DNA of 64,000 bases from Curvularia clavata. Lineage: Eukaryota. Positions 1 to 64,000 of the stretch are shown here, in pieces (positions within the stretch are counted from its first letter, which is position 1; each line of letters begins with the position of its first letter). The stretch is taken from the NCBI GenBank assembly GCA_023920165.1, contig CP089276.1, positions 3,906,001 through 3,970,000 on the forward strand. Reading direction: 5' to 3'. The position numbers and the translations under genes were made by a program. Below the pieces are notes generated by a model. The model searched no databases, was not told where the DNA came from, and saw only the letters and a list, made by a program, of their open reading frames with translations.

Positions 1-1
1 G

Positions 2-3000
2 CTGACAGCATGGGAGAGGAAAGGTCCTGCGGCGCGGCGTGTATTGGTCAATAACTTCTCAGCGGCTGGGGGCAACTCGGCGCTCCTGCTCGAAGATGCA
101 CCACACGTACCAGATAACGTCAAAGTGGCCATAGATACTCGAAAAATCTATGCTGTCGCAGTATCTGCCAAGACAGGTGCTTCTATGCAGGGTAACCTGA
201 GGTCACTGCTCGCACATCTGAAGAAGATGCCAAACGTTTCGCTTGGTGAACTTTCATACACAACTACAGCACGACGCATACACCATCCACACCGGGTGTT
301 GTTTATTGGTTCATCTGTTGAGGAGATCTGTCAACAAAATGAGTCGGCAATCATTCATGGAATCGGTGTAACAAGACCCAAAGGGTCACCACGAGTCGTG
401 TTCAGCTTCACTGGCCAAGGTGCTCAATATCCTGGAATGGCTCAGCAACTACTACAGGAAAGCACTGTCTTCCGAAATGAGTTGCATCGTCTAGATTACG
501 TATCGGAGAAACTTGGATTTCCGTCTGTGATCCCTTTCATCGAGTCTACTGAACAAGATCCTACCACGTTCCAGCCCTCGGTTGTGCAGCTCGCGAGTGT
601 GTGTGTTCAATTAGCTCTAGTCAAACTTTGGGGCACTTGGGGCATCCATCCATCTTTGGTTGTAGGGCACAGTCTTGGCGAATATGCGGCTCTCAACACT
701 GCGGGGGTGCTCTCAGACGTCGACACTATCTTCCTTGTTGGAATGAGGGCTAGGCTGCTCGAGGAAAGGTGTATCTCTGGCACGCATGCCATGCTGGTTG
801 TCGACAGCCCAGTTGACAAGATCTCTGCTACTTTGCAAGAAAGAGAATACGAAATAGCGTGCATCAATTCGCCAACAGAAACTGTCCTTGCCGGATCGAG
901 CGAGAGGATGCCAGAGCTCCAGGAATTACTTAAGAACGCTGGGATGAGAAGCACGCTTCTTAAGGTTCCTTATGCGTTCCACTCTTCACAAGTGGATGTA
1001 ATTATACCGGAACTCAAAGCTCGGGCACAGGGAGTGAAGTTTTGCGAACCAAGAGTACCAATCATCCGGCCTTTGGACTCCACCATCTCGACTGCTGGTA
1101 CAGCTTTCGATGCTGAGTATCTAGCATGCCATTCTCGCGAGCCTGTTAACATGCTTGGAGCTTTGATCGCGGCTCATAGTAATGGCGCGATCACCGACCG
1201 ATCTGTTTTTCTGGAGATTGGTCCGCATCCTGCTGTTTCCAAGATGGTCAAATGCACATTGGGGCCGTCCGCTTCTGCTGTCGGCTCGCTCCAACGTGGG
1301 GCTCGGCCATGGGACGTGCTTACCAGATCACTGAAGTCTCTCTACGACAACGGAGCTAGTATTAATTGGGTAGCTTATCAGCGAGACTTTCAAAAGTTTC
1401 ACAGAGTTGTCTCACTGCCATCATATTCTTGGGACCTGAAGCCTTACTGGATCCAATACGTCAACGACTGGTCTCTTCGCAAAGGGGATCCACCGGCTGA
1501 GAGCTTACACACTGGCCCTAAGATCACGAGTACGACGATTCATTCAGTCGTATCGGAGACCGGTGACTCCAGGAGCACCAAAATCGTGGTCGAGGCAGAT
1601 ATCTCACGCAAAGATCTTGCTCCATTAGTACAAGGACATGAGGTGGACGGCATACCTTTATGCACTCCCTCCGTCTATGCTGACATGGCTTTGACTCTCG
1701 GTACATACCTCCTCAAGCGTTATCTGCCAGAAAATTCTCAATTGCTAGTCGACGTGTCCGAAATGACTATCTCGAAAGCATTGATATTGAATGAGCAAGC
1801 AAACAAACAACTGATTCAGGTTCACGCTGAAGCGAACTGGACTTCTAAATCTGTGGCCATGAAGTTCATGACTTTTAACAATCACCAAAAACTGCAAGAG
1901 CACTCCCGGTGTATCGTGCATTACAGAGATGGATCCCTTCAGAAAGAGCTGCAAGCCAGTGCATCAGAGATTCAAGCGAAAATTTCGACACTCCGCGCGG
2001 GTATCGCTTCTGGCAAGACAGCCAGGTACAATCGTGCAATGGTGTATCGCGCTATCCGACCTTTAGCACGGTTCCACAATGATTACCGTGCTATCGATGA
2101 AATAGTGCTTAACAGTGATACGTTAGAAGCCTCCAGCATACTGAGCTTCGGTAGCGTAAAGCGAGACGGCGATTTCCATACTCACCCAGCTATCATTGAT
2201 TCGTTGACACAAGCGTGCGGTTTCACCATGAACTGCAACGATAACACAGACCTAGACGTTGAAGTTTTCATGAATCACGGATGGGGTTCGCTGCAGTTAT
2301 TCGAGCCCATAGATTTCGAAAAGGTGTACAAGACGTACAGTCGCATGGAATCAGGTCCAGACAAACTATGGCGTGGCGACGCAATCATCTTTGATGGCGA
2401 CCGAATCGTGGCGCATTTCGGACAAATCGCAATTCAAGGCGTCCCGCGCAGAGTGCTCAAAGTCATATTGTCGCTCGAGAGTGGCAGGAAAACGCAGACT
2501 CGTACCACGACAGCACAGCCGTCGATTACCGATAGAAACCAGTCAGAAATTCACTCAGCCCATCCAGAAACCAAAAAAAAACAGGCGCCAGTCAGGTCTG
2601 AACCATCTCCTGTTGATGTTGGGCTCCAGATTATCTCAGAAGAGTCTGGGGTTGCGATTGACGCCTTCACGGACGATACCGTTTTCGCAGACATGGGTGT
2701 AGATTCTCTCCTTGGTCTGACCATCTCATCACGCTTCAGGGAACAACTCGACATCGATCTCGATTTTAACGGTCTCTTTTTTGAGTACCCAACAGTGAAG
2801 GATCTGAAGGCGTTTCTGACCATGTCTCTACCTGATTCGGGTTACGTCAGCCCGGTTGTAGACGACAACGATGGGCTAGAGCCAGTGCATGAGATTACGA
2901 ACGCCTTGAAGATCGATTCTGCGGACAATGGATCATCCTCAAGTCCTGATTTTGCGCGAGCACTACAAATCATTGCAGAAGAGAGTGGTGTCCAAGTAAG

Positions 3001-4606
3001 TGAGCTTGGTGACGACACCGAACTTGCTGATTGTGGAGTCGATTCACTCTTATCGCTCATCATCACAAGTCGCTTTCGCAACGAGCTTGATCTCGAGATG
3101 GAGAGCGAATCATTGTTCTTGGAGCATCCAACAGTGGGTGATCTGAAAAAAGCGCTGTTAGCAAAGTCGCCAAACAGCATAACAGTGGAATCTACTGCTC
3201 ACGAAGTAGTAGACAAGACGGTATTACAGCCTGATGCTAACAATGGCAATGATGGGAATACAACTAACGCAAACAACCCCGAAACCGGTCACTTGCACAG
3301 AGCAGCCAACGATGAATCGCACGCGGCACTCGAAACGCGAAAGCAAACCGTGGAAGCTTTGGTCGAGGAATTTGCATCTGAATTCTCTGCACCAACATCA
3401 GACGAAAACGCGCCGGAAACGGTGGACGGAGAGAAAGTCGTGATGGTAACTGGCGGAACTGGAAGCCTTGGAGGCCATCTCGTATACCACCTTGCTCAGC
3501 AGCCTGATGTTCGAACTGTCGTCTGCTTGAATCGTAAGCATCGCGAAGATCCCATGCAACGCCAAATTCAGGCGATGCGTGACAAAGGTATACGTTTCCC
3601 CGACGCGCTGAAGCACAAATTGCTGGTTCTTCAGACCGATTCTGCCTCTCCACGACTAGGCTTGGAACAGAGGCAGTATGACGAACTTGCCGCCTCTGTT
3701 ACTCACCTTATCCATCAGGCTTGGCCAATGAGCGCGACACGTGCGTTGTCGGGGTTCAAGACACAGTTCCAGGTCATGCGCAATTTGATCGACTTTGCCC
3801 GTGATGCCACATCACGCCACCGTAAAGACTTCAAATTCAGCTTCGAGATGGTGTCCTCCATTGGCGTTGTTGGCTTGTATAACAAGGACAAGAACACATC
3901 TAAAACTGTAGTACCAGAGGGGCGAGCGAGCATTGCGTCAGTTCTACCCAATGGCTATAGTGAAGCAAAGTGGGGATGTGAACTTATGCTCGATCGCACG
4001 CTGCACCTGTACTCCGACCGCTTCCGCGCTATGACAGCCCGCTTGGGCCAAATTGCAGGATCAAAAACAAGCGGATACTGGAACCCAATGGAGCATTTCG
4101 GATTCTTGGTCAAGTCATCATGCACCTTGAACGCACTGCCGGATGTCGAAGGCAAATTGTATTGGACACCTGTCAATGACGTCGCAAGCGCACTTGCGGA
4201 TTTGGTACTTGCGAACAACAATTCTCATCCCATCTACCACGTCGACAATCCCCATGGCCAGTCGTGGAAAGAAATGAATGGTTATTTGCAAGCCGCACTG
4301 AAGATACCAAATCTGATCCCGTTTCGACAATGGTTGGAACGCGTGCGCCAGGCACCTCAAAAAGATAATCCTGCAATTTTGTTGTCGGACTTTTTGGAGT
4401 CAAATTATCTTCGCATGTCGTGTGGCGGCTTGGTCTTGGACGTCTCAAACACGCTCGAGCATTCACCTTCCCTCAGAGAAGTTGGCCCAGTATCTAACCA
4501 GGTCTTAAGAAAGTACATACATATCTGGAAGGAGATAGGATTTCTCCGTGCTACAGAAGATGATCGAAAGAATTTTGAGAAGGAGAGATTGTCACTTTGG
4601 GCTTAG
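2..4606 (+). CDS. Non-reducing iterative type I polyketide synthase, 5'-truncated by the window edge (end of KS, MAT, PT, ACP, ACP, terminal reductase R domain)
   Basis: Frame is open from position 2. KS tail VNNFSAAGGN; MAT FTGQGAQY, GHSLGEY, YAFHS; PT HEVDGIPLCTPSVYADMA; two ACP serines GVDSLLGL and GVDSLLSL; SDR-type R domain VTGGTGSLGG and YSEAK. No KR, ER or CMeT visible. Confidence 0.95.
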   Translation: MTAWERKGPAARRVLVNNFSAAGGNSALLLEDAPHVPDNVKVAIDTRKIYAVAVSAKTGASMQGNLRSLLAHLKKMPNVSLGELSYTTTARRIHHPHRVLFIGSSVEEICQQNESAIIHGIGVTRPKGSPRVVFSFTGQGAQYPGMAQQLLQESTVFRNELHRLDYVSEKLGFPSVIPFIESTEQDPTTFQPSVVQLASVCVQLALVKLWGTWGIHPSLVVGHSLGEYAALNTAGVLSDVDTIFLVGMRARLLEERCISGTHAMLVVDSPVDKISATLQEREYEIACINSPTETVLAGSSERMPELQELLKNAGMRSTLLKVPYAFHSSQVDVIIPELKARAQGVKFCEPRVPIIRPLDSTISTAGTAFDAEYLACHSREPVNMLGALIAAHSNGAITDRSVFLEIGPHPAVSKMVKCTLGPSASAVGSLQRGARPWDVLTRSLKSLYDNGASINWVAYQRDFQKFHRVVSLPSYSWDLKPYWIQYVNDWSLRKGDPPAESLHTGPKITSTTIHSVVSETGDSRSTKIVVEADISRKDLAPLVQGHEVDGIPLCTPSVYADMALTLGTYLLKRYLPENSQLLVDVSEMTISKALILNEQANKQLIQVHAEANWTSKSVAMKFMTFNNHQKLQEHSRCIVHYRDGSLQKELQASASEIQAKISTLRAGIASGKTARYNRAMVYRAIRPLARFHNDYRAIDEIVLNSDTLEASSILSFGSVKRDGDFHTHPAIIDSLTQACGFTMNCNDNTDLDVEVFMNHGWGSLQLFEPIDFEKVYKTYSRMESGPDKLWRGDAIIFDGDRIVAHFGQIAIQGVPRRVLKVILSLESGRKTQTRTTTAQPSITDRNQSEIHSAHPETKKKQAPVRSEPSPVDVGLQIISEESGVAIDAFTDDTVFADMGVDSLLGLTISSRFREQLDIDLDFNGLFFEYPTVKDLKAFLTMSLPDSGYVSPVVDDNDGLEPVHEITNALKIDSADNGSSSSPDFARALQIIAEESGVQVSELGDDTELADCGVDSLLSLIITSRFRNELDLEMESESLFLEHPTVGDLKKALLAKSPNSITVESTAHEVVDKTVLQPDANNGNDGNTTNANNPETGHLHRAANDESHAALETRKQTVEALVEEFASEFSAPTSDENAPETVDGEKVVMVTGGTGSLGGHLVYHLAQQPDVRTVVCLNRKHREDPMQRQIQAMRDKGIRFPDALKHKLLVLQTDSASPRLGLEQRQYDELAASVTHLIHQAWPMSATRALSGFKTQFQVMRNLIDFARDATSRHRKDFKFSFEMVSSIGVVGLYNKDKNTSKTVVPEGRASIASVLPNGYSEAKWGCELMLDRTLHLYSDRFRAMTARLGQIAGSKTSGYWNPMEHFGFLVKSSCTLNALPDVEGKLYWTPVNDVASALADLVLANNNSHPIYHVDNPHGQSWKEMNGYLQAALKIPNLIPFRQWLERVRQAPQKDNPAILLSDFLESNYLRMSCGGLVLDVSNTLEHSPSLREVGPVSNQVLRKYIHIWKEIGFLRATEDDRKNFEKERLSLWA

Positions 4607-5002
4607 CATGTAGATAGTCGTATTTCAGGACTGCGGGAGGTTATTGTCTTTCCTAAGCTTATCCTACAGTGGACATTATGCCGCCACAATCGAGAAAGTA
4701 TTCCTAGATGAGAGTGCGTTTATTTTTCTAGCTTTTGATGACATTCCAAAAGCTTATTTTTACGTTCATTAAGAACATCTAAGTGCATGAAAATGGCGTT
4801 TTTAGTGGTGGAGACATGGTGATGCTTAGCTCACGACTGGCGCTAGCATGTATAATCCAGGCGCAGCTCATTTAGAAGGCTCTTACCAGACATCAATTTC
4901 CTACAACGATAGGGGAACCTGGATTGTCATGTAAAACTAGAAAGGAAACTGTGTGCGTATATAGAAGGGTGAAGAAGGTAAACTTATAAATTTCTATAAC
5001 TA

Positions 5003-6857
5003 ACGTGTTGGATAAGCGAGTGAGCCAGGCAAGCGAGTGAGCCACCTCACCAACTTCGCGCATCTATACAAGCGTGTAGCTCCACTATAGTATAATAATA
5101 TAGATATATATTAATATAGCAGATTAAGCAGTATCTATAGTATCGTTTTTACACGTACGCGAATTATGGCCAGTCTCTCTACACCTGCTACAGCGCGTAA
5201 GAGCCCGGCGGCTGACACCTGATCGCTCTCCTCCCTGACGCTCTTCATGAGCAATTTGCTCATCAGCCTCGCGTTGAGCGATAATATCCTCGCCAGCTCC
5301 CTTCGTAAGCACTCCTTGCTTCTGTATCCGCTTTCTTTTACGCTCTCTACGCTTTGATGCTGCCTCATTAGCTCTCTCAAGGTTGGCGATCTGCTCGCGC
5401 ATTAGCTCAGCTGAGAGCATTATTATCTCTGCCCCCTTCTTAAGCTGGCCAATCGCCGCAATAATCGACGCTGGTGATGAGCTTTTGTGCCGTCGAACAC
5501 GATCACTTATTAGCGTTGATTGAGCTTTAAGCTCGCGTACGTTGCCTGGCGTACAGGCCTGCCAGAGAGCTTCTGCGAGAGCAGCTGGAGGAGTAGGCGT
5601 ACGTAGCTGCACGTCAAGCTTTGATAGAACAGTGTCTGGCTGGAGAGGAACAAGGCCTGCACCTCGAAAAGCTGAGCAGATATTGGCTGACGTAAACGAT
5701 TGATTAAAGGCTGCCTTAAATGCTGGCAGAAACTCGAGCTTGGTGATGTGGTTGATGTGGTTGCGTATTAGGCTCTCCACCTCACGGCTATACGCACGCT
5801 TCAATGGCGAGAAGCAGCCAACGTCAAGAGGCTGGAGCAGGTGAGACGAGTGAGGCGGCACACAGAGCGTATAGATATTGTTCTCCTTGCAGAGCTCTTG
5901 GAACTCAAGTGACTGGTGGCTCTCATGGCCGTCAAGAATAAGCAGCCGGCGTGCCCCAACAACCTTGCCATCTGTATGCTTGACAAAGTGCTTTAGCCAC
6001 TCAACTCCTAGCTCGTTGGTCGTCCAGCCGTTATCGCTGACTGCGATCGCCCAGTCGCGTGGGATCTCTGCCTCCTCGTACCAGGCAGATAGGTGATACT
6101 TGCCAGTAAAGATCAGAAACGGCGGGATAGACCAGCCGGCTGCGTTAATCCCAGCGATAAATGTCACCCACTCGCGACCACCTGGCTGGATAGCCTTTGG
6201 CCGAGCTCTTCTTTCTGACGCTGTAACGACAAGCTGAGTAGTAATCTTGCCCATTAAGAAGCCAGCTTCGTCGAAGTTGTAGACGTCCTCGTCGCAGATG
6301 CCGTACTTGGCCTTTGTCTGCTCTACAAGCTCAAACCAGCTCTTGATTAAGACTGGATCTTCACATAGAGCTCTCTGTCTATCGTACGCCCGATTAAAGC
6401 GCGTTGTAAGACTGTCTGTACGCTTGACAAAGTTGGCTGGCCACTTCTGCCCAACCTGGCCAGCGCCGCGCGCAGCCAGCAGCTTATCAGCCATATCGCG
6501 CACAGCAGCGTACGTGGGCGCAAATCCACGTGAATCGAGATTGAGTATATGATCAACTATCACCTCCTCTTCTAGCTTAGTTAGCTTCTTTGAGTTGGGC
6601 TGACAATCGCGTCGGGCAGGGCAACCAGCGCGTCGGCGGTGGAGTGTAGCTCGCGAGATATTGAACGTCTTAGCAGCGCATCTCTCGGTTTCAATTTGCT
6701 TTGTATTAAGAGCTGAAATCGCAAGATACATATCAGCCTCACAAGAGACCTTAGAAGCTTGTTGGGGGGACGCCATAGTTGATTGAAGTTGAGGCGTTGT
6801 GGAAAGTTGGTGAGGTGGCTCACTCGCTTGCCTGGCTCACTCGCTTATCCAACACGT
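5003..6857 (-). mobile_element. Complete pogo/Fot1-family (Tc1-mariner superfamily) DNA transposon, 1855 bp
   Basis: Perfect 54-bp TIRs (5003-5056 and 6804-6857, ACGTGTTGGATAAGCGAGTGAGCC...), TA target duplication at 5001-5002 and 6858-6859, internal transposase ORF. Confidence 0.96.
5124..6776 (-). CDS. Pogo/Fot1-type DDE_1 transposase, 550 aa, apparently intact
   Basis: N-terminal HTH/CENP-B-like region, catalytic motifs NFDEAGF, LILDGHESH, LQPLDVG, and C-terminal CCHC knuckle CSRCRETGHNSRTC. Confidence 0.95.
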   Translation of the reverse strand: MASPQQASKVSCEADMYLAISALNTKQIETERCAAKTFNISRATLHRRRAGCPARRDCQPNSKKLTKLEEEVIVDHILNLDSRGFAPTYAAVRDMADKLLAARGAGQVGQKWPANFVKRTDSLTTRFNRAYDRQRALCEDPVLIKSWFELVEQTKAKYGICDEDVYNFDEAGFLMGKITTQLVVTASERRARPKAIQPGGREWVTFIAGINAAGWSIPPFLIFTGKYHLSAWYEEAEIPRDWAIAVSDNGWTTNELGVEWLKHFVKHTDGKVVGARRLLILDGHESHQSLEFQELCKENNIYTLCVPPHSSHLLQPLDVGCFSPLKRAYSREVESLIRNHINHITKLEFLPAFKAAFNQSFTSANICSAFRGAGLVPLQPDTVLSKLDVQLRTPTPPAALAEALWQACTPGNVRELKAQSTLISDRVRRHKSSSPASIIAAIGQLKKGAEIIMLSAELMREQIANLERANEAASKRRERKRKRIQKQGVLTKGAGEDIIAQREADEQIAHEERQGGERSGVSRRALTRCSRCRETGHNSRTCKNDTIDTA

Positions 6858-6927
6858 TAGCTAAAAACATAAAAGTTAGCGCTTTATATAGAAATTACTA
6901 AGCAGATTTGAACTAGCTAGCTGACTA

Positions 6928-8920
6928 TCCGTGCCAAGGCGTAGCTTATGACTAAGCCACGTCAGCTGCGCTGACACTCGCCGCAGGCGAGTGCCGACTC
7001 TCAATACGATATTACCTTCAATACGATATTTTTTCAACTACCTTTGATAAACTATCAAATTGCTACTCAACCACGCCAGTTTTCGTACTGATTTTCGTAC
7101 GCTAGTAAACCTGCAGCACGCATTGATGCCCACACCCGCTGTAATTGTTTATGTACTAGTTGGTAAGCTTGGAAATGCCGCTTTTTTTTCATGACTGGCA
7201 TGCCCTTCATCTTTGAATATTCAAATATAAGCTGGCTTAACTCAGCTGCAAGCTTATTTTGAACCATCTTTCGTGCCGAATGGGAGTAAATAACTCCCAT
7301 TGAAGATTTAAGAATTGTACGAGTCCTTTGTTGGCGTGATCGCCGTGATTGTGCAATCGAAGTCATAGTACGTAGTTCACCAATTGCTTGGTCTCCAGCA
7401 ACAGACATATTATACGCTCCAAACAACGTACGTTTTACGTTATCGCTAAGCTCCTCATTCTCTAGACAATAGTCAATATTGCGCTTAAGTGTCCGGATTG
7501 TTAGAGGCGTGTTTAGCTCTGGTGGTGGTGGTGTTCTATCTGTAGTAGCGTTACTACTACTTTCACTACTACTGCCAGTATCTTGGCAATCAGCGTCCTA
7601 ATCAGCAAAATCTCTCTGTATATTATTCTTGACGCGCTTAATATCCAATGGATATAATCCCGAGTCCCGCCAGCCTTTTTGTATTGTACGGGACTTGAAT
7701 GTATGGGCGCGGATTGACTCGATAGCAGCCAAGAACTCAACCTTGTTGAAAGCTGTACAGCCTGTTCGGGTTGCATGATCAACAGCCTGCGCGTGCCAGT
7801 GCTTATACGGCTGGAAACAGCCTACATCAAGCGGCTGGAGAAAGTGAGATGTATGTGGAGGTAGGCGATAGGCAATAACGTTGTGGTCCTCAAGGACTTC
7901 TAGAAACTCTTGGGTGCAGTGTGAATCAAATCCGTCAAACAAAAGCAGCCGATATAGCCCTTGAGTGTACTTCTGGCTCTATTGTACGAAGTGCTTTACC
8001 CACTCAAGACTTAACTGATCGTTTGTATAGCCACTATCGCTATGCGCGATTAAACAGTTATCGGGCAAATCAGTAAAGTAGCGCTCAAGGAGCGCGTCGC
8101 CTTCGACAATAATCATTGGTGGGATAGCGTGGCCTGCGGCATTGACGCACTCAGTTACAGTCAATGATATACGATTATCAGGCGTCGGTAGATAGACACG
8201 GCGGCGAGGCTCAAAAGTAACAACCCACTGGTCTTTTCCGATCCCAATGCGAAAGCCTGTCTCGTCAAAGTTCCAGATATCTGATGGTGGGATACCATGC
8301 GTCTGAATCAGGCTTATAAAGGTGTTAAACCACTCTATAATAGAGTCTGAGTCATGCGCAAGTGCGCGATTGAGATTAAGAGATCGCTGTCGCCGTACGT
8401 GAAGCTCAGGCTGCCGTTTGAGCCATTGTTTTGCCCATCGCGAGCTTGCAGTTGGTGGAGGACCAGGACCATTATGAGCTTGTTGAAGAAGATAATTGGC
8501 ACACGATACAATCATAGGCAGTCGTACACAAACTCCAAGTTCATCAAGGCGTGCGATATAATCGTATAGTGCTTGGTCTTGCGCCTTAGCAAGCTTATAT
8601 GTGCCGGAAGGGCGTTTAGAATGTGTTAGGCGGCCCTTTGATCGGGCGAGTAATCGCTGGTATGGAACACCGTGTTCACGCGCAAGCTGCTTAAAATTCG
8701 GCTTTGGGATATCCTTGATAGACTCTAAGATCTCTGCAATGCGATCATTAATTGAGGTTTGTAATTGAGCCATTGTGGGGGCTACAAGAGAGGATTAAAG
8801 TAGTGGAGTTACAAAAAAATATCGTATTGAAGGTAATATCGTATTGAGGGTCGGCACTCGCCTGCGGCGAGTGTCAGCGCAGCTGACGTAGCTTAGTCAT
8901 AAGCTACGCCTTGGCACGGA
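6928..8920 (-). mobile_element. Second, distinct pogo/Fot1-family DNA transposon, 1993 bp
   Basis: 107-bp TIRs (6928-7034 and 8814-8920, TCCGTGCCAAGGCGTAGC...) with two mismatches, TA duplication at 6926-6927 and 8921-8922. Confidence 0.95.
7067..8773 (-). pseudogene. DDE_1 transposase interrupted by two in-frame TAG codons
   Basis: ORFs 7979-8773, 7598-7942 and 7067-7426 share one frame. The only breaks I found are TAG at 7981-7979 and 7600-7598. Motifs NFDETGF, LLFDGFDSH and LQPLDVG are present. Confidence 0.9.
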
Positions 8921-9082
8921 TAACTTTGTAATCTCTATATAAAATAATGACTTATATATTTTTAGTTATTTTATTGGCTGAATTATGCTAGTTCCAAAAC
9001 CACTACTTTGTTGTGTTCTTTTTTTTTTATAAACCCCCGCTGTATATAATACATGCTGAAATACGCACTGTCCCCTCCCAGC

Positions 9083-12000
9083 CTACGCGTACTGGAAGTT
9101 GGTCCTGCAAAGTGGACAGCTAGGACCATCGCTGCTCTTGAACCATTTGAACAAGCAAACACCATGGAACAAATTCTTACAGGTTGCGCACTTCTTGTCA
9201 GGCAATTTCCTGTCAGAACCCACGATACTGTAACAGATTGCGCACTCGCTCTGCCCCTTGAGCGCTCCATCCACATTCCTCTTGAAGGTTGTCAACGCAT
9301 CGATGAGGGAGCCGTTAAAGATTGTAATGGCACCCAATGAAGTCCTTAACCAAGATTGCCATTTCGTTTCATTAACGGCAACACGGTTGAGTCCTTCAAT
9401 GTGAGCGTTTGCAAGTGGGAAAGCGGCGGGAAGAGATATGCGCATCGCCATAGTTTGCTCGTCGACAATGTAAGATGCAGTAATCTCACGAGCACGAGAG
9501 ACTACCTTCACAGTAAAGGGGGAGTCAGGCTCGGCTGCAGCTTGCTCTTCAGACCATTTCGCTACTGCGTCCAGGGCGGCAACGATGACAGGTTGCGAGA
9601 CGTGCCTTTCAGTCCAGGGCTCGAGTGAGACCACAATCGCACGTGACTTGCAGTTCTTGAACCACGACTTGGTGAGCGATGGGACGTCGCGTAGACACAA
9701 GAAGTACAGATGTGTGAGCAGCCACTGGAGATCCCGTTTTGGAGGCTCAACATCCGCTTCGTACGTTGTGATGTCCAGTTTTGAAACATCAGCTGGCCTG
9801 TTGTTTCCATGTCCAAGAAAATCAAAAGTGAAATCGAGTAGGCCTGGCAAGTAATCACCCTCCCGGAGATGCTCGATATAATCGTTCTTGACCTTGAAAG
9901 AAGCATGCTCTAGATGATCAAAGACCAGTCTCCAGCTAAGTAAGTAGCCCCGCAGAGACAATGGCACACTTCGTTCAAGATTGGCCTCAGCTAATGCTGC
10001 AATAGTTGGAGCATCGATGATCAGAGATAGCAATTCTTCGGGCAAACGGGCAGTGGATTTTTCCAATGCTGCATTGATGGAGATTTGCTCCTGGGCAGCA
10101 GGTATCTGCTTGTGCAAAATGTCGAACGCAGTTTGCTGAACGGGCTGCGATTCCACGTACAGCAAAGGGAAAAGCTCCTCGGTTGATTCGAGGTTCTTGA
10201 GCGAGACCTTGGATATTTGACGCGCTAGCACATCATTCACCATTTTGAGAGGCTGATGGAACTCGTCAGGGAAGTGCTGCGAATGCTTCAGGATGTTGAT
10301 CAGACCGTCGGCAACAGGTTGCTCTGCCTCTTTCCAAGCATCGAGCAGATCGTCGTTTGGCTCTTCTTCTTGGACTAAGGCGCGTAGTTGGGCGTATAGC
10401 TTCAGAGATGCATGGACGAGGGGAATTGGGCTGTCCATGCTAGACTCATTTGTTTCCAACTCCTTCGTTGCCAACCAGATTGCAGCGAGTGCGTTAAGGA
10501 CATTACTCCAATGCTCGCCGTACCGGTCGCTTATAACTGGAAGCAGGACTAGCAGTGAACGACACAACTCCGCTTTGACGGGCTGCGCAACTTGCGTCTC
10601 CTGAAGCCACGAGACTGTGTGGTTGACAAAGAGTAGGATGCGATGCTTGGCGCTCTCTTCCACAAAATCGTCTTGACTCAATATACTGTTAAGCTGGATG
10701 AGATTTTGCAATACTTCTGGAGATTTATCCTCGATGTCCATGCCTGTAAGATCGGCAAGGATTTCGCTAGACATCCGCTGGCAAGATCTCGAAGCCAATA
10801 ATGGCTCTTTGAACCCATTCAGTAGCCCTAGTAATTGAAAAACGTTCTTGGACTTGCGTGTGGTCTTGAGCATTTCTTGCATTTGAGCAGTCTGGGAGTT
10901 CTTCCATCCAGCAATCTCAATGGCCTCTGCAATCATCACACTGTACATCCGTGCGTGATAATACGTGGAAGCGTTTGTGTCAGCGCCGACAGTCGACAAA
11001 TTGGAATTGGCCCATGATATGAGTGATTCAGCATTGTCTTCTGACCAAGTGGTGGCTAGGGCCCGCAGTTCTTCTGTTATAAGCGATTGTGCATCTGATA
11101 TGAATGTCATCGCATCGGATTCGATATCCGCATCATAGTGTGCCCAAAATCCATTTGCACCAGCAAGTCCGAGATTGTCATCCGCAAGTTGAACGGCAAG
11201 CGCAATGTTGCGAAGATAGTTGGCTTTGATCTCAGTTGGGACCATACCAATTGAAAAGAGGTGGGGGTTTTTGAACAGCCTGGTCACATATTGAGTCATC
11301 CTGTATGCCACAGAGTAACCGTCGACGTCTCGTGACATGTTTACAGTCTTGGCAGGTGACTGGTCTGAAGTGACCAAGTAGACGGCGCCACCAAGGGAAT
11401 TAGTAATAGCCAACGAGGACTTAGGTGTAGCACCAAGAAAAGGTTCGAGAGCTTTGTTCCAGTCATCAACGTCAGGAAAGACTTTGAAAACCTGGTCCCA
11501 ATCCGCACCCGCCTTGACGGACTGTTTTGCTAAGTCAACCAGCGTCTCAACGGATACTGACGTCGAGGTAGCGTCTCGCAGACCTTGCTGAATAAGATCA
11601 TACATGGATTGCTTGGAATCAGAACCTGAAGACAACATGGTCTGAATCGACGCATTGAGAGCCTTGGCGGCCTGCGCCACTTCGTCGTTTGGTGATTCGG
11701 ATGCGAGAAGTAAACCTTGGAGAAGACCAGAGCCTTGTGGTTGGACAAGAAATTCGCGAAGCATTGATGGTTTGGACTTTATGATCTGGCGAAGACCCTG
11801 CAAAGAGTACGGAGCTTGTTGTGATATTGAGAGCTTTTCTGTCATGTGAGCAAGAACTTCGTCTGTCGTCTTCGGAGACAATATTTTCGCTGGCGACTGA
11901 AGCATGCGATTGAACGCTTCCCATTCCCCCGAGCCTTCTACAGCCTCATATACGTTCGCTGTAATGTAATCCTGTAACTCAGGATCTGAAGTTGCAAGAT

Positions 12001-14005
12001 CAAAATCTGTGGGTATCCTGGATGAAGTAAGAATTGCCTCCAGAGCCCTGCTTTTCGTCTTTTGGTCTGTTTCTTTGAGAATAGTCTTCAGGCATGCGCT
12101 CCATGCATCCTTGAAAATGGGACTTTCTGACTTCGAGTACAGTAGATCAATCAGGTAAGGGGACGAGGGCGATAGTACAAGCGTCGGTAGATCCTGCTGA
12201 ATAAATGACTCAAGATCCTGCTCAGTCTGGGATGAAGAGATCAAAGTAGGGTTGTGCTTTAAGACAGCTGCAACAGCTGCTGCAGCGCCGTACGGCTTCC
12301 CGTTCCGATTCTTGAGGACTTGGAGAGATTCCGCTACGATCGATGTACAAGCTTGTGCAATCGCAGGTCGCAACGGCGCCAAGGCTTCTGTTTTGAGGGC
12401 ATGATCTTGCAGGGTCGCAAACCGAGTTGCTTGTTGGTTAACGCTTGTTTGTGACTTCTCATAATCTTTTGACTGTTCTGGAGCTGACGTTCTGATACTG
12501 TCAATGAGTTGCTGTGAAAATTCAGCCCATCGCTCGCCGAGAACTTTAGCCATTCCGTCAACTCCGAGCGCTTTCGGTAATAGTCCTGTCGCATTCGAAG
12601 GTATGGCCCAATGTGAAGTTTCGAGTGTCGGATGTAGGTACTGAGTGAGTATGGGTAGCAGCATCTCTTTCAGAAGCTTGGTCTTCTCCTGCTCTTCCAA
12701 TCGCTGACTGAGAATGCCAGCGATCTCTAGATAGGCATCAAAAGCAGCTTCGTGAGTGTACTTGGGTTCGTCTTTTCGCACAATACCACCATGCAGAGCA
12801 TTCAGTAACTCTGCGGTGTCAGTATCGTGCTGTGGCAAAATCTCCTTTGGAATGATCCGGAACAGCTCGATCAAGCGAGCCCAGAAGTCACGAGGCCCAA
12901 GCTGAGACCCTTTCTTCAAGAACTGTCGCAGACGCCGGTCGACACCAGTTTTGCTCTTGTAATCCGTCGTCCAAACCGTAGGATGCTTGGAGGTGAGAAG
13001 GGTCAAGGTCTCGACGTAATCGCCAACAGAGCCAGTCTGGTCTGAGTTCAGCGCCTCAGCCAAGTAGGCTTTACTGACGATAGAAAGGTTCTGCTCGATA
13101 GAAGCTACAAATCTATTAGTATGTCTCTATAGTCTTGCGGGAAACCACGAACCGTCGTCTTTCATTAAACATGTTTTGAGGAGTCGGTGGACTGAGCGCC
13201 GAATCCCAGCATCTCGGTAAGAAGAAAAATCCCATAATTTCTTGTCACCAAAGAGGCTGTCATACTCGGACTGGTACTTGGAAAGCTCTTCAGGCTGCAG
13301 ATTAGCTAACAAGCTACCGAGCAGAGAAACACATGCCGAAATGACACGGCTGTACTTTGCTTCGGCATCGTCCTTGGTCACTGTCCTCTCATCACTAAGG
13401 GTGTTTGGACTTTCCTTGTCGATAGCGTCACGGCAATACTCTAATATAGGCTGTTGGTAGATCTTGCGAATACTTTGCAGCTTTTCAGCTGTATTGAAGA
13501 CTTGTCGTAGAGAGGTTTGTGTCGCTTCTACTACCGAACGATCGGTGTCGTAGAGACCACACAACCATGCGGAGACGCTCTTGGGCATGTATTTCGCTAT
13601 ACGCTTGCCGGCAGATACGGCAAACTGACCGTGGAGGAGATGGGAGTTTTGGCGAACCGCTTTCGCGTTGTCGATCGAGGTACGCGGATACATCTTAATC
13701 CATGCCTCGAGCAAGCCCTCTTCAACTGGGCTTTCCAAGGACGCCACATATCCTTGTATGTCTTCCAGTGCTTTTGCCTTTGTTGTACTATCTCTCTTTG
13801 AGAGATTTCGAAGATATACGACGACGTTCGGATCGGAGATGGCAGAGAGGTCTGGAGGCTCTGATACGTATGAGAGCAACGATGAGCTTGCGCCGAATGC
13901 TGGTGCCGCACTCCCGAATGCTGGTGACGCGCTCCCGAATGCACCAAAGCCGGCTGTGGTGGCAGCCCGGGCGCTGCTTGCCTGGGCTTTTGCGCGCTTC
14001 GACAT
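9083..14005 (-). CDS. RKR1: E3 ubiquitin ligase listerin (ribosome quality control), about 1624 aa; exons 14005-13153 and 13104-9083
   Basis: N-terminal LSKRDSTTKAKAL and YPRTSIDN motifs, HEAT-like body, RWD-like region, C-terminal RING ECAICYSIV...CATCKNLFHGVCLFKWFKSS...CPLCR. Intron 13105-13152 (GTTCGT..ACTAAT..TAG) restores the frame. Confidence 0.95.
13893..13942 (-). repeat. About 2.4 copies of a 21-bp coding repeat (AFGSASP/AFGSAAP) near the RKR1 N-terminus
   Basis: ccgaatgctggtgccgcactc ccgaatgctggtgacgcgctc ccgaatgc on the + strand. Confidence 0.7.
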
Positions 14006-14621
14006 GGTGGGGGTTGTGAAGTCGAAATAATGCGGCTCTGCCTGATGACGGCACCAAGTGTGGGTAGGCGGATGACGACGGTGGGGCAGGGCGCATCCTT
14101 GTCCTGCCTCACCCACGACTGGTAGCCGGAAAATGGCAGCCTAGTACAAAACTATCACCTTTGAAAGTAGCTGTAGCTATTACGGTTACTTGTTTTTTAC
14201 TGCCTTCTCAGCACCCAAGACTCTACTCTCAAAAGTAGCGTTAGTTATCACAATTGTCTATTGCCGTACCTACCTCTCTCTCGACTAATGAGACCGGGAA
14301 TGGCAGTCTATGTACTTTAAAAGTGGCTGTATTTGTCACAGTTATATATTGTCTACTTTGCTCTCGTATCCACGACTGCACTTTGAAAAGCAGCAGTAGT
14401 TGTCATGGTTGCTTGTTATTCACTATGTTGACATGCTGATGGCTTTGTAGGGGAGCTTTGCTGGTCATGAGAGATGCGCGCTAGAGCCAACAAGGAGTAG
14501 CGCCTTTCGCTGACATTGAACTTCGTCTGGCCACCGCCCAAGCTTGACCGACCCTTGATTCTTTTGTTTTGTCTACGCCTCCCCGCCACGACAGCACTCT
14601 GCGCGGGTCGCGGTCATCACC

Positions 14622-17021
14622 ATGAAGTTCTACATTGACAGCCTTCCAGTGCTGTTCCCGTACCCTCGGGTCTATCCTGAGCAATATGCCTACATGTGCG
14701 ATCTCAAGCGTACCTTGGACCAGGGTGGCCACTGCGTCCTAGAGATGCCTTCAGGCACGGGTAAAACCGTGTCTCTGCTCTCGCTCATCGTCGCATATCA
14801 GCAGCACTATCCTGAAAAACGGAAGTTGATTTACTGCTCGCGTACCATGTCTGAGATTGAGAAGGCTTTGGCTGAGTTGAAGGCGTTGATGAAATACCGA
14901 ACATCCGAGCTAGGGTACGAAGAAGAATTCCGAGGTCTAGGATTGACAAGTCGAAAGAACCTTTGCCTGCATCCATCGGTCAAGCGAGAAAAGAGCGGGA
15001 CCGTAGTAGACGCGCGTTGTCGCAGCTTGACAGCAGGCTTTGTCAAGGAAAAGAAGGAACGAGGCGAGGATGTCGAGCTCTGCGTCTATCACGAGAACCT
15101 CGACCTCTTAGAGCCGCACAACTTGATTCCGCCCGGTGTATGGACTTTTGATGGCATGCTGAAGTATGGCGAGCAACAAAAGCAATGTCCCTACTTTACA
15201 GCCCGAAGAATGATGCCGTACTGCAACGTCATCATCTACTCTTACCACTATCTGTTAGATCCAAAGATTGCAGACAGAGTTTCCAAGGAGTTATCCAAAG
15301 ATTGCATAGTAGTCTTTGATGAGGCTCACAACATCGACAACGTGTGCATCGAGTCTCTCAGTATCGACCTGACAGAAGACGTATTACGGAAAGCAACTAA
15401 GGGAGTCAATAACCTTGATCGGAAAATCACAGAGATGAAGAGCAGCGATGCAGAAAAGTTACAAAACGAATACGCCAAGTTAGTTGAAGGCCTCCGAGCG
15501 GCTGACGAGGCACGCAACGAAGAAGCGTTTATGGCCAACCCGGCGCTTCCAGACGATCTTCTCACAGAAGCCGTACCCGGCAATATACGGCGAGCCGAGC
15601 ATTTTGTTGCATTCCTCAAACGCTTCATCGAATATCTCAAAACCCGAATGAAAGTCCTCAACGTCGTTGCGGATACCCCGCCGGAGTTTCTTAAACATCT
15701 AAAGGACTTGACATTTATTGAACGAAAACCGTTGCGATTCTGCGCCGAGCGTCTAACTTCACTTGTACGGACGCTTGAACTTACAAATATTGAGGATTAC
15801 CAGCCCCTTCAAGAAGTGGCTACTTTTGCTACGCTGGTCTCCACTTATGAAACTGGTTTCTTACTGATCATCGAACCGTTCGAATCAGCAACGGCCACTG
15901 TACCGAATCCCGTCTTACACCTCACATGTCTGGACGCTGCCATAGCCATCAAACCTGTCTTCGAACGCTTTTACTCCGTCATTGTTACTTCTGGAACCAT
16001 GTCACCTCTAGACATGTACCCCCGCATGCTCAACTTTAACACTGTAGTACAGGAATCATTCACAATGACATTGACACGGAAATCTTTCCTTCCCATGATT
16101 GTCGATCGCGGTAACGATCAGAATCAGGTCACATCACAGTTCGAACACCGTAATGACTTGCAAGTACAGCGGAATTTTGGCAATCTACTCATCGAATTCT
16201 GCAAACTGACTCCCGATGGAGTCGTTGTGTTCTTCCCTTCATATCTTTACATGGAAAGTATCATCTCAGCGTGGCAAGGAATGGAGATCCTCGATACAGT
16301 CTGGAAGTATAAACTCATTCTCGTCGAGACGCCCGACGCACAAGAAACTGCGCTTGCGCTAGAAACCTTCCGCACAGCATGCAACAACGGTCGCGGCGCC
16401 GTCCTCCTATGTGTCGCACGTGGGAAAGTAAGCGAAGGAATCGATTTCGACCACCACTATGGCCGCACTGTGCTTTGCATGGGCGTACCTTATCAATACA
16501 CCGAGTCTCGAATCCTAAAAGCGCGTCTGGAGTTCTTGCGCGAAACGTATCGCATCAAAGAAGCGGACTTTCTGTCATTCGATGCTATGCGCCACGCAGC
16601 TCAATGCCTTGGTCGTGTCATCCGCGGAAAAGACGACTATGGTATCATGGTGCTAGCAGACAAACGCTTCAACAAGAAACAGACGCAGCTTCCAAAATGG
16701 ATCCAGCAAGGTCTCGACGCTAAAAACACCAAACTCTCCATCGACCAGGCTGTTGGTATGGCTAAGAATTTCCTCAAGGAGATGAGTGTACCGTGGAGCA
16801 GGGCAGAGCAAGAAGGTCATTCTTCGTGGAGTTTGGAGGATTTGGAAGCACATCAGAGAAAGAAGGCGGCACATGGTATTAGTGGGACAGAGAACCCGGC
16901 TATGCGTGCGTTGGAAGGTAGAGCCGAAGTCGAGCGTATGGATGTTGATGGCGAGGAGGTCGATGAATACGGGGGCAGAGCTGATGTCGATGCTGAAATG
17001 GCAGGATTGGCTGACGGATAG
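14622..17021 (+). CDS. RAD3: TFIIH 5'-3' DNA helicase XPD/ERCC2, 799 aa, intronless
   Basis: LEMPSGTGKT Walker A, Fe-S cysteines (NLCLHP, ARCR, LCVY, QCPYF), DEAH box VFDEAHNID, RGKVSEGIDF, QCLGRVIRGKDDYG. Confidence 0.98.
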   Translation: MKFYIDSLPVLFPYPRVYPEQYAYMCDLKRTLDQGGHCVLEMPSGTGKTVSLLSLIVAYQQHYPEKRKLIYCSRTMSEIEKALAELKALMKYRTSELGYEEEFRGLGLTSRKNLCLHPSVKREKSGTVVDARCRSLTAGFVKEKKERGEDVELCVYHENLDLLEPHNLIPPGVWTFDGMLKYGEQQKQCPYFTARRMMPYCNVIIYSYHYLLDPKIADRVSKELSKDCIVVFDEAHNIDNVCIESLSIDLTEDVLRKATKGVNNLDRKITEMKSSDAEKLQNEYAKLVEGLRAADEARNEEAFMANPALPDDLLTEAVPGNIRRAEHFVAFLKRFIEYLKTRMKVLNVVADTPPEFLKHLKDLTFIERKPLRFCAERLTSLVRTLELTNIEDYQPLQEVATFATLVSTYETGFLLIIEPFESATATVPNPVLHLTCLDAAIAIKPVFERFYSVIVTSGTMSPLDMYPRMLNFNTVVQESFTMTLTRKSFLPMIVDRGNDQNQVTSQFEHRNDLQVQRNFGNLLIEFCKLTPDGVVVFFPSYLYMESIISAWQGMEILDTVWKYKLILVETPDAQETALALETFRTACNNGRGAVLLCVARGKVSEGIDFDHHYGRTVLCMGVPYQYTESRILKARLEFLRETYRIKEADFLSFDAMRHAAQCLGRVIRGKDDYGIMVLADKRFNKKQTQLPKWIQQGLDAKNTKLSIDQAVGMAKNFLKEMSVPWSRAEQEGHSSWSLEDLEAHQRKKAAHGISGTENPAMRALEGRAEVERMDVDGEEVDEYGGRADVDAEMAGLADG

Positions 17022-17503
17022 GACCGCAAGATTGTTACGTCGCTTGACAGACCCGTGTCTTTCAACTGTCGGGACGGGTCAGGAAGATGTTGCTACGGAC
17101 TTGAGGCGTTTTCCTGGGGATTTGAAGATTAAATACCACTATCAAGAGCGCATGGAATGCACACGCGATTCAGTAGTGCGGGTAACTAACATTAACATCA
17201 ACATCGAAGCATTGAAGTTGCAATTGCATATTTTAGGCGTCAATTCATTAGAGGAGAGATATTGGAAATTGCGAAATTAGAGAACAATCATGACATTGGA
17301 TCAGCTACCTATCAAAAACAATGAGCGCCTTGCTAGGATATGTAAACATGAACAGGAACGCAGTCCGTATACAAAAGCTCGCAGACGCCCAACGCCATGC
17401 TAGGCATCCACGCATCGACTCCAGGGAACATAAACTCCAGAACACGACTATGCTGTAAAGAGTGGCAGACAGCTTTCGAATCCCATGCTCTTGATGTATG
17501 CGC

Positions 17504-18468
17504 CTAAACTTCCATGTCCATGAAAAGCCACTTGTCACTGGTCAACTTCTCGCCCTGGCTATACTCGTCGAGCGTTGTTAGTCCAAAGCCAATCCAGCCC
17601 AGATCCTTTGTCAGGTTATTGCGAGCTGCTTGGTCGGTATGTCGGTCGATACAAAGCACAAGGCGGCCGCAGGAGAAGTAGTCGACTTCGCAGAGCTCGA
17701 GAAGGGCCATAAGCCTGTTGCATGTCAGTGTTTGTTCAACCAGTGAAGAGATGAATGGATGGCCTACCCAGCCTTGAGATCCGCACCAATGACAGCTTCA
17801 TCGAAGAAGACAAACATGGCTTTCTCCTCCTCCTGGTCAACAACAAAGCCACGGAACCTAATCCCACCAACGTAGTCCCACATCTCAATGTAATCTGTAA
17901 TCGCGTTCTTGCGGTCCCCGAACCGTACCATCTCAGGTACATCAGAGTCAGTTGAGGAATCAGAATAGCGACGAACATCGATGCCGTAGTCGTTAGTAAT
18001 GGCAGTAGTTGCGGTCGTAGTGCCAGTATAAGGCATACCCATCACTAGCGAGTCCTGACGATGCTGGCTCCCCTCACCCAGGAAAACAGATCGCAGTGTC
18101 TCGCAGAAGAGTCTCTCACACTCTTCCGTGATGGTATATGCTGCCCCCCCTCTGCGCGCCTTGCCGTTCTTAGCGGCGGATGCGTGTCTGGCGGCGAGGG
18201 GGGGACTTGATGGAGGTGATGGAATTCCCTAATTGGCATTTAGCATTTATCCAATGATAAAATCGCGCATCCAAAACAACATACCGAGCTGACCTCAGGA
18301 ACACCACCCGGCCCCGGAAGCCGGGGTAGTCGAGTAATGGAAGCCTTGGAGGCTGGCGGTGGAAGCGTTTACCGCGTAGCAGCTAGCGCGGACATTGCTA
18401 GCGGATGAGTACGAGTGAATGCTACTACTACTACTCATACTACTACTGCTTCGTTTGTACATCGCCAT
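17504..18468 (-). CDS. OAZ1: Ornithine decarboxylase antizyme, about 284 aa, requiring a +1 ribosomal frameshift; segments 18468-18298, 18296-18285, 18228-17768, 17714-17504
   Basis: ORF1 (57 aa) ends GGG-TGG-TGT-TCC-TGA (TCC 18300-18298, TGA 18297-18295). The +1 frame, after introns 18229-18284 and 17715-17767, reads GIPSPPSSPPLAA..EECERLFCETLRSVFLGE..EMWDYVGGIRFRGF..DLKAGLMALLEL..LVLCIDR..DLGWIGF..WLFMDMEV, typical of fungal antizymes. Confidence 0.92.
18295..18300 (-). other. Programmed +1 frameshift site UCC-UGA
   Basis: Ends ORF1 in the context TGG-TGT-TCC-TGA-G. The antizyme domain lies in the +1 frame. Confidence 0.88.
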
Positions 18469-19287
18469 TGCTACAGTATTGCCAGGGTTGGATATGTAGG
18501 TGATAAAGGGTTTTTAAGCGGTTGGGTGCGTCCAGAACGAGTCGTTGGCTGAGGAGCTTTTGAGGCGTTGGTTGTGGGCTGGTGTAACAGGGCTGGCTGC
18601 TGTGGTTACGATGAGGTGAGGCAAAGTCGGATGTCGCAAGTTGAAAGAGGAGTTGGGCTTTAGCAAGTGGGGGCGTTGGGGTTCGTGCTTAGATATCGTC
18701 GTGTGAGTGGCCGGACTTGAGCGCTAGAAGCTTCGGCTACCTCGGCCAATCCAGAATGGAGAAACCTCTGTTGACTTGGATGTCCCATGGAAATGCACAG
18801 GCAAATTTATTCTGGTAGTAATCTGAGGCCGAGCCTTGTTCCAGAAACTGTCACGTTCATTGGCACCACATAAAAGCAACGGCAACAAGGTTTTCAAATG
18901 CCATATATTATTATGCACACTCGTTAGCGCCCACTCGAAACAGCGTTAACTTTTGGAAATAGCTTCCTCAGCGAGATTCCTTCTCTGGGGCAACATCGCC
19001 TCGCTATATCTCATACAGATGACCTATGGAAAGAAACATTGGCGAAGAGGACTGAGAGATCCTTCCTCCTTGCACAAATCTAACGAAGAAACCCGGACCA
19101 TGCAAGTCGGATATCTCAGACGACACGCTATGCATACAGAAAACAGACATAACAGGAAATAGAAAAGATACGCCAACGCACGCAGGCCAGTGGAGTCCTG
19201 CACAGAAGTGGAGTTAGATCCTGGCATGATTCAGGATCGAAGTGGATCCTTCTGCACATGGCCGGTCAAAAATAGGAAGCCGACAAT

Positions 19288-21017
19288 TTAGCTGACAGAG
19301 ATGCACTTGATGTCGAAGATCAAGTCAGAGTTGGGTGGGATATCCGGAGGAGCACCCCTCTTTCCGTATGCCATGGCGGCGGGAATGGTAAGACGGCGCT
19401 CGCCGCCAGGAGTGATGCCAGCGACACCAACGTCCCAGCCCTTGATAACTTCGCCAACACCGAGCTTGAAGGAGAAAGGCTTGCCCTTCTTGTTCGCTGT
19501 GCAGACGTTAGTGTTTGTAAAAGCATAATTTGGCGACAACTTACAGTCGAAGACCTTGCCATTCTTCAGCTTGCCAATGTAGCGCATCTCGACACGGTCA
19601 CCCTTCTTGGCAGCCCTGCCCTTGCCCTCCTTCTTGTCGTCAACAATGACGCCGCTGACATTACGAGGTCCCTTGGCAGCCTCCTTCTTTGGCTCTGCCT
19701 TGGGCGCATCGACCTTTGGGGAGCCTGTGGGGCCCTGCTCGAGGTTCTTAGCGAACTGAACCTTCTTCTTGTCGCTGCTGGGGGTATCATTCTTCTCAAC
19801 CTTTTCAGCCTTCTTCTTGGGCTCTGCAACAGGAGCCTCAGCTTGGCCGTCGTTCTTCTTCAGCTTCTTCGCTTGCTTCTTGCTAAGCTTAGCATCGTCA
19901 TTGGTCTTGCTGATCATGTCATCGAGGCTGGCCTCATCCTCGGCGGCACGCTTCTTGCCCTTCTTGCTAGCGTCAACTAGCTTGGGGGCCTCCTCCTCGT
20001 CGCTGTCAACTTCGGTGATTCTAGGGTCGGCCATGCCATCTAGCTCATCCTCTGATTCTTCCATGCCATCAAGCTCATCCTCATCGGCGGACAGGTCGTA
20101 GCCAAGCTCGTCAAGGCCATCATATTCCTCATCATCCTCATCATCCTCCTCCATCTCGGGGAAGGTGAGGTAGTTACCGGTGACATAAACGTCGTGTGTG
20201 CCGGTAGCAAAGAGGTAGACCTGCTCGCCCTCACCAACAGTGATGTCGAGAGGCTGCTGGTAGTTCTATATAAACGTTAGTGGCTACTCGGCAAAGTCTA
20301 TGGTAGACATTCATACCTTCTCAGGGTCAAGTGTGCAGAGAACAAGTACTTCAGGCTCGAGCTCGTCCTCGTCCTCATCCGAATCATCCTCATCCTCGTC
20401 ATCCTCATCGCTCAAATCATCAGCGACGGCCTTAGCCTTGCCCTTGCCCTTGGTGCCATTGGTCAAGCCATCGATGTCCATGTCGTCGGCCTCGAGCTCC
20501 TCCTGCAACTTCTTGGTGAGGGCAGCTTGCTTAGCCTTCCTGGACTTGACTGGGTCGCTGGGGCCGCCATTCTTCTCATCCTCGCTGTCGTCCTCATCGG
20601 ACATATCGGAGTCATCCTCGGGAAGCGCGCCAGCTGCACGCAGACGAGCGCGAATGGCTTCGACGTCACCGTGCTCAAAATCCTCATCAAAGTCTTCGTC
20701 ATCGAAGTTTCTAGGCATGCGAATGAGCTTCAAAGTCACGCGAGAATGCTTGTATTCCTCGGTCCACTTGGGCTTCGCGTCTGGATCAATGGCAGCCATG
20801 GAAATCCTGAACTAGGCTCAGTTAGCAAAGAGTCGCAATGCGACAGCTTGGTGCAAAGGACGAAAAGCATCGAGGCGAGGCATATGCGCTTTTTGCTCAA
20901 GATAACAAGGGACTCAATGATACTTACAGGAGTGTCAAAGTCTTCAGCAGCCAAAGTGGGATCGCCTCCAGCCGGAATGCGACGTCCGTAGATGCGAACA
21001 GGAAGAGCGGACGCCAT
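19288..21017 (-). CDS. FPR4: Nucleolar FK506-binding PPIase with nucleoplasmin-like domain (Fpr3/Fpr4 family), about 504 aa; exons 21017-20928, 20811-20317, 20265-19545, 19496-19288
   Basis: [29 protein letters not shown] nucleoplasmin-like domain, acidic and basic tracts, FKBP domain [34 protein letters not shown]. Three GT-AG introns keep the frame. Confidence 0.92.
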
Positions 21018-21416
21018 CTTGAAGATTGTCGCAAATGTAGATTAAAGCGAGCTGGCCAAAGTATCAAAGAGTGGTCGGTCAGAGATGTTTTCTTTGCTCG
21101 AAGTTTTGCGCAGCTCGAGAACAGCTGGTAGAGCAGGATGATGGCAAAAAAAAACGAAGAACTTGAGAGCAGCAGGTTGGAGAGGGAGAAAAAGTTCGCC
21201 AAGCCCTGCAGCTTTCTGTTAGTGTCTTTTCACCGCCGGCAGAACGCTCCACTTAGCTCCACTAGCGTGACATGACCGTGGTTCTACGCGCCACAGCACG
21301 CGCGCCCTCCTACAGCCAGCACCGAGATCGATATGCCGCAGTCCAGTTGGTCCCACGCTGTTCCATCATGATCCAGGCCCCGATGAACGCTCTTGACCCG
21401 CCAAACACTTATCACT

Positions 21417-24400
21417 ATGGGCTCCCGCCTAGACAAGAACTCCGGGTCGGTTCGCAAGCGCATTGTCGACCACCGCTTTGACAATGAAGACGGCGAAGAA
21501 TACGGAGGCTCGGCATTTGGCGGATTCACAGATTATTTCAGAAGAAAAAAGGTTAAACTACAGAATTTGGATGCCGATATCAGAGCCCAAGCCGGCGACA
21601 AGCCCCAGATCTTCAAAGGAATCGTAGCGCACGTCAACGGCTACACTCAACCCTCGCTCAACGACTTGCACACGCTTATAGTCCAACATGGCGGCGGTTT
21701 TATGCAATACCTGGATGGAAAGACCACTGTGACCCATATCATCGCTAGTAGCCTTACTCCGAAGAAGGTTGTTGAATTCCGAAGATATCGCATTGTAAAA
21801 CCAGCATGGGTAGTAGACAGTATAAGAGCGGGCAAACTGTTACCATGGAGCGATTATCGCGTAGTAGACGAGGGAGAGAAACAGAATGTGTTGGCATTCG
21901 ACGGAGGCAATGTTACCACACAGGCAAATGTCAAGAAGAGGGGATATCGAGACCAAACGGACAACAGTTGGTACACAAGCCAGTTGCAGAGTAGTCAGGC
22001 TGGGCCGTCCAGTACACCAACGCCGTCCAGTGCTATGCGCCCACGCTTCTCAAGATCAAAGCAACGCCAGCCCACTCCTGATGACGACATAGAGGATCTT
22101 CCGCCTTTCCACCGACCTGCACGCATACCCAACCCTCCGGCTCCAGGGCAATCCAACAAAGTCGCTAAACTGATTACGCCCCCTAAAACAAGCCCTTCAC
22201 TGCCTCCTGTCGAGCCCCGCAATCCACTTGACGAAGTTCACGACAGCCTCTATGCTAAGCCAAGCCCTCCTCCTAATCCATGCTTACAGGCTAATGGCGA
22301 TATCGACGAAATTCACAAACAATCTCTTGTTGATCCAGATACTTCGGCGTCCAAGAGCAGAGCACTCACCGCTGAAGAGCACAATGCCATTCTTCTCCGT
22401 GATCCAAAGATTCGACGGTCCACGGTTGTCGACCCAAACTTTCTCGAGCAGTATTACCGAGAGTCACGCTTGCATCATCTATCCACTTGGAAGGCTGATC
22501 TCAAATCACAACTGCAAGCGCTTGCGCTCGAAAGTGCGTCGTCGCAGAAAGCAAAACAAAAGCGTGTTTCTGGTGCTCGGCGATACATTTTACATGTGGA
22601 CTTTGACAGCTTTTTCGCTGCAGTGAGTTTGAAAAAACATCCCGAATACAAGGATAAACCAGCTGTTGTTGCCCATGGACAAGGCAGTGGCTCAGAGATT
22701 GCGAGCTGCAACTACCCTGCCCGCACATTTGGTATCAAAAACGGGATGTGGATGAAGCGTGCTCAGGAACTGTGTCCGGATCTGAAGATTCTACCTTACG
22801 ACTTCCCGGCATATGAGGAAACGAGTCGCGCATTCTACGACGCTATCCTCGCCATCGGAGGCATTGTACAGAGTGTCAGCATCGACGAAGCCCTCATTGA
22901 TGTTTCAAGCATTTGCATTGCTGTTGGCGGCAGTGATGGCAAGCGCCATTCGGAGGGAAGCGTCTATCGTGAGCAGGCAAAGGCTGATGAAATTGCACTG
23001 AACCTACGAGACGAAGTGCGATCCAAGACCGGATGTAATGTTTCGGTCGGTATTGGTAGTAACATTCTGCTCGCCAAATTAGCTTTGCGGAAAGCGAAAC
23101 CCGCTGGCCAATATCAGATCAAACCTGGCGAGGTTTTAGAATTTATCGGTCAGCTCCAAGTACAAGACTTGCCGGGCGTCGCTTGGTCGATTGGTGGTAA
23201 ACTAGAAGCTACTGGGGTCAAACTTATCAAAGATGTTCGTGAGCTTACCAAGGAGAGGCTCATCCAAACACTTGGCCCAAAAACTGGTGAGAAGCTCTAC
23301 GAATATGCTAGGGGTATTGATCGCCAAGAAGTCGGAGAACAGGTCGTTCGAAAGTCTGTGTCTGCAGAGGTGAACTGGGGTGTTCGATTTGAAAATCAAG
23401 GTCAAGTCGATGAATTCATTGCTAGTCTTTGTGGAGAGCTCCACAAAAGATTGTTGAAGGAGAGGGTAAAGGGCAAGCAGTTTACCATGAAGGTTATGCG
23501 ACGCTCAGCAGATGCGCCCCTGGATCCACCGAAGCATCTTGGGCACGGCAAGTGTGACACTTACAACAAAAGTCTCTTACTTGGTGTCGCAACAAATGCA
23601 AAGGAGGTGTTGGCCAAAGAAGCTCTGGCCATACTACGAGGCTTTGGTTTTACTCCTGGGGAGCTTCGCGGCATCGGGATTCAAATGACCAAACTCGAGC
23701 CTATGAAATCAGCTGCAGACGGTAATGTTGAGGGCTCACAACGAAAGCTACAGTTCAAGGTTGGGGATGCTCAGCCAGCACCAGCACCAAAGGCCATTGA
23801 TGAGGATCCAATCCAAGATGACCCTGAGACTCCACGAAAGCCAAAGACAACATCTACAGACGAGCATGTTGCGTTTGGCGCCCCCCAGCTCAATACTTTA
23901 ACGCCTACCCGACGTCCGCTAAATACATTAGGCACACAATTTATTATGCCTTCACAAGTCGACCCAAATGTACTTGCTGAGTTACCAGACGACATACGAA
24001 CCAAGCTCTTACGGCAAGCTCGGCAGTCTTCTCCTACACCTACGAGCAACGTGGCTACGGATAGCAAGCCGAGTACGCCATCGAGAGCTCTACCTTTCGC
24101 TATGACAGCACTCCCTGCGCAGTCTCAGCTTGATCCAGACATTCTCGCCGCTTTGCCTGCCGAGGTCCGCGCAGAAGTGCTTGCTGAATATGCCGGTAGC
24201 GAAAAGCTTCTGTCCCCTTCCAAGAGATCGAGGGGGGCTGATCAGACCATTTTGCCTCAATCGCCCCGAAAAAATAGGATCATAGGTATCCCGGCGAACA
24301 AACCCATTGTACCAGCAAAACGAGGCAGAGGTCGTCCGTCAAGATCCGCCATGCTGGCTGCGGCTGCACAGGCAAAGGCCATTAGCAAAACTGGCAAAAC

Positions 24401-25028
24401 ACTCACGCAAGCCAACTTCATATCGCTCAAGAATCCAGCTCGAGATAGTCAAAGCAGGGAAAATTCAGCCGATCTTAGCGACAACGCCTTCGAAGTGCCT
24501 ACCGTCACTGGGCCTGACCAACACGACGACCTTGATCCTGATTTCCTTGCCGCGCTACCTGAAGACATGCGAGAAGAAGTTCTTGCCCAACACAAAGCAG
24601 CCAAGCTAAGCGCCTACCGCTCTGCGTTGACTCTGGCTAAAACGTCAGTGGTACCCAAACAGCCAAAACCAGTCTCGAAAATCAAAATATCACGGCCTCC
24701 GAAGGCAACTTTTACTACGCAGAAATTATCAGCAGAATCCGATCTTAGGGGCGCGATGAAACTATGGATCAGCGAGTTTGACGATGAGGGGCCCTACGAG
24801 GAAGATGTCGCCGCATTGATTAAATACTTGAGGAAAGTCATTTTAGACGAGGGCGACACGAACAAAGCAGCAAGTCTTGTGACATGGATTGATTACGTGA
24901 TAGGCGACAAAGCAGGTACAGTGCAAGGTTTCGCACGAGAGTCGTGGGTGCAATGCCTTGCTACAATCAAAGCTGGCGTTTTGAGGGCGTGTAAAGAGAA
25001 GAAGTTGGGTCTGGTGTCTTTTGATTAG
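21417..25028 (+). CDS. REV1: Y-family translesion polymerase / deoxycytidyl transferase Rev1, about 1203 aa
   Basis: BRCT (IFKGIVAHVNGYT..VKPAWVVDSI), SRLHHLSTWK N-digit, HVDFDSFFA, SCNYPAR, SIDEAL, UBM repeats, C-terminal domain. First ATG at 21417. Confidence 0.97.
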   Translation: MGSRLDKNSGSVRKRIVDHRFDNEDGEEYGGSAFGGFTDYFRRKKVKLQNLDADIRAQAGDKPQIFKGIVAHVNGYTQPSLNDLHTLIVQHGGGFMQYLDGKTTVTHIIASSLTPKKVVEFRRYRIVKPAWVVDSIRAGKLLPWSDYRVVDEGEKQNVLAFDGGNVTTQANVKKRGYRDQTDNSWYTSQLQSSQAGPSSTPTPSSAMRPRFSRSKQRQPTPDDDIEDLPPFHRPARIPNPPAPGQSNKVAKLITPPKTSPSLPPVEPRNPLDEVHDSLYAKPSPPPNPCLQANGDIDEIHKQSLVDPDTSASKSRALTAEEHNAILLRDPKIRRSTVVDPNFLEQYYRESRLHHLSTWKADLKSQLQALALESASSQKAKQKRVSGARRYILHVDFDSFFAAVSLKKHPEYKDKPAVVAHGQGSGSEIASCNYPARTFGIKNGMWMKRAQELCPDLKILPYDFPAYEETSRAFYDAILAIGGIVQSVSIDEALIDVSSICIAVGGSDGKRHSEGSVYREQAKADEIALNLRDEVRSKTGCNVSVGIGSNILLAKLALRKAKPAGQYQIKPGEVLEFIGQLQVQDLPGVAWSIGGKLEATGVKLIKDVRELTKERLIQTLGPKTGEKLYEYARGIDRQEVGEQVVRKSVSAEVNWGVRFENQGQVDEFIASLCGELHKRLLKERVKGKQFTMKVMRRSADAPLDPPKHLGHGKCDTYNKSLLLGVATNAKEVLAKEALAILRGFGFTPGELRGIGIQMTKLEPMKSAADGNVEGSQRKLQFKVGDAQPAPAPKAIDEDPIQDDPETPRKPKTTSTDEHVAFGAPQLNTLTPTRRPLNTLGTQFIMPSQVDPNVLAELPDDIRTKLLRQARQSSPTPTSNVATDSKPSTPSRALPFAMTALPAQSQLDPDILAALPAEVRAEVLAEYAGSEKLLSPSKRSRGADQTILPQSPRKNRIIGIPANKPIVPAKRGRGRPSRSAMLAAAAQAKAISKTGKTLTQANFISLKNPARDSQSRENSADLSDNAFEVPTVTGPDQHDDLDPDFLAALPEDMREEVLAQHKAAKLSAYRSALTLAKTSVVPKQPKPVSKIKISRPPKATFTTQKLSAESDLRGAMKLWISEFDDEGPYEEDVAALIKYLRKVILDEGDTNKAASLVTWIDYVIGDKAGTVQGFARESWVQCLATIKAGVLRACKEKKLGLVSFD

Positions 25029-25667
25029 CTATGTGTTACGATCCTTTGATGACTTTATGAATTACAACAGTAGATGCAAGCACCGAAGTGAGCCGTCATG
25101 CGTCTTGTATCCATCCATGGGTAATAGTAGGATTTAACGGATGGTTTGGTGTTTGTTCTTTTGCTACAATACGAGGATTTGAGCGATCAGGGGTCTGCGG
25201 TTCTCATAGTCATATTATTCGCGGTTGCTCTATCACGTAATTCAACATTGAATTATCAAAGTAGCTGGCCTAGTTTCCAGTCTTTGTCATAACTGAACTT
25301 CTTATGATGTCTTTGTAAACTTTGGCCAGGATGAGAGAACTATGAAGGTAACATCAAAATTTGGAACAAGATGTGATGATACACAACCCGATCCTGGTAG
25401 GCTCGCCATTGTCTCCCACTTCTTAGGCATAGGTGTACCTGTTTCTCCGGCTGCGATTATCTCAATTCAAGCAATGAGCGAAGACAGGATAACGACGGAA
25501 GGCACCATCTTTACGCAACTAAAAGCACGATACACGTATCTACATGCATGACCGACATCTCATTGGGTATATGTATCTGCAACTAACAAAGATGTATGCA
25601 CTATCCCTCGTGCTTATCATCACAATCATTATTCATAACTCGCTTGCGCGGCCCCACTCACAAACAT

Positions 25668-27322
25668 TTACAAAGTATACCTGAAACCCTCAAGGCCCTC
25701 AATGATCTTGCCGCCATTGGCAGCTCTCTTGTTGGCTCTCCAGAACTTCAAGTTCAACAACAGCGAGATGATGACGATCATGCCAGCTGAGATCATGCAA
25801 GCAATAATTCCAGGAACGTAGCTTGGGGCATCCTGGGTCCTAAAGACTGTGCCACCAACAATACCACCGATGCCTCCAGCACCCACAAGGGTGGCAGAGC
25901 AGAGGGCGCGTTTCCATTGACCACGGATGTTGTTTGCTTGCCAAGTGAGAACGCAGGGAACGTTGGCATTGGCAGCTGCAGTTGCAAGGAACACACCTGA
26001 AATGTTGTTAGCAACTGTGCTGTGAGTGAACTGAGCAGAACAACTTACCCGTATATCTGACACCGATGTTGGTGCTGAAGCCCATCATAGGCAGGCCAAT
26101 TAGAGCAAGAACGCCATTGGCAATGACCCATGGAGAGCGGACTTGGTACTTGTCACCAGCGTACGCGAAGCCAATCATGACAAAACCGGCGAACACGTAA
26201 GGCGGGGCAATCAGACAGTTACTAGCAGCAGCGCTGAAACCCATTCCGTCCTTCAGAATGATGGGCAGGAAATAGGCAATGGCGTATGTTACAGTCGTGG
26301 TGAACATAAAGATCAAGGCAAAGCCCCAGACCTTCAGATCCATGGCACCGGCGAGGTATTTCCTGATGTTGAACTCCTCAGCTACGACGTCGTGGCGGTC
26401 TTGCTGGATTCTTGCCACGATAAAGTCCACTTCGTCTTGTTCAAGGAACTTCTTCTGCATCTTGCTTGGTTTGGCAGCGAGTTCTGGAAAATCAACAATA
26501 TAGTACCATCCAATGAGACCGATGGCGACAGTGATTACTCCCTGGAGCATGAAAATCCAACGCCAGCCTGATAGGCCGGGGCCAAATCCAACTGGAGTCT
26601 TGGGTGCCTTTTTGGTAGGGCCGTAGTGTTGACCAAGCCATTTCGCGGCTTGGTAGCCATGGCCATTGAGCAAGGAAAACAGGTAGCCAAGAATGCCAGA
26701 GAAGGCTGACGACAGCATTCCGATGAGGAAGAAGAAGGTATTACGCTTCTGAAGCTCGTAGCGCTTGTACCAGCAAGAGAGGAGGTAGGCAGAACCTGTG
26801 CTAGTCAGTACCATGCTCTAGATCTTTTATCGGTGAGATTTTCTCTGACGAACCTGGGAAGAAACCAGCCTCAAAGACACCAAGAATCAGACGAAGGGGA
26901 ACCAAAGTTGTCCACTCCTTGACAAATGCAAATGCGATCATAACGGCTCCCCATATGACCACGATTGATGGAAGGAAGAGCCTTGGGCCTAGCTTCCTCA
27001 GAACGACAGTAGCAGGAGGCTGCAGGGCAACATATGTGATGAAGAACAACAAGACGATGATGCTGTATCTTTCGCCCGTGAGCTTTAGGTCGACACCCAT
27101 ACCCGCTACCATGGCGACACCAAGGTTGGTCCGATCCATGAGCGAGACGCAGTACATGCAGCCCAGCGTAGGAATCAGCCTAAGATCTACCTTGCGGATG
27201 ATCTTTTTTTGCTGTTCGGGTGTGAACCGGTTGAGAGCGACATCGTTGGATGAAGTGTCGGATTCGACGCGCTCGATGGCGGTAACATCCCCTTTTTCAT
27301 CAACGAAAGAAGTAGAGGACAT
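25668..27322 (-). CDS. MFS transporter, anion:cation symporter (allantoate permease/Dal5-like) family, about 514 aa; exons 27322-26854, 26795-26049, 25996-25668
   Basis: [59 protein letters not shown]-terminus. Two GT-AG introns join three ORFs in frame. Confidence 0.93.
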
Positions 27323-27541
27323 GATGGTATGTATGCGCTCGATAGCCTTCTAGGTGGGGTATAAAAGTAATGGTTCTTGACAAGTCCACCAGATGTTTAA
27401 GGGGACAAGCAAGTCGATGAAAGAGGGGTGAATGCGCAGCCCCTGAGAAGAAAGGACGGCGATGAAGGCTCGACTTTCAGCTTGCTACGGGAGCCATGTC
27501 TTCATATAGTTTTGAGCTTCCCCAGATTGTCGGGCTCACTT

Positions 27542-27579
27542 CCCCAGATTTCTCCACCATCGGCTCCGCCGTACCCCAG
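27542..27579 (-). promoter_or_regulatory. Four co-oriented CreA/Cre1 consensus sites (SYGGRG) upstream of the MFS gene
   Basis: + strand CCCCAG 27542-27547, CTCCAC 27552-27557, CTCCGC 27564-27569, CCCCAG 27574-27579, 220-257 bp upstream of the ATG. A TATA-like TTTTATA is present on the minus strand near 27360-27367. Confidence 0.55.
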
Positions 27580-29178
27580 ACCCCAACACCATGGTCAGGT
27601 TGTTTGTCCCTATCCGATATGGAGACAAGCTCGCTGAGCTTTCGCCAAAACGTCTTATTGGCCTACGCCCAATACGATATCAAAGCCTGTCGTTTCGGAG
27701 GCAAATCACCATAGCAGTTAGGGGCGCTGCATACCAAGAAGCAAACTAGTTAGCATGCCGTGAAAAGTGCCGTCTGGCATGACAACACAGCGGCATCGAC
27801 TCCGAGACAGAGTGATAGCATCTCACGGGGCGTTCCCGATACTCATGCCGAGACGTACCCCACCTAAAATGACCAGGACACCGCGATTGAGTTGAGAAGT
27901 TGTGGCGAGCTAGGGTCTGGGCAGAGGCATGGTGCGCAATTCGCCGTGCGCTACAGGCATGCGGCGTCGGCCCAGAACCTTGGCTCAGAGCCAGACTGGC
28001 GAATGACCTACCGATTGTCAGTGCATCTTGGGATAGTCAGGGCATCTTCCGTTGTTTTGAAGTTTAATTCAAGGATAAAGTCTGGCGAGGTGCGGAAGTG
28101 TTCCACCCCTTGTTAGAAGGACGACGAGCGCACACACATTAATCCAGAGTCAAATAAGCCGACACAACATACGAATTCACTTTGGAAACACTCCAGAAAA
28201 CTGATTGCCAGGGCTCTCAGTACTCTAGGATATAGAAAGGGCCAGTGCGCATGTCTACAGTACTGTACGTCCGTGCTTGACAATGTATAGAGCGGAAGCT
28301 TCCCGTCCTCGTACAGTTCGCGTGCAGTTGCTCCGCTTCCTGTCAGACTGTCGATGATCGCATGCTGCATCATATGGATCGCATCGACAGGAACGGCAAT
28401 GCATACGGGACTTCGAAAGCTGTACACAAGCTTGGCTTGGCTTGCCATCACATCACAACGTACTCACCAGCATTTTCCTCTCATCCGCGTGCGAAACCAT
28501 CCCCTCAAAACCATGGTTTTCAGCCAACATTTCAGCTCTGTCACTAATAATCGAGATCCCAGCACCACGTGTCCCTGTCCCTGGATTCGGCCTCGTCGAG
28601 TGAGCCGAGGCTTGGATCGTCAGACGCTTATTCGACAAGGCTACAAGGCGTCTTAGGAGGAACCAGAAAACTAGTTGGTGTACTTGAATAGAGGCGATAT
28701 TCGCCGACCAAGGCGCTTCTGTTATGAAGATGTCCTAGCTCACTGCTTTGGTCGGGGGTACTTCCGTTGTAGGCTGGTCTAAGGCAAGGGAGTTGTCAAG
28801 GGCGCGGCTGAAAGGAAGGCCTAGACGAGTAGCCCAGAGGCAAAAAGGTAAACGGGTCGCATTTTAGCGTCTGAAAGTTCCAAGTCAATGGTTCGAGAAC
28901 GGGCGCATCCCAAGCCAAGAGTGTCTCGTGGCAGATCGATGGTGTTTCCAGGATAGTGGTTGGCAACATTTGGTGGAACACATCCAGTTAAGTCTAGATG
29001 CCTGTCGGATGGGTATGTCTTACATACCTAGACTATACGACACCATGTGGGAAATCGCCGCAATACCTAGGTGTGCTACTCTCTCACTGAATTCCTACAC
29101 TGAACGGTATCTTTCAATGCGAAAACGAAAGGATGCGAAGAAGAGACGGTCAATTTCCATGCAGACAAAACGACATCT

Positions 29179-30217
29179 CTACTTGAAGTCCTTTTCGCTC
29201 AGGGAATCCTCCATCTTCTGTATCCTTTCCCAGGTCTCACTCCACTTCTCCCACTCGCCGTCGGGCAGTCTTCCCTGAATTGGCAGTCTTCCGCCTTCCA
29301 TGGTGCCAAAGCCCGTCACTCTCTTTACAGCCTCCTTGATTCCAACAACGCCATACTTGCCAATAAACTCCTCGGTTGTACTAACAGTGTACTGCAATTC
29401 CTTGATTCTCTTGAGATTCTCGTCGCTGATTGGTCTTGTCTCGGCAAGCTTCATCAACGAGCATACTGTCTTGGGGTATATGGCTGCGAGTCCGTCAATG
29501 ACACCAGCTGCGTCAAAGATGACTATGGGACCGAGTTGTTGGCCTAGCCCAGAGTAAACGCGGAATTTGTTGTGGTCGATTTTCGGGTCGAGCGACACTT
29601 GGTTGTGCCATGAGACTACAGCATGCGACATTTTGCAGCCGACAATATTGGGGTGTTGAGCAAGGACACGATAGGTCTCGGGTGTGACCATGACTCCATT
29701 TGTTACGCCTGGGTAGTTGTAGCTAGCACTCGTCAGCTGATGCCCCTTGTTATCCGCCTTCCATGACTTACATCAGTATCGGGAGAGGGCTTTTGTCTGC
29801 AACAACGGTAAACCATTCCCTTATTCCCTCTTGACTCGCAGCCGCCCCGAAATATCCCGGGGCAAGGACCAACCCCCATTGTGCGCCGGCTTTCTTGAAG
29901 TCTTCTAACCATTCTAGTGTCTCATCCACACTATTGATCAGTGTTCCTGCCATGATCGGGTAGTCCTTGAAGCCTGCCTCTTCCAATCCTTTGCGTACTC
30001 CTGAGACGACATCGATGCGTTCTTGTCGCGACATGTGGATTGCTTCGCCAGTAGAGCCGAGCAGAACCAGCCCACGCACACCATTCCTGGCGAGGAAGAT
30101 TGAGTGATCTATCTGTGTCTGGACATCTACGGCAGGCTGGAGGGAGCTAGATGCGGATTTTGGTTTGAAGAAGGTCGGGACGGGGACGAAGACGCCCGTT
30201 GGTGGTGATGATGCCAT
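29179..30217 (-). CDS. DHDPS/NAL-family class I aldolase (2-keto-3-deoxy sugar acid aldolase-like), about 329 aa; exons 30217-29772 and 29722-29179
   Basis: GVFVPVPTFF, GLVLLGSTGEA, IYNYPG (formed across intron 29723-29771), Schiff-base lysine in HPNIVGCKMSH. Confidence 0.9.
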
Positions 30218-30382
30218 GACAATGGTTTGTGTTGGAAGATCCTCGTGCTTTCAGCGTTGGGTGATCGAAACAGAGTGAAATTCGGCAATTGAGCTCGATG
30301 TCGCAAAGATTTTCCACTCTTTATTGAATAGCTGTCGCGTCAACACCTCGGGTTGCTTTATCCCAGCACCCGAAGTTGCGTG

Positions 30383-30408
30383 CCCCGCGGTGGAGTCCAT
30401 GACCCCGC
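30383..30408. promoter_or_regulatory. Three CreA consensus sites in the 402-bp divergent aldolase/dehydratase promoter
   Basis: CCCCGC 30383-30388, GTGGAG 30390-30395 and CCCCGC 30403-30408 all fit SYGGRG on one strand or the other. Confidence 0.5.
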
Positions 30409-30619
30409 CCCCGTCGCCGTTCGGGTTACCACGAAGGTGGACCTGGTAGCTGCAATGTTACTATTGGATAAAAAACGCGCTTCGGTATTTGGGTATGACC
30501 ATGTAGTTATGTTCTTGCCGATGACCGAGATCTTGCCAATGCAACGTAACAGACTCACTTAACCACAGTTCCTTTGACTTTGAGCGGCTGTATCAAGAAA
30601 AACTCTGGGAACCTCAACG

Positions 30620-31877
30620 ATGGCAAAGATTGCAACTATCGAGTACTTCAGAGTACCGCCACGCTGGCTCTTCGTCAAGATCACCGATACCGATGGAAAC
30701 TTTGGCTGGGGCGAGGCTTCTCTCGAAGGCCACACACAAGCAGTCGAAGGATGCTTAGATGCCTGGGCTGAACGCTACATGGGCTTCGAAGCCGAGTATG
30801 ATATTGGAATCTCCCGTTTTGATCCCAGCTAACACTTCTCTAAGTGACATCGAACACATCTGGCAGATGTCTTGGCGCACAAGCTTTTATCGTGGCGGAC
30901 CTGTTTTCATGAGTGCTTTGGCAGGTATCGATATAGCCTTGTGGGACTTAAAGGCTCGAAAGCTGAACGTCCCAATCTACCAGCTGCTGGGAGGTAAAGT
31001 CCGAAACCAGTTGAAGGTATATGCATGGATTGGTGGAGACAGACCGAGCGACGTCAAAGACCAAGCGTGAGTAACCCTCATATTGATATGGATACGTGGT
31101 GGAAGAAAGATAAATCTAAACTCGAACAGACTCAGTCGTAAGGCCCAAGGCTTTCACGCCGTAAAAATGAACGCCACTGAAGACATTGGCTGGCTCGATA
31201 GCCCCTCTTGCCTTCAAGCCGCCGTAGACCGTTTAAAAACTGTCAAAGAGTTAGGAATGGACGCCGGTATGGACTTCCATGGTCGTGTTCATAAGCCCAT
31301 GGCCAAACAACTTGCCAAAGCTCTCGAGCCCTATCACCCCCTGTTCATCGAAGAGCCCCTGCTATCAGAACACGTTGGCGGCATCACCGCTCTGCACGCT
31401 CAGACCTCTATCCCTATCGCACTCGGCGAGCGTCTTCACTCGCGCTGGGATGTGCGTCCTTTCCTCGAGGCGGGCTCGGTCGATATCCTACAGCCTGATA
31501 TCTCACATATTGGCGGCATTTCGGAAATGAAGCGTATAGCGGCCATGGCTGAAGCCTATGATGTAGCCATTGCTCCGCACTGTCCTCTTGGCCCTATCGC
31601 TCTTGCAGCCTGCGTCCAAGTCGATTGCACGCTTCCTAATTTTGCGATACAGGAAATGAGTCTTGGAATCCATTACAATGCCGGCAGCGAGGACCTTACA
31701 TCTTATACCAAAAATCCAGAAGTTTGGGATGTCAAGGATGGTGTCATTGCCTTGATGGAAGGACCTGGCTTAGGTATTGAGGTTGACGAAGATTGGGTAA
31801 GAAGAGAGAGCAAGGATGCGAAGGCTTGGTTTACCCCTGGATTCATCGGACCTGGGGGTGAGATCAGGGAGTGGTAA
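30620..31877 (+). CDS. dgoD: D-galactonate dehydratase-like enzyme (enolase superfamily, mandelate racemase subgroup), about 381 aa; exons 30620-30795, 30845-31066, 31130-31877
   Basis: [87 protein letters not shown] match motifs I recognise from bacterial DgoD. Confidence 0.92.
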
Positions 31878-32069
31878 CCTCTATCTATTTTCAGATCATT
31901 TTGACATGCCGGCTATGCAGCAACTAGTACATCTTCTGGTCACTTGTCAATAAGACGCAGGACATGCCATGCAACATTCATATCGGCTTGTTATTTTTTA
32001 TATGAACTCAGCTCCCGCGTAGCCTATGAACCATTTACACAATCGAACCAGGATACCATGTTGATGGCC

Positions 32070-32916
32070 TCAGGTAGCTCTTTTATCTCCCAGCTCGCTC
32101 CACTCCAACCCTGACTTTCCATTCGTAGACTGGAACCTAGCAGGCATCGGTGATGGTCCCAGGAGTCCAGAGCGATGTTTAATTGGCGAGGAAAGATGCG
32201 CTGGCCCAATTTGATGCAGTAGAAAAGGTGTCGGCGGAATGACTATATCCTGTTTCTGTGAGGTTCCTGGGATCGAAGATGGTATGATTCCATCAGATGC
32301 AATACGTGACGCTCGTCCATGGTCACCAACTGCTTTGTCCAGGCGTGCTTGCAGTGCAAGTGAAGTTGGCACGTCGTGTGGATATGTACATCCAAGAGTA
32401 CTCTCGCCAAAGGTCTCGTCATCATACACCGTGCTACTCCAAAGCAGCGCCTCCCACGGCCACACGAAGCCTTCGTCCTCCCATGGCCAAGAGTGTGTCT
32501 CTTCATATTCGAACACTGCGAAAGCCGCCAATATGAAAGTGCATGCTCCGAGAAAGCCGATCTGTTCTTTATAGTTAGTGAGCCGTGTTGAAGAGATCCG
32601 TGAATAGCTTGGCAGAGGTACGTACTACTGCAGAGCTTAGTTGATCTGGTCGCGGAAACCACCCTGGCTGCTCATACTCGGCAACTGAGACGATGAGTAA
32701 GACGCCGAGAAGGATGCAGGTAAACCGATTTTTTGATAGTTTGGAAAGTATGAGGAGGTATTCTGAACGTATGGAAGTAGGATAGACGAAATCTACCAAT
32801 GATGTGATGGTCTGGCAGAGCAGCTCGGTTGCGGTAGCTGCATTGGACTCTCTATCACCAGTTTGTACTGGGGTTGCATCATGCGGTGCTACTGCAGGCT
32901 TGGTAGGCTCTGCCAT
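32070..32916 (-). CDS. Hypothetical membrane protein, about 260 aa; exons 32916-32626 and 32561-32070
   Basis: Intron 32562-32625 (GTACGT..CTAAC..CAG) joins two ORFs in frame. Two hydrophobic segments (CILLGVLLIVSVA; IGFLGACTFILAAFAVF). No recognised domain. Confidence 0.5.
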
Positions 32917-34590
32917 GATACCGAAGCAACGCGAAGGTTTGGTGTAAGTAAGCGTGAGGTCGAGATGATGGGTGGTTGAGTCGAGCTCGAGGCTCACCTG
33001 CCGATGACGACATTGCAAACAAACAAATGATGATGATGAGAGTGAAATCACAGGAATATATTGTTAGCAATCGCATCGTGAATATGAATTGCTCCACCTC
33101 TGCATGTGATCACAAAATGGCATCTTGAAATCTTTCACAATTGCCATGCACTCAAACTTCATTGCACTAGCTTGAGCTGATGGAAACAAAGATTAGCAAG
33201 TGAAATTTTATTACAACAAACTGGTACAATTTGAAGCATTTTCAGGTTACACGAAGTGGTGTAGTAAATGAGATACAGTGCTCGTGGCACTCTCTGTGGC
33301 TCAAACATTAGGATTTAACTTCCCATCGCTTCGTGACCATTCAAAGTAGATGCCAAACAATGAGCTGACTGGAAACGATACAACGTCCAATATAGTCTTC
33401 CGCTTGTCGTAATGATATATGGTACTGACAATCACATTGACAATACTAGTGTCAGCCTTAACCTCGCTCATGCAGGAGGATTTGCATTAAATGCGTTGTT
33501 TGGGCAAAGGATCCGTTAGCTCGATTGTATCAAACAGTCTTGCAGTATCATCCAATCGTTCTGGTAGACGTTTGCTGCATTCGCGTCCGGGATCGCGATG
33601 GTAGGTAAGGTTTGCTTCATTACAAACGACACATCTGACCGCAGAATTTTCACGCACCGCGCGCAAACGCAGTCGACTAGATGTGCAAACGTAGCCGAAT
33701 ATGCCCAAACGCAGTCGTCGAGATGCATTCGGCGAGATGCGCAAACGCAAACGACTCCACGCACATCATGTGATCAAATAGCGTGTGAAAGGGCTTTCTC
33801 ATACTCGCAACTTAGATGTCTAGCCTACTCTATAGTAGTAAGCACCCATTCTCTACCAGGCTGGAAATATATACGTACGGTTACAGAAAATCTACATTTC
33901 TTACGTTCTTTCTGATTCTCTGGTGCTAATTTCTGCAAGCAAATCAGTATAGAAGATCCCGATGCGCTCGACGAAGCGCAGCAGGTCGTTAGCCGATGTC
34001 ATCCCCATGGCACAAATTTTCCAATTCCGTATTCTCTCTTGCCATTGCTAATGCACATGAACGTCATAGATAACGTACCATGAGGTAATTCCAGTCAGAT
34101 ACTCCCAAGACTGCTGTAACGTCACAGTGACTCATTAAGAACAGGATTGGCGGCACATTCACTCTACGGTCCCATTTGGTTGCGTCTCCCACACTCTCTA
34201 GCTCTAACCAGCCTTCCATGCGCCGCATACTCGAGAAAAGAGGCCTGAGCGGAGTCGACAAAACTGCCTCTACGAAGCGCAAGGTAGCGAAGGGCAAGGC
34301 ATATCACAACAGGGTAATCCTCGCCGCGATACCAAGCAGCAGCATGATTCGTCTGTCAGCTCTCACTTTGCCATGAAGGACGACCCTTGAGTGCAATTCA
34401 GAAGAGCCCCTCGTGAACTGCAAGGCTGGTTTATTCAGCGAAGCGTATGGTCAGTGCAAGAAGATACGACCATGGCTTTCAGGCTTTCACTTCTGAAATT
34501 GGTGGTGTGAGAATAGGTAGCCGACGATGACAACGGCAATTCTCAATGTTGACTACTTGACGTGAAGTCAAGCAGTCCAAAAGAAGTCAG

Positions 34591-36663
34591 ATGGAGAACC
34601 ATGACAAGGCCAATTTCTCATCTCGCTTCCTCACGACTAAAATATACTCTGCGTTCATCGAGTCACTCCAGAACCTAGAGGAGATTGACTACGCACCGAG
34701 ATTCGAGGCAGCATACCCGATAAAAATCGAACATGGACCCCAACGCGAACTCGCATTCCACCTCGTACCAGGACCGCAACTCGAACCACTCTCAAGATCC
34801 CAGAGAGACAACCCCTAAAGCCGCCCGCATCGGAATCTTCAAAGAACCACCTTAGCACTGGTGCCCGGCTCTGAAGTACATGTCACGTATAAACGTCACC
34901 GCCCCATGGCTCAACAGAGAGAAAACGGAAACAGGACTTGTTACCCCGCCTCAACTCAGTCGATACATTTCCTCCCGTCGCTCAGACTCGCATTCGTTAA
35001 AGTTACCGTTACCGTCATCCATATGGATACTCCGCATTTACTGAATGACCCGCCCGAGCCACTATTTGCCATGTAGAGATCCGGGAGGAGGCTGAGAGAA
35101 ATACCTAATAAATGAGAGCACGATTTCAACTGCAAACGCCCACTCTCAGTGCGGCGTCTATGAAGATTCTCCAGGAGAGGACGAAGCCAAAGTCTGCATA
35201 CCCCAGAAGCCGAGATCATTTCCTGTCTTCCCGTTCGTGAACACATGGATGAGTATATGTGTATGCGACATGGAACCATACCCGTGCACACCATATCCTT
35301 CCAGGGATACCGACCCAAGCGCTACATATATAGAGAATTACAGGGAAGAGATCGAGCCAAACCCCGAATAGATGAGAAAAGCTCCTCCCACAAACGCTGC
35401 GCTCAAGCACTTGGTCTACGCGGGATTCTGGGGAGGAAGAAGCCAAAGTTTGCATACTTCAGAATCCGAATGACTTCCATTCGTCTAGTCTTCTGGGCGT
35501 GCATTAGTATATTGGCTGGCGCTACTCCATCGTATACGCCCGGTCTTCGATTCCTGCCAGATCCGACTGAGTGACATGGAAGTACCTATAGAGCTTTCAA
35601 CCGTACAAGACGCCATATATCCTGGACATCAGATGCGATCGATTCCGCCCCGTAGTCTGGACTCGTTGATGCAGTGAGCAACCTGGGCGACATTGTCTAT
35701 GTAAACATGCCTTATATTCGAACATGTTGGCTCATATCTGAGGCAATTCCATGTTGTATTTTCTCGCTTGGACCTGAAGCCATACACATCCTGTGCGCCA
35801 GCGGCATTCTATTTCCTCCCGCTGCTCAGTCCCCAACCGCTACATTGGGTTCCGTCGTCTGTACGAACACTCCAAAAGCATCCAATGGCCCGGCTCAACC
35901 ACCAGGTCTACGTACCCTTTTCGAAAGAAAAAAGGCCAGCAACACTAGCAAGAGCAAAGCCAATTCATATGGCCCTTTATTCGAAGCACCCATTGACATA
36001 GCGCTAACGCGAAGACTACATCATCCATGTCTACACGTTCACCATACGAACGAAACATCTGCGTAGCGGGAATACTTCATATTTTCGAATATGAAAAGAT
36101 GTCACAGAAAACTATATACTCTTGAAGCTTCAACACTTCCACTCGGTTCCGTGTTTGGGTTTTATATTGACACTTCGGCCTCACCAACGTCAACACACTT
36201 TCTCTTTCCACCACAAGCAGCTCATCTGCGTGTCGAGCATACATCGATACTTCAGAGGAGACCGTGCAACCATTCGAATACTTTATACCTTGGTCGAAAA
36301 GGGCACTCCATGTCCTTCTGTGCTTTCAGATACCCGTCGATATAGCGCCAACGTGAAGTTCATTCTATATATGAATACATCATGCCCCTGGAACCTTGCT
36401 GGTATGCGTGCCAGGCATATAGTCACACTTCGAAAGATCAAACAGACCGACGTATATGTACCCTTGGAGCCAGCAGCATTACATTTCCTTCCCGTGCGTT
36501 CACGTACTCACACATCGATAGAGGAAACAGCCTGGAATTCATTGGCTCGTTCTCTCTCTGGAATTTGCGTCTCAAAAACGGCACATCGGCATGTCAGGCA
36601 TATACCGCACTCTTTAGAAGGAAACCAACCCAGATCCCTGCCTCATCAAGCTCATCGGGATGA
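34591..36663 (+). pseudogene. Possible decayed orphan gene (stop-depleted single frame)
   Basis: Six track ORFs share one frame. I count 9 stops in 691 codons. No recognisable domain. Confidence 0.3.
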
Positions 36664-37918
36664 TATTGAAGAGAAACTGCGAGAAATTTACACGTTTAAA
36701 GCGACTTTCCCCCGGGTTTGAATCACTGATGAAGAGTTACCAAGCCGTGGTAAAGACCGTTCATGCTGTCGGCCTAGTTACAGTATCCCTCAACAATTGC
36801 GCTCTCTCGCAGTGGCCAACCTTGTAAGTCTTTTACATCATTTTTTTTAGTAGTCCATACTAATTCAGGCAGTCAAATATGCTCTCTGATCTAACAGTAT
36901 TCCATTTGATACTGTGCTCCAGCTATTCAATCATGAATATCAGAAGCTACATGGAACCACACCTTTCATCCACGACTACACTCATACCATACGATCGGTT
37001 GGTGTCATCTGCGTTCCGGGTGCATACGCGCGTTCACAAAAGCATCGAATCCAATCACCTATATAAGCAACAGCACTTTTTAAGAAGGGGAACGCGATTC
37101 CGGGCATTTCACAAGACCGCACTCGTGCCCCACTCAATTATGGCTTCCCCCTGCGCGGGCGATCATATACATAATTTCCTGGGCTTCATGGCCTGGCGTG
37201 CGACCAGAAGTACAAGTAGGTGAGGACAAAGGGGACCTTGAGATGTAGCCTCTGGCAGGAATCAAACACGGAAGCCATACTGGCCGGGAGGATCCAGGAT
37301 TTTCTAAATGTATAGAGGAGACAGTTCACTCAGACATGACCCCCATCTCAGTCTAGCATCGATGAACCGGAAAAGAAGAAGGGCGATTCGTACACACAAT
37401 GACCAATTTTTATTCCGCACATGTGAAGATTTCCATTTTCCTTTCTGTCTGTCTGGGGGTATTATGAATGCGTTGCATGCGCCGTTAGATATAGTAGCAC
37501 AGTAGAGTAACCAAATCGAAAAAAAAATAAAAAAATCAAGAAACTTCAACTTGCTTGCCCCACACATTATCCTTCCGCAAGATTGTGGGTAATACAAAGA
37601 AGCAGAGCAAAAAACAAAAAAGTGAAGAAGAGATATTAACAAACATTGCTAAGCGGGGGCATATAAAGAAGAAGAAAAAAGAAGAGCTCGCGCGCAATAG
37701 CAAGTCCATGACGAAGATGGCACCAAATCCCTCCCATGTGCAGGCTAGATTAACCAAGCAGAACCAACCCCCTAGGAGCGAGCGGCATGATACACGGCAC
37801 TCCGAACCAGATTCCCAAGCCCTTAATCCCAAACTCCACCTTCCCCAACGCCTCTCCGGATAAAAAAGCGTACATGTAACATATACATCCTTGCAGATAA
37901 ACATGGCATGACATGACT

Positions 37919-40900
37919 TTATTCCTTTTGACCTTCATTGAGCACCAGCTCAACAACCACTTGGCTCCTTTCGTGATACGGATGCTGCAGGCTAAGCTTC
38001 ACCGTCCTATTGTGTGATGAACCGCCGCTCAGGCCGTCATCCAAGCACTTGACTTCGCGGCCAGCAATGACCTGGCGCAATCTGCCGTTCTGCGCGTTGC
38101 GGATCTCGACAAAGTCAGGATCGAATAGCAGCACGTACGGGCCATACATGGCGGCGCTCTTTGCCTTGCCGACGAATTCCATGATGACGGAACGAGAAAT
38201 GTCACCATTCTTGTTGATATATACCGCGCACTCTTCGTAGCAGAGGAGGAATTCCTGGTCTGAGAGGCGGAACATGCCTAGAGGATCTTGGTTCTGTAGT
38301 CGCGAAGCAATGGTAGCGACGTGTGGCTGCTTGAGATCTGGCACCGACCACGGTTGCTTCTTGTCGAGGGTGAGTACCTCGAAGCCCTTTGACGTCGAGA
38401 TGGCAAGAGAAGAGTGGAAGAGATTGATGGTGAAGCACTCGGCTGGGATGTAGAACTCGTCATACTCGCGGAAGAACTCAGTACGGCCCGATTTCCATAT
38501 CCTCGACTTTTTCTCTGTAGACTTCTGGTAGACGGGCTCGAGGACCTTGAAGGTCGACGAGATGCCGTCACGCTTCTTGTAGAAGACCAGCGTCCTGTCT
38601 TTCATCACGCCGGTCGCGAAGAAGCCAATGTCGCGTGCGCCCGACAGCTTTTGAGGAGCGCGTCTGGTCGAGTCGCTTGTAGGAGCTATGCCATTGACTG
38701 GGCATACCGCATCCAAGTGATATGCAATCAACGCTTTGTCGGAGATGAGGAGCATCAGGCTGAATTGCTCGAGCACAGCAATTTGCGTTACTCGTGGTAT
38801 TTGAATAGCCTAAGTTCGTTAGCATCATGGTCATGTGAATATAGATATATTTCCTACCTTTGACCAGCCTCTAGGGTTATCAAACTCCGACACGTATACA
38901 CCAATGTCTGTGCCAACTGCCACCATATGCTTGCCATAGGGCTGGGTGAAAGCTGTAGCACAGTTGACTCTGGCTCGGCAGATTGGTACCGGACGGCCAA
39001 CGTTGACAAAAAGCTTCTCAACCTCGTCCACAGCTCGATCTAAAGGTGTTCCCTTGATGGTAATGGCTTTCTGAGACGGCATGGCGCTGTCATATGCAAA
39101 CGCAGCGTCAGCCATGACGCGTAACCTGAAAGGTTCAGCATTCTGGGCAAAGAGGGCTGCGGCGTGTCGCGTCTTTGCAATGATGAGCTTGTCACACCAT
39201 TCGGCTCGGTTTTGTGCACTCGGAGCATACAACGTATAAGTCTCCTTGCCAAGATGCTTTACTCGGAACGGATACAAAATCTTTTCGTCTTTGCTAGCAT
39301 CACCCAATGGAGCGCTGACGACAGTCTTTCCAGAACCGCTCGTGTTCGAGGATCCGAGAGAAGAGTTGGTAGTGGTGTGTTGCAGACTGCCTGGAGCAGG
39401 GCTGCTGGTAAGGCGCGTACCAGTTCCACCGACTCGGCCAGAGACTGTAGTGACTGTGGATATGCCCTTCATCGTCGAGCGTACGACCGGGTCGTCGTCT
39501 TCGCTTTCAAGAACAAGCAGGTCCATGGGAATTGGCAGTCGAGACACGTCGTATTTCTCAGACTTGGTAACACCATCCGCCTCCCTAAAGGAAACGGTTT
39601 TTGCGAGCACAAGGTAGTGGTCGAAGAGCAGTGCATGCGTCTCAAGCCAATTGAAGCGGCTACCTCCCATTCTTTGCAGATCACCTCGGAAAATCAGTTC
39701 TCGTCCAAGGTGATCCAGGTTGAGCTCTACGCGCTGCATGCCTGGTCGTAAGATAAGCTTGGCTTGCAGATCCGTGAGGCTGACTTTTCGGCCCATCTCA
39801 GCGACACGGCTGTCACACTCCAAAGTTACGGCCTTGATCTCATCCTTGGCAATCTGAAGATTCCTCTTCTCTTCGTTATCCACGATCGAATACTTCAGGA
39901 CCGTGTCCAGGAGCAGGCCGTAACGCTGCAGTCTGTCGATGGGTCCTTTTAGATATGTGTCCCAACCAAGCTTGTTGGAGAGCTTGTTTTTCTGAGCTTC
40001 ATCCAGGAAGGTGCGGAACAGAATGTTCCTATCGGCTTCTTGTCGGACCAGGAAAGATGCGTAAGGGAATGCTGCTGCATACTCAATATAAGCCTGTTTA
40101 GCCTTCCGGATCCATTCTCTGAAAATATCACTGAAACCAACAATCCACGGTCCTTGTTCTTGCTGTCTGTACTTGATTTGCGGGAGAAGATGGTCCTCGT
40201 TCGCCTTCCGTACTGCATCAACTTTGCCGAAAACGTCGCGAATGAACCGGTCAAGTTTCTTTGGGCCAATGATAGGCGGTTGGGCTGCCTTTAATCGGTC
40301 ACGGTATAGATGACGCAGCACATCCAGTCGGTTCATATAGTTGTCCTCTCCCTGCACAATTTCGTGTAGGATGTTCTGACGCTCGATCTCTTTCTTGTTG
40401 GCACCTTCGATATCCTCCTTCTTTAGCTTGTAGAATGTAGCCCAATCTTCTGACCGAGGTGCGGCGGACGGGGCATGGAGGTCGATCTTTTTGAGTGTCC
40501 GTTGGCAGTGATGCGAGTAACAGCGGCCAGGACTGACGTGGGTGTGCAACATGGGCGCATAACAGCCAGCCCCTGTGAGCTGGAATATTACTCCCGTCAT
40601 GCTTTCTGAAGAGAACTTGAGCCACTCTTCTTCGTGCACCAGAGTTCCAGCTTTGTACATTTCCGCAACCACTCGACTGCTTAAAGTTTCCGCATCGGCG
40701 ATGTTCATAGTTGGGACCTTGTGGGTGAATAGTGCAATCAGACCTTCCTGGATGGGGCCCTCCTTCAGGTCATTCTCGCCCTCAGTCATGCTCTTGAGCC
40801 AAGCAATGATTGAGCTGAGTGCCCATGGCTCGGTGCATTTCTTGAAATCGATGCTAGACAGCTTAGCAGGATTGAAGCGCTTGCCAGCTGGGATTGTCGG

Positions 40901-42961
40901 CAAGTCGATAGCTACAGCTTCAGTGCTGCCCGGGGTTAGTGTATTGCCATCGCTGTCCATAGCATTGCCGTAGAAGGTGTTGCGGCTGCCTCGAGGTCGG
41001 TGCCCCTGCTCAGCATCCGTTTTGGACCTCGGCAGAGGTATGGCATCTCGAGCGTTGCTGTGCTGCAGGAGTGACGTTGAACGAGGAACAAGAGTACCAT
41101 TGGGCGATACCATGTGCACAGCATTAGGGTCAGTAGGGTACGAGTCGCGGGATGACGGGGCGTTGCGCCAGTATTCGTAGGATCCCGACCCAGCAGAACT
41201 GTTGCTTTGGTGGTTTGCTCGTCGGGTGTTGGTGTTGACTGGAGGGGGCGGCAGAGGGCGGTTTGAGATTCCAGGGTGGTAGAACATGTCTGGTGGTTCG
41301 CCAGGCATAGCTGAGGAAGGTCCCATAAGAGTTGAGCCGGATATAGCAGACGCGCTATCCATGAGGGTGACCTCATCGCCTTCATCGTAGCTCCGCCTTC
41401 GCGCACTAGGTTCTTCAAGTCCACCCGTACCAAAAGCATCGACACGCGCATTGTGCGAAAAGGACGGGAATGGATGAATCGAATCATACTCTTCGCCGTG
41501 GTGTTCTGATCGGCGCTGCGAGCCCAACGTTGACGAAGGGTAACTGCTTCCTGCTGCCAATTGACTCGGGTCTCCGCCATAGTTAAACGACGGCATAAAC
41601 CCACCACCATACGTGCCGACGTCCATACCCACGTATTCGGTGTCGCTGGCGCTTGCTTCTTTTGCAGGCTCCACGGGCATCTGTGGTGAATGTACAGACG
41701 TGTAGTTGCTGAACAGTCCGCTGCCGCCACTTGCTCTCCGGGCTTCATCTGCCCTCTCTTGTTCCTCAGCCATCTGGAGCGCAGCGAGACCAGCAGCAGC
41801 TTCCACATCACTCTCGTCGCTAGCGTAGGTCTCACGTCCAGGATGTGTGCCTCTTTGGCTACCATTCATGCCATTCCGTCCAGATGTGTGGTAATCTGTG
41901 TGGTAATATTGGCCGTTGGGTTGCTGGTCATAGGCCCCACCGTTACCACCTCCTGTCATACTCAAGACGTCGTTAAAAAGCTCATCTTGGTATCCGTTTT
42001 GTGACGCAAAGTATTCGTCGCTGTCAGACTCGTGAGGTGGCGGCGGGGGCAAGGGCCGCGAAGACACGGTGTTGGTTCGCTGAGGTGAGCCGTGGGGCGG
42101 AACTTCGGGAGTCGGAGGGAGGGTGTTCGACTGGTGACTCCCATATCTGTCGTTACGCTGTGAGCCATAGCCAGTGTCGTAAACCGGTGGAGAGGGTAGC
42201 GGGGCATGCGAGGCGCTTGAGGAATAATACCCCGAGGATGCGTTCGAGGCATGTCGAGAAGGTCGGCTGCTCCATTCGTCACCAGTAAGCTGATTGCTTC
42301 CAGGAGGCACAGGCAATGGTGGCGGTGCAGGTGTTGTGTAAGACGAAGCCCCTCTTTGGACAGAGCTCGTTCTTCCAAATTGCGAATGCTGGTACGAAGA
42401 CGGCGAGGGATACGAGGTAGTAGGGGAGGTGGGAGAGAGAGCGTAGGACTGGTTAACTGTATTGGTCCTAGAGAGATTGTTGTTCGCATAGGCGGCTGGG
42501 TTGTAGGGCTGGTGCGACGCTGTTGTGGAGACGGCGGGTGCAAAGGACCTGCTCACGCCACCGTAATGTTGGGGGTTGGGCAGAGCAATGGGCTGCGTGT
42601 TGTAGTTTTGAGGGTTGTACTCGAGCTGCTGTCGCTGTGGTGGGTAGCCATAGGCGGCGCCGCCGTACCCACCGGTTGTTGGCGACATTGGACCCTGACT
42701 GACATGCGGGGAGTTTGCCGTGGCCATGAACAGCTCGTCATTCTGGCGCGCAGCAACACTATTGCGCCGCTCAGGCTGGGGGTATCCGTAGCCATAGTCT
42801 GAGCCTGCGCCAGCACCTGCAGCGCCTCCATTTGCAGCATCGCCGTGGTCAGCGCCTGACGAGGAGCGGTGGTAGGGGTCGTGGTACTGGGCCGAAGCGC
42901 CAACGCTCGAGTGTGGGATGTTTGGGTTGTAGTAGTTTTGGCCGTTCCCGTAGTACGACAT
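37919..42961 (-). CDS. Rho guanine nucleotide exchange factor with DH-PH-CNH domains (Rom2/Tus1/Rgf family, probably Rgf3/Tus1-like), about 1664 aa; exons 42961-38858 and 38809-37919
   Basis: Low-complexity N-terminus, DH ([25 protein letters not shown]), PH ([16 protein letters not shown]), CNH C-terminus. Intron 38810-38857 restores the frame. Confidence 0.93.
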
Positions 42962-45900
42962 GGTGGCAGGCGTGTGCGAAAATGTCTAGGTAGGCGCAAT
43001 GGGATCCGATATGGTCAGAAGCGTCATTCACGAGGCTACCTGGTGAGGTTGCGCAGGCACCATGACCGGGGCGTCTAAGCTGAGCGATGGGGGTTCAGCA
43101 GCGTGGCCGCGCGAGAGGGACGGAGAAGCAGAAGAGGCTGCTGCTGCTTGCGACGAGGGAGACGGGCGTGAGCTCGCATGCGCTGGGCGCGAATGTCTGG
43201 GGGGCAAAAGTGTGGAATGAGGGACGCGGGCAGAGCTGCTTGTCGCCCTGTGCGTCGATGGCAGCGGTCGGGGGCGAATCGTCCAATGTCGTTTGCGTGG
43301 CAGTAGCGCGGGGAAGGGGTCGCGCAGCGCTGTTGCTTCAAGACTGCAGTCAACCGCTGGCGGACGTGGGGATGGAAAAGAGGGTTGCGATTGCAATGGG
43401 GCTGTGGTGCCAAAATGGCCTTGCTGCGGTTGCGTATTTGCCGGCACTGTTGACGCCCGCGTAGTCGCAATCGTACCAGATGATAGGCAGGCCATGTGAG
43501 GGAGCCAAGAGGCGCCGGGGGACAGCGTGCAGCCCCTGGACTCGGGCCGCGACAGGTGAAGAGCCTCGCCCGCTACATTCATCACCACATGCGCTGTTGA
43601 CTTGTCTCAGTCCAACCCTCAGCTGCAGTTTATCATCATGCCTGGTGCTTGCTAACATGGAGTCGTGTGTCAAGTCGGGCGTCCTCTGGAACTCATGCTT
43701 ACCCCGCATGTGAGCCCTACTACGACATTCTTTGTCTCTCGCCCATGTCATATCCAGGGTCTGATAATAGCGTCCACGATCTGTCATTTGTCTCTGGGGG
43801 GCATGTGTCCTTTTTTTCTTGCTTTCCTCTGACATTTCTCTCACTTCCGTCGTACTGCCATGCACCACCAACTTGGGTTTGCAGGTAGATCACCGTATGT
43901 CGTTTCTGGAAATCCCACCATGAGAACTCAGGGTTTGGGGGGAATCCCACTAGGGGTCGACGATTATGCATACTGCATCAGCGGCCGACCCAGGGAAAAC
44001 GAAAATAGCGGCAAGGTTGTTCTTATGCGTGTAGCAGCAGCGTCCCTGAACTTCTCTATATAAGGAAGGCCGACGGATGGAGGACCTTGACACGGTTTGC
44101 TACAGGATCATTATGTTGACAGAACATGCCTGGAAAGTCGTTGCTCCAGCCGTGCATGGGATGTTTCTCTGCCGACTGTGGCTTCTAGGAGAAGATGGAG
44201 CCCTGGTCATACGACTTCTCGTATCCACCCGAGATATATGAACACCTGGTACTCACAAGCACGACATCGACTTTATCGCCAAGTACATCAAACTACGATA
44301 CTGCATTCAACATTCAGAGTGAGTGTTGCTGCATAGCCCGGGCAATGTCGAATTCAGGTCCTAAAAAGGGATGTTATGTTCGACGGGAGCGTCAACTTCT
44401 TCAACCTCTTCGACTTCATAGGTGCCTTTGATAATTGCAATGGCCTGTCTTTCTACATTGAATGATTGCGAGCAACTCATTCAGCTTGTGCCTAGAGGAA
44501 AACTGAAAACGCTCCGGCGGGCGAGTAGCAGTCAGTGGTGCCAGAGCTCTGGGTTAGAGATCTGCCGCGATCCATACAGGTGGCTCGATCCAGTGGTACA
44601 AATTCTTCACCCGGATGGACCCGACAGCTTCATGCAAGCGGGGACAGGAAGAATGATGGAAACTTCTGATTCCAGCTTTTGGCTATTGAAAATGTGGTAC
44701 ACACATTTATGCTTGCTAGAACGGCGCGAATCTCGGGGGTCCGAAGAAACCCCTAGAGTGTTGTGAGCAGATTGAGAACGAGTTCATTCAGCACTTCAAC
44801 TTCATCATCAACAGCATCGAAAAAGCCAGGCTGGCGCGCGATTACGCTAATACTAAAATCCAGTAGTTAGGCTCAACAAAGATTTTCTAGAAAACGGCAA
44901 TCATGGCTTGTCGCCCAATACCAGCACACGGGTATCGTGAAGGTCTCAGGGCCGAGAGCTCAACCATGCTCAGGCACCCCATGGACTGCATCATGCCAAC
45001 CAGATTCGACCCAGACCAAGGAAACAGACATGACGTGGACATGACCATGTATACGCCGTAGGCTGTTTACCCCGCTTCCGCTTGAATCCTGGAGTGTGGA
45101 GAATCGGGCTTACTTTTTGTGTCCTGGAGCAGGGACACGCAATTTTCCCAAACACCTGCTCTTTCTGTGGGCCGTAACAGAGCACTGGGTCACGGCTCCC
45201 TATGCCCCTGATAGAACAAGAGACGCGATGCCTGCTAGACGCCATTACGAAATGCCAAGTCAAGGACACCAAGACGCTTGTGCCAAAACTCGTGGCGGCG
45301 CAGCATTGTGGACAAGATGCAGATCTCTTTCTCGAAGGCACAGCGCGGCAGTCGCCGATTGTGGTTCCGCAGTGGCAAAAACTGATAAATAGGTCGTGAT
45401 CCACTGCGGTTCGAAATCTTAGTTTGTGAAAAAGCTGGAGAGACGGTATTGGAAGACTATGGTGCGACAGGGCAGGCACATGTTTGCATCCATACTACTG
45501 GGTAGCGGATGCCAAGTGCGTGAATTTAACAGAAGAGATACATAGTATTACGAAATCTTGAGCAGTTTGGATGGGCACGGACGTCACGTGCTGCCTTGGA
45601 CGATGAAAGCAAAAGCTTGGCGAAATCACGACAAGAGATAAGTATTTGCCCGAGATAGCGCGCGAGTAGCCAAGCCACGGAGCAGAAGGCTTGGACGAGG
45701 CGTATTTTCTTTGCAACCCTAAACGGATGCATGGTAGGACCAGATCAGCCTGTCCAGACCTGGTGTGACCGGTGGCAGGGTGTCAGCCTGACGAGCAAGG
45801 AGGATGTCGGGATTGTCGCATTCATGGTCGCCAGCTGATAACAAGACGACCTGTTACCCGGAGGTCGGAGTCGCAGCCATGGAGGCAGTTTTGGCTAGAG

Positions 45901-46994
45901 CGGCTAGCGGCTAGGTTCGGCTCGGGAGCTAGAAGGCTCCACGGATGGAATAATGGCCAAGCAGATAACATTTACTGCATTGAGCCTGGCCCCTTGAGCT
46001 TGCGCTGGCAGAGTCGCGGCGACGAGTGTGGTGAAAAGTCTGATACTCGGCGCTCTTGATAGAGGCTTAGCGGTGTCTTGTTGCTTTGACCTCAAGGCTA
46101 GGTACGTGGCTACTGATAGGAACAAGGCTGGACACGACATGCTCAGCTCGTAGCGGGCAAGCGAGCACGCAACTGCACGCCTGAGAGAGCATCGTGTGCT
46201 GATGCTGATGGGGTGTAGGTATGGGTGTTTACATGCTATGTGAAAAGGTGAGCATGTATGCTTGTGGTGATTAGAGTAACGGGTGGCTTGGAGAGACTAA
46301 CCGAGTCCAAGGCCAACGCCGGTCTTTGCAACGCCAGCTTCTGACATGCAGACGACCTGGCCTGGCCGTTCACGCACGACCCGCTGCGTTAGGCGGGGCA
46401 AAACGCCGCGGCTGAGCAAACACCCTGTCGCCCAGACTTGGGATACCTTCTCCACGACAGCGTTGCATCAGTCGCACGCTTGGGATTGGGACAGCCTGGT
46501 CGCCCGCCATGCCCAATCCAGGCGCACCCAACGACAAATCTCTTGCCCAGCGCCGGCCTATCAGCGAATTAAGGATATGCCAAGGCCGCCGCCAAGACGC
46601 TACCCCAACTGCATCGAGAAGGAGAATATACGCGCCGCCCGTGTGCCCAATGTCCGCCTGTCTCGTGCGTTGCCTTCCACCCCACCTCTCCAGCCAGCCG
46701 ACGCTTGGACGCCGGGGGTTTGCTCGTATGCCACGGCCATGGCTTGTTATCAGTAGTCCTGTGGGCCGACCATTTTGCCCTCTCCGCCGCGTCGGTCTTA
46801 TCATAGTCGGCTAAGAAACACCCACCCACATGGCTATTTGAAGGCTCCAGTCCTCGCGCCGCTGCCCTCGCTCAAGCTCAGGTTTCTCTCCTCCAAGTTT
46901 GCGTCCTGCTAGCCTCGGTGCGGCTCTCCGCCACCCTACTGTGTGATAGAGAAGACTTGCATTCTACTATCCACGCCCCCTTCACCTGTCCACC

Positions 46995-48872
46995 ATGTCC
47001 GCCTGGAACAGGAAAACACACTCGTCCGGGAGCGGCACCAGCCCGGATCCCGAGTATGGCGCAAAGTCAGAGTACCAGCAAACCTCTGCCGTCCAAGTCG
47101 ACAGCGATGGTGTTGCTGTTCACAACGAAAGCGGCCACCTTCACCGTGGCCTCAAGTCCAGACACATCACTATGATTGCCATCGGTGGTGCTATTGGAAC
47201 CGGTCTCATTATTGGTACCGGAAAGGCCCTGGCCCAGTCTGGGTACGTTGCGCAAAACGCCAATCAAATTGCGCCATAGCTGACAGCTGTAGTCCCGCTT
47301 CTATCCTCATCGCTTACACCATGGTCGGTCTCATCGTCTACGTCGTCATGACTGCTCTCGGCGAGATGGCCGCCTGGATTCCCCACGCTTCTGGTTTCGC
47401 CGGCTATGCCACTCGTTTCTGTGACCCTGCTCTCGGTTTTGCTCTTGGGTAAGCCTTCATCTCTGCAGACTGCTCTCCCAGTCCATACCACTAACAGCGC
47501 ACAGTTGGTGCTATTTTGCCAAATACGTCATTACAACGCCCAATCAATTGACTGCTTCTGCTCTGATTATCCAGGAATGGAAACATCGAGACGAAGTCAA
47601 TCCGGGTGTATGGATCGCCGTCTTCCTCGTTGCCATCTGTGCCATCAACTACTTTGGTATCAAGTTCTTCGGTGAGCTTGAATTTTGGCTTAGTTCCATC
47701 AAGGTTGTCACCATTGTCGGCGTCATCATCCTCTCGTTCCTACTGGCAGTCGGTGTCGGCCCTGGCGGAGCTACTGGTTTCAAGTACTATAATAATCCTG
47801 GTGCTTTCAAACCGTATCTCGCTACTGGTGCTGAAGGCAAGTTCTACGGCTTCTGGAGCTCTTTGGTCAACGCTGTCTTCGCATACCTTGGTACTGAGCT
47901 GATCGGTGTCACGGTCGGTGAGGCTCAGAACCCTCGCAAGACGATCCCACGCGCCATCAAGCTCACATTTTACCGGATCCTGTTCTTCTACTGTCTGTCC
48001 ATCTTCTTCCTCGGCATGATTGTACCGTACAACTCGGACGAGTTGGCGTTTGCCAACAAGGCCACTACCGGTGCTTCTGCCTCGCCATTCGTCGTCGCCA
48101 TCAAGATCGCCAAGATCCCGCACCTCCCGAACATTGTTAACGCCTGCATCTTGCTGTTCACCTTTAGTGCTTCCAACTCGGATCTATACATTGCCTCCCG
48201 TACCATCTACGGACTTGCTGTTGAGGGCCATGCCCCTAAGATCTTCCTCTGGACCGACAAGCGCGGCGTGCCCGTGCCAGCTTTGGCCATCTCGGCTCTT
48301 CTCTGCTGCACTGCCTTTATGAACGTGGCAGACGATTCCAAGACAGTTTTCGGCTACTTTGTCAACCTGACCACCATCTTTGGACTTTTGTCCTGGATCT
48401 CGCTCCTGGTCTCCCACATCTGGTTCGTCCGTGCACGCCGGGCTCAGGGCATCACCAAGGACCAGATGGCTTACACTGCACCATTTGGCCTCATTGGTTC
48501 TTACATTGCTCTGTTCTTCTGCATCCTGATTGCCTTGACCAAGAACTTCTCCGTCTTCACCAAGGGCAAATACGGCAACTTTGACTACAAGAACTTTATT
48601 ACCGGATACCTTGTAAGTTTTTGCAGCAACGAAATCCAGACATTCTTACTAACATGATACAGGGTATTCCAATTTACCTAATGTGCATCTTTGGTTACAA
48701 ATACATCATGAAGACCAAGATGGTCCGCCCCCACGAAGCCGACTTCTACACCGGCAAGGACGAGATCGACCGCGAGGAAGAGGCTTTCCTGGCTCATGCC
48801 GCCGAGAAGAAGGCTGCCGGTGGCCGCGACGGCAGCTGGTTCTACAAGACCTTTATTGCCTGGTTGATTTAA
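46995..48872 (+). CDS. DIP5: APC/YAT-family amino acid permease (dicarboxylic amino acid permease-like), about 573 aa; exons 46995-47242, 47293-47448, 47505-48612, 48663-48872
   Basis: LHRGLKSRHITMIAIGGAIGTGL, ALGEMA, FGELEFWLSSIK, YLGTELIGVTVGEAQNPRK, SPFV, SDLYIASR; three canonical introns. The family is clear, but the DIP5 orthology is inferred. Confidence 0.9.
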
Positions 48873-49468
48873 ATGCAGTTTTAGAGGCGGCTTCTCAGCC
48901 CTTGACATTTATACACCACTGTGCTAGATGTTAGGATTCGACACGTTTGCATGATTTTAAATGTGTCATGGTTAATAAAAAAATTTATGATATCCATCGT
49001 CTTGGTTTCTGAAACTTTAAGCAAAACACGAGTGATCATTGCGCTTGATTGAAACATTGTAGAGAAAATTGCTGCATTTGACCAATATCCTGCCCTTGAA
49101 TACCTCAAGAATGCAAAAAGCAGCATCCGTGTAAAACTTATCATCGCAAACATCTCTGCTCCGTCCCGCTCCTCCCGCCTAGCCCCAGCGCCAAGCCTCT
49201 CCCGCTCTCACATCACACAAACTCACGCCCAACGAACGTCGCAATAAGCTCCATACCTAAGCTCACACGCCCGAGAAACGCCATACATTGGCAACGCTTC
49301 TTATTCCTCGAGCTTGAATCTGACATTAAGCATGAGATTCGTGCTTGGGTGGCTATTCAAGAGGCTTGGAAAGGAAGAAGGGTGCCGTGCTTGCCGTGTT
49401 TGCCGGATGGTAAGGTCACGTGAGATTGTCATGTCAGATGGAAGAGGGGAAAAGCCGTGGTTTACTAA

Positions 49469-49492
<24 letters not shown>
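49469..49492 (+). repeat. (AG)12 microsatellite
   Basis: Direct reading. Confidence 0.95.
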
Positions 49493-49501
<9 letters not shown>

Positions 49502-50766
49502 CAGGTCTTGGTTGGGAATGGGACACAGTAAGGCAGAATTTGCCTGGTGGATTTGTGCAATGTGATGGGGGGTGACGGGATACTATTTTTCGGCCTTGCG
49601 AGGCTGGCTGCGAGGCGGATGGCTGTGCGGTTAGGCGGAGTTTGTGAGATGGAGGCTCTTGGGCCTATTAGCCAAGTGTGTAGACTGCGTATTAAACTAG
49701 ATCTTTTGCGTGTAGAAGACGTGATGGCTGATAGGTGGACTGCGAAGCCCTGTTGTGTTGGAGGAATAGGCTTGTGGCTGACGTGCAAGGCGACATACGG
49801 TCTGACGGGCTGGTGGGTGTAGATGAGTTGGCAATGGAAGTCATCAGAATTCTCTCTGATTTGAAGACGGGACGGGATGATGGGCACTCCTTCACTGACT
49901 TTGGTATGATCTTGCTTCTAAATCTTAGAGCTTATATTGTGAGTGGGCTAGTCTTCTTTCAAGTATGGCCTTACAGACCTTGTTTCTAAGTGCATAGTAT
50001 CCTTCATCTTGTTAACGATGCCGTTACTTGTACATGTTGTCCTTGTGTGCAATCCATATGTGGGACCGTTTTTGCAAGGCTGTCTGAGTACATGGTGAGT
50101 TCCGTGGACATCTTATTCCATTCTGACGATATTGCCTTGCTATCCTCTCACTCAGCAAGGCGGCGTAGACCAAAATCTGATTGCCTCTCCCTAGCTCATC
50201 ATCCTCATGTTACTTCGTCAAGTTTGCAGTTGTCTATGTATCACTCGGACATCTCCGCCACCATCGCCTTCGAATCCTCTCGTAGGGCTTACAAAGAGTC
50301 ATATCAATGCCTACAATGAAGCCTCGGCCTTTCTTCATGTTGCACGAAGCAAGGATTCTGAGGACAGAGGAAGGGCACGCCTTGAATGCGCCTCTTCTTC
50401 CCATCCTGAGTCAGAAAAACGCAATTCCGAGGTGGATTAAGGCGATATGGGCGCTTTAAACAAATTTTTGCTTCACATTTCATACACTAGAGAGAATATA
50501 AACTCGGTCGTCGTAATGCATACTACATCTCTATCAGACACAGCTACTCACACCTCCTCTTCGCATCACAACACTTGAGACTTCAGAAAGCAAAAGCTGC
50601 AGAACGAACGGATAAAGAGCTTTGAAGATATCCATATCAGTACAATACACAGAGAATCTGTCACTTCAACATTACCCACAGCACTGCATTATTCGACCTC
50701 GCTATACTAAACATACCTCTAAATTCAATCATGTTATCACCGTCTACTCGATACTCCTTCAGCAAC

Positions 50767-50994
50767 ATGGACACAACCCTTTCGCCCCAACGTACAACTA
50801 CTAGAGCTCGAACATTGCCCCACCCCCCGTACGTTGAGATCCCGAATACATCTTCCGAATTGGTTCGATACACAGCAGCTTCTTCGGGCATGGCAGACGA
50901 CATGTGGGTTTGCTATGAGTGCGGAGCTGAGAATAACAATTGGGTGGAGCGTTGCCCGGTCTGTGGCGAGGGGTGGAGGCCAGATGCGGAGTGA
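50767..50994 (+). CDS. Small protein (75 aa) with one RanBP2-type zinc finger
   Basis: WVCYECGAENNNWVERCPVC fits W-x-C-x2-C-x3-N-x6-C-x2-C exactly. ATG context is CAACATGG and TATAAA lies at 50497-50502. Confidence 0.6.
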   Translation: MDTTLSPQRTTTRARTLPHPPYVEIPNTSSELVRYTAASSGMADDMWVCYECGAENNNWVERCPVCGEGWRPDAE

Positions 50995-51758
50995 ACTACT
51001 CGAGTGGAGGGAAAGGAGGAGAGGTCTGATGGTGTGGGACGAGGACGATGAGAGACAGTGATTGGAGATGAGGAGCTGGATTCTGTGTTAGAGGATGGTC
51101 TTTTGTTGTTGCGATCTGTTTTGGCTTTGGTTAGATTCTTTTCCTAGGGTGTCGTCTTTTATATCTGTCTTGCTGTAGTGGGTATTTGCAAAATCATTTT
51201 GTATTTAAATTTCGTCATATTCGACTGGGCGTGCTATATTTCTTTTTTGTGACTATCACCCTTTTCCCTCTTAGATCACTTCGCTACTAAATATCCTATA
51301 TTTCTATGTGACTATCTCACAGTCTTGGTGTCTGCTACCGTGGCAGCTTGACACAATGATGAGGCCAGTACAACATCTCTTTCATGCTGAATTAATCATG
51401 CATTGAAACTGGGTTCGGCATTCGTTTTACAGGGTGGAGTCTTTCCCTGGAGTGCTTCATGGAATGCGGAAGATCCTATAGATAACCTTGCTCGTGGTAT
51501 GTCGTTTGTGCGCACCTTGGTTGTTGCTGACTTCTGCTATGCCCCACATCAACAGATGGAGGATGCGCGGCGCCGACTTCTGGGTATGATTCCAGCTGGA
51601 CCTAGGTGATGACGTTCAAGTGTTAGCTCTTTAGGCGTTGTTGGTGTTGCTTGTAGTCGAGCATGATCTAATAATACACCAGTCCAGTATAAGTACTGGG
51701 CTGGAGGCCTTTTCTGTGTTACAGCCACAAATATGCTGCCGGGCCTGTTTAGCCATCT

Positions 51759-52511
51759 TCAGTAATCCTGTATGCCCGTTTCGCCAGTCAAGATCTTCTC
51801 TTTGCCCTCTCCATCAGAGTCGAAGTCACTTTCCATACTATCAAAGTATGCGTCCTGCAAGTCTCTCTCCTGCTCAGGGTCGTCGTACTTGGGGTTGTAG
51901 TCCACCAGCTTCGCATAGTCAAAATCGTCATCTCCGCCTCTGAGGAAGCGTTGCGTCATCTCGTCCACCCACCAAGCCTTCCCCTCCTCCTTGCTCATGG
52001 GTATGTCATCTTTGTCCTCTTCCATTATCTCTCCCTGTGGCCCACGAGTATACGTAAAAAGAGAATTGGGATCTGGCCGCGCCAGCGCATCCTTCTTTGC
52101 TTCAGCGCGCTCGAGGTCTGTCATCATTTGGCCAGAGAAACCCTTCCTCCGACCTTCGGCTTCGCGCTCGGCTGCGGTTTGGAAGCGGCGGATCAGACGA
52201 TCATAGAGTAAAGGGTCGGCAAGCTCGAGAGATGAGTCGTCAAAGTACTCAGGATGTACTTCGAGGTAACGTTTGCGCCTGTTTTTGGCTTGAAGTCGTT
52301 GCGCTCGTGCTTCTTGCTGTTGTCGCATCTGTTCGCGGAGAAGAGAATCGTCTACAGAATCATCCATAGCAATATCCTCGTTATTGTCTGTAGGCGTGGT
52401 GCCGTCGTTGACATGACTGAGTGAGCTCGTGGGGTGGTTCGGAGCTTCAGGCGCGCTCGCGGGTCGTAGAGCAAGAGGCGCCATTCGTGGTGATGCAGTG
52501 ATATATGGCAT
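51759..52511 (-). CDS. CCDC97-like (DUF2052) coiled-coil protein, 250 aa
   Basis: KNRRKRYL..EYF, ADPLLYDRLIRRFQT, RFLRGGDDDFDY..VD..YDD..AYFD motifs. Confidence 0.8.
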   Translation of the reverse strand: MPYITASPRMAPLALRPASAPEAPNHPTSSLSHVNDGTTPTDNNEDIAMDDSVDDSLLREQMRQQQEARAQRLQAKNRRKRYLEVHPEYFDDSSLELADPLLYDRLIRRFQTAAEREAEGRRKGFSGQMMTDLERAEAKKDALARPDPNSLFTYTRGPQGEIMEEDKDDIPMSKEEGKAWWVDEMTQRFLRGGDDDFDYAKLVDYNPKYDDPEQERDLQDAYFDSMESDFDSDGEGKEKILTGETGIQDY

Positions 52512-53023
52512 ACTCCAGTATCAAAATTCGGTGAATACTCTTCTGCGGTAAGACGATGTGTGAGGAGTCGAGCGTGGGCGCATTCATCCCATCGTGGGTT
52601 GGTAATGACGCCACAAGCTCGCGCCACAGGAAACAGGGTCCGCCTAGTCGAAACGCGCCCAGTCGAGACGAGATCCACCTTAATGATCGACCGTTTCATC
52701 AAGCCGAAAGCCAGGAACAGGTGGCTCCTTGGTTATTAACTTCAACGTCTTCCCAGTCCTCTTCTTCCTTATTCCCTTCTTCCAGCCATTGAGCGTCGTT
52801 GTTGTCGCCGTCATTTTTGTTGTTTCTCGTAGGCCGAATTCGCTGTGCGGATACACGGTCCGTTTAAAGTGGGAAAAAGAGCTTGGAAGTCTTGCGAGTT
52901 TACGCCTTATCTGGTCTTTTCGGCTGTACATATTTTGTCACCTGTTGCATTCACTGCATCGCTTTTCTTCCTTTAAGATCGTGCTCTAGAAGAAGAGCAG
53001 GAAAGATTTGCACGTCCATCACC

Positions 53024-54769
53024 ATGTCTTCAAAACAAAAGACGCAGAAAAGGCCAAAGGCCACGAGCAAGGCAGATCCACCAACACAACGGGCTCCAGC
53101 ATCAACAATTCTTCTAAACACGGGCCGAGCAGCAGCACTTCTCATCATCGCTGGGTTTGCTTCCCCAGTCTCTCAGCTCAACCTGTCGCCCGTCTATGGA
53201 TCCATTCCTGCGTCTTTGCATCACCAACGGACCATGACCATTGTCGCTGTGGCCGCTTTGCTGATACGACGGGCAATAAGGAGCTACACATCAGCCAATG
53301 TCTCACAGTACATTGCCGTAGTCGCATACTGGACTCCTGTGATACAATTTCTCCTATTTCCGTACAGTGAAAAGATGGGAGTTGAGTACGGACCCATGGC
53401 GATTGAGTTATTGACGTACTTCCCGCTGTTGTTCTTGTCAATCTTCGCTGCTGCCGATCTGCTCGAATGTATCGACATCAGTGGCTTCAATCCGTCTCCG
53501 TTGAAGGAGATTGTCATTCCCACCGCCTCTTACTTTGCTGTCTCGACCACAGCCAAGATCAGCAGCGCTCTCATCCCAAGCTTCATCGGCACTTCGGTCT
53601 ATTTTACTCGTGTCGGTCTGCAAATGCTTTTGGCATCGGCATCTGCCTTCTTCACCCCCTCGCGCGTCATCTTCCTCGCGTTTCCAGCCATCTTGCATAC
53701 GCTCTGGACAAACCCGCATCATCCATCAACCCACGGACTGCAACTAGCCAACTCGACTTTGCAGGCGACTCAAAACTATACGCTACTTGCTCGACACGAA
53801 TCAGTCACAGGATATGTCTCCGTCGTCGAAAGCCAAACCGACAATGCCTTCCGTCTCCTCAGATGTGACCACTCACTTCTGGGTGGTGAATGGTTGGTAA
53901 CACCTGCAGCATATGAAAAAGGCCAGCGACAACGCGAGACTATTTTTGCCGTCTTTGTGCTCCTCGAAGCTGTCCGACTTATGAAACCTCCAGTTGCATC
54001 TATCCCCGTCATCGACGATAGTAAGAAATCTGCATTGGTCATCGGCCTCGGTATTGGTACTGCGCCCAATGCCATGATTGCCCACGGCATCAACACCACC
54101 ATTGTCGAACTCGACCCCGTGGTTCACCACTATGCGACCAAGTACTTCAACCTGAGCCCCAACCACAATGCTGTCATTGCCGACGCTACATCCTACGTCG
54201 CGGAGAAGTCCGTCTCTGCTCTCGGAAGCTACGACTACATCATTCACGACGTCTTCACTGGTGGTGCCGAACCCGTATACCTTTTCACTACCGAGTTCAT
54301 GAAAGGTCTGTACAACCTCTTAGCCGACGACGGCTTCGTAGCCATCAACTATGCAGGCGACCTCAACCTCGGAAGCACGCGCTTAGTCCTGAACACCATC
54401 CACGCCATCTTCCCCGCATGCCGTATCTTCCGTGACTCAGCTGCTCCCGAGGATCGGAAGGAGGGCGATCCCGACTTCATCAACATGGTCATTTTCTGCG
54501 TCAAGAACGATCATGGTCGCGGAAAGAAAGCAGTGCAGTTCCGTAGCCCAAGGTCTGCTGACTACCTAGGAAGCATCGCACGTAGCAACTTTCTGGAGCC
54601 GCAAGAGAACCTCGAAGTCAAGTATGAGTTTGTGTCGAAGGAAAAGGGTGGCAGAGTCATGGGTAACGCTGATGTAGCTGAGTTGGAGAAGTTTCACAAG
54701 GACGGCGCTGTCAGCCACTGGAGGATCATGAGGAGCGTGATTCCGGGTGGTGTTTGGGAGATGTGGTAG
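53024..54769 (+). CDS. Membrane-anchored spermidine-synthase-like class I SAM-dependent transferase, about 581 aa
   Basis: Several hydrophobic N-terminal segments, then SVTGYVSVVE, RCDHSLLGG, ALVIGLGIG, IVELDP, YDYIIHDVFTGG. ATG at 53024 in ACCATG context. Confidence 0.85.
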   Translation: MSSKQKTQKRPKATSKADPPTQRAPASTILLNTGRAAALLIIAGFASPVSQLNLSPVYGSIPASLHHQRTMTIVAVAALLIRRAIRSYTSANVSQYIAVVAYWTPVIQFLLFPYSEKMGVEYGPMAIELLTYFPLLFLSIFAAADLLECIDISGFNPSPLKEIVIPTASYFAVSTTAKISSALIPSFIGTSVYFTRVGLQMLLASASAFFTPSRVIFLAFPAILHTLWTNPHHPSTHGLQLANSTLQATQNYTLLARHESVTGYVSVVESQTDNAFRLLRCDHSLLGGEWLVTPAAYEKGQRQRETIFAVFVLLEAVRLMKPPVASIPVIDDSKKSALVIGLGIGTAPNAMIAHGINTTIVELDPVVHHYATKYFNLSPNHNAVIADATSYVAEKSVSALGSYDYIIHDVFTGGAEPVYLFTTEFMKGLYNLLADDGFVAINYAGDLNLGSTRLVLNTIHAIFPACRIFRDSAAPEDRKEGDPDFINMVIFCVKNDHGRGKKAVQFRSPRSADYLGSIARSNFLEPQENLEVKYEFVSKEKGGRVMGNADVAELEKFHKDGAVSHWRIMRSVIPGGVWEMW

Positions 54770-54945
54770 ATGAACGTAGGAAGTTGGGCTCTTTCACTTT
54801 GCCTTGTGAGAACAAGTAGGAGAGGAGGGAATGGTAGATTTTGTAGATGTTGTCTCTAATTGTACATGTAGCATTATGTGAATGCTTTGACCATCACATT
54901 CGTAATTTTGAGACCCGGCAAGAACTTGGAAACTGCCTGTTTCTC

Positions 54946-55547
54946 TCATGTTGCTTTTCTCTGAGTTGATTTGTGAGTATTTTCCCGAGCTTCCTCCTGC
55001 ACTCTCTTCCAGGCTTCTTTGCGTGCTTCTTCGCGCGCTCTTTTGTGAGCTTCTTCGTAAGCTTCTTTATAGGCTTCTTTATACGTCCTTTGATAAGCTT
55101 CTTTATAAGCTTCTTCGTGAGCGTCTTTGCGAGCGTCTTCACGAGCTTGTCTGCGCGCTTCTTCGTGAGCCTTTTCATGTCTATTCTAAGCATGGAAGTA
55201 AGCCAGAGTGTCATGATATTGTACAGTTTTATCGGCATCAAACATATCCGCGAACTCCGCTGAGCACTTACACTGGTGGGAGACTCGCCTCTCGTATATG
55301 GGAGGTCTGATCCCTCCTCCTCGCTCACTTTGGTTGGCCGTGTGATAGATTTGGTGAAGCTTATCGCTGACGATTCTGCTGTTGCAGCTGCACCAACCTG
55401 CTCGTGAATGGCAGCTGCTTGTTCAATGGCAGCTTGTTCGGCAGCTTTTCGCTCAGCTGCAAGAGCTATCCGCTTTGGTTTTGGGGGTCGAGGCTTTCGA
55501 TAGCCATGCTTCTTTCCAGACTTTCGCCTATCGCTCCGTTGTTCCAT
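54946..55547 (-). CDS. Hypothetical charged helical protein, about 171 aa if spliced (exons 55547-55272 and 55185-54946)
   Basis: A phase-0 GTAAGT donor at 55271 and TAG acceptor at 55186 give EAYK/EAYE/EARK repeats. The unspliced ORF runs to 54894 with KKLx repeats. The branch point is weak. Confidence 0.45.
55011..55178. repeat. 14 degenerate copies of a 12-bp minisatellite
   Basis: Units such as gagcttcttcgt, aagcttctttat, aggcttctttat, gagcgtctttgc in exact 12-bp register. Confidence 0.9.
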
Positions 55548-57400
55548 GGTCTACAGTTGCTGGATGGAGTCTGACACCCACGTAGTCACGTACAAGCAGA
55601 TTGTGAAAAACTGAGATTAAGAAAATGGATTGTTGGGAGTTGTGAGACGGTTGTGGGTTTGCTTAGAGGAAGTAGGAAGAAGTGAGGACATGAGAAGTGG
55701 GATCCTGCTAAACCGGGGAGGTGCACTGAGAGGGAAGGCACGCACGTGACAACGCAAACAGCTTCATGGCTCCAAAGACAGTGTCTAATAGGTTGCACTG
55801 ACTTATCACGAGCCGTTATCAGTCTACCTTCACTTTGCCTTTACTTCTGAAGCCTACAGGACGACACCAAGGCCCATGCAGGAGGAGACTAACGACCCGA
55901 CAATTAGACTTCTGAGTGAATCACGTCTTCTTGAATCAGATAAAAAGATCTATTTTCCCTTTCTCTGGCTTACCTTGGAAGCCTCTCACGGTATATGACC
56001 ATGCTCCCCTCGATAGCGCCCACTGTTGCCGACGCCACATACGCCAGAATGCCATGACGAACTGCGCTAGACAATGACTCCCAGAGGCATGTAAATTCAA
56101 GGTAATTAGAGAGAGAACCAAGGATATTGGCCATGTAGTTCCATAAGCCTATTGGCGATAAGGAGCTGGAGCGGACGTGTCAAGCTGCAAGGCTAGAGGG
56201 TGTGCTGAGCTGGTCGAACACCATGCACGAGGACTTCTGCTGGATACAATAAAGCCACCATTTGCGAGCGACACGATTCGGAAAAGAGGAAAGCCTGCAT
56301 TCGACTCGCACAAAGCCATCAAGGACTTATCTACCACAGCACGAGGTTTGACCGTGGTTGCACAAGAGCTGAGGCAATGACGATCTCTTCACGCTGGTGC
56401 GCAATGCGGCATTTGATCTCCTGACATGTTGTGGGATTCCTGCGGCCGTGTTTTGCACAGCTTGATGCTCTGTTCCGTGGTTCTTTCGCTGTAAGACCGT
56501 AGCCCTCGGTCTGGCCGACAAGTCAAACGCGGGGTAGCGCACCATAATCAACCACATATTGTAGGTATCGCGACGGTGCAGCTCCGAGCTTTGGATACGA
56601 CCAGGTCCGATACAGACGTCCAGCACATGTGCAGATGTTATTATGGTACTGACACGCATGATCCCTCGGCTTGCATGCATGCTGGGCACAAAGCCACTGA
56701 TAACCTGCGCATGTGTCCTGAAGGACTCGCTAAATTCCCGCAGGACTTTGCATTCCTGCGGCCAGCCATTGCAACGGTTCGTAACATGGATGCTGCTTGA
56801 CAAGTCCACTCTACCTGAGTGACCAGATGCGACACTATGCAACTGAGCAGCAATAAAGAGTACACGAAGGAATCCAAACCCGTGCGAGCGGAGATCGCCA
56901 TGCAGCATCCCTGAAAACCGGTGACCCCGAAATGTGGTTCACATGCATATGCAAATGCACTGATTGGCCTGTCACGAGCCCTACGTCGCAGTAGCACCCC
57001 ACCTTGGCCTCGCCCTTTGCTCGGATGCGTTGGCTTTGCAGCGCACTGTGGGCCTCTAGACCGACGCTCCAAAGTGGAGTGTCGGTGAGCTTTCTAAGGG
57101 AACATGGTGAGTCCAGCGCCCCCGCGGCGCGTGATTGGTTGGAACGGCTTCAGCATGTAAAGAGTCACCGTTACCTCAACTGAGCTGCCATATGCGCCAA
57201 GCAAAGTGGTCAAGGAGGACGCACATTAGGAGGAATGAGGGTCAGAGTTTATGGCGGGTTATAAACCCAGCCGACGGCCTGATGTTTGAGCCTCATTCTT
57301 GTCTCCTGCAGTCATCTTTTAACCGCCTGATCAACTGGGATACAGACGCGCTCTGCCATATACCCCGAACATCCCATCATCCAACAGTGTCAAAGTCACC

Positions 57401-57874
57401 ATGACTTCGTACGGCCAACCCATGCCTCTTCCCACCCGCACAAACACAGTCGATTCGCAAAAGTCACAATCGTCGTCGGGTCAAATGTCACCACCATGCT
57501 CACCAGGATCACCCAACTCTCGTATCGCAACATCGCCAACTGAAGAGTCCTTCTTTGGTGCCATCACAGCGCGCATTCGTGGTCGCTCACGCAGTCGCTC
57601 TCGCGCTGCCACATCAGACAAGCGCACCAAATCGCCCATGGCTATGCCACCTGTGCAGTCGCCACAATCCCAGCACGCATCCGGCGCCAGTTCAACCAGT
57701 CCAGCACGCCCACTTGCGACACCATTGCAGAGCAGCAGACCGAGCGTTCAGAGCCCAGGCAGAAGGAACACAAGCGGAAGTGATCCCTGGAGGGGACGAC
57801 ATTCAAACGACTGGCTATTCAACGGATACTCCGTCACAGCTACCGCCAAAGAATTCATCCAACGGCGCAAGTAA
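57401..57874 (+). CDS. Hypothetical Ser/Pro/Arg-rich protein, 157 aa
   Basis: CACCATG start context, coding-like composition, C-terminal DPWRGRHSNDWLFNGYSV motif. Confidence 0.7.
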   Translation: MTSYGQPMPLPTRTNTVDSQKSQSSSGQMSPPCSPGSPNSRIATSPTEESFFGAITARIRGRSRSRSRAATSDKRTKSPMAMPPVQSPQSQHASGASSTSPARPLATPLQSSRPSVQSPGRRNTSGSDPWRGRHSNDWLFNGYSVTATAKEFIQRRK

Positions 57875-58762
57875 ACTGTCAAACAAACAGCTGGGAGAGA
57901 GTACCACCGGATGGTATCACACTTGTTGACAAGTGTCTGGTCGACTATTGTCACCCTCGGCGGAATTTGGAAAATGTTCAACCAATGAGATTGTTCAGTG
58001 TGGGAGCAATGAAGGCACTCGAGCTGGCTCCAGCAACGCCATTTTGCATTGTATTTTGTTTGCCATTGTCTGCATATTGTATATTAGCTACGAAGTAATA
58101 AATTAATTTGATGGTGTCTCAAATGAGGACACAGTACAACATGACGTCGCATGTCCAGCTTCAAGTATACCATCGTAACAAAGATCGAGCCAATTTTTCT
58201 GCTTGTGCCAGACATCAGCATTTAGCTTTTGACAATATCGTTCCTCAAGATAAAGTCCGACGTCCTAGTTGACTTGCACTGCCACTTTACATAATCAGCC
58301 CTACTGACTCGTGGTGCCGCCATGAACCAGGTACCAGCTTGATCTCACCGCTCTGTACCCTGTCTTACCGGAGTATCTTCATGTATTCTTGTATTCCATG
58401 TTCTTGCGACACCTCAGACAGAATTCGACAATGATTGCGGCTTCTGACGCGGCCTGTACCACCCAGGGACCGACCTGCCCTGATAACGGAGTTTTAGGAT
58501 CATCCCGTCGATAGCCTAAGTTGCTACCTACTAGTATTCCGAACGACCCACTCACGCCACTACTACCCCTCCAGAACGCCGCTGCGAGGCTCGCAAGCTC
58601 TCAGTATAACAAGTATATCCCGAAACCTACAAGCAATCTTCACCACTTCATATCGGATTTCTCTACAGTGTGGCAATAAGGAAATACGCATATAGGCATC
58701 CTGTGCGACTCGCGTCGATTGCTCGATAGTTCTTCAATTCCATTGAGACATATCCACGCATC

Positions 58763-60295
58763 ATGAAGCAAGAACGCGCTACCCTTCCGACGCCCACATC
58801 GTCCAATTCTTTCTGGCACAGCGAGCCAAACAAGTTTCTTATCGGCCATCGTACAACAGAAGACCTGCCCGCTGAGGCCGACATCGTCATTGTCGGATCT
58901 GGCATCACAGGCACAAGTGCAGCCAGATACCTAGCGGAAGACAAGAGGGCAGATGGAAAGACCATTGTGATGCTTGAGGCGAGAGAAGCGTGTTGGGGTG
59001 CTACCGGTAGGGTAGGTTTCTCGATCCGCCATCAGATACGCTTGCAGATTCATGGCCGCGCATGTCTATTTGCAGTCACTTCAGGCACTGCGTTTGTGAA
59101 CATATGCTAATGTTGACTATAGAATGGCGGACACTGCCAGCCCCTCCTCTTCGACCGCTCTAGCGAAGTGGCCGAATTTGAACTTAAGAACGTTGCTGCA
59201 GTGCGGTCCTACGTAAAAGACAACAACGTGCCGTGCGAATGGCGCGACGTGACTGGTTGTCGCACTTTCTGGACGGAAGCCGCTCTGAAGGAGGCCGAGA
59301 ATGCGATTGAGATTCTTCGCAAGATGGCGCCTGAAATAGCGAAAAGAGTCACGGTGATCAAAGACAAAGAGGAACTACGGAAGCACCGTGTTTCGCCTGA
59401 CTGTCTAGGAGCGTCGCTAAGTGAAGGAGCTGCAAGTTTGTGGCCATACAAGCTGGTTACGTTCATTCTGGAAAAGCTTGTGAAGGATGGCCGAGTTAAT
59501 CTTCAGACCAACACTCCTGTTACAGAGGTCGTGTCTTCTGAGGGTAAACACACGCTGCATACGCCTCGCGGTACGATTAGCAGCAAGACAGTCATCCTCG
59601 CAACCAACGGCTACACATCAGCTCTTCTGCCCCACTTCGCCGACCTCATCGTCCCGTGCCGCGGTGAGATGTCCGCACTCTTTCCACCAGAAGGATCGAC
59701 CATCCTTCCAAACTCTTACGGTATGGTTGGAGCACTGGGACAGCCTGCCAACAACGACGACTACCTTATCCAGAGACCATTTGAGGGCGTGCCAAACCCC
59801 GCCGGACATCTCATGTTCGGTGGCGGCCGTGGGGCCGGGGATTACCCGAGTATAGGCATTTCAGACGATAGCATTATTGATGAAGGAGCGGCCGCCTATC
59901 TTCGCAGTGCTCTGCTCAAAGTGCTCGAACTCGATGGTCAAACTGAAGGCCTCAAAGAGCTCAAGGCTGCAGCCCAATGGACCGGCATTATGGGCTACTC
60001 CCGTGACGACCATCCATGGGTTGGAAAGGTTCCAGACAGAGATGGTTTGTGGCTTTGTGGCGGATACACAGGTCACGGCATGCCAAACGGAACGCTCTGT
60101 GGAAAGGTAGTCGTAGACATGTTGCTTGCAGAGATTGACGGACAAGAGCTTGGTGCTGTTCAAACGGAGATGGTGCAAAAGGGACATATCCCCAAGAGCT
60201 ACATTCTGACAAAAGAGAGGATTGAGAAAGCAAGGAAGATGCTCACAGTGCAGCAGCAAGACGAACAGGGTGTGCACATGAACGGAATTTTGTAG
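58763..60295 (+). CDS. FAD-dependent oxidoreductase, DAO/glycine oxidase family, about 473 aa; exons 58763-59011 and 59123-60295
   Basis: IVIVGSGITG, EAREACWGATGRNGGH (formed across intron 59012-59122), ILATNGY, WTGIMG, GYTGHGM. Confidence 0.93.
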
Positions 60296-60645
60296 TCATC
60301 CGCGGCCGTGGAGCTGTTGTAGATTCTAGTTAGTCCGTAACACGTTGCGTTCTTGTCAACCGTATGTTTTGCCTGGTTTCTTGTAGCTGAACTCCAATCA
60401 TGCCAACATCGTCCGCGGGCCGAAACTGGCGTCTACCGCGCTACTCCGCTTCCCCAGAGAACACCAAGCCTTGTCGCTGACTAATAAACAACCTCACATC
60501 AAGCATACAAAGGTCATTCCACATGGCTATATGCTATATCAAGATGTAACTTTTCTCTCTTTTGACTACAGCACCGCGTCACCTTTGAACCAGTAGACAA
60601 TCATCTCAAGGCATTACAAACAACACCAGCAGGACACAATTGATC

Positions 60646-61404
60646 ATGGAGAAGACAAACCCACTGCCCTCAAAATTCGCCGTCGTCCTCTTCCCCGGCT
60701 TCCAACTCCTCGACGTAGCCGGGCCCCTAGACGCCTTCAACATGCTCGCCTATTCCCACACAATCTCCCTCTACACACTTGCCTCGTCCCTCTCCCCAGT
60801 CTCCACGCACAACAGCGATCAAGAAAAGCAAGGGTCGCTGATATCCACATCGCTCGCTCCAACGCACACTTTCGACACGGCGCCCAATGACATCGAGGTG
60901 CTGCTTATCCCGGGTGGCTTGGGTGCGCGTGGGCCCGGAAGCGAAGAGCGAATGAAGCCCGTGGTCGAGTATCTCAAGAAACTGGATATGAGTGGAAAGG
61001 GCACGTTGAAATGGGTACTTACGGTTTGCACTGGCAGCGAGATTCTAGCAAGGACGGGTGTGCTGGATGGTCGTAAGGCGACGACGAATAAGCGTGCTTT
61101 TAACACTGTATGCCTTTTCCTTCTCATTTCGTTCTTCATTTCCCAGCAGATTGAACGGGCTGACGCAGATCCGCAGGTCAAAGCTACGCATACGAAGGTC
61201 GACTGGGTGGCTAAGGCGAGATGGGTTGTGGACGGGCATATTTGGACAAGTTCTGGTATTTCAGCAGGGACGGACCTGGCGTTTGCGTGGATTGCGGAGG
61301 TTTTTGGCGAGGAAGAGGCGCAGCAGCTCGTGGATCGGAGTGAGTACGAGAGGAACGTGGATGCAGGAAATGATCGGTATGCGGAGAGGTGGGGGGCGGT
61401 GTGA
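60646..61404 (+). CDS. DJ-1/PfpI family protein (isonitrile hydratase-like subgroup), about 229 aa; exons 60646-61107 and 61177-61404
   Basis: LFPGFQLLDVAGP, LLIPGG, VCTG nucleophile, LDGRKATTN, RWVVDG..WTSSGISAG. Confidence 0.9.
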   Translation: MEKTNPLPSKFAVVLFPGFQLLDVAGPLDAFNMLAYSHTISLYTLASSLSPVSTHNSDQEKQGSLISTSLAPTHTFDTAPNDIEVLLIPGGLGARGPGSEERMKPVVEYLKKLDMSGKGTLKWVLTVCTGSEILARTGVLDGRKATTNKRAFNTVCLFLLISFFISQQIERADADPQVKATHTKVDWVAKARWVVDGHIWTSSGISAGTDLAFAWIAEVFGEEEAQQLVDRSEYERNVDAGNDRYAERWGAV

Positions 61405-61690
61405 AAGAGTGGTTGGTGATTGAATGCGAAGGATGTCGGTCGATATCATGTTTATTACTTGATGTTCGTTTTGATGTGAGCTCTTTGACATGTCTATATA
61501 GTTCAGAAAAGTAAGGGCCCCGAAACCAATGTATAGCTGCCATACAGATCTTATTGTCTCAAAATAATTTTAGTTTTGTACACTGCTGTTGCAGATGTTC
61601 CGATATATCTGCAGCTGGGAAAACAGGCTATTCCCATCTCCTTTCTGATACTATACAGCCCTAAATTGAGGTATAGTCGCCATACAAGTT

Positions 61691-62551
61691 TCACTTCTTC
61701 TCCCCATCATCCTTCCCTTCTCTCCAATAAACCACCATCCCATTCAGCGCATTCGCATGCTTCTCAAACTCCTTCAGCTTTACCATCCTTCGCCCTTCCA
61801 ACCACTTCCTTCCTATCTTATTACACTCCTCTAGGCACTCCCTCTTCTCCCTACTCTGCGCAAAAATATCATAATCGTCCAGAATTTCGTTGCCCACATA
61901 CAGCGCCGGGTCTCTGCCTACCAAAAAAGTTGGAAGCAGTAAAAACCAGTCTACAAACGGCGAGTAGACGAACGACTCTAATGTGATTTTGTTCTCCAGA
62001 CCTGATTCAAGGGTTGTAATGGAAAGGAGAGACAGGAACTCGGTGTCTAGCGATGTAAATGCTGGATCTTGTGCATAGCACGAGACTTCCATGTCCTTGT
62101 TTTCCTGCTTGACTGTGCCTGGATATCAGTATCGAGTGTGCAACGAGAGGGGGACAAGAGACTTACGTCGTCCAACCACGTCGACAAAAAGTACAAGTTG
62201 CCACAGACTTCTCCATCGATGCGCCCAGTCTCTGCTGAAGCTGCCGATACCTATACAGACTGCTTCTCTGACATCCCACTCTTTCTGTTCTCCGATAATC
62301 TCAATAACTTGGGTCGCGAGTGCCGTATCTTCCCAGCGCTCCTGTAGCAATTTGAATTCCGCTGTCAATTTCTCTACTGTCAGGTCTTTTACAATCTGGG
62401 GTAGAAGAGAACCCGCGTCTTGTTTGGAGTCTTTCTCGTCAAGTAAGACTTTAGATAGGCCATGCGTGATTACTGTCCAGCCATCTTCGCTCTGAATCTG
62501 CTTGCGTTTTGCACGGCCTCCACCACGACCGCTTTTATTCTTTGCGCTCAT
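61691..62551 (-). CDS. SRR1-like (sensitivity to red light reduced / Ber1) protein, about 268 aa; exons 62551-62167 and 62112-61691
   Basis: AVCIGIGSF, SLWQL, YAQDPAFT..D..FL, FVYSPF, YVGN motifs. Intron 62113-62166 restores the frame. Confidence 0.8.
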
Positions 62552-64000
62552 CTCCTTACTCTTGACTTCACGCGCTTCAGATTCTCGTACCTACCAAAAC
62601 TCCCGTAAGCACGCCATAAGTTTGGGCAGAGAAGCATGTCGTGTGTGCCACTGACTCTTTTTTTCTTTGTTCCTTCCCGTGTTGTCTTCCTTCACTCTCG
62701 TTAGGAACGAGGAAAAGGTGCAGCACACACGAAAACGGCTAATCACTTTCTAATGCACAGACAAGTTTACGTCCAAGTCATGCAGCCTGCAAGTGGGGAT
62801 TCGTGGCAACGCGTAGACAGCAAATAAGGTATGCAAAATTACCGAAGAAGGTAACAGAAAAAATAGGGAAGGGTGGGGCAAACCCGCGCGGGAATGCGCC
62901 GCTCACCAAGTGCGGCATGTGCGCATCAATCCCCGTATTCAGGGCGCGTAAAAAGGCGTTCTTAGAGGACGACAGGCGATCTGGACATTTGCAATTGGAG
63001 AAGGACGGGATGGTCTCACTTGCAAGAGGACGCTTTAGAACGGGGCTTTCGGATCGAGGATATTCTATGCATCTGATTATGGGGAGATGTTGCTTCGCGG
63101 GACTTGAGAACCCGAATCGCAGATTATTAGAGTCTCCTCTTGGTAGTATAGGTGAGAAGATAAATAGGCAGATGTGCTAGTGAGGTTGAGACAGAGGTGC
63201 AGATAGTAAAGGAAGCATCTAGGACTTCTATCAAGCACCTCTGTCGTTATTGTCATCCAGACCCTTCTACAGCGCCTCTCGCTCCTACAGAAAATCATAC
63301 GCCGCAATATCCCAGCATCGCCACAACTACAATGTTCCTCAGAAACATCCCAAAACACCAACGGCAAACCGCGCCTCCCCCGTGCATCTGACCTCTGCCT
63401 CCCACCGCAAGCCACCCGCTGCCATCCGATAAGCCCACCCGTTATCAGGCCTCCCGCCGACGTCTTTCATTTTCAGAGACTAGAAAACGACGATCTCTTT
63501 CCACGGTCTGGAGCGCAAAAGTAAGCTGGCGGCTTATGTTCTGCGCTGATGATGCAGTGTGAGTAAGCATCATCATTTCTCAGCATCATCATGACCTAGC
63601 GACCACTCGAAGATGAGACGATTGCGTGAGAATTGGGATCAGCATTCATAAAATCAAGCTACGTAGAATGTAGCAATGTGTACGTTAAGAGAGAAAAAGG
63701 CCGTTCTAGCTGCTGTACAGCGCTCAAAGCCTCAGTCGACCTAACCAATAAGCCCACTGCGTACATTCCAACTGGTCTGCCGCTTCAATAAAAGATTGGA
63801 TATCTTGTGCGCCCAACGCCATGCCCGTGACAAAACAGAAGCAACAAAGCAACCTCTCAAACAACCCATGTCAGCCAAGATGCTGCGGCAAACATTGCCG
63901 GTACGAGTATCGACGCGTAGCCGTTGATGACGATGGTGTGTGGCGCTGGCGATGATGTTGTTGCGTACAAGACCTGGAAGCCAATGTGCTGATCTGGGGC

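Follow-up and report, generated by a model that had tools for sequence, protein, structure and literature searches.

Two neighboring fungal genes of Curvularia clavata, encoding a DgoD-type dehydratase and an aldolase of the DHDPS family, appear, with somewhat better than even confidence, to constitute a two-gene, kinase-free module for D-galactonate catabolism, in which dehydration would be followed by cleavage and a single divergent promoter would serve both steps. The genes lie in the window (i.e., the whole 64-kb stretch of DNA that was analyzed) at 25668..31877, an interval bounded by two stop codons in which three fungal genes, all with introns, are found, namely those for an ACS-type MFS transporter, the aldolase, and the dehydratase. 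Gene models were built from tblastn with full-length homologues, splice checks, and spliced RNA contigs, and the contigs bear out all five introns of the three genes. Together with Pfam domains, these models confirm the three gene placements of an earlier note on this DNA, and its head-to-head spacing of 402 bp between the aldolase and the dehydratase, whose starts stand back to back, is exact from ATG to ATG. The features of the locus are as follows:

27322..26854, 26795..26049, 25996..25668, minus strand: transporter coding sequence, three exons, 514 aa
30217..29772, 29722..29179, minus strand: aldolase coding sequence, 329 aa, one 49-nt intron
30620..30795, 30845..31066, 31130..31877, plus strand: dehydratase coding sequence, 381 aa, introns of 49 and 63 nt
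28394..29178, minus strand: 3' untranslated region of the aldolase mRNA, ~785 nt, from an RNA contig
30218..30619, no strand: divergent promoter region common to aldolase and dehydratase, 402 bp, from RNA contig ends
30346..30430, no strand: conserved block within the shared promoter, from an alignment of intergenic regions

Both members of the pair are transcribed. Spliced transcripts of aldolase and dehydratase occur in runs X1 and X5, which speaks to their presence, not to co-regulation. Both dehydratase introns have GT..AG ends and are spliced out in contigs of these two runs, and the aldolase intron is spliced in X1, X5, and X13. Contig 2 of run X1 is unbroken over 28394-29722 and 29772-30386, thus taking in the long 3' untranslated region of the aldolase. 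Three of the four ORFs within or overlapping 27746-29278 match no Pfam family, and related loci match the fourth only over the aldolase's own stretch.

The dehydratase carries both enolase-superfamily domains (MR_MLE_C, 2.6e-66; MR_MLE_N, 7.3e-12) and is matched by PDB entry 3rr1 (4.3e-73). The earlier label of "DgoD-type" is upheld by NCBIfam model NF010624, the galactonate dehydratase equivalog, against which exon 3 alone scores 329 bits relative to a cut-off of 311; the homologue P0121, whose match to a query of 248 exon-3 residues from the window shows 100% identity, reaches 514 bits as a whole protein. Pairwise alignment with E. coli DgoD gives 48% identity over the full length with four gaps. 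Moreover, D183, H185, E209, E235, D258, and H285 of the E. coli enzyme, which we take to be its metal ligands and acid/base residues, are identical at six of six aligned positions. On these sequence grounds, the protein is probably a fungal orthologue of bacterial DgoD and a predicted D-galactonate dehydratase.

The same architecture could nevertheless act on another acid, such as L-arabinonate or D-fuconate, which have the same C2-C4 configuration, or D-gluconate, and so belong to pentose or deoxy-sugar acid catabolism. P0121 does match a bifunctional gluconate/galactonate model (232 bits) and an arabinonate dehydratase model (127 bits), and promiscuous keto-deoxy aldolases are known in the DHDPS family, for example the archaeal KDG aldolase of Sulfolobus treated in part of PMC11219438. 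Both matches, however, fall far under their cut-offs; the galactonate dehydratase equivalog is the sole model whose curated cut-off P0121 exceeds (the next reaches 232 bits against 750), and the full-length likeness to DgoD comes with an intact catalytic set. A different substrate is therefore unlikely, albeit deserving of attention, and D-galactonate is the preferred one.

The aldolase matches Pfam DHDPS (PF00701) in both exons (4.1e-12 and 6.3e-07; bit scores of 45.9 and 28.8, with a gathering cut-off of 22.1). Alignment places Lys161, Tyr133, Thr44/45, and Tyr107 of E. coli DapA at K179, Y150, S55/T56, and Y122, such that the Schiff-base lysine, the catalytic tyrosine, and the G-S/T-T-G-E motif are all present, and these catalytic residues are invariant across 27 orthologues. 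Likewise, the AlphaFold2 model of the homologue P0001 (pLDDT 91.7) has a DHDPS-type TIM-barrel fold. In DapA, Arg138 binds aspartate semialdehyde. This DHDPS-specific residue is replaced by Val155 in the aldolase, which also reaches only 108 bits against a TIGR00674 cut-off of 206, and a true dihydrodipicolinate synthase was rejected. In an aldolase tree whose sequences do not include S. stipitis LRA4, A. niger GaaC, or T. reesei LGA1, the window's protein falls in clade B, the sister of a clade A made up of LRA4-like aldolases from L-rhamnose clusters. The split has 100% SH-aLRT support and the two clades are well separated (42-53% identity), hence membership of the LRA4-like clade was also rejected. 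Taken as a whole, these features mark the protein as a candidate class I (Schiff-base lysine) 2-keto-3-deoxy-D-galactonate aldolase.

Their recurrent adjacency is a further reason to read the two genes together. In a metagenome scan, a DgoD-type gene adjoins the aldolase in 20 of the 24 clade-B loci with at least 3 kb of upstream sequence, or in 16 of 20 when counted by distinct aldolase sequence; with loci of any flank length included, the figure is 29 of 55. One of the 20 linked loci, L073, holds a C-terminal fragment of the dehydratase only. Linkage is missing in four of the 24 informative loci (L012, L036, L052, and L064) and likewise in L053, a locus of low coverage; among these unlinked loci are some Sordariales-like ones and one grouping with a Venturia protein. 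Among named genomes, the pair has adjacent locus tags in Coniothyrium glycines (004605/004606) and Neocucurbitaria (004850/004840). In seven further genomes and Cytospora mali, "longest contig" figures are equal for the clusters of both proteins (e.g., 35,960 bp in Diaporthe ampelina and 90,573 bp in Diplogelasinospora), which is indirect evidence that the two genes share a contig there. The linkage thus spans named Dothideomycetes and Sordariomycetes genomes plus Leotiomycete-like loci, and because it recurs across such distant fungi, the adjacency exceeds chance; the conserved linkage that had been called for is accordingly borne out.

Clade A provides a parallel and an internal control. In the metagenome scan, a DgoD-type gene is adjacent in none of 10 clade-A loci; in L059-61, clade-A aldolases instead adjoin an L-rhamnonate dehydratase (NF011968, 317 and 154 bits) and an Lra1-like dehydrogenase (NF053807, 361 bits), so that the type of dehydratase differs with the aldolase clade it accompanies. 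The clade-B pair also recurs beside a Zn2Cys6 regulator and an AKR resembling aldehyde reductases, and in Leotiomycete-like loci an aldo-keto reductase adjoins the aldolase inside the cluster.

GaaC/LGA1, whose A. niger member is NRRL3_05649, cleaves 2-keto-3-deoxy-L-galactonate. If the clade-B aldolase were an orthologue of this enzyme or an LRA4-type L-KDR aldolase, working in pectin-sugar catabolism, its DgoD-type neighbor would not be a pathway partner, and the aldo-keto reductase beside it in Leotiomycete-like loci could be cited in favor, given that the T. reesei D-galacturonate reductase GAR1 is described as an aldo-keto reductase (PMC9192788). Source names for the aldolase offer no firm guide: within a single 90%-identity cluster they alternate between LGA1-like and "4-hydroxy-2-oxoglutarate aldolase", and are therefore loose best-hit labels. 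The usual partner of gaaC, GaaA, belongs to a Rossmann-fold family (the Euglena homologue has 420 aa), and clade-B loci have no such reductase as a recurrent neighbor. LRA4-like aldolases form a distinct sister clade with full support and an L-rhamnonate dehydratase of their own, and without a shared function, a pairing retained in 20 of 24 loci would be difficult to explain. The L-KDR aldolase of A. niger, LkaA (NRRL3_08604), is annotated as HpcH/HpaI in Table S2 of PMC9781776 and not as DHDPS, and identity with the LkaA type was rejected for the PF00701 protein of the window. A role of the aldolase in pectin-sugar catabolism is improbable.

Slightly more remote still is the prospect that the genes are conserved neighbors with only a bidirectional promoter in common and no metabolic link, the aldolase acting, e.g., on 4-hydroxy-2-oxoglutarate or another 2-oxo acid. 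Several sources do call the family HOGA-like, and human HOGA1 and an uncharacterized Coccidioides DHDPS-family protein are among the nearest solved structures (26-27% identity), but structural likeness at 26% identity is uninformative on substrate. The parallel in the sister clade, where an aldolase is accompanied by a matching aldonate dehydratase, dehydrogenase, and lactonase, favors a pathway link, and the regulator and reductase that recur beside the pair are typical of sugar-acid clusters.

The promoter region between the genes is partly conserved. RNA contigs reach 30386 on the aldolase side and begin at 30553 on the dehydratase side, which puts the two 5' ends no more than 166 bp apart. 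Of the 23 related loci measured, 14 have their two ATGs 401-434 bp apart; among other related loci the spacing is 478-506 bp in six, 350 and 666 bp in two, and 1900-2287 bp in L008, L065, and L066. The block at 30346..30430 holds GCGGGGT (30402-30408, minus strand) together with CCGA/TCGG elements, and all three motifs show little or no variation across 15 aligned intergenic regions, whose overall identity to the window is only 37-51%. GCGGGGT occurs, on either strand, in the 400 nt preceding the aldolase ATG in 29 of 48 clade-B loci versus one of 13 clade-A loci. It is tempting to suggest that the pair is co-regulated through this block.

Genes of the kinase route appear to be absent. Homologues of E. 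coli DgoK, DgoA, and DgoR were found by tblastn (E <= 1e-3) neither in the 64-kb window nor in 79 related loci, and PfkB-type kinases were likewise missing among the window's large ORFs in general Pfam scans. The statement that no kinase lies nearby accordingly holds for DgoK.

The transporter is a looser associate. It sits 1.8 kb downstream of the aldolase, matches Pfam MFS_1 (2.2e-14 and 9.3e-15), and has introns at 25997-26048 and 26796-26853, both spliced in X1, X5, and X15 and the first alone in X13. Its assignment to the ACS family stands at the family level (2.A.1.14-like) but fails at that of the subfamily, where the homologue P0241 scores 161 bits against a TIGR00893 cut-off of 395; with 22% identity to E. 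coli DgoT, it was rejected as a DgoT orthologue or a member of that subfamily. Nor can the transporter be kept as a member of the module, as it adjoins the pair in only one of 79 related loci (L018) and in Coniothyrium glycines is some 35 locus tags distant. It is best regarded as a lineage-specific neighbor, linked only in close relatives, whose membership in the pathway is doubtful. Of the "complete" module that had been proposed, then, the conserved divergent pair without DgoK or DgoA survives and the transporter drops out.

In the proposed pathway, the dehydratase would remove water from D-galactonate to yield 2-keto-3-deoxy-D-galactonate, which the DHDPS-family aldolase would cleave directly, without phosphorylation, to pyruvate and D-glyceraldehyde; the two reactions would make up the lower half of a non-phosphorylative De Ley-Doudoroff route. 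D-galactonate is suggested as the substrate on account of the score against the DgoD equivalog and, by analogy, because the LRA4-like clade stands beside an L-rhamnonate dehydratase. The glyceraldehyde may be reduced by the aldo-keto reductase found inside the cluster in Leotiomycete-like loci, and the anion transporter may import the acid in this lineage, although this last link is weak.

Elshafei and Abdel-Fatah reportedly described a non-phosphorylative D-galactonate pathway in Aspergillus terreus and A. niger (1991, 2001), and Motter et al. (2014) are said to have dealt with the dehydratase genes dgdA and dgdB. The relevant sections of PMC6231085 and PMC11219438 likewise present the pathway as biochemically known in both species and name dgdA and dgdB as D-galactonate dehydratase genes, and the earlier suggestion of an undescribed system must be withdrawn. 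The further remark that no genetically defined fungal cluster of this kind was known meets an analogous precedent in the kinase-free L-rhamnose (LRA) cluster, as outlined in PMC5674754. For the aldolase, the 2018 paper remarks on this step that "no aldolase has been associated" (PMC6231085), and supplementary Table S3 of a 2022 study (PMC9781776) assigns the 2-keto-3-deoxy-D-galactonate aldolase step zero genes in the models of six species. None of the eight PF00701 genes of A. niger is numbered adjacent to dgdA or dgdB, listed as NRRL3_10522 and NRRL3_08012; the pairing is not kept in that species, if the clade exists there at all. Should our reading be true, the clade-B aldolase would be a testable gene candidate for a step left blank in fungal metabolic maps.

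Comparison with known systems helps to place the pair. Relative to the E. coli dgoRKADT operon, the dehydratase and its catalytic residues are kept and a broad ACS-family transporter is nearby, whereas DgoK, DgoA (KDPGal aldolase family), and DgoR are lacking, the transporter is distant from DgoT, and the proposed cleavage falls to an unrelated DHDPS-family enzyme. The NF040954 family likewise belongs to the DHDPS family and uses Schiff-base chemistry, and it cleaves unphosphorylated keto-deoxy hexonates, as is proposed for the window's aldolase, but it is distant (40 bits, where the cut-off is 390). The fungal D-galacturonate pathway (gaaA, gaaB/lgd1, gaaC/lga1, gaaD) also uses a DHDPS-family aldolase on unphosphorylated 2-keto-3-deoxy-galactonate, and there too the aldolase has a divergent promoter in common with another pathway gene: A. 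niger gaaA and gaaC share one promoter, and in N. crassa, the genes NCU09532 and NCU09533 are numbered in succession. That pathway, however, handles the L-enantiomer, the gene divergent to its aldolase gene encodes a Rossmann-fold reductase instead of a DgoD-type dehydratase, and its dehydratase is of the longer, L-fuconate-dehydratase type. The Aspergillus D-galactonate pathway has a D-galactonate dehydratase and the same two proposed kinase-free reactions, with the difference that no aldolase gene is assigned there, whereas here an aldolase gene is physically paired with the dehydratase. Finally, the LRA1-4 cluster of Scheffersomyces stipitis and relatives differs in its RhmD/L-rhamnonate equivalog, in place of the DgoD equivalog, and in the dehydrogenase and lactonase genes that the window lacks. 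As in the module proposed here, its genes are clustered, and its kinase-free route leads from an aldonate through a keto-deoxy acid to pyruvate and an aldehyde and combines an enolase-superfamily dehydratase with a DHDPS-family aldolase, whose LRA4-like clade is sister to that of the window.

Gene models were built from tblastn alignments with full-length homologues, splice-site checks, and spliced RNA contigs of public runs. Together with Pfam, they place three genes at 25668-31877, where an earlier note on this DNA had put them: a DgoD-type dehydratase, a DHDPS-family aldolase, and an ACS-type MFS transporter.

Features of the locus (window positions)
30620-30795, 30845-31066, 31130-31877, plus strand: dehydratase, 381 aa, Pfam MR_MLE_N and MR_MLE_C
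30217-29772, 29722-29179, minus strand: aldolase, 329 aa, Pfam DHDPS family matched by both exons
28394-29178, minus strand: 3' UTR of the aldolase, about 785 nt and unusually long, from an RNA contig of run X1
27322-26854, 26795-26049, 25996-25668, minus strand: transporter, 514 aa, Pfam MFS_1

RNA contigs show all five introns spliced out, at GT..AG ends or at a cut that fits equally well. The DNA is that of a filamentous ascomycete whose genes have introns, with its best protein matches among Pleosporales (for example Pyrenophora, Curvularia, Bipolaris, and Alternaria). The start codons of the aldolase and dehydratase lie 402 bp apart, the same distance as first reported from the sequence, and the RNA contigs of the pair end at 30386 (aldolase) and begin at 30553 (dehydratase), indicating a compact, bidirectional shared promoter. 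The aldolase 3' UTR accounts for much of what looks like empty sequence between aldolase and transporter, and stops approximately 495 bp short of the transporter transcript contig's 5' end. A hidden gene or decayed alpha/beta-hydrolase in the gap at 27350-29178 was rejected, as this interval is partly aldolase 3' UTR and has neither a Pfam match nor a tblastn match to the hydrolase, reductase, or regulator of related loci. Run X15 yielded a contig for the transporter only, and run X13 covered the pair in parts only; since RNA contig cover can neither rank nor exclude expression, no conclusion on expression is drawn from these two runs.

Elsewhere, the window contains housekeeping genes, a polyketide synthase (PKS) fragment, and a transposon. 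The PKS fragment is a C-terminal part (2-4606, plus strand) that continues beyond the window's left end and carries acyltransferase, dehydratase, two carrier, and terminal reductase (NAD_binding_4) domains. Between it and the listerin (LTN1) gene lies a Tc5/pogo-type DNA transposon remnant (5124-8794, minus strand) with a DDE_1 endonuclease ORF of 570 aa and an HTH_Tnp_Tc5 ORF. At 42001-44000, at the 5' end of a RhoGEF gene, G+C rises to 0.59 versus about 0.50, with a strong positive GC skew. Downstream of the dehydratase, two adjoining ORFs (32073-33063, minus strand) belong to no Pfam family and are conserved, at 36-43% identity, only in the closest of the related metagenome loci (L016-L018, L021, and L048).

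Exon 3 of the dehydratase alone scores 329 bits against the NCBI galactonate dehydratase equivalog (cut-off 311), while P0121, a full-length homologue identical to the window across the 248 exon-3 residues queried, reaches 514 bits; the next model, gluconate/galactonate, gives 232 bits (cut-off 750). Aligned with E. coli DgoD over 381 of 382 residues, P0121 shows 48% identity and four gaps, and it retains DgoD positions D183, H185, E209, E235, D258, and H285, whose roles we take to be those described in the DgoD literature. The nearest solved structure is 3rr1, a putative D-galactonate dehydratase (4.3e-73).

Solved structures are distant from the aldolase by sequence (best match 1e-06). The AlphaFold2 model (pLDDT 91.7) of its homologue P0001, which is 96% identical to the window aldolase in exon 2 and 89% in exon 1, matches the fold of DHDPS-family proteins at 21-27% identity, including an uncharacterised Coccidioides protein, human HOGA1, E. 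coli YagE, and many DapA structures. The Schiff-base lysine K161 of E. coli DapA is retained as K179; Y133, T44/T45, and Y107 correspond to Y150, S55/T56, and Y122; and the DHDPS-specific R138 is replaced by valine. The same residues are invariant in 27 orthologues from three fungal classes, at a mean column identity of 75%. With its catalytic residues retained and R138 lost, the window aldolase is, judging by its sequence, an intact class I pyruvate aldolase, and a role in lysine biosynthesis is dismissed. Public records give the family at least five names (dihydrodipicolinate synthase, N-acetylneuraminate lyase, HOGA, LGA1-like, and L-KDR aldolase), and the ESM Atlas returned generic DHDPS clusters only. 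The records of T. reesei LGA1, A. niger GaaC, and S. stipitis LRA4 were absent from the representative search and the 30 cluster members looked up, and a second S. stipitis DHDPS-family protein, P0412, was met among the paralogue-family look-ups.

A metagenome scan with the aldolase alignment returned 79 related loci. A maximum-likelihood tree of the 71 loci covered to 75% or more (the eight of lower coverage being left out), the window aldolase, and 24 named proteins splits with 100% SH-aLRT support into clade B, which includes the window's aldolase, and its sister clade A, with the LRA4-like aldolases of L-rhamnose clusters.

DgoD-type genes beside the two aldolase clades
Clade B: window aldolase plus 55 loci; at least 3 kb upstream in 24; DgoD-type gene adjoining in 20 (16 of 20 distinct aldolase sequences)
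Clade A: 16 loci, 42-53% identity to the query; at least 3 kb upstream in 10; DgoD-type gene adjoining in 0

The 20 positives include L073, where only a C-terminal fragment of the dehydratase is present; the four clade-B loci with at least 3 kb upstream and no adjoining DgoD-type gene are L012, L036, L052, and L064. At any flank length, the count for clade B is 29 of 55. Among the low-coverage loci outside the tree, the dehydratase is present in L035, L048, and L054 and was not found in the 4.4 kb upstream in L053. Named genomes add to this picture: the pair has consecutive locus tags in Coniothyrium glycines (004605/004606) and Neocucurbitaria (004850/004840), and the "longest contig" figures of both proteins' clusters are equal in seven further named genomes, an indirect sign of a shared contig, including the Sordariomycetes Diaporthe ampelina (35,960 bp) and Diplogelasinospora (90,573 bp). 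The figures are likewise equal, with the same indirect meaning, in Cytospora mali. Linkage of dehydratase and aldolase across ascomycetes, a check proposed in the earlier note, is kept in 20 of 24 clade-B loci with enough flank and in named genomes. The pair is mostly divergent, with start codons 401-434 bp apart in 14 of 23 measured loci and 478-506 bp apart in six more; it is in tandem in two (L025 and L028), and in a Leotiomycete-like group it lies about 1.9-2.3 kb apart with one other gene between.

Clade A provides an internal control. In three of its loci, the aldolase is preceded by an enolase-superfamily gene matching the L-rhamnonate dehydratase equivalog NF011968 (317 and 154 bits in two ORF pieces; cut-off 393) and by a short-chain dehydrogenase matching Lra1 (NF053807, 361 bits versus a cut-off of 400):

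L059:6810-11032, likewise L060 and L061: LRA-type three-gene tandem of dehydratase-like gene, Lra1-like gene, and clade-A aldolase

This gene set is of the known fungal L-rhamnose (LRA) cluster type (PMC5674754), and a lactonase-like Amidohydro_2 gene is present in other clade-A loci. Each aldolase clade thus keeps company with a different kind of aldonate dehydratase, the L-rhamnonate type in clade A and the DgoD type in clade B. This is the strongest argument that the substrate of the window aldolase is what its DgoD-type neighbour produces.

Bacterial homologues of the aldolase are remote (17 relatives at 25-41% identity), and no DgoD, DgoK, DgoA, or DgoT lies within 5 kb of any of them, a weak result given that the scan used fungal peptide patterns. 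On these grounds, the pair was probably assembled in fungi.

Regulatory sequence is also shared. Across 15 aligned intergenic regions, overall identity to that of the window is just 37-51%, yet they have a common block at window 30346-30430 in which GCGGGGT, CCGA, and TCGG are invariant or nearly so. Counting both strands, 29 of 48 clade-B loci have GCGGGGT in the 400 nt before the aldolase start, versus 1 of 13 clade-A loci and against a background rate of 0.18 per kb; in Pleosporales-like loci its position is about 195-240 nt upstream. GCGGGG conforms to SYGGRG, the consensus of CreA/Mig1, and CGG/CCG triplets are characteristic of Zn2Cys6 sites. The motif as a general dehydratase-promoter element was rejected: of the 11 loci in which the dehydratase is driven by a promoter of its own, only 3 carry it.

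The earlier note had read transporter, dehydratase, and aldolase together as a candidate kinase-free, De Ley-Doudoroff-like cluster for a D-galactonate-like acid. The two-gene core of that interpretation holds up, while the transporter's part in it is weak: its orthologue adjoins the pair in 1 of 79 loci (L018, a close relative), it is 22% identical to DgoT, and its promoter (27323-28393) contains neither GCGGGGT nor ACCCCGC. Its ACS family membership is loose (TIGR00893, 161 bits versus a cut-off of 395); in C. glycines it has tag 004570, some 35 genes from the pair, and in Curvularia kusanoi the contig figures listed for transporter and aldolase are not equal. The transporter is treated as a lineage-specific neighbour that may or may not import the substrate. 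The claim that no kinase lies nearby stands for DgoK, which, like E. coli DgoA and DgoR, has no match (E <= 1e-3) in the window or in any of the 79 loci.

Outside the pair, only the closest relatives keep synteny with the window; other neighbours recur elsewhere. An aldo-keto reductase (AKR; best PDB match mammalian aldehyde reductase AKR1A1, 2e-60) lies between dehydratase and aldolase in 10 loci with the clade-B pair, a Zn2Cys6 regulator recurs near the pair in seven, and an Abhydrolase_3 protein, whose PDB matches are plant carboxylesterases only (about 3e-05), is directly downstream of the aldolase in 10, many of them Pleosporales-like (L003:11346-12380 and nine others). None of the three was matched in the window by tblastn. 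Three- or four-gene versions, consisting of the pair with the AKR and in some cases the Zn2Cys6 gene, were seen in L005, L008, L010, L025, and L065-L067, which are Leotiomycete-like and some others; L025:8311-9069 and L025:13740-15752 serve as example coordinates.

The non-phosphorylative route has been described for A. terreus and A. niger (PMC11219438, PMC6231085), such that the earlier description of the system as undescribed was overstated. Its D-galactonate dehydratase genes are dgdA and dgdB (PMC6231085; PMC9781776, Table S2), and a 2025 study suggests the route as a possible D-galactose backup in an A. niger strain carrying multiple blocks (PMC12744346). The aldolase step was "still elusive" in 2022, with 0 genes across six species in Table S3 of PMC9781776, a hole that affects genome-scale sugar-metabolism models of Aspergillus, Trichoderma, Penicillium, and two basidiomycetes. 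In the papers covered by full-text searches, neither a named fungal D-KDGal aldolase gene nor the pairing was found, and the fungal aldolase gene for the D-galactonate route appears to be without assignment. In A. niger, none of the eight PF00701 genes has a number adjoining that of dgdA or dgdB, which may explain why synteny gave no candidate there. Gene numbers around NRRL3_10522 conflict between papers and call for caution before use: it is lraC in the main text of PMC5674754 and dgdA in PMC6231085 and PMC9781776, and NRRL3_05650, NRRL3_08012, and NRRL3_10522 were not found in the PMC5674754 supplements.

Could clade B simply be GaaC/LGA1? Some clade-B records do bear an LGA1-like name, but this name alternates with "4-hydroxy-2-oxoglutarate aldolase" inside one 90% cluster, marking such names as loose best-hit labels. 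Moreover, GaaA, the usual partner of gaaC, belongs to a Rossmann-fold family, and a Rossmann-fold reductase recurs beside no clade-B loci, further weakening this identification; T. reesei GAR1 is of the aldo-keto reductase type (PMC9192788). LkaA is excluded, as the A. niger enzyme is HpcH/HpaI (PMC9781776, Table S2). The true substrate could be another aldonate.

Taken as a whole, we give a little less than an even chance to the following joint reading. The clade-B aldolase would perform the gene-less fungal 2-keto-3-deoxy-D-galactonate aldolase step, and with its DgoD-type partner would form an old, Pezizomycotina-wide module of fungal origin in which a bacterial-type dehydratase was joined to a duplicated copy of the aldolase from the rhamnose pathway. 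Control of the module would be exerted through the conserved GCGGGGT/CCGA block; certain lineages would add the aldehyde-reductase-like AKR, to dispose of glyceraldehyde, and a Zn2Cys6 regulator belonging to the module. If the aldolase family is confirmed in this role, it would complete the pathway map, improve genome annotation of a family now scattered under at least five names, and offer a cofactor-free enzyme for pyruvate and D-glyceraldehyde from galactose-rich biomass. The result is a niche, gap-filling one and reveals no new kind of system; its value is that conserved physical pairing singles out one gene family, making a small, standing gap directly testable. The pair belongs to the fungal kinase-free sugar-acid pathways, a kind already known.
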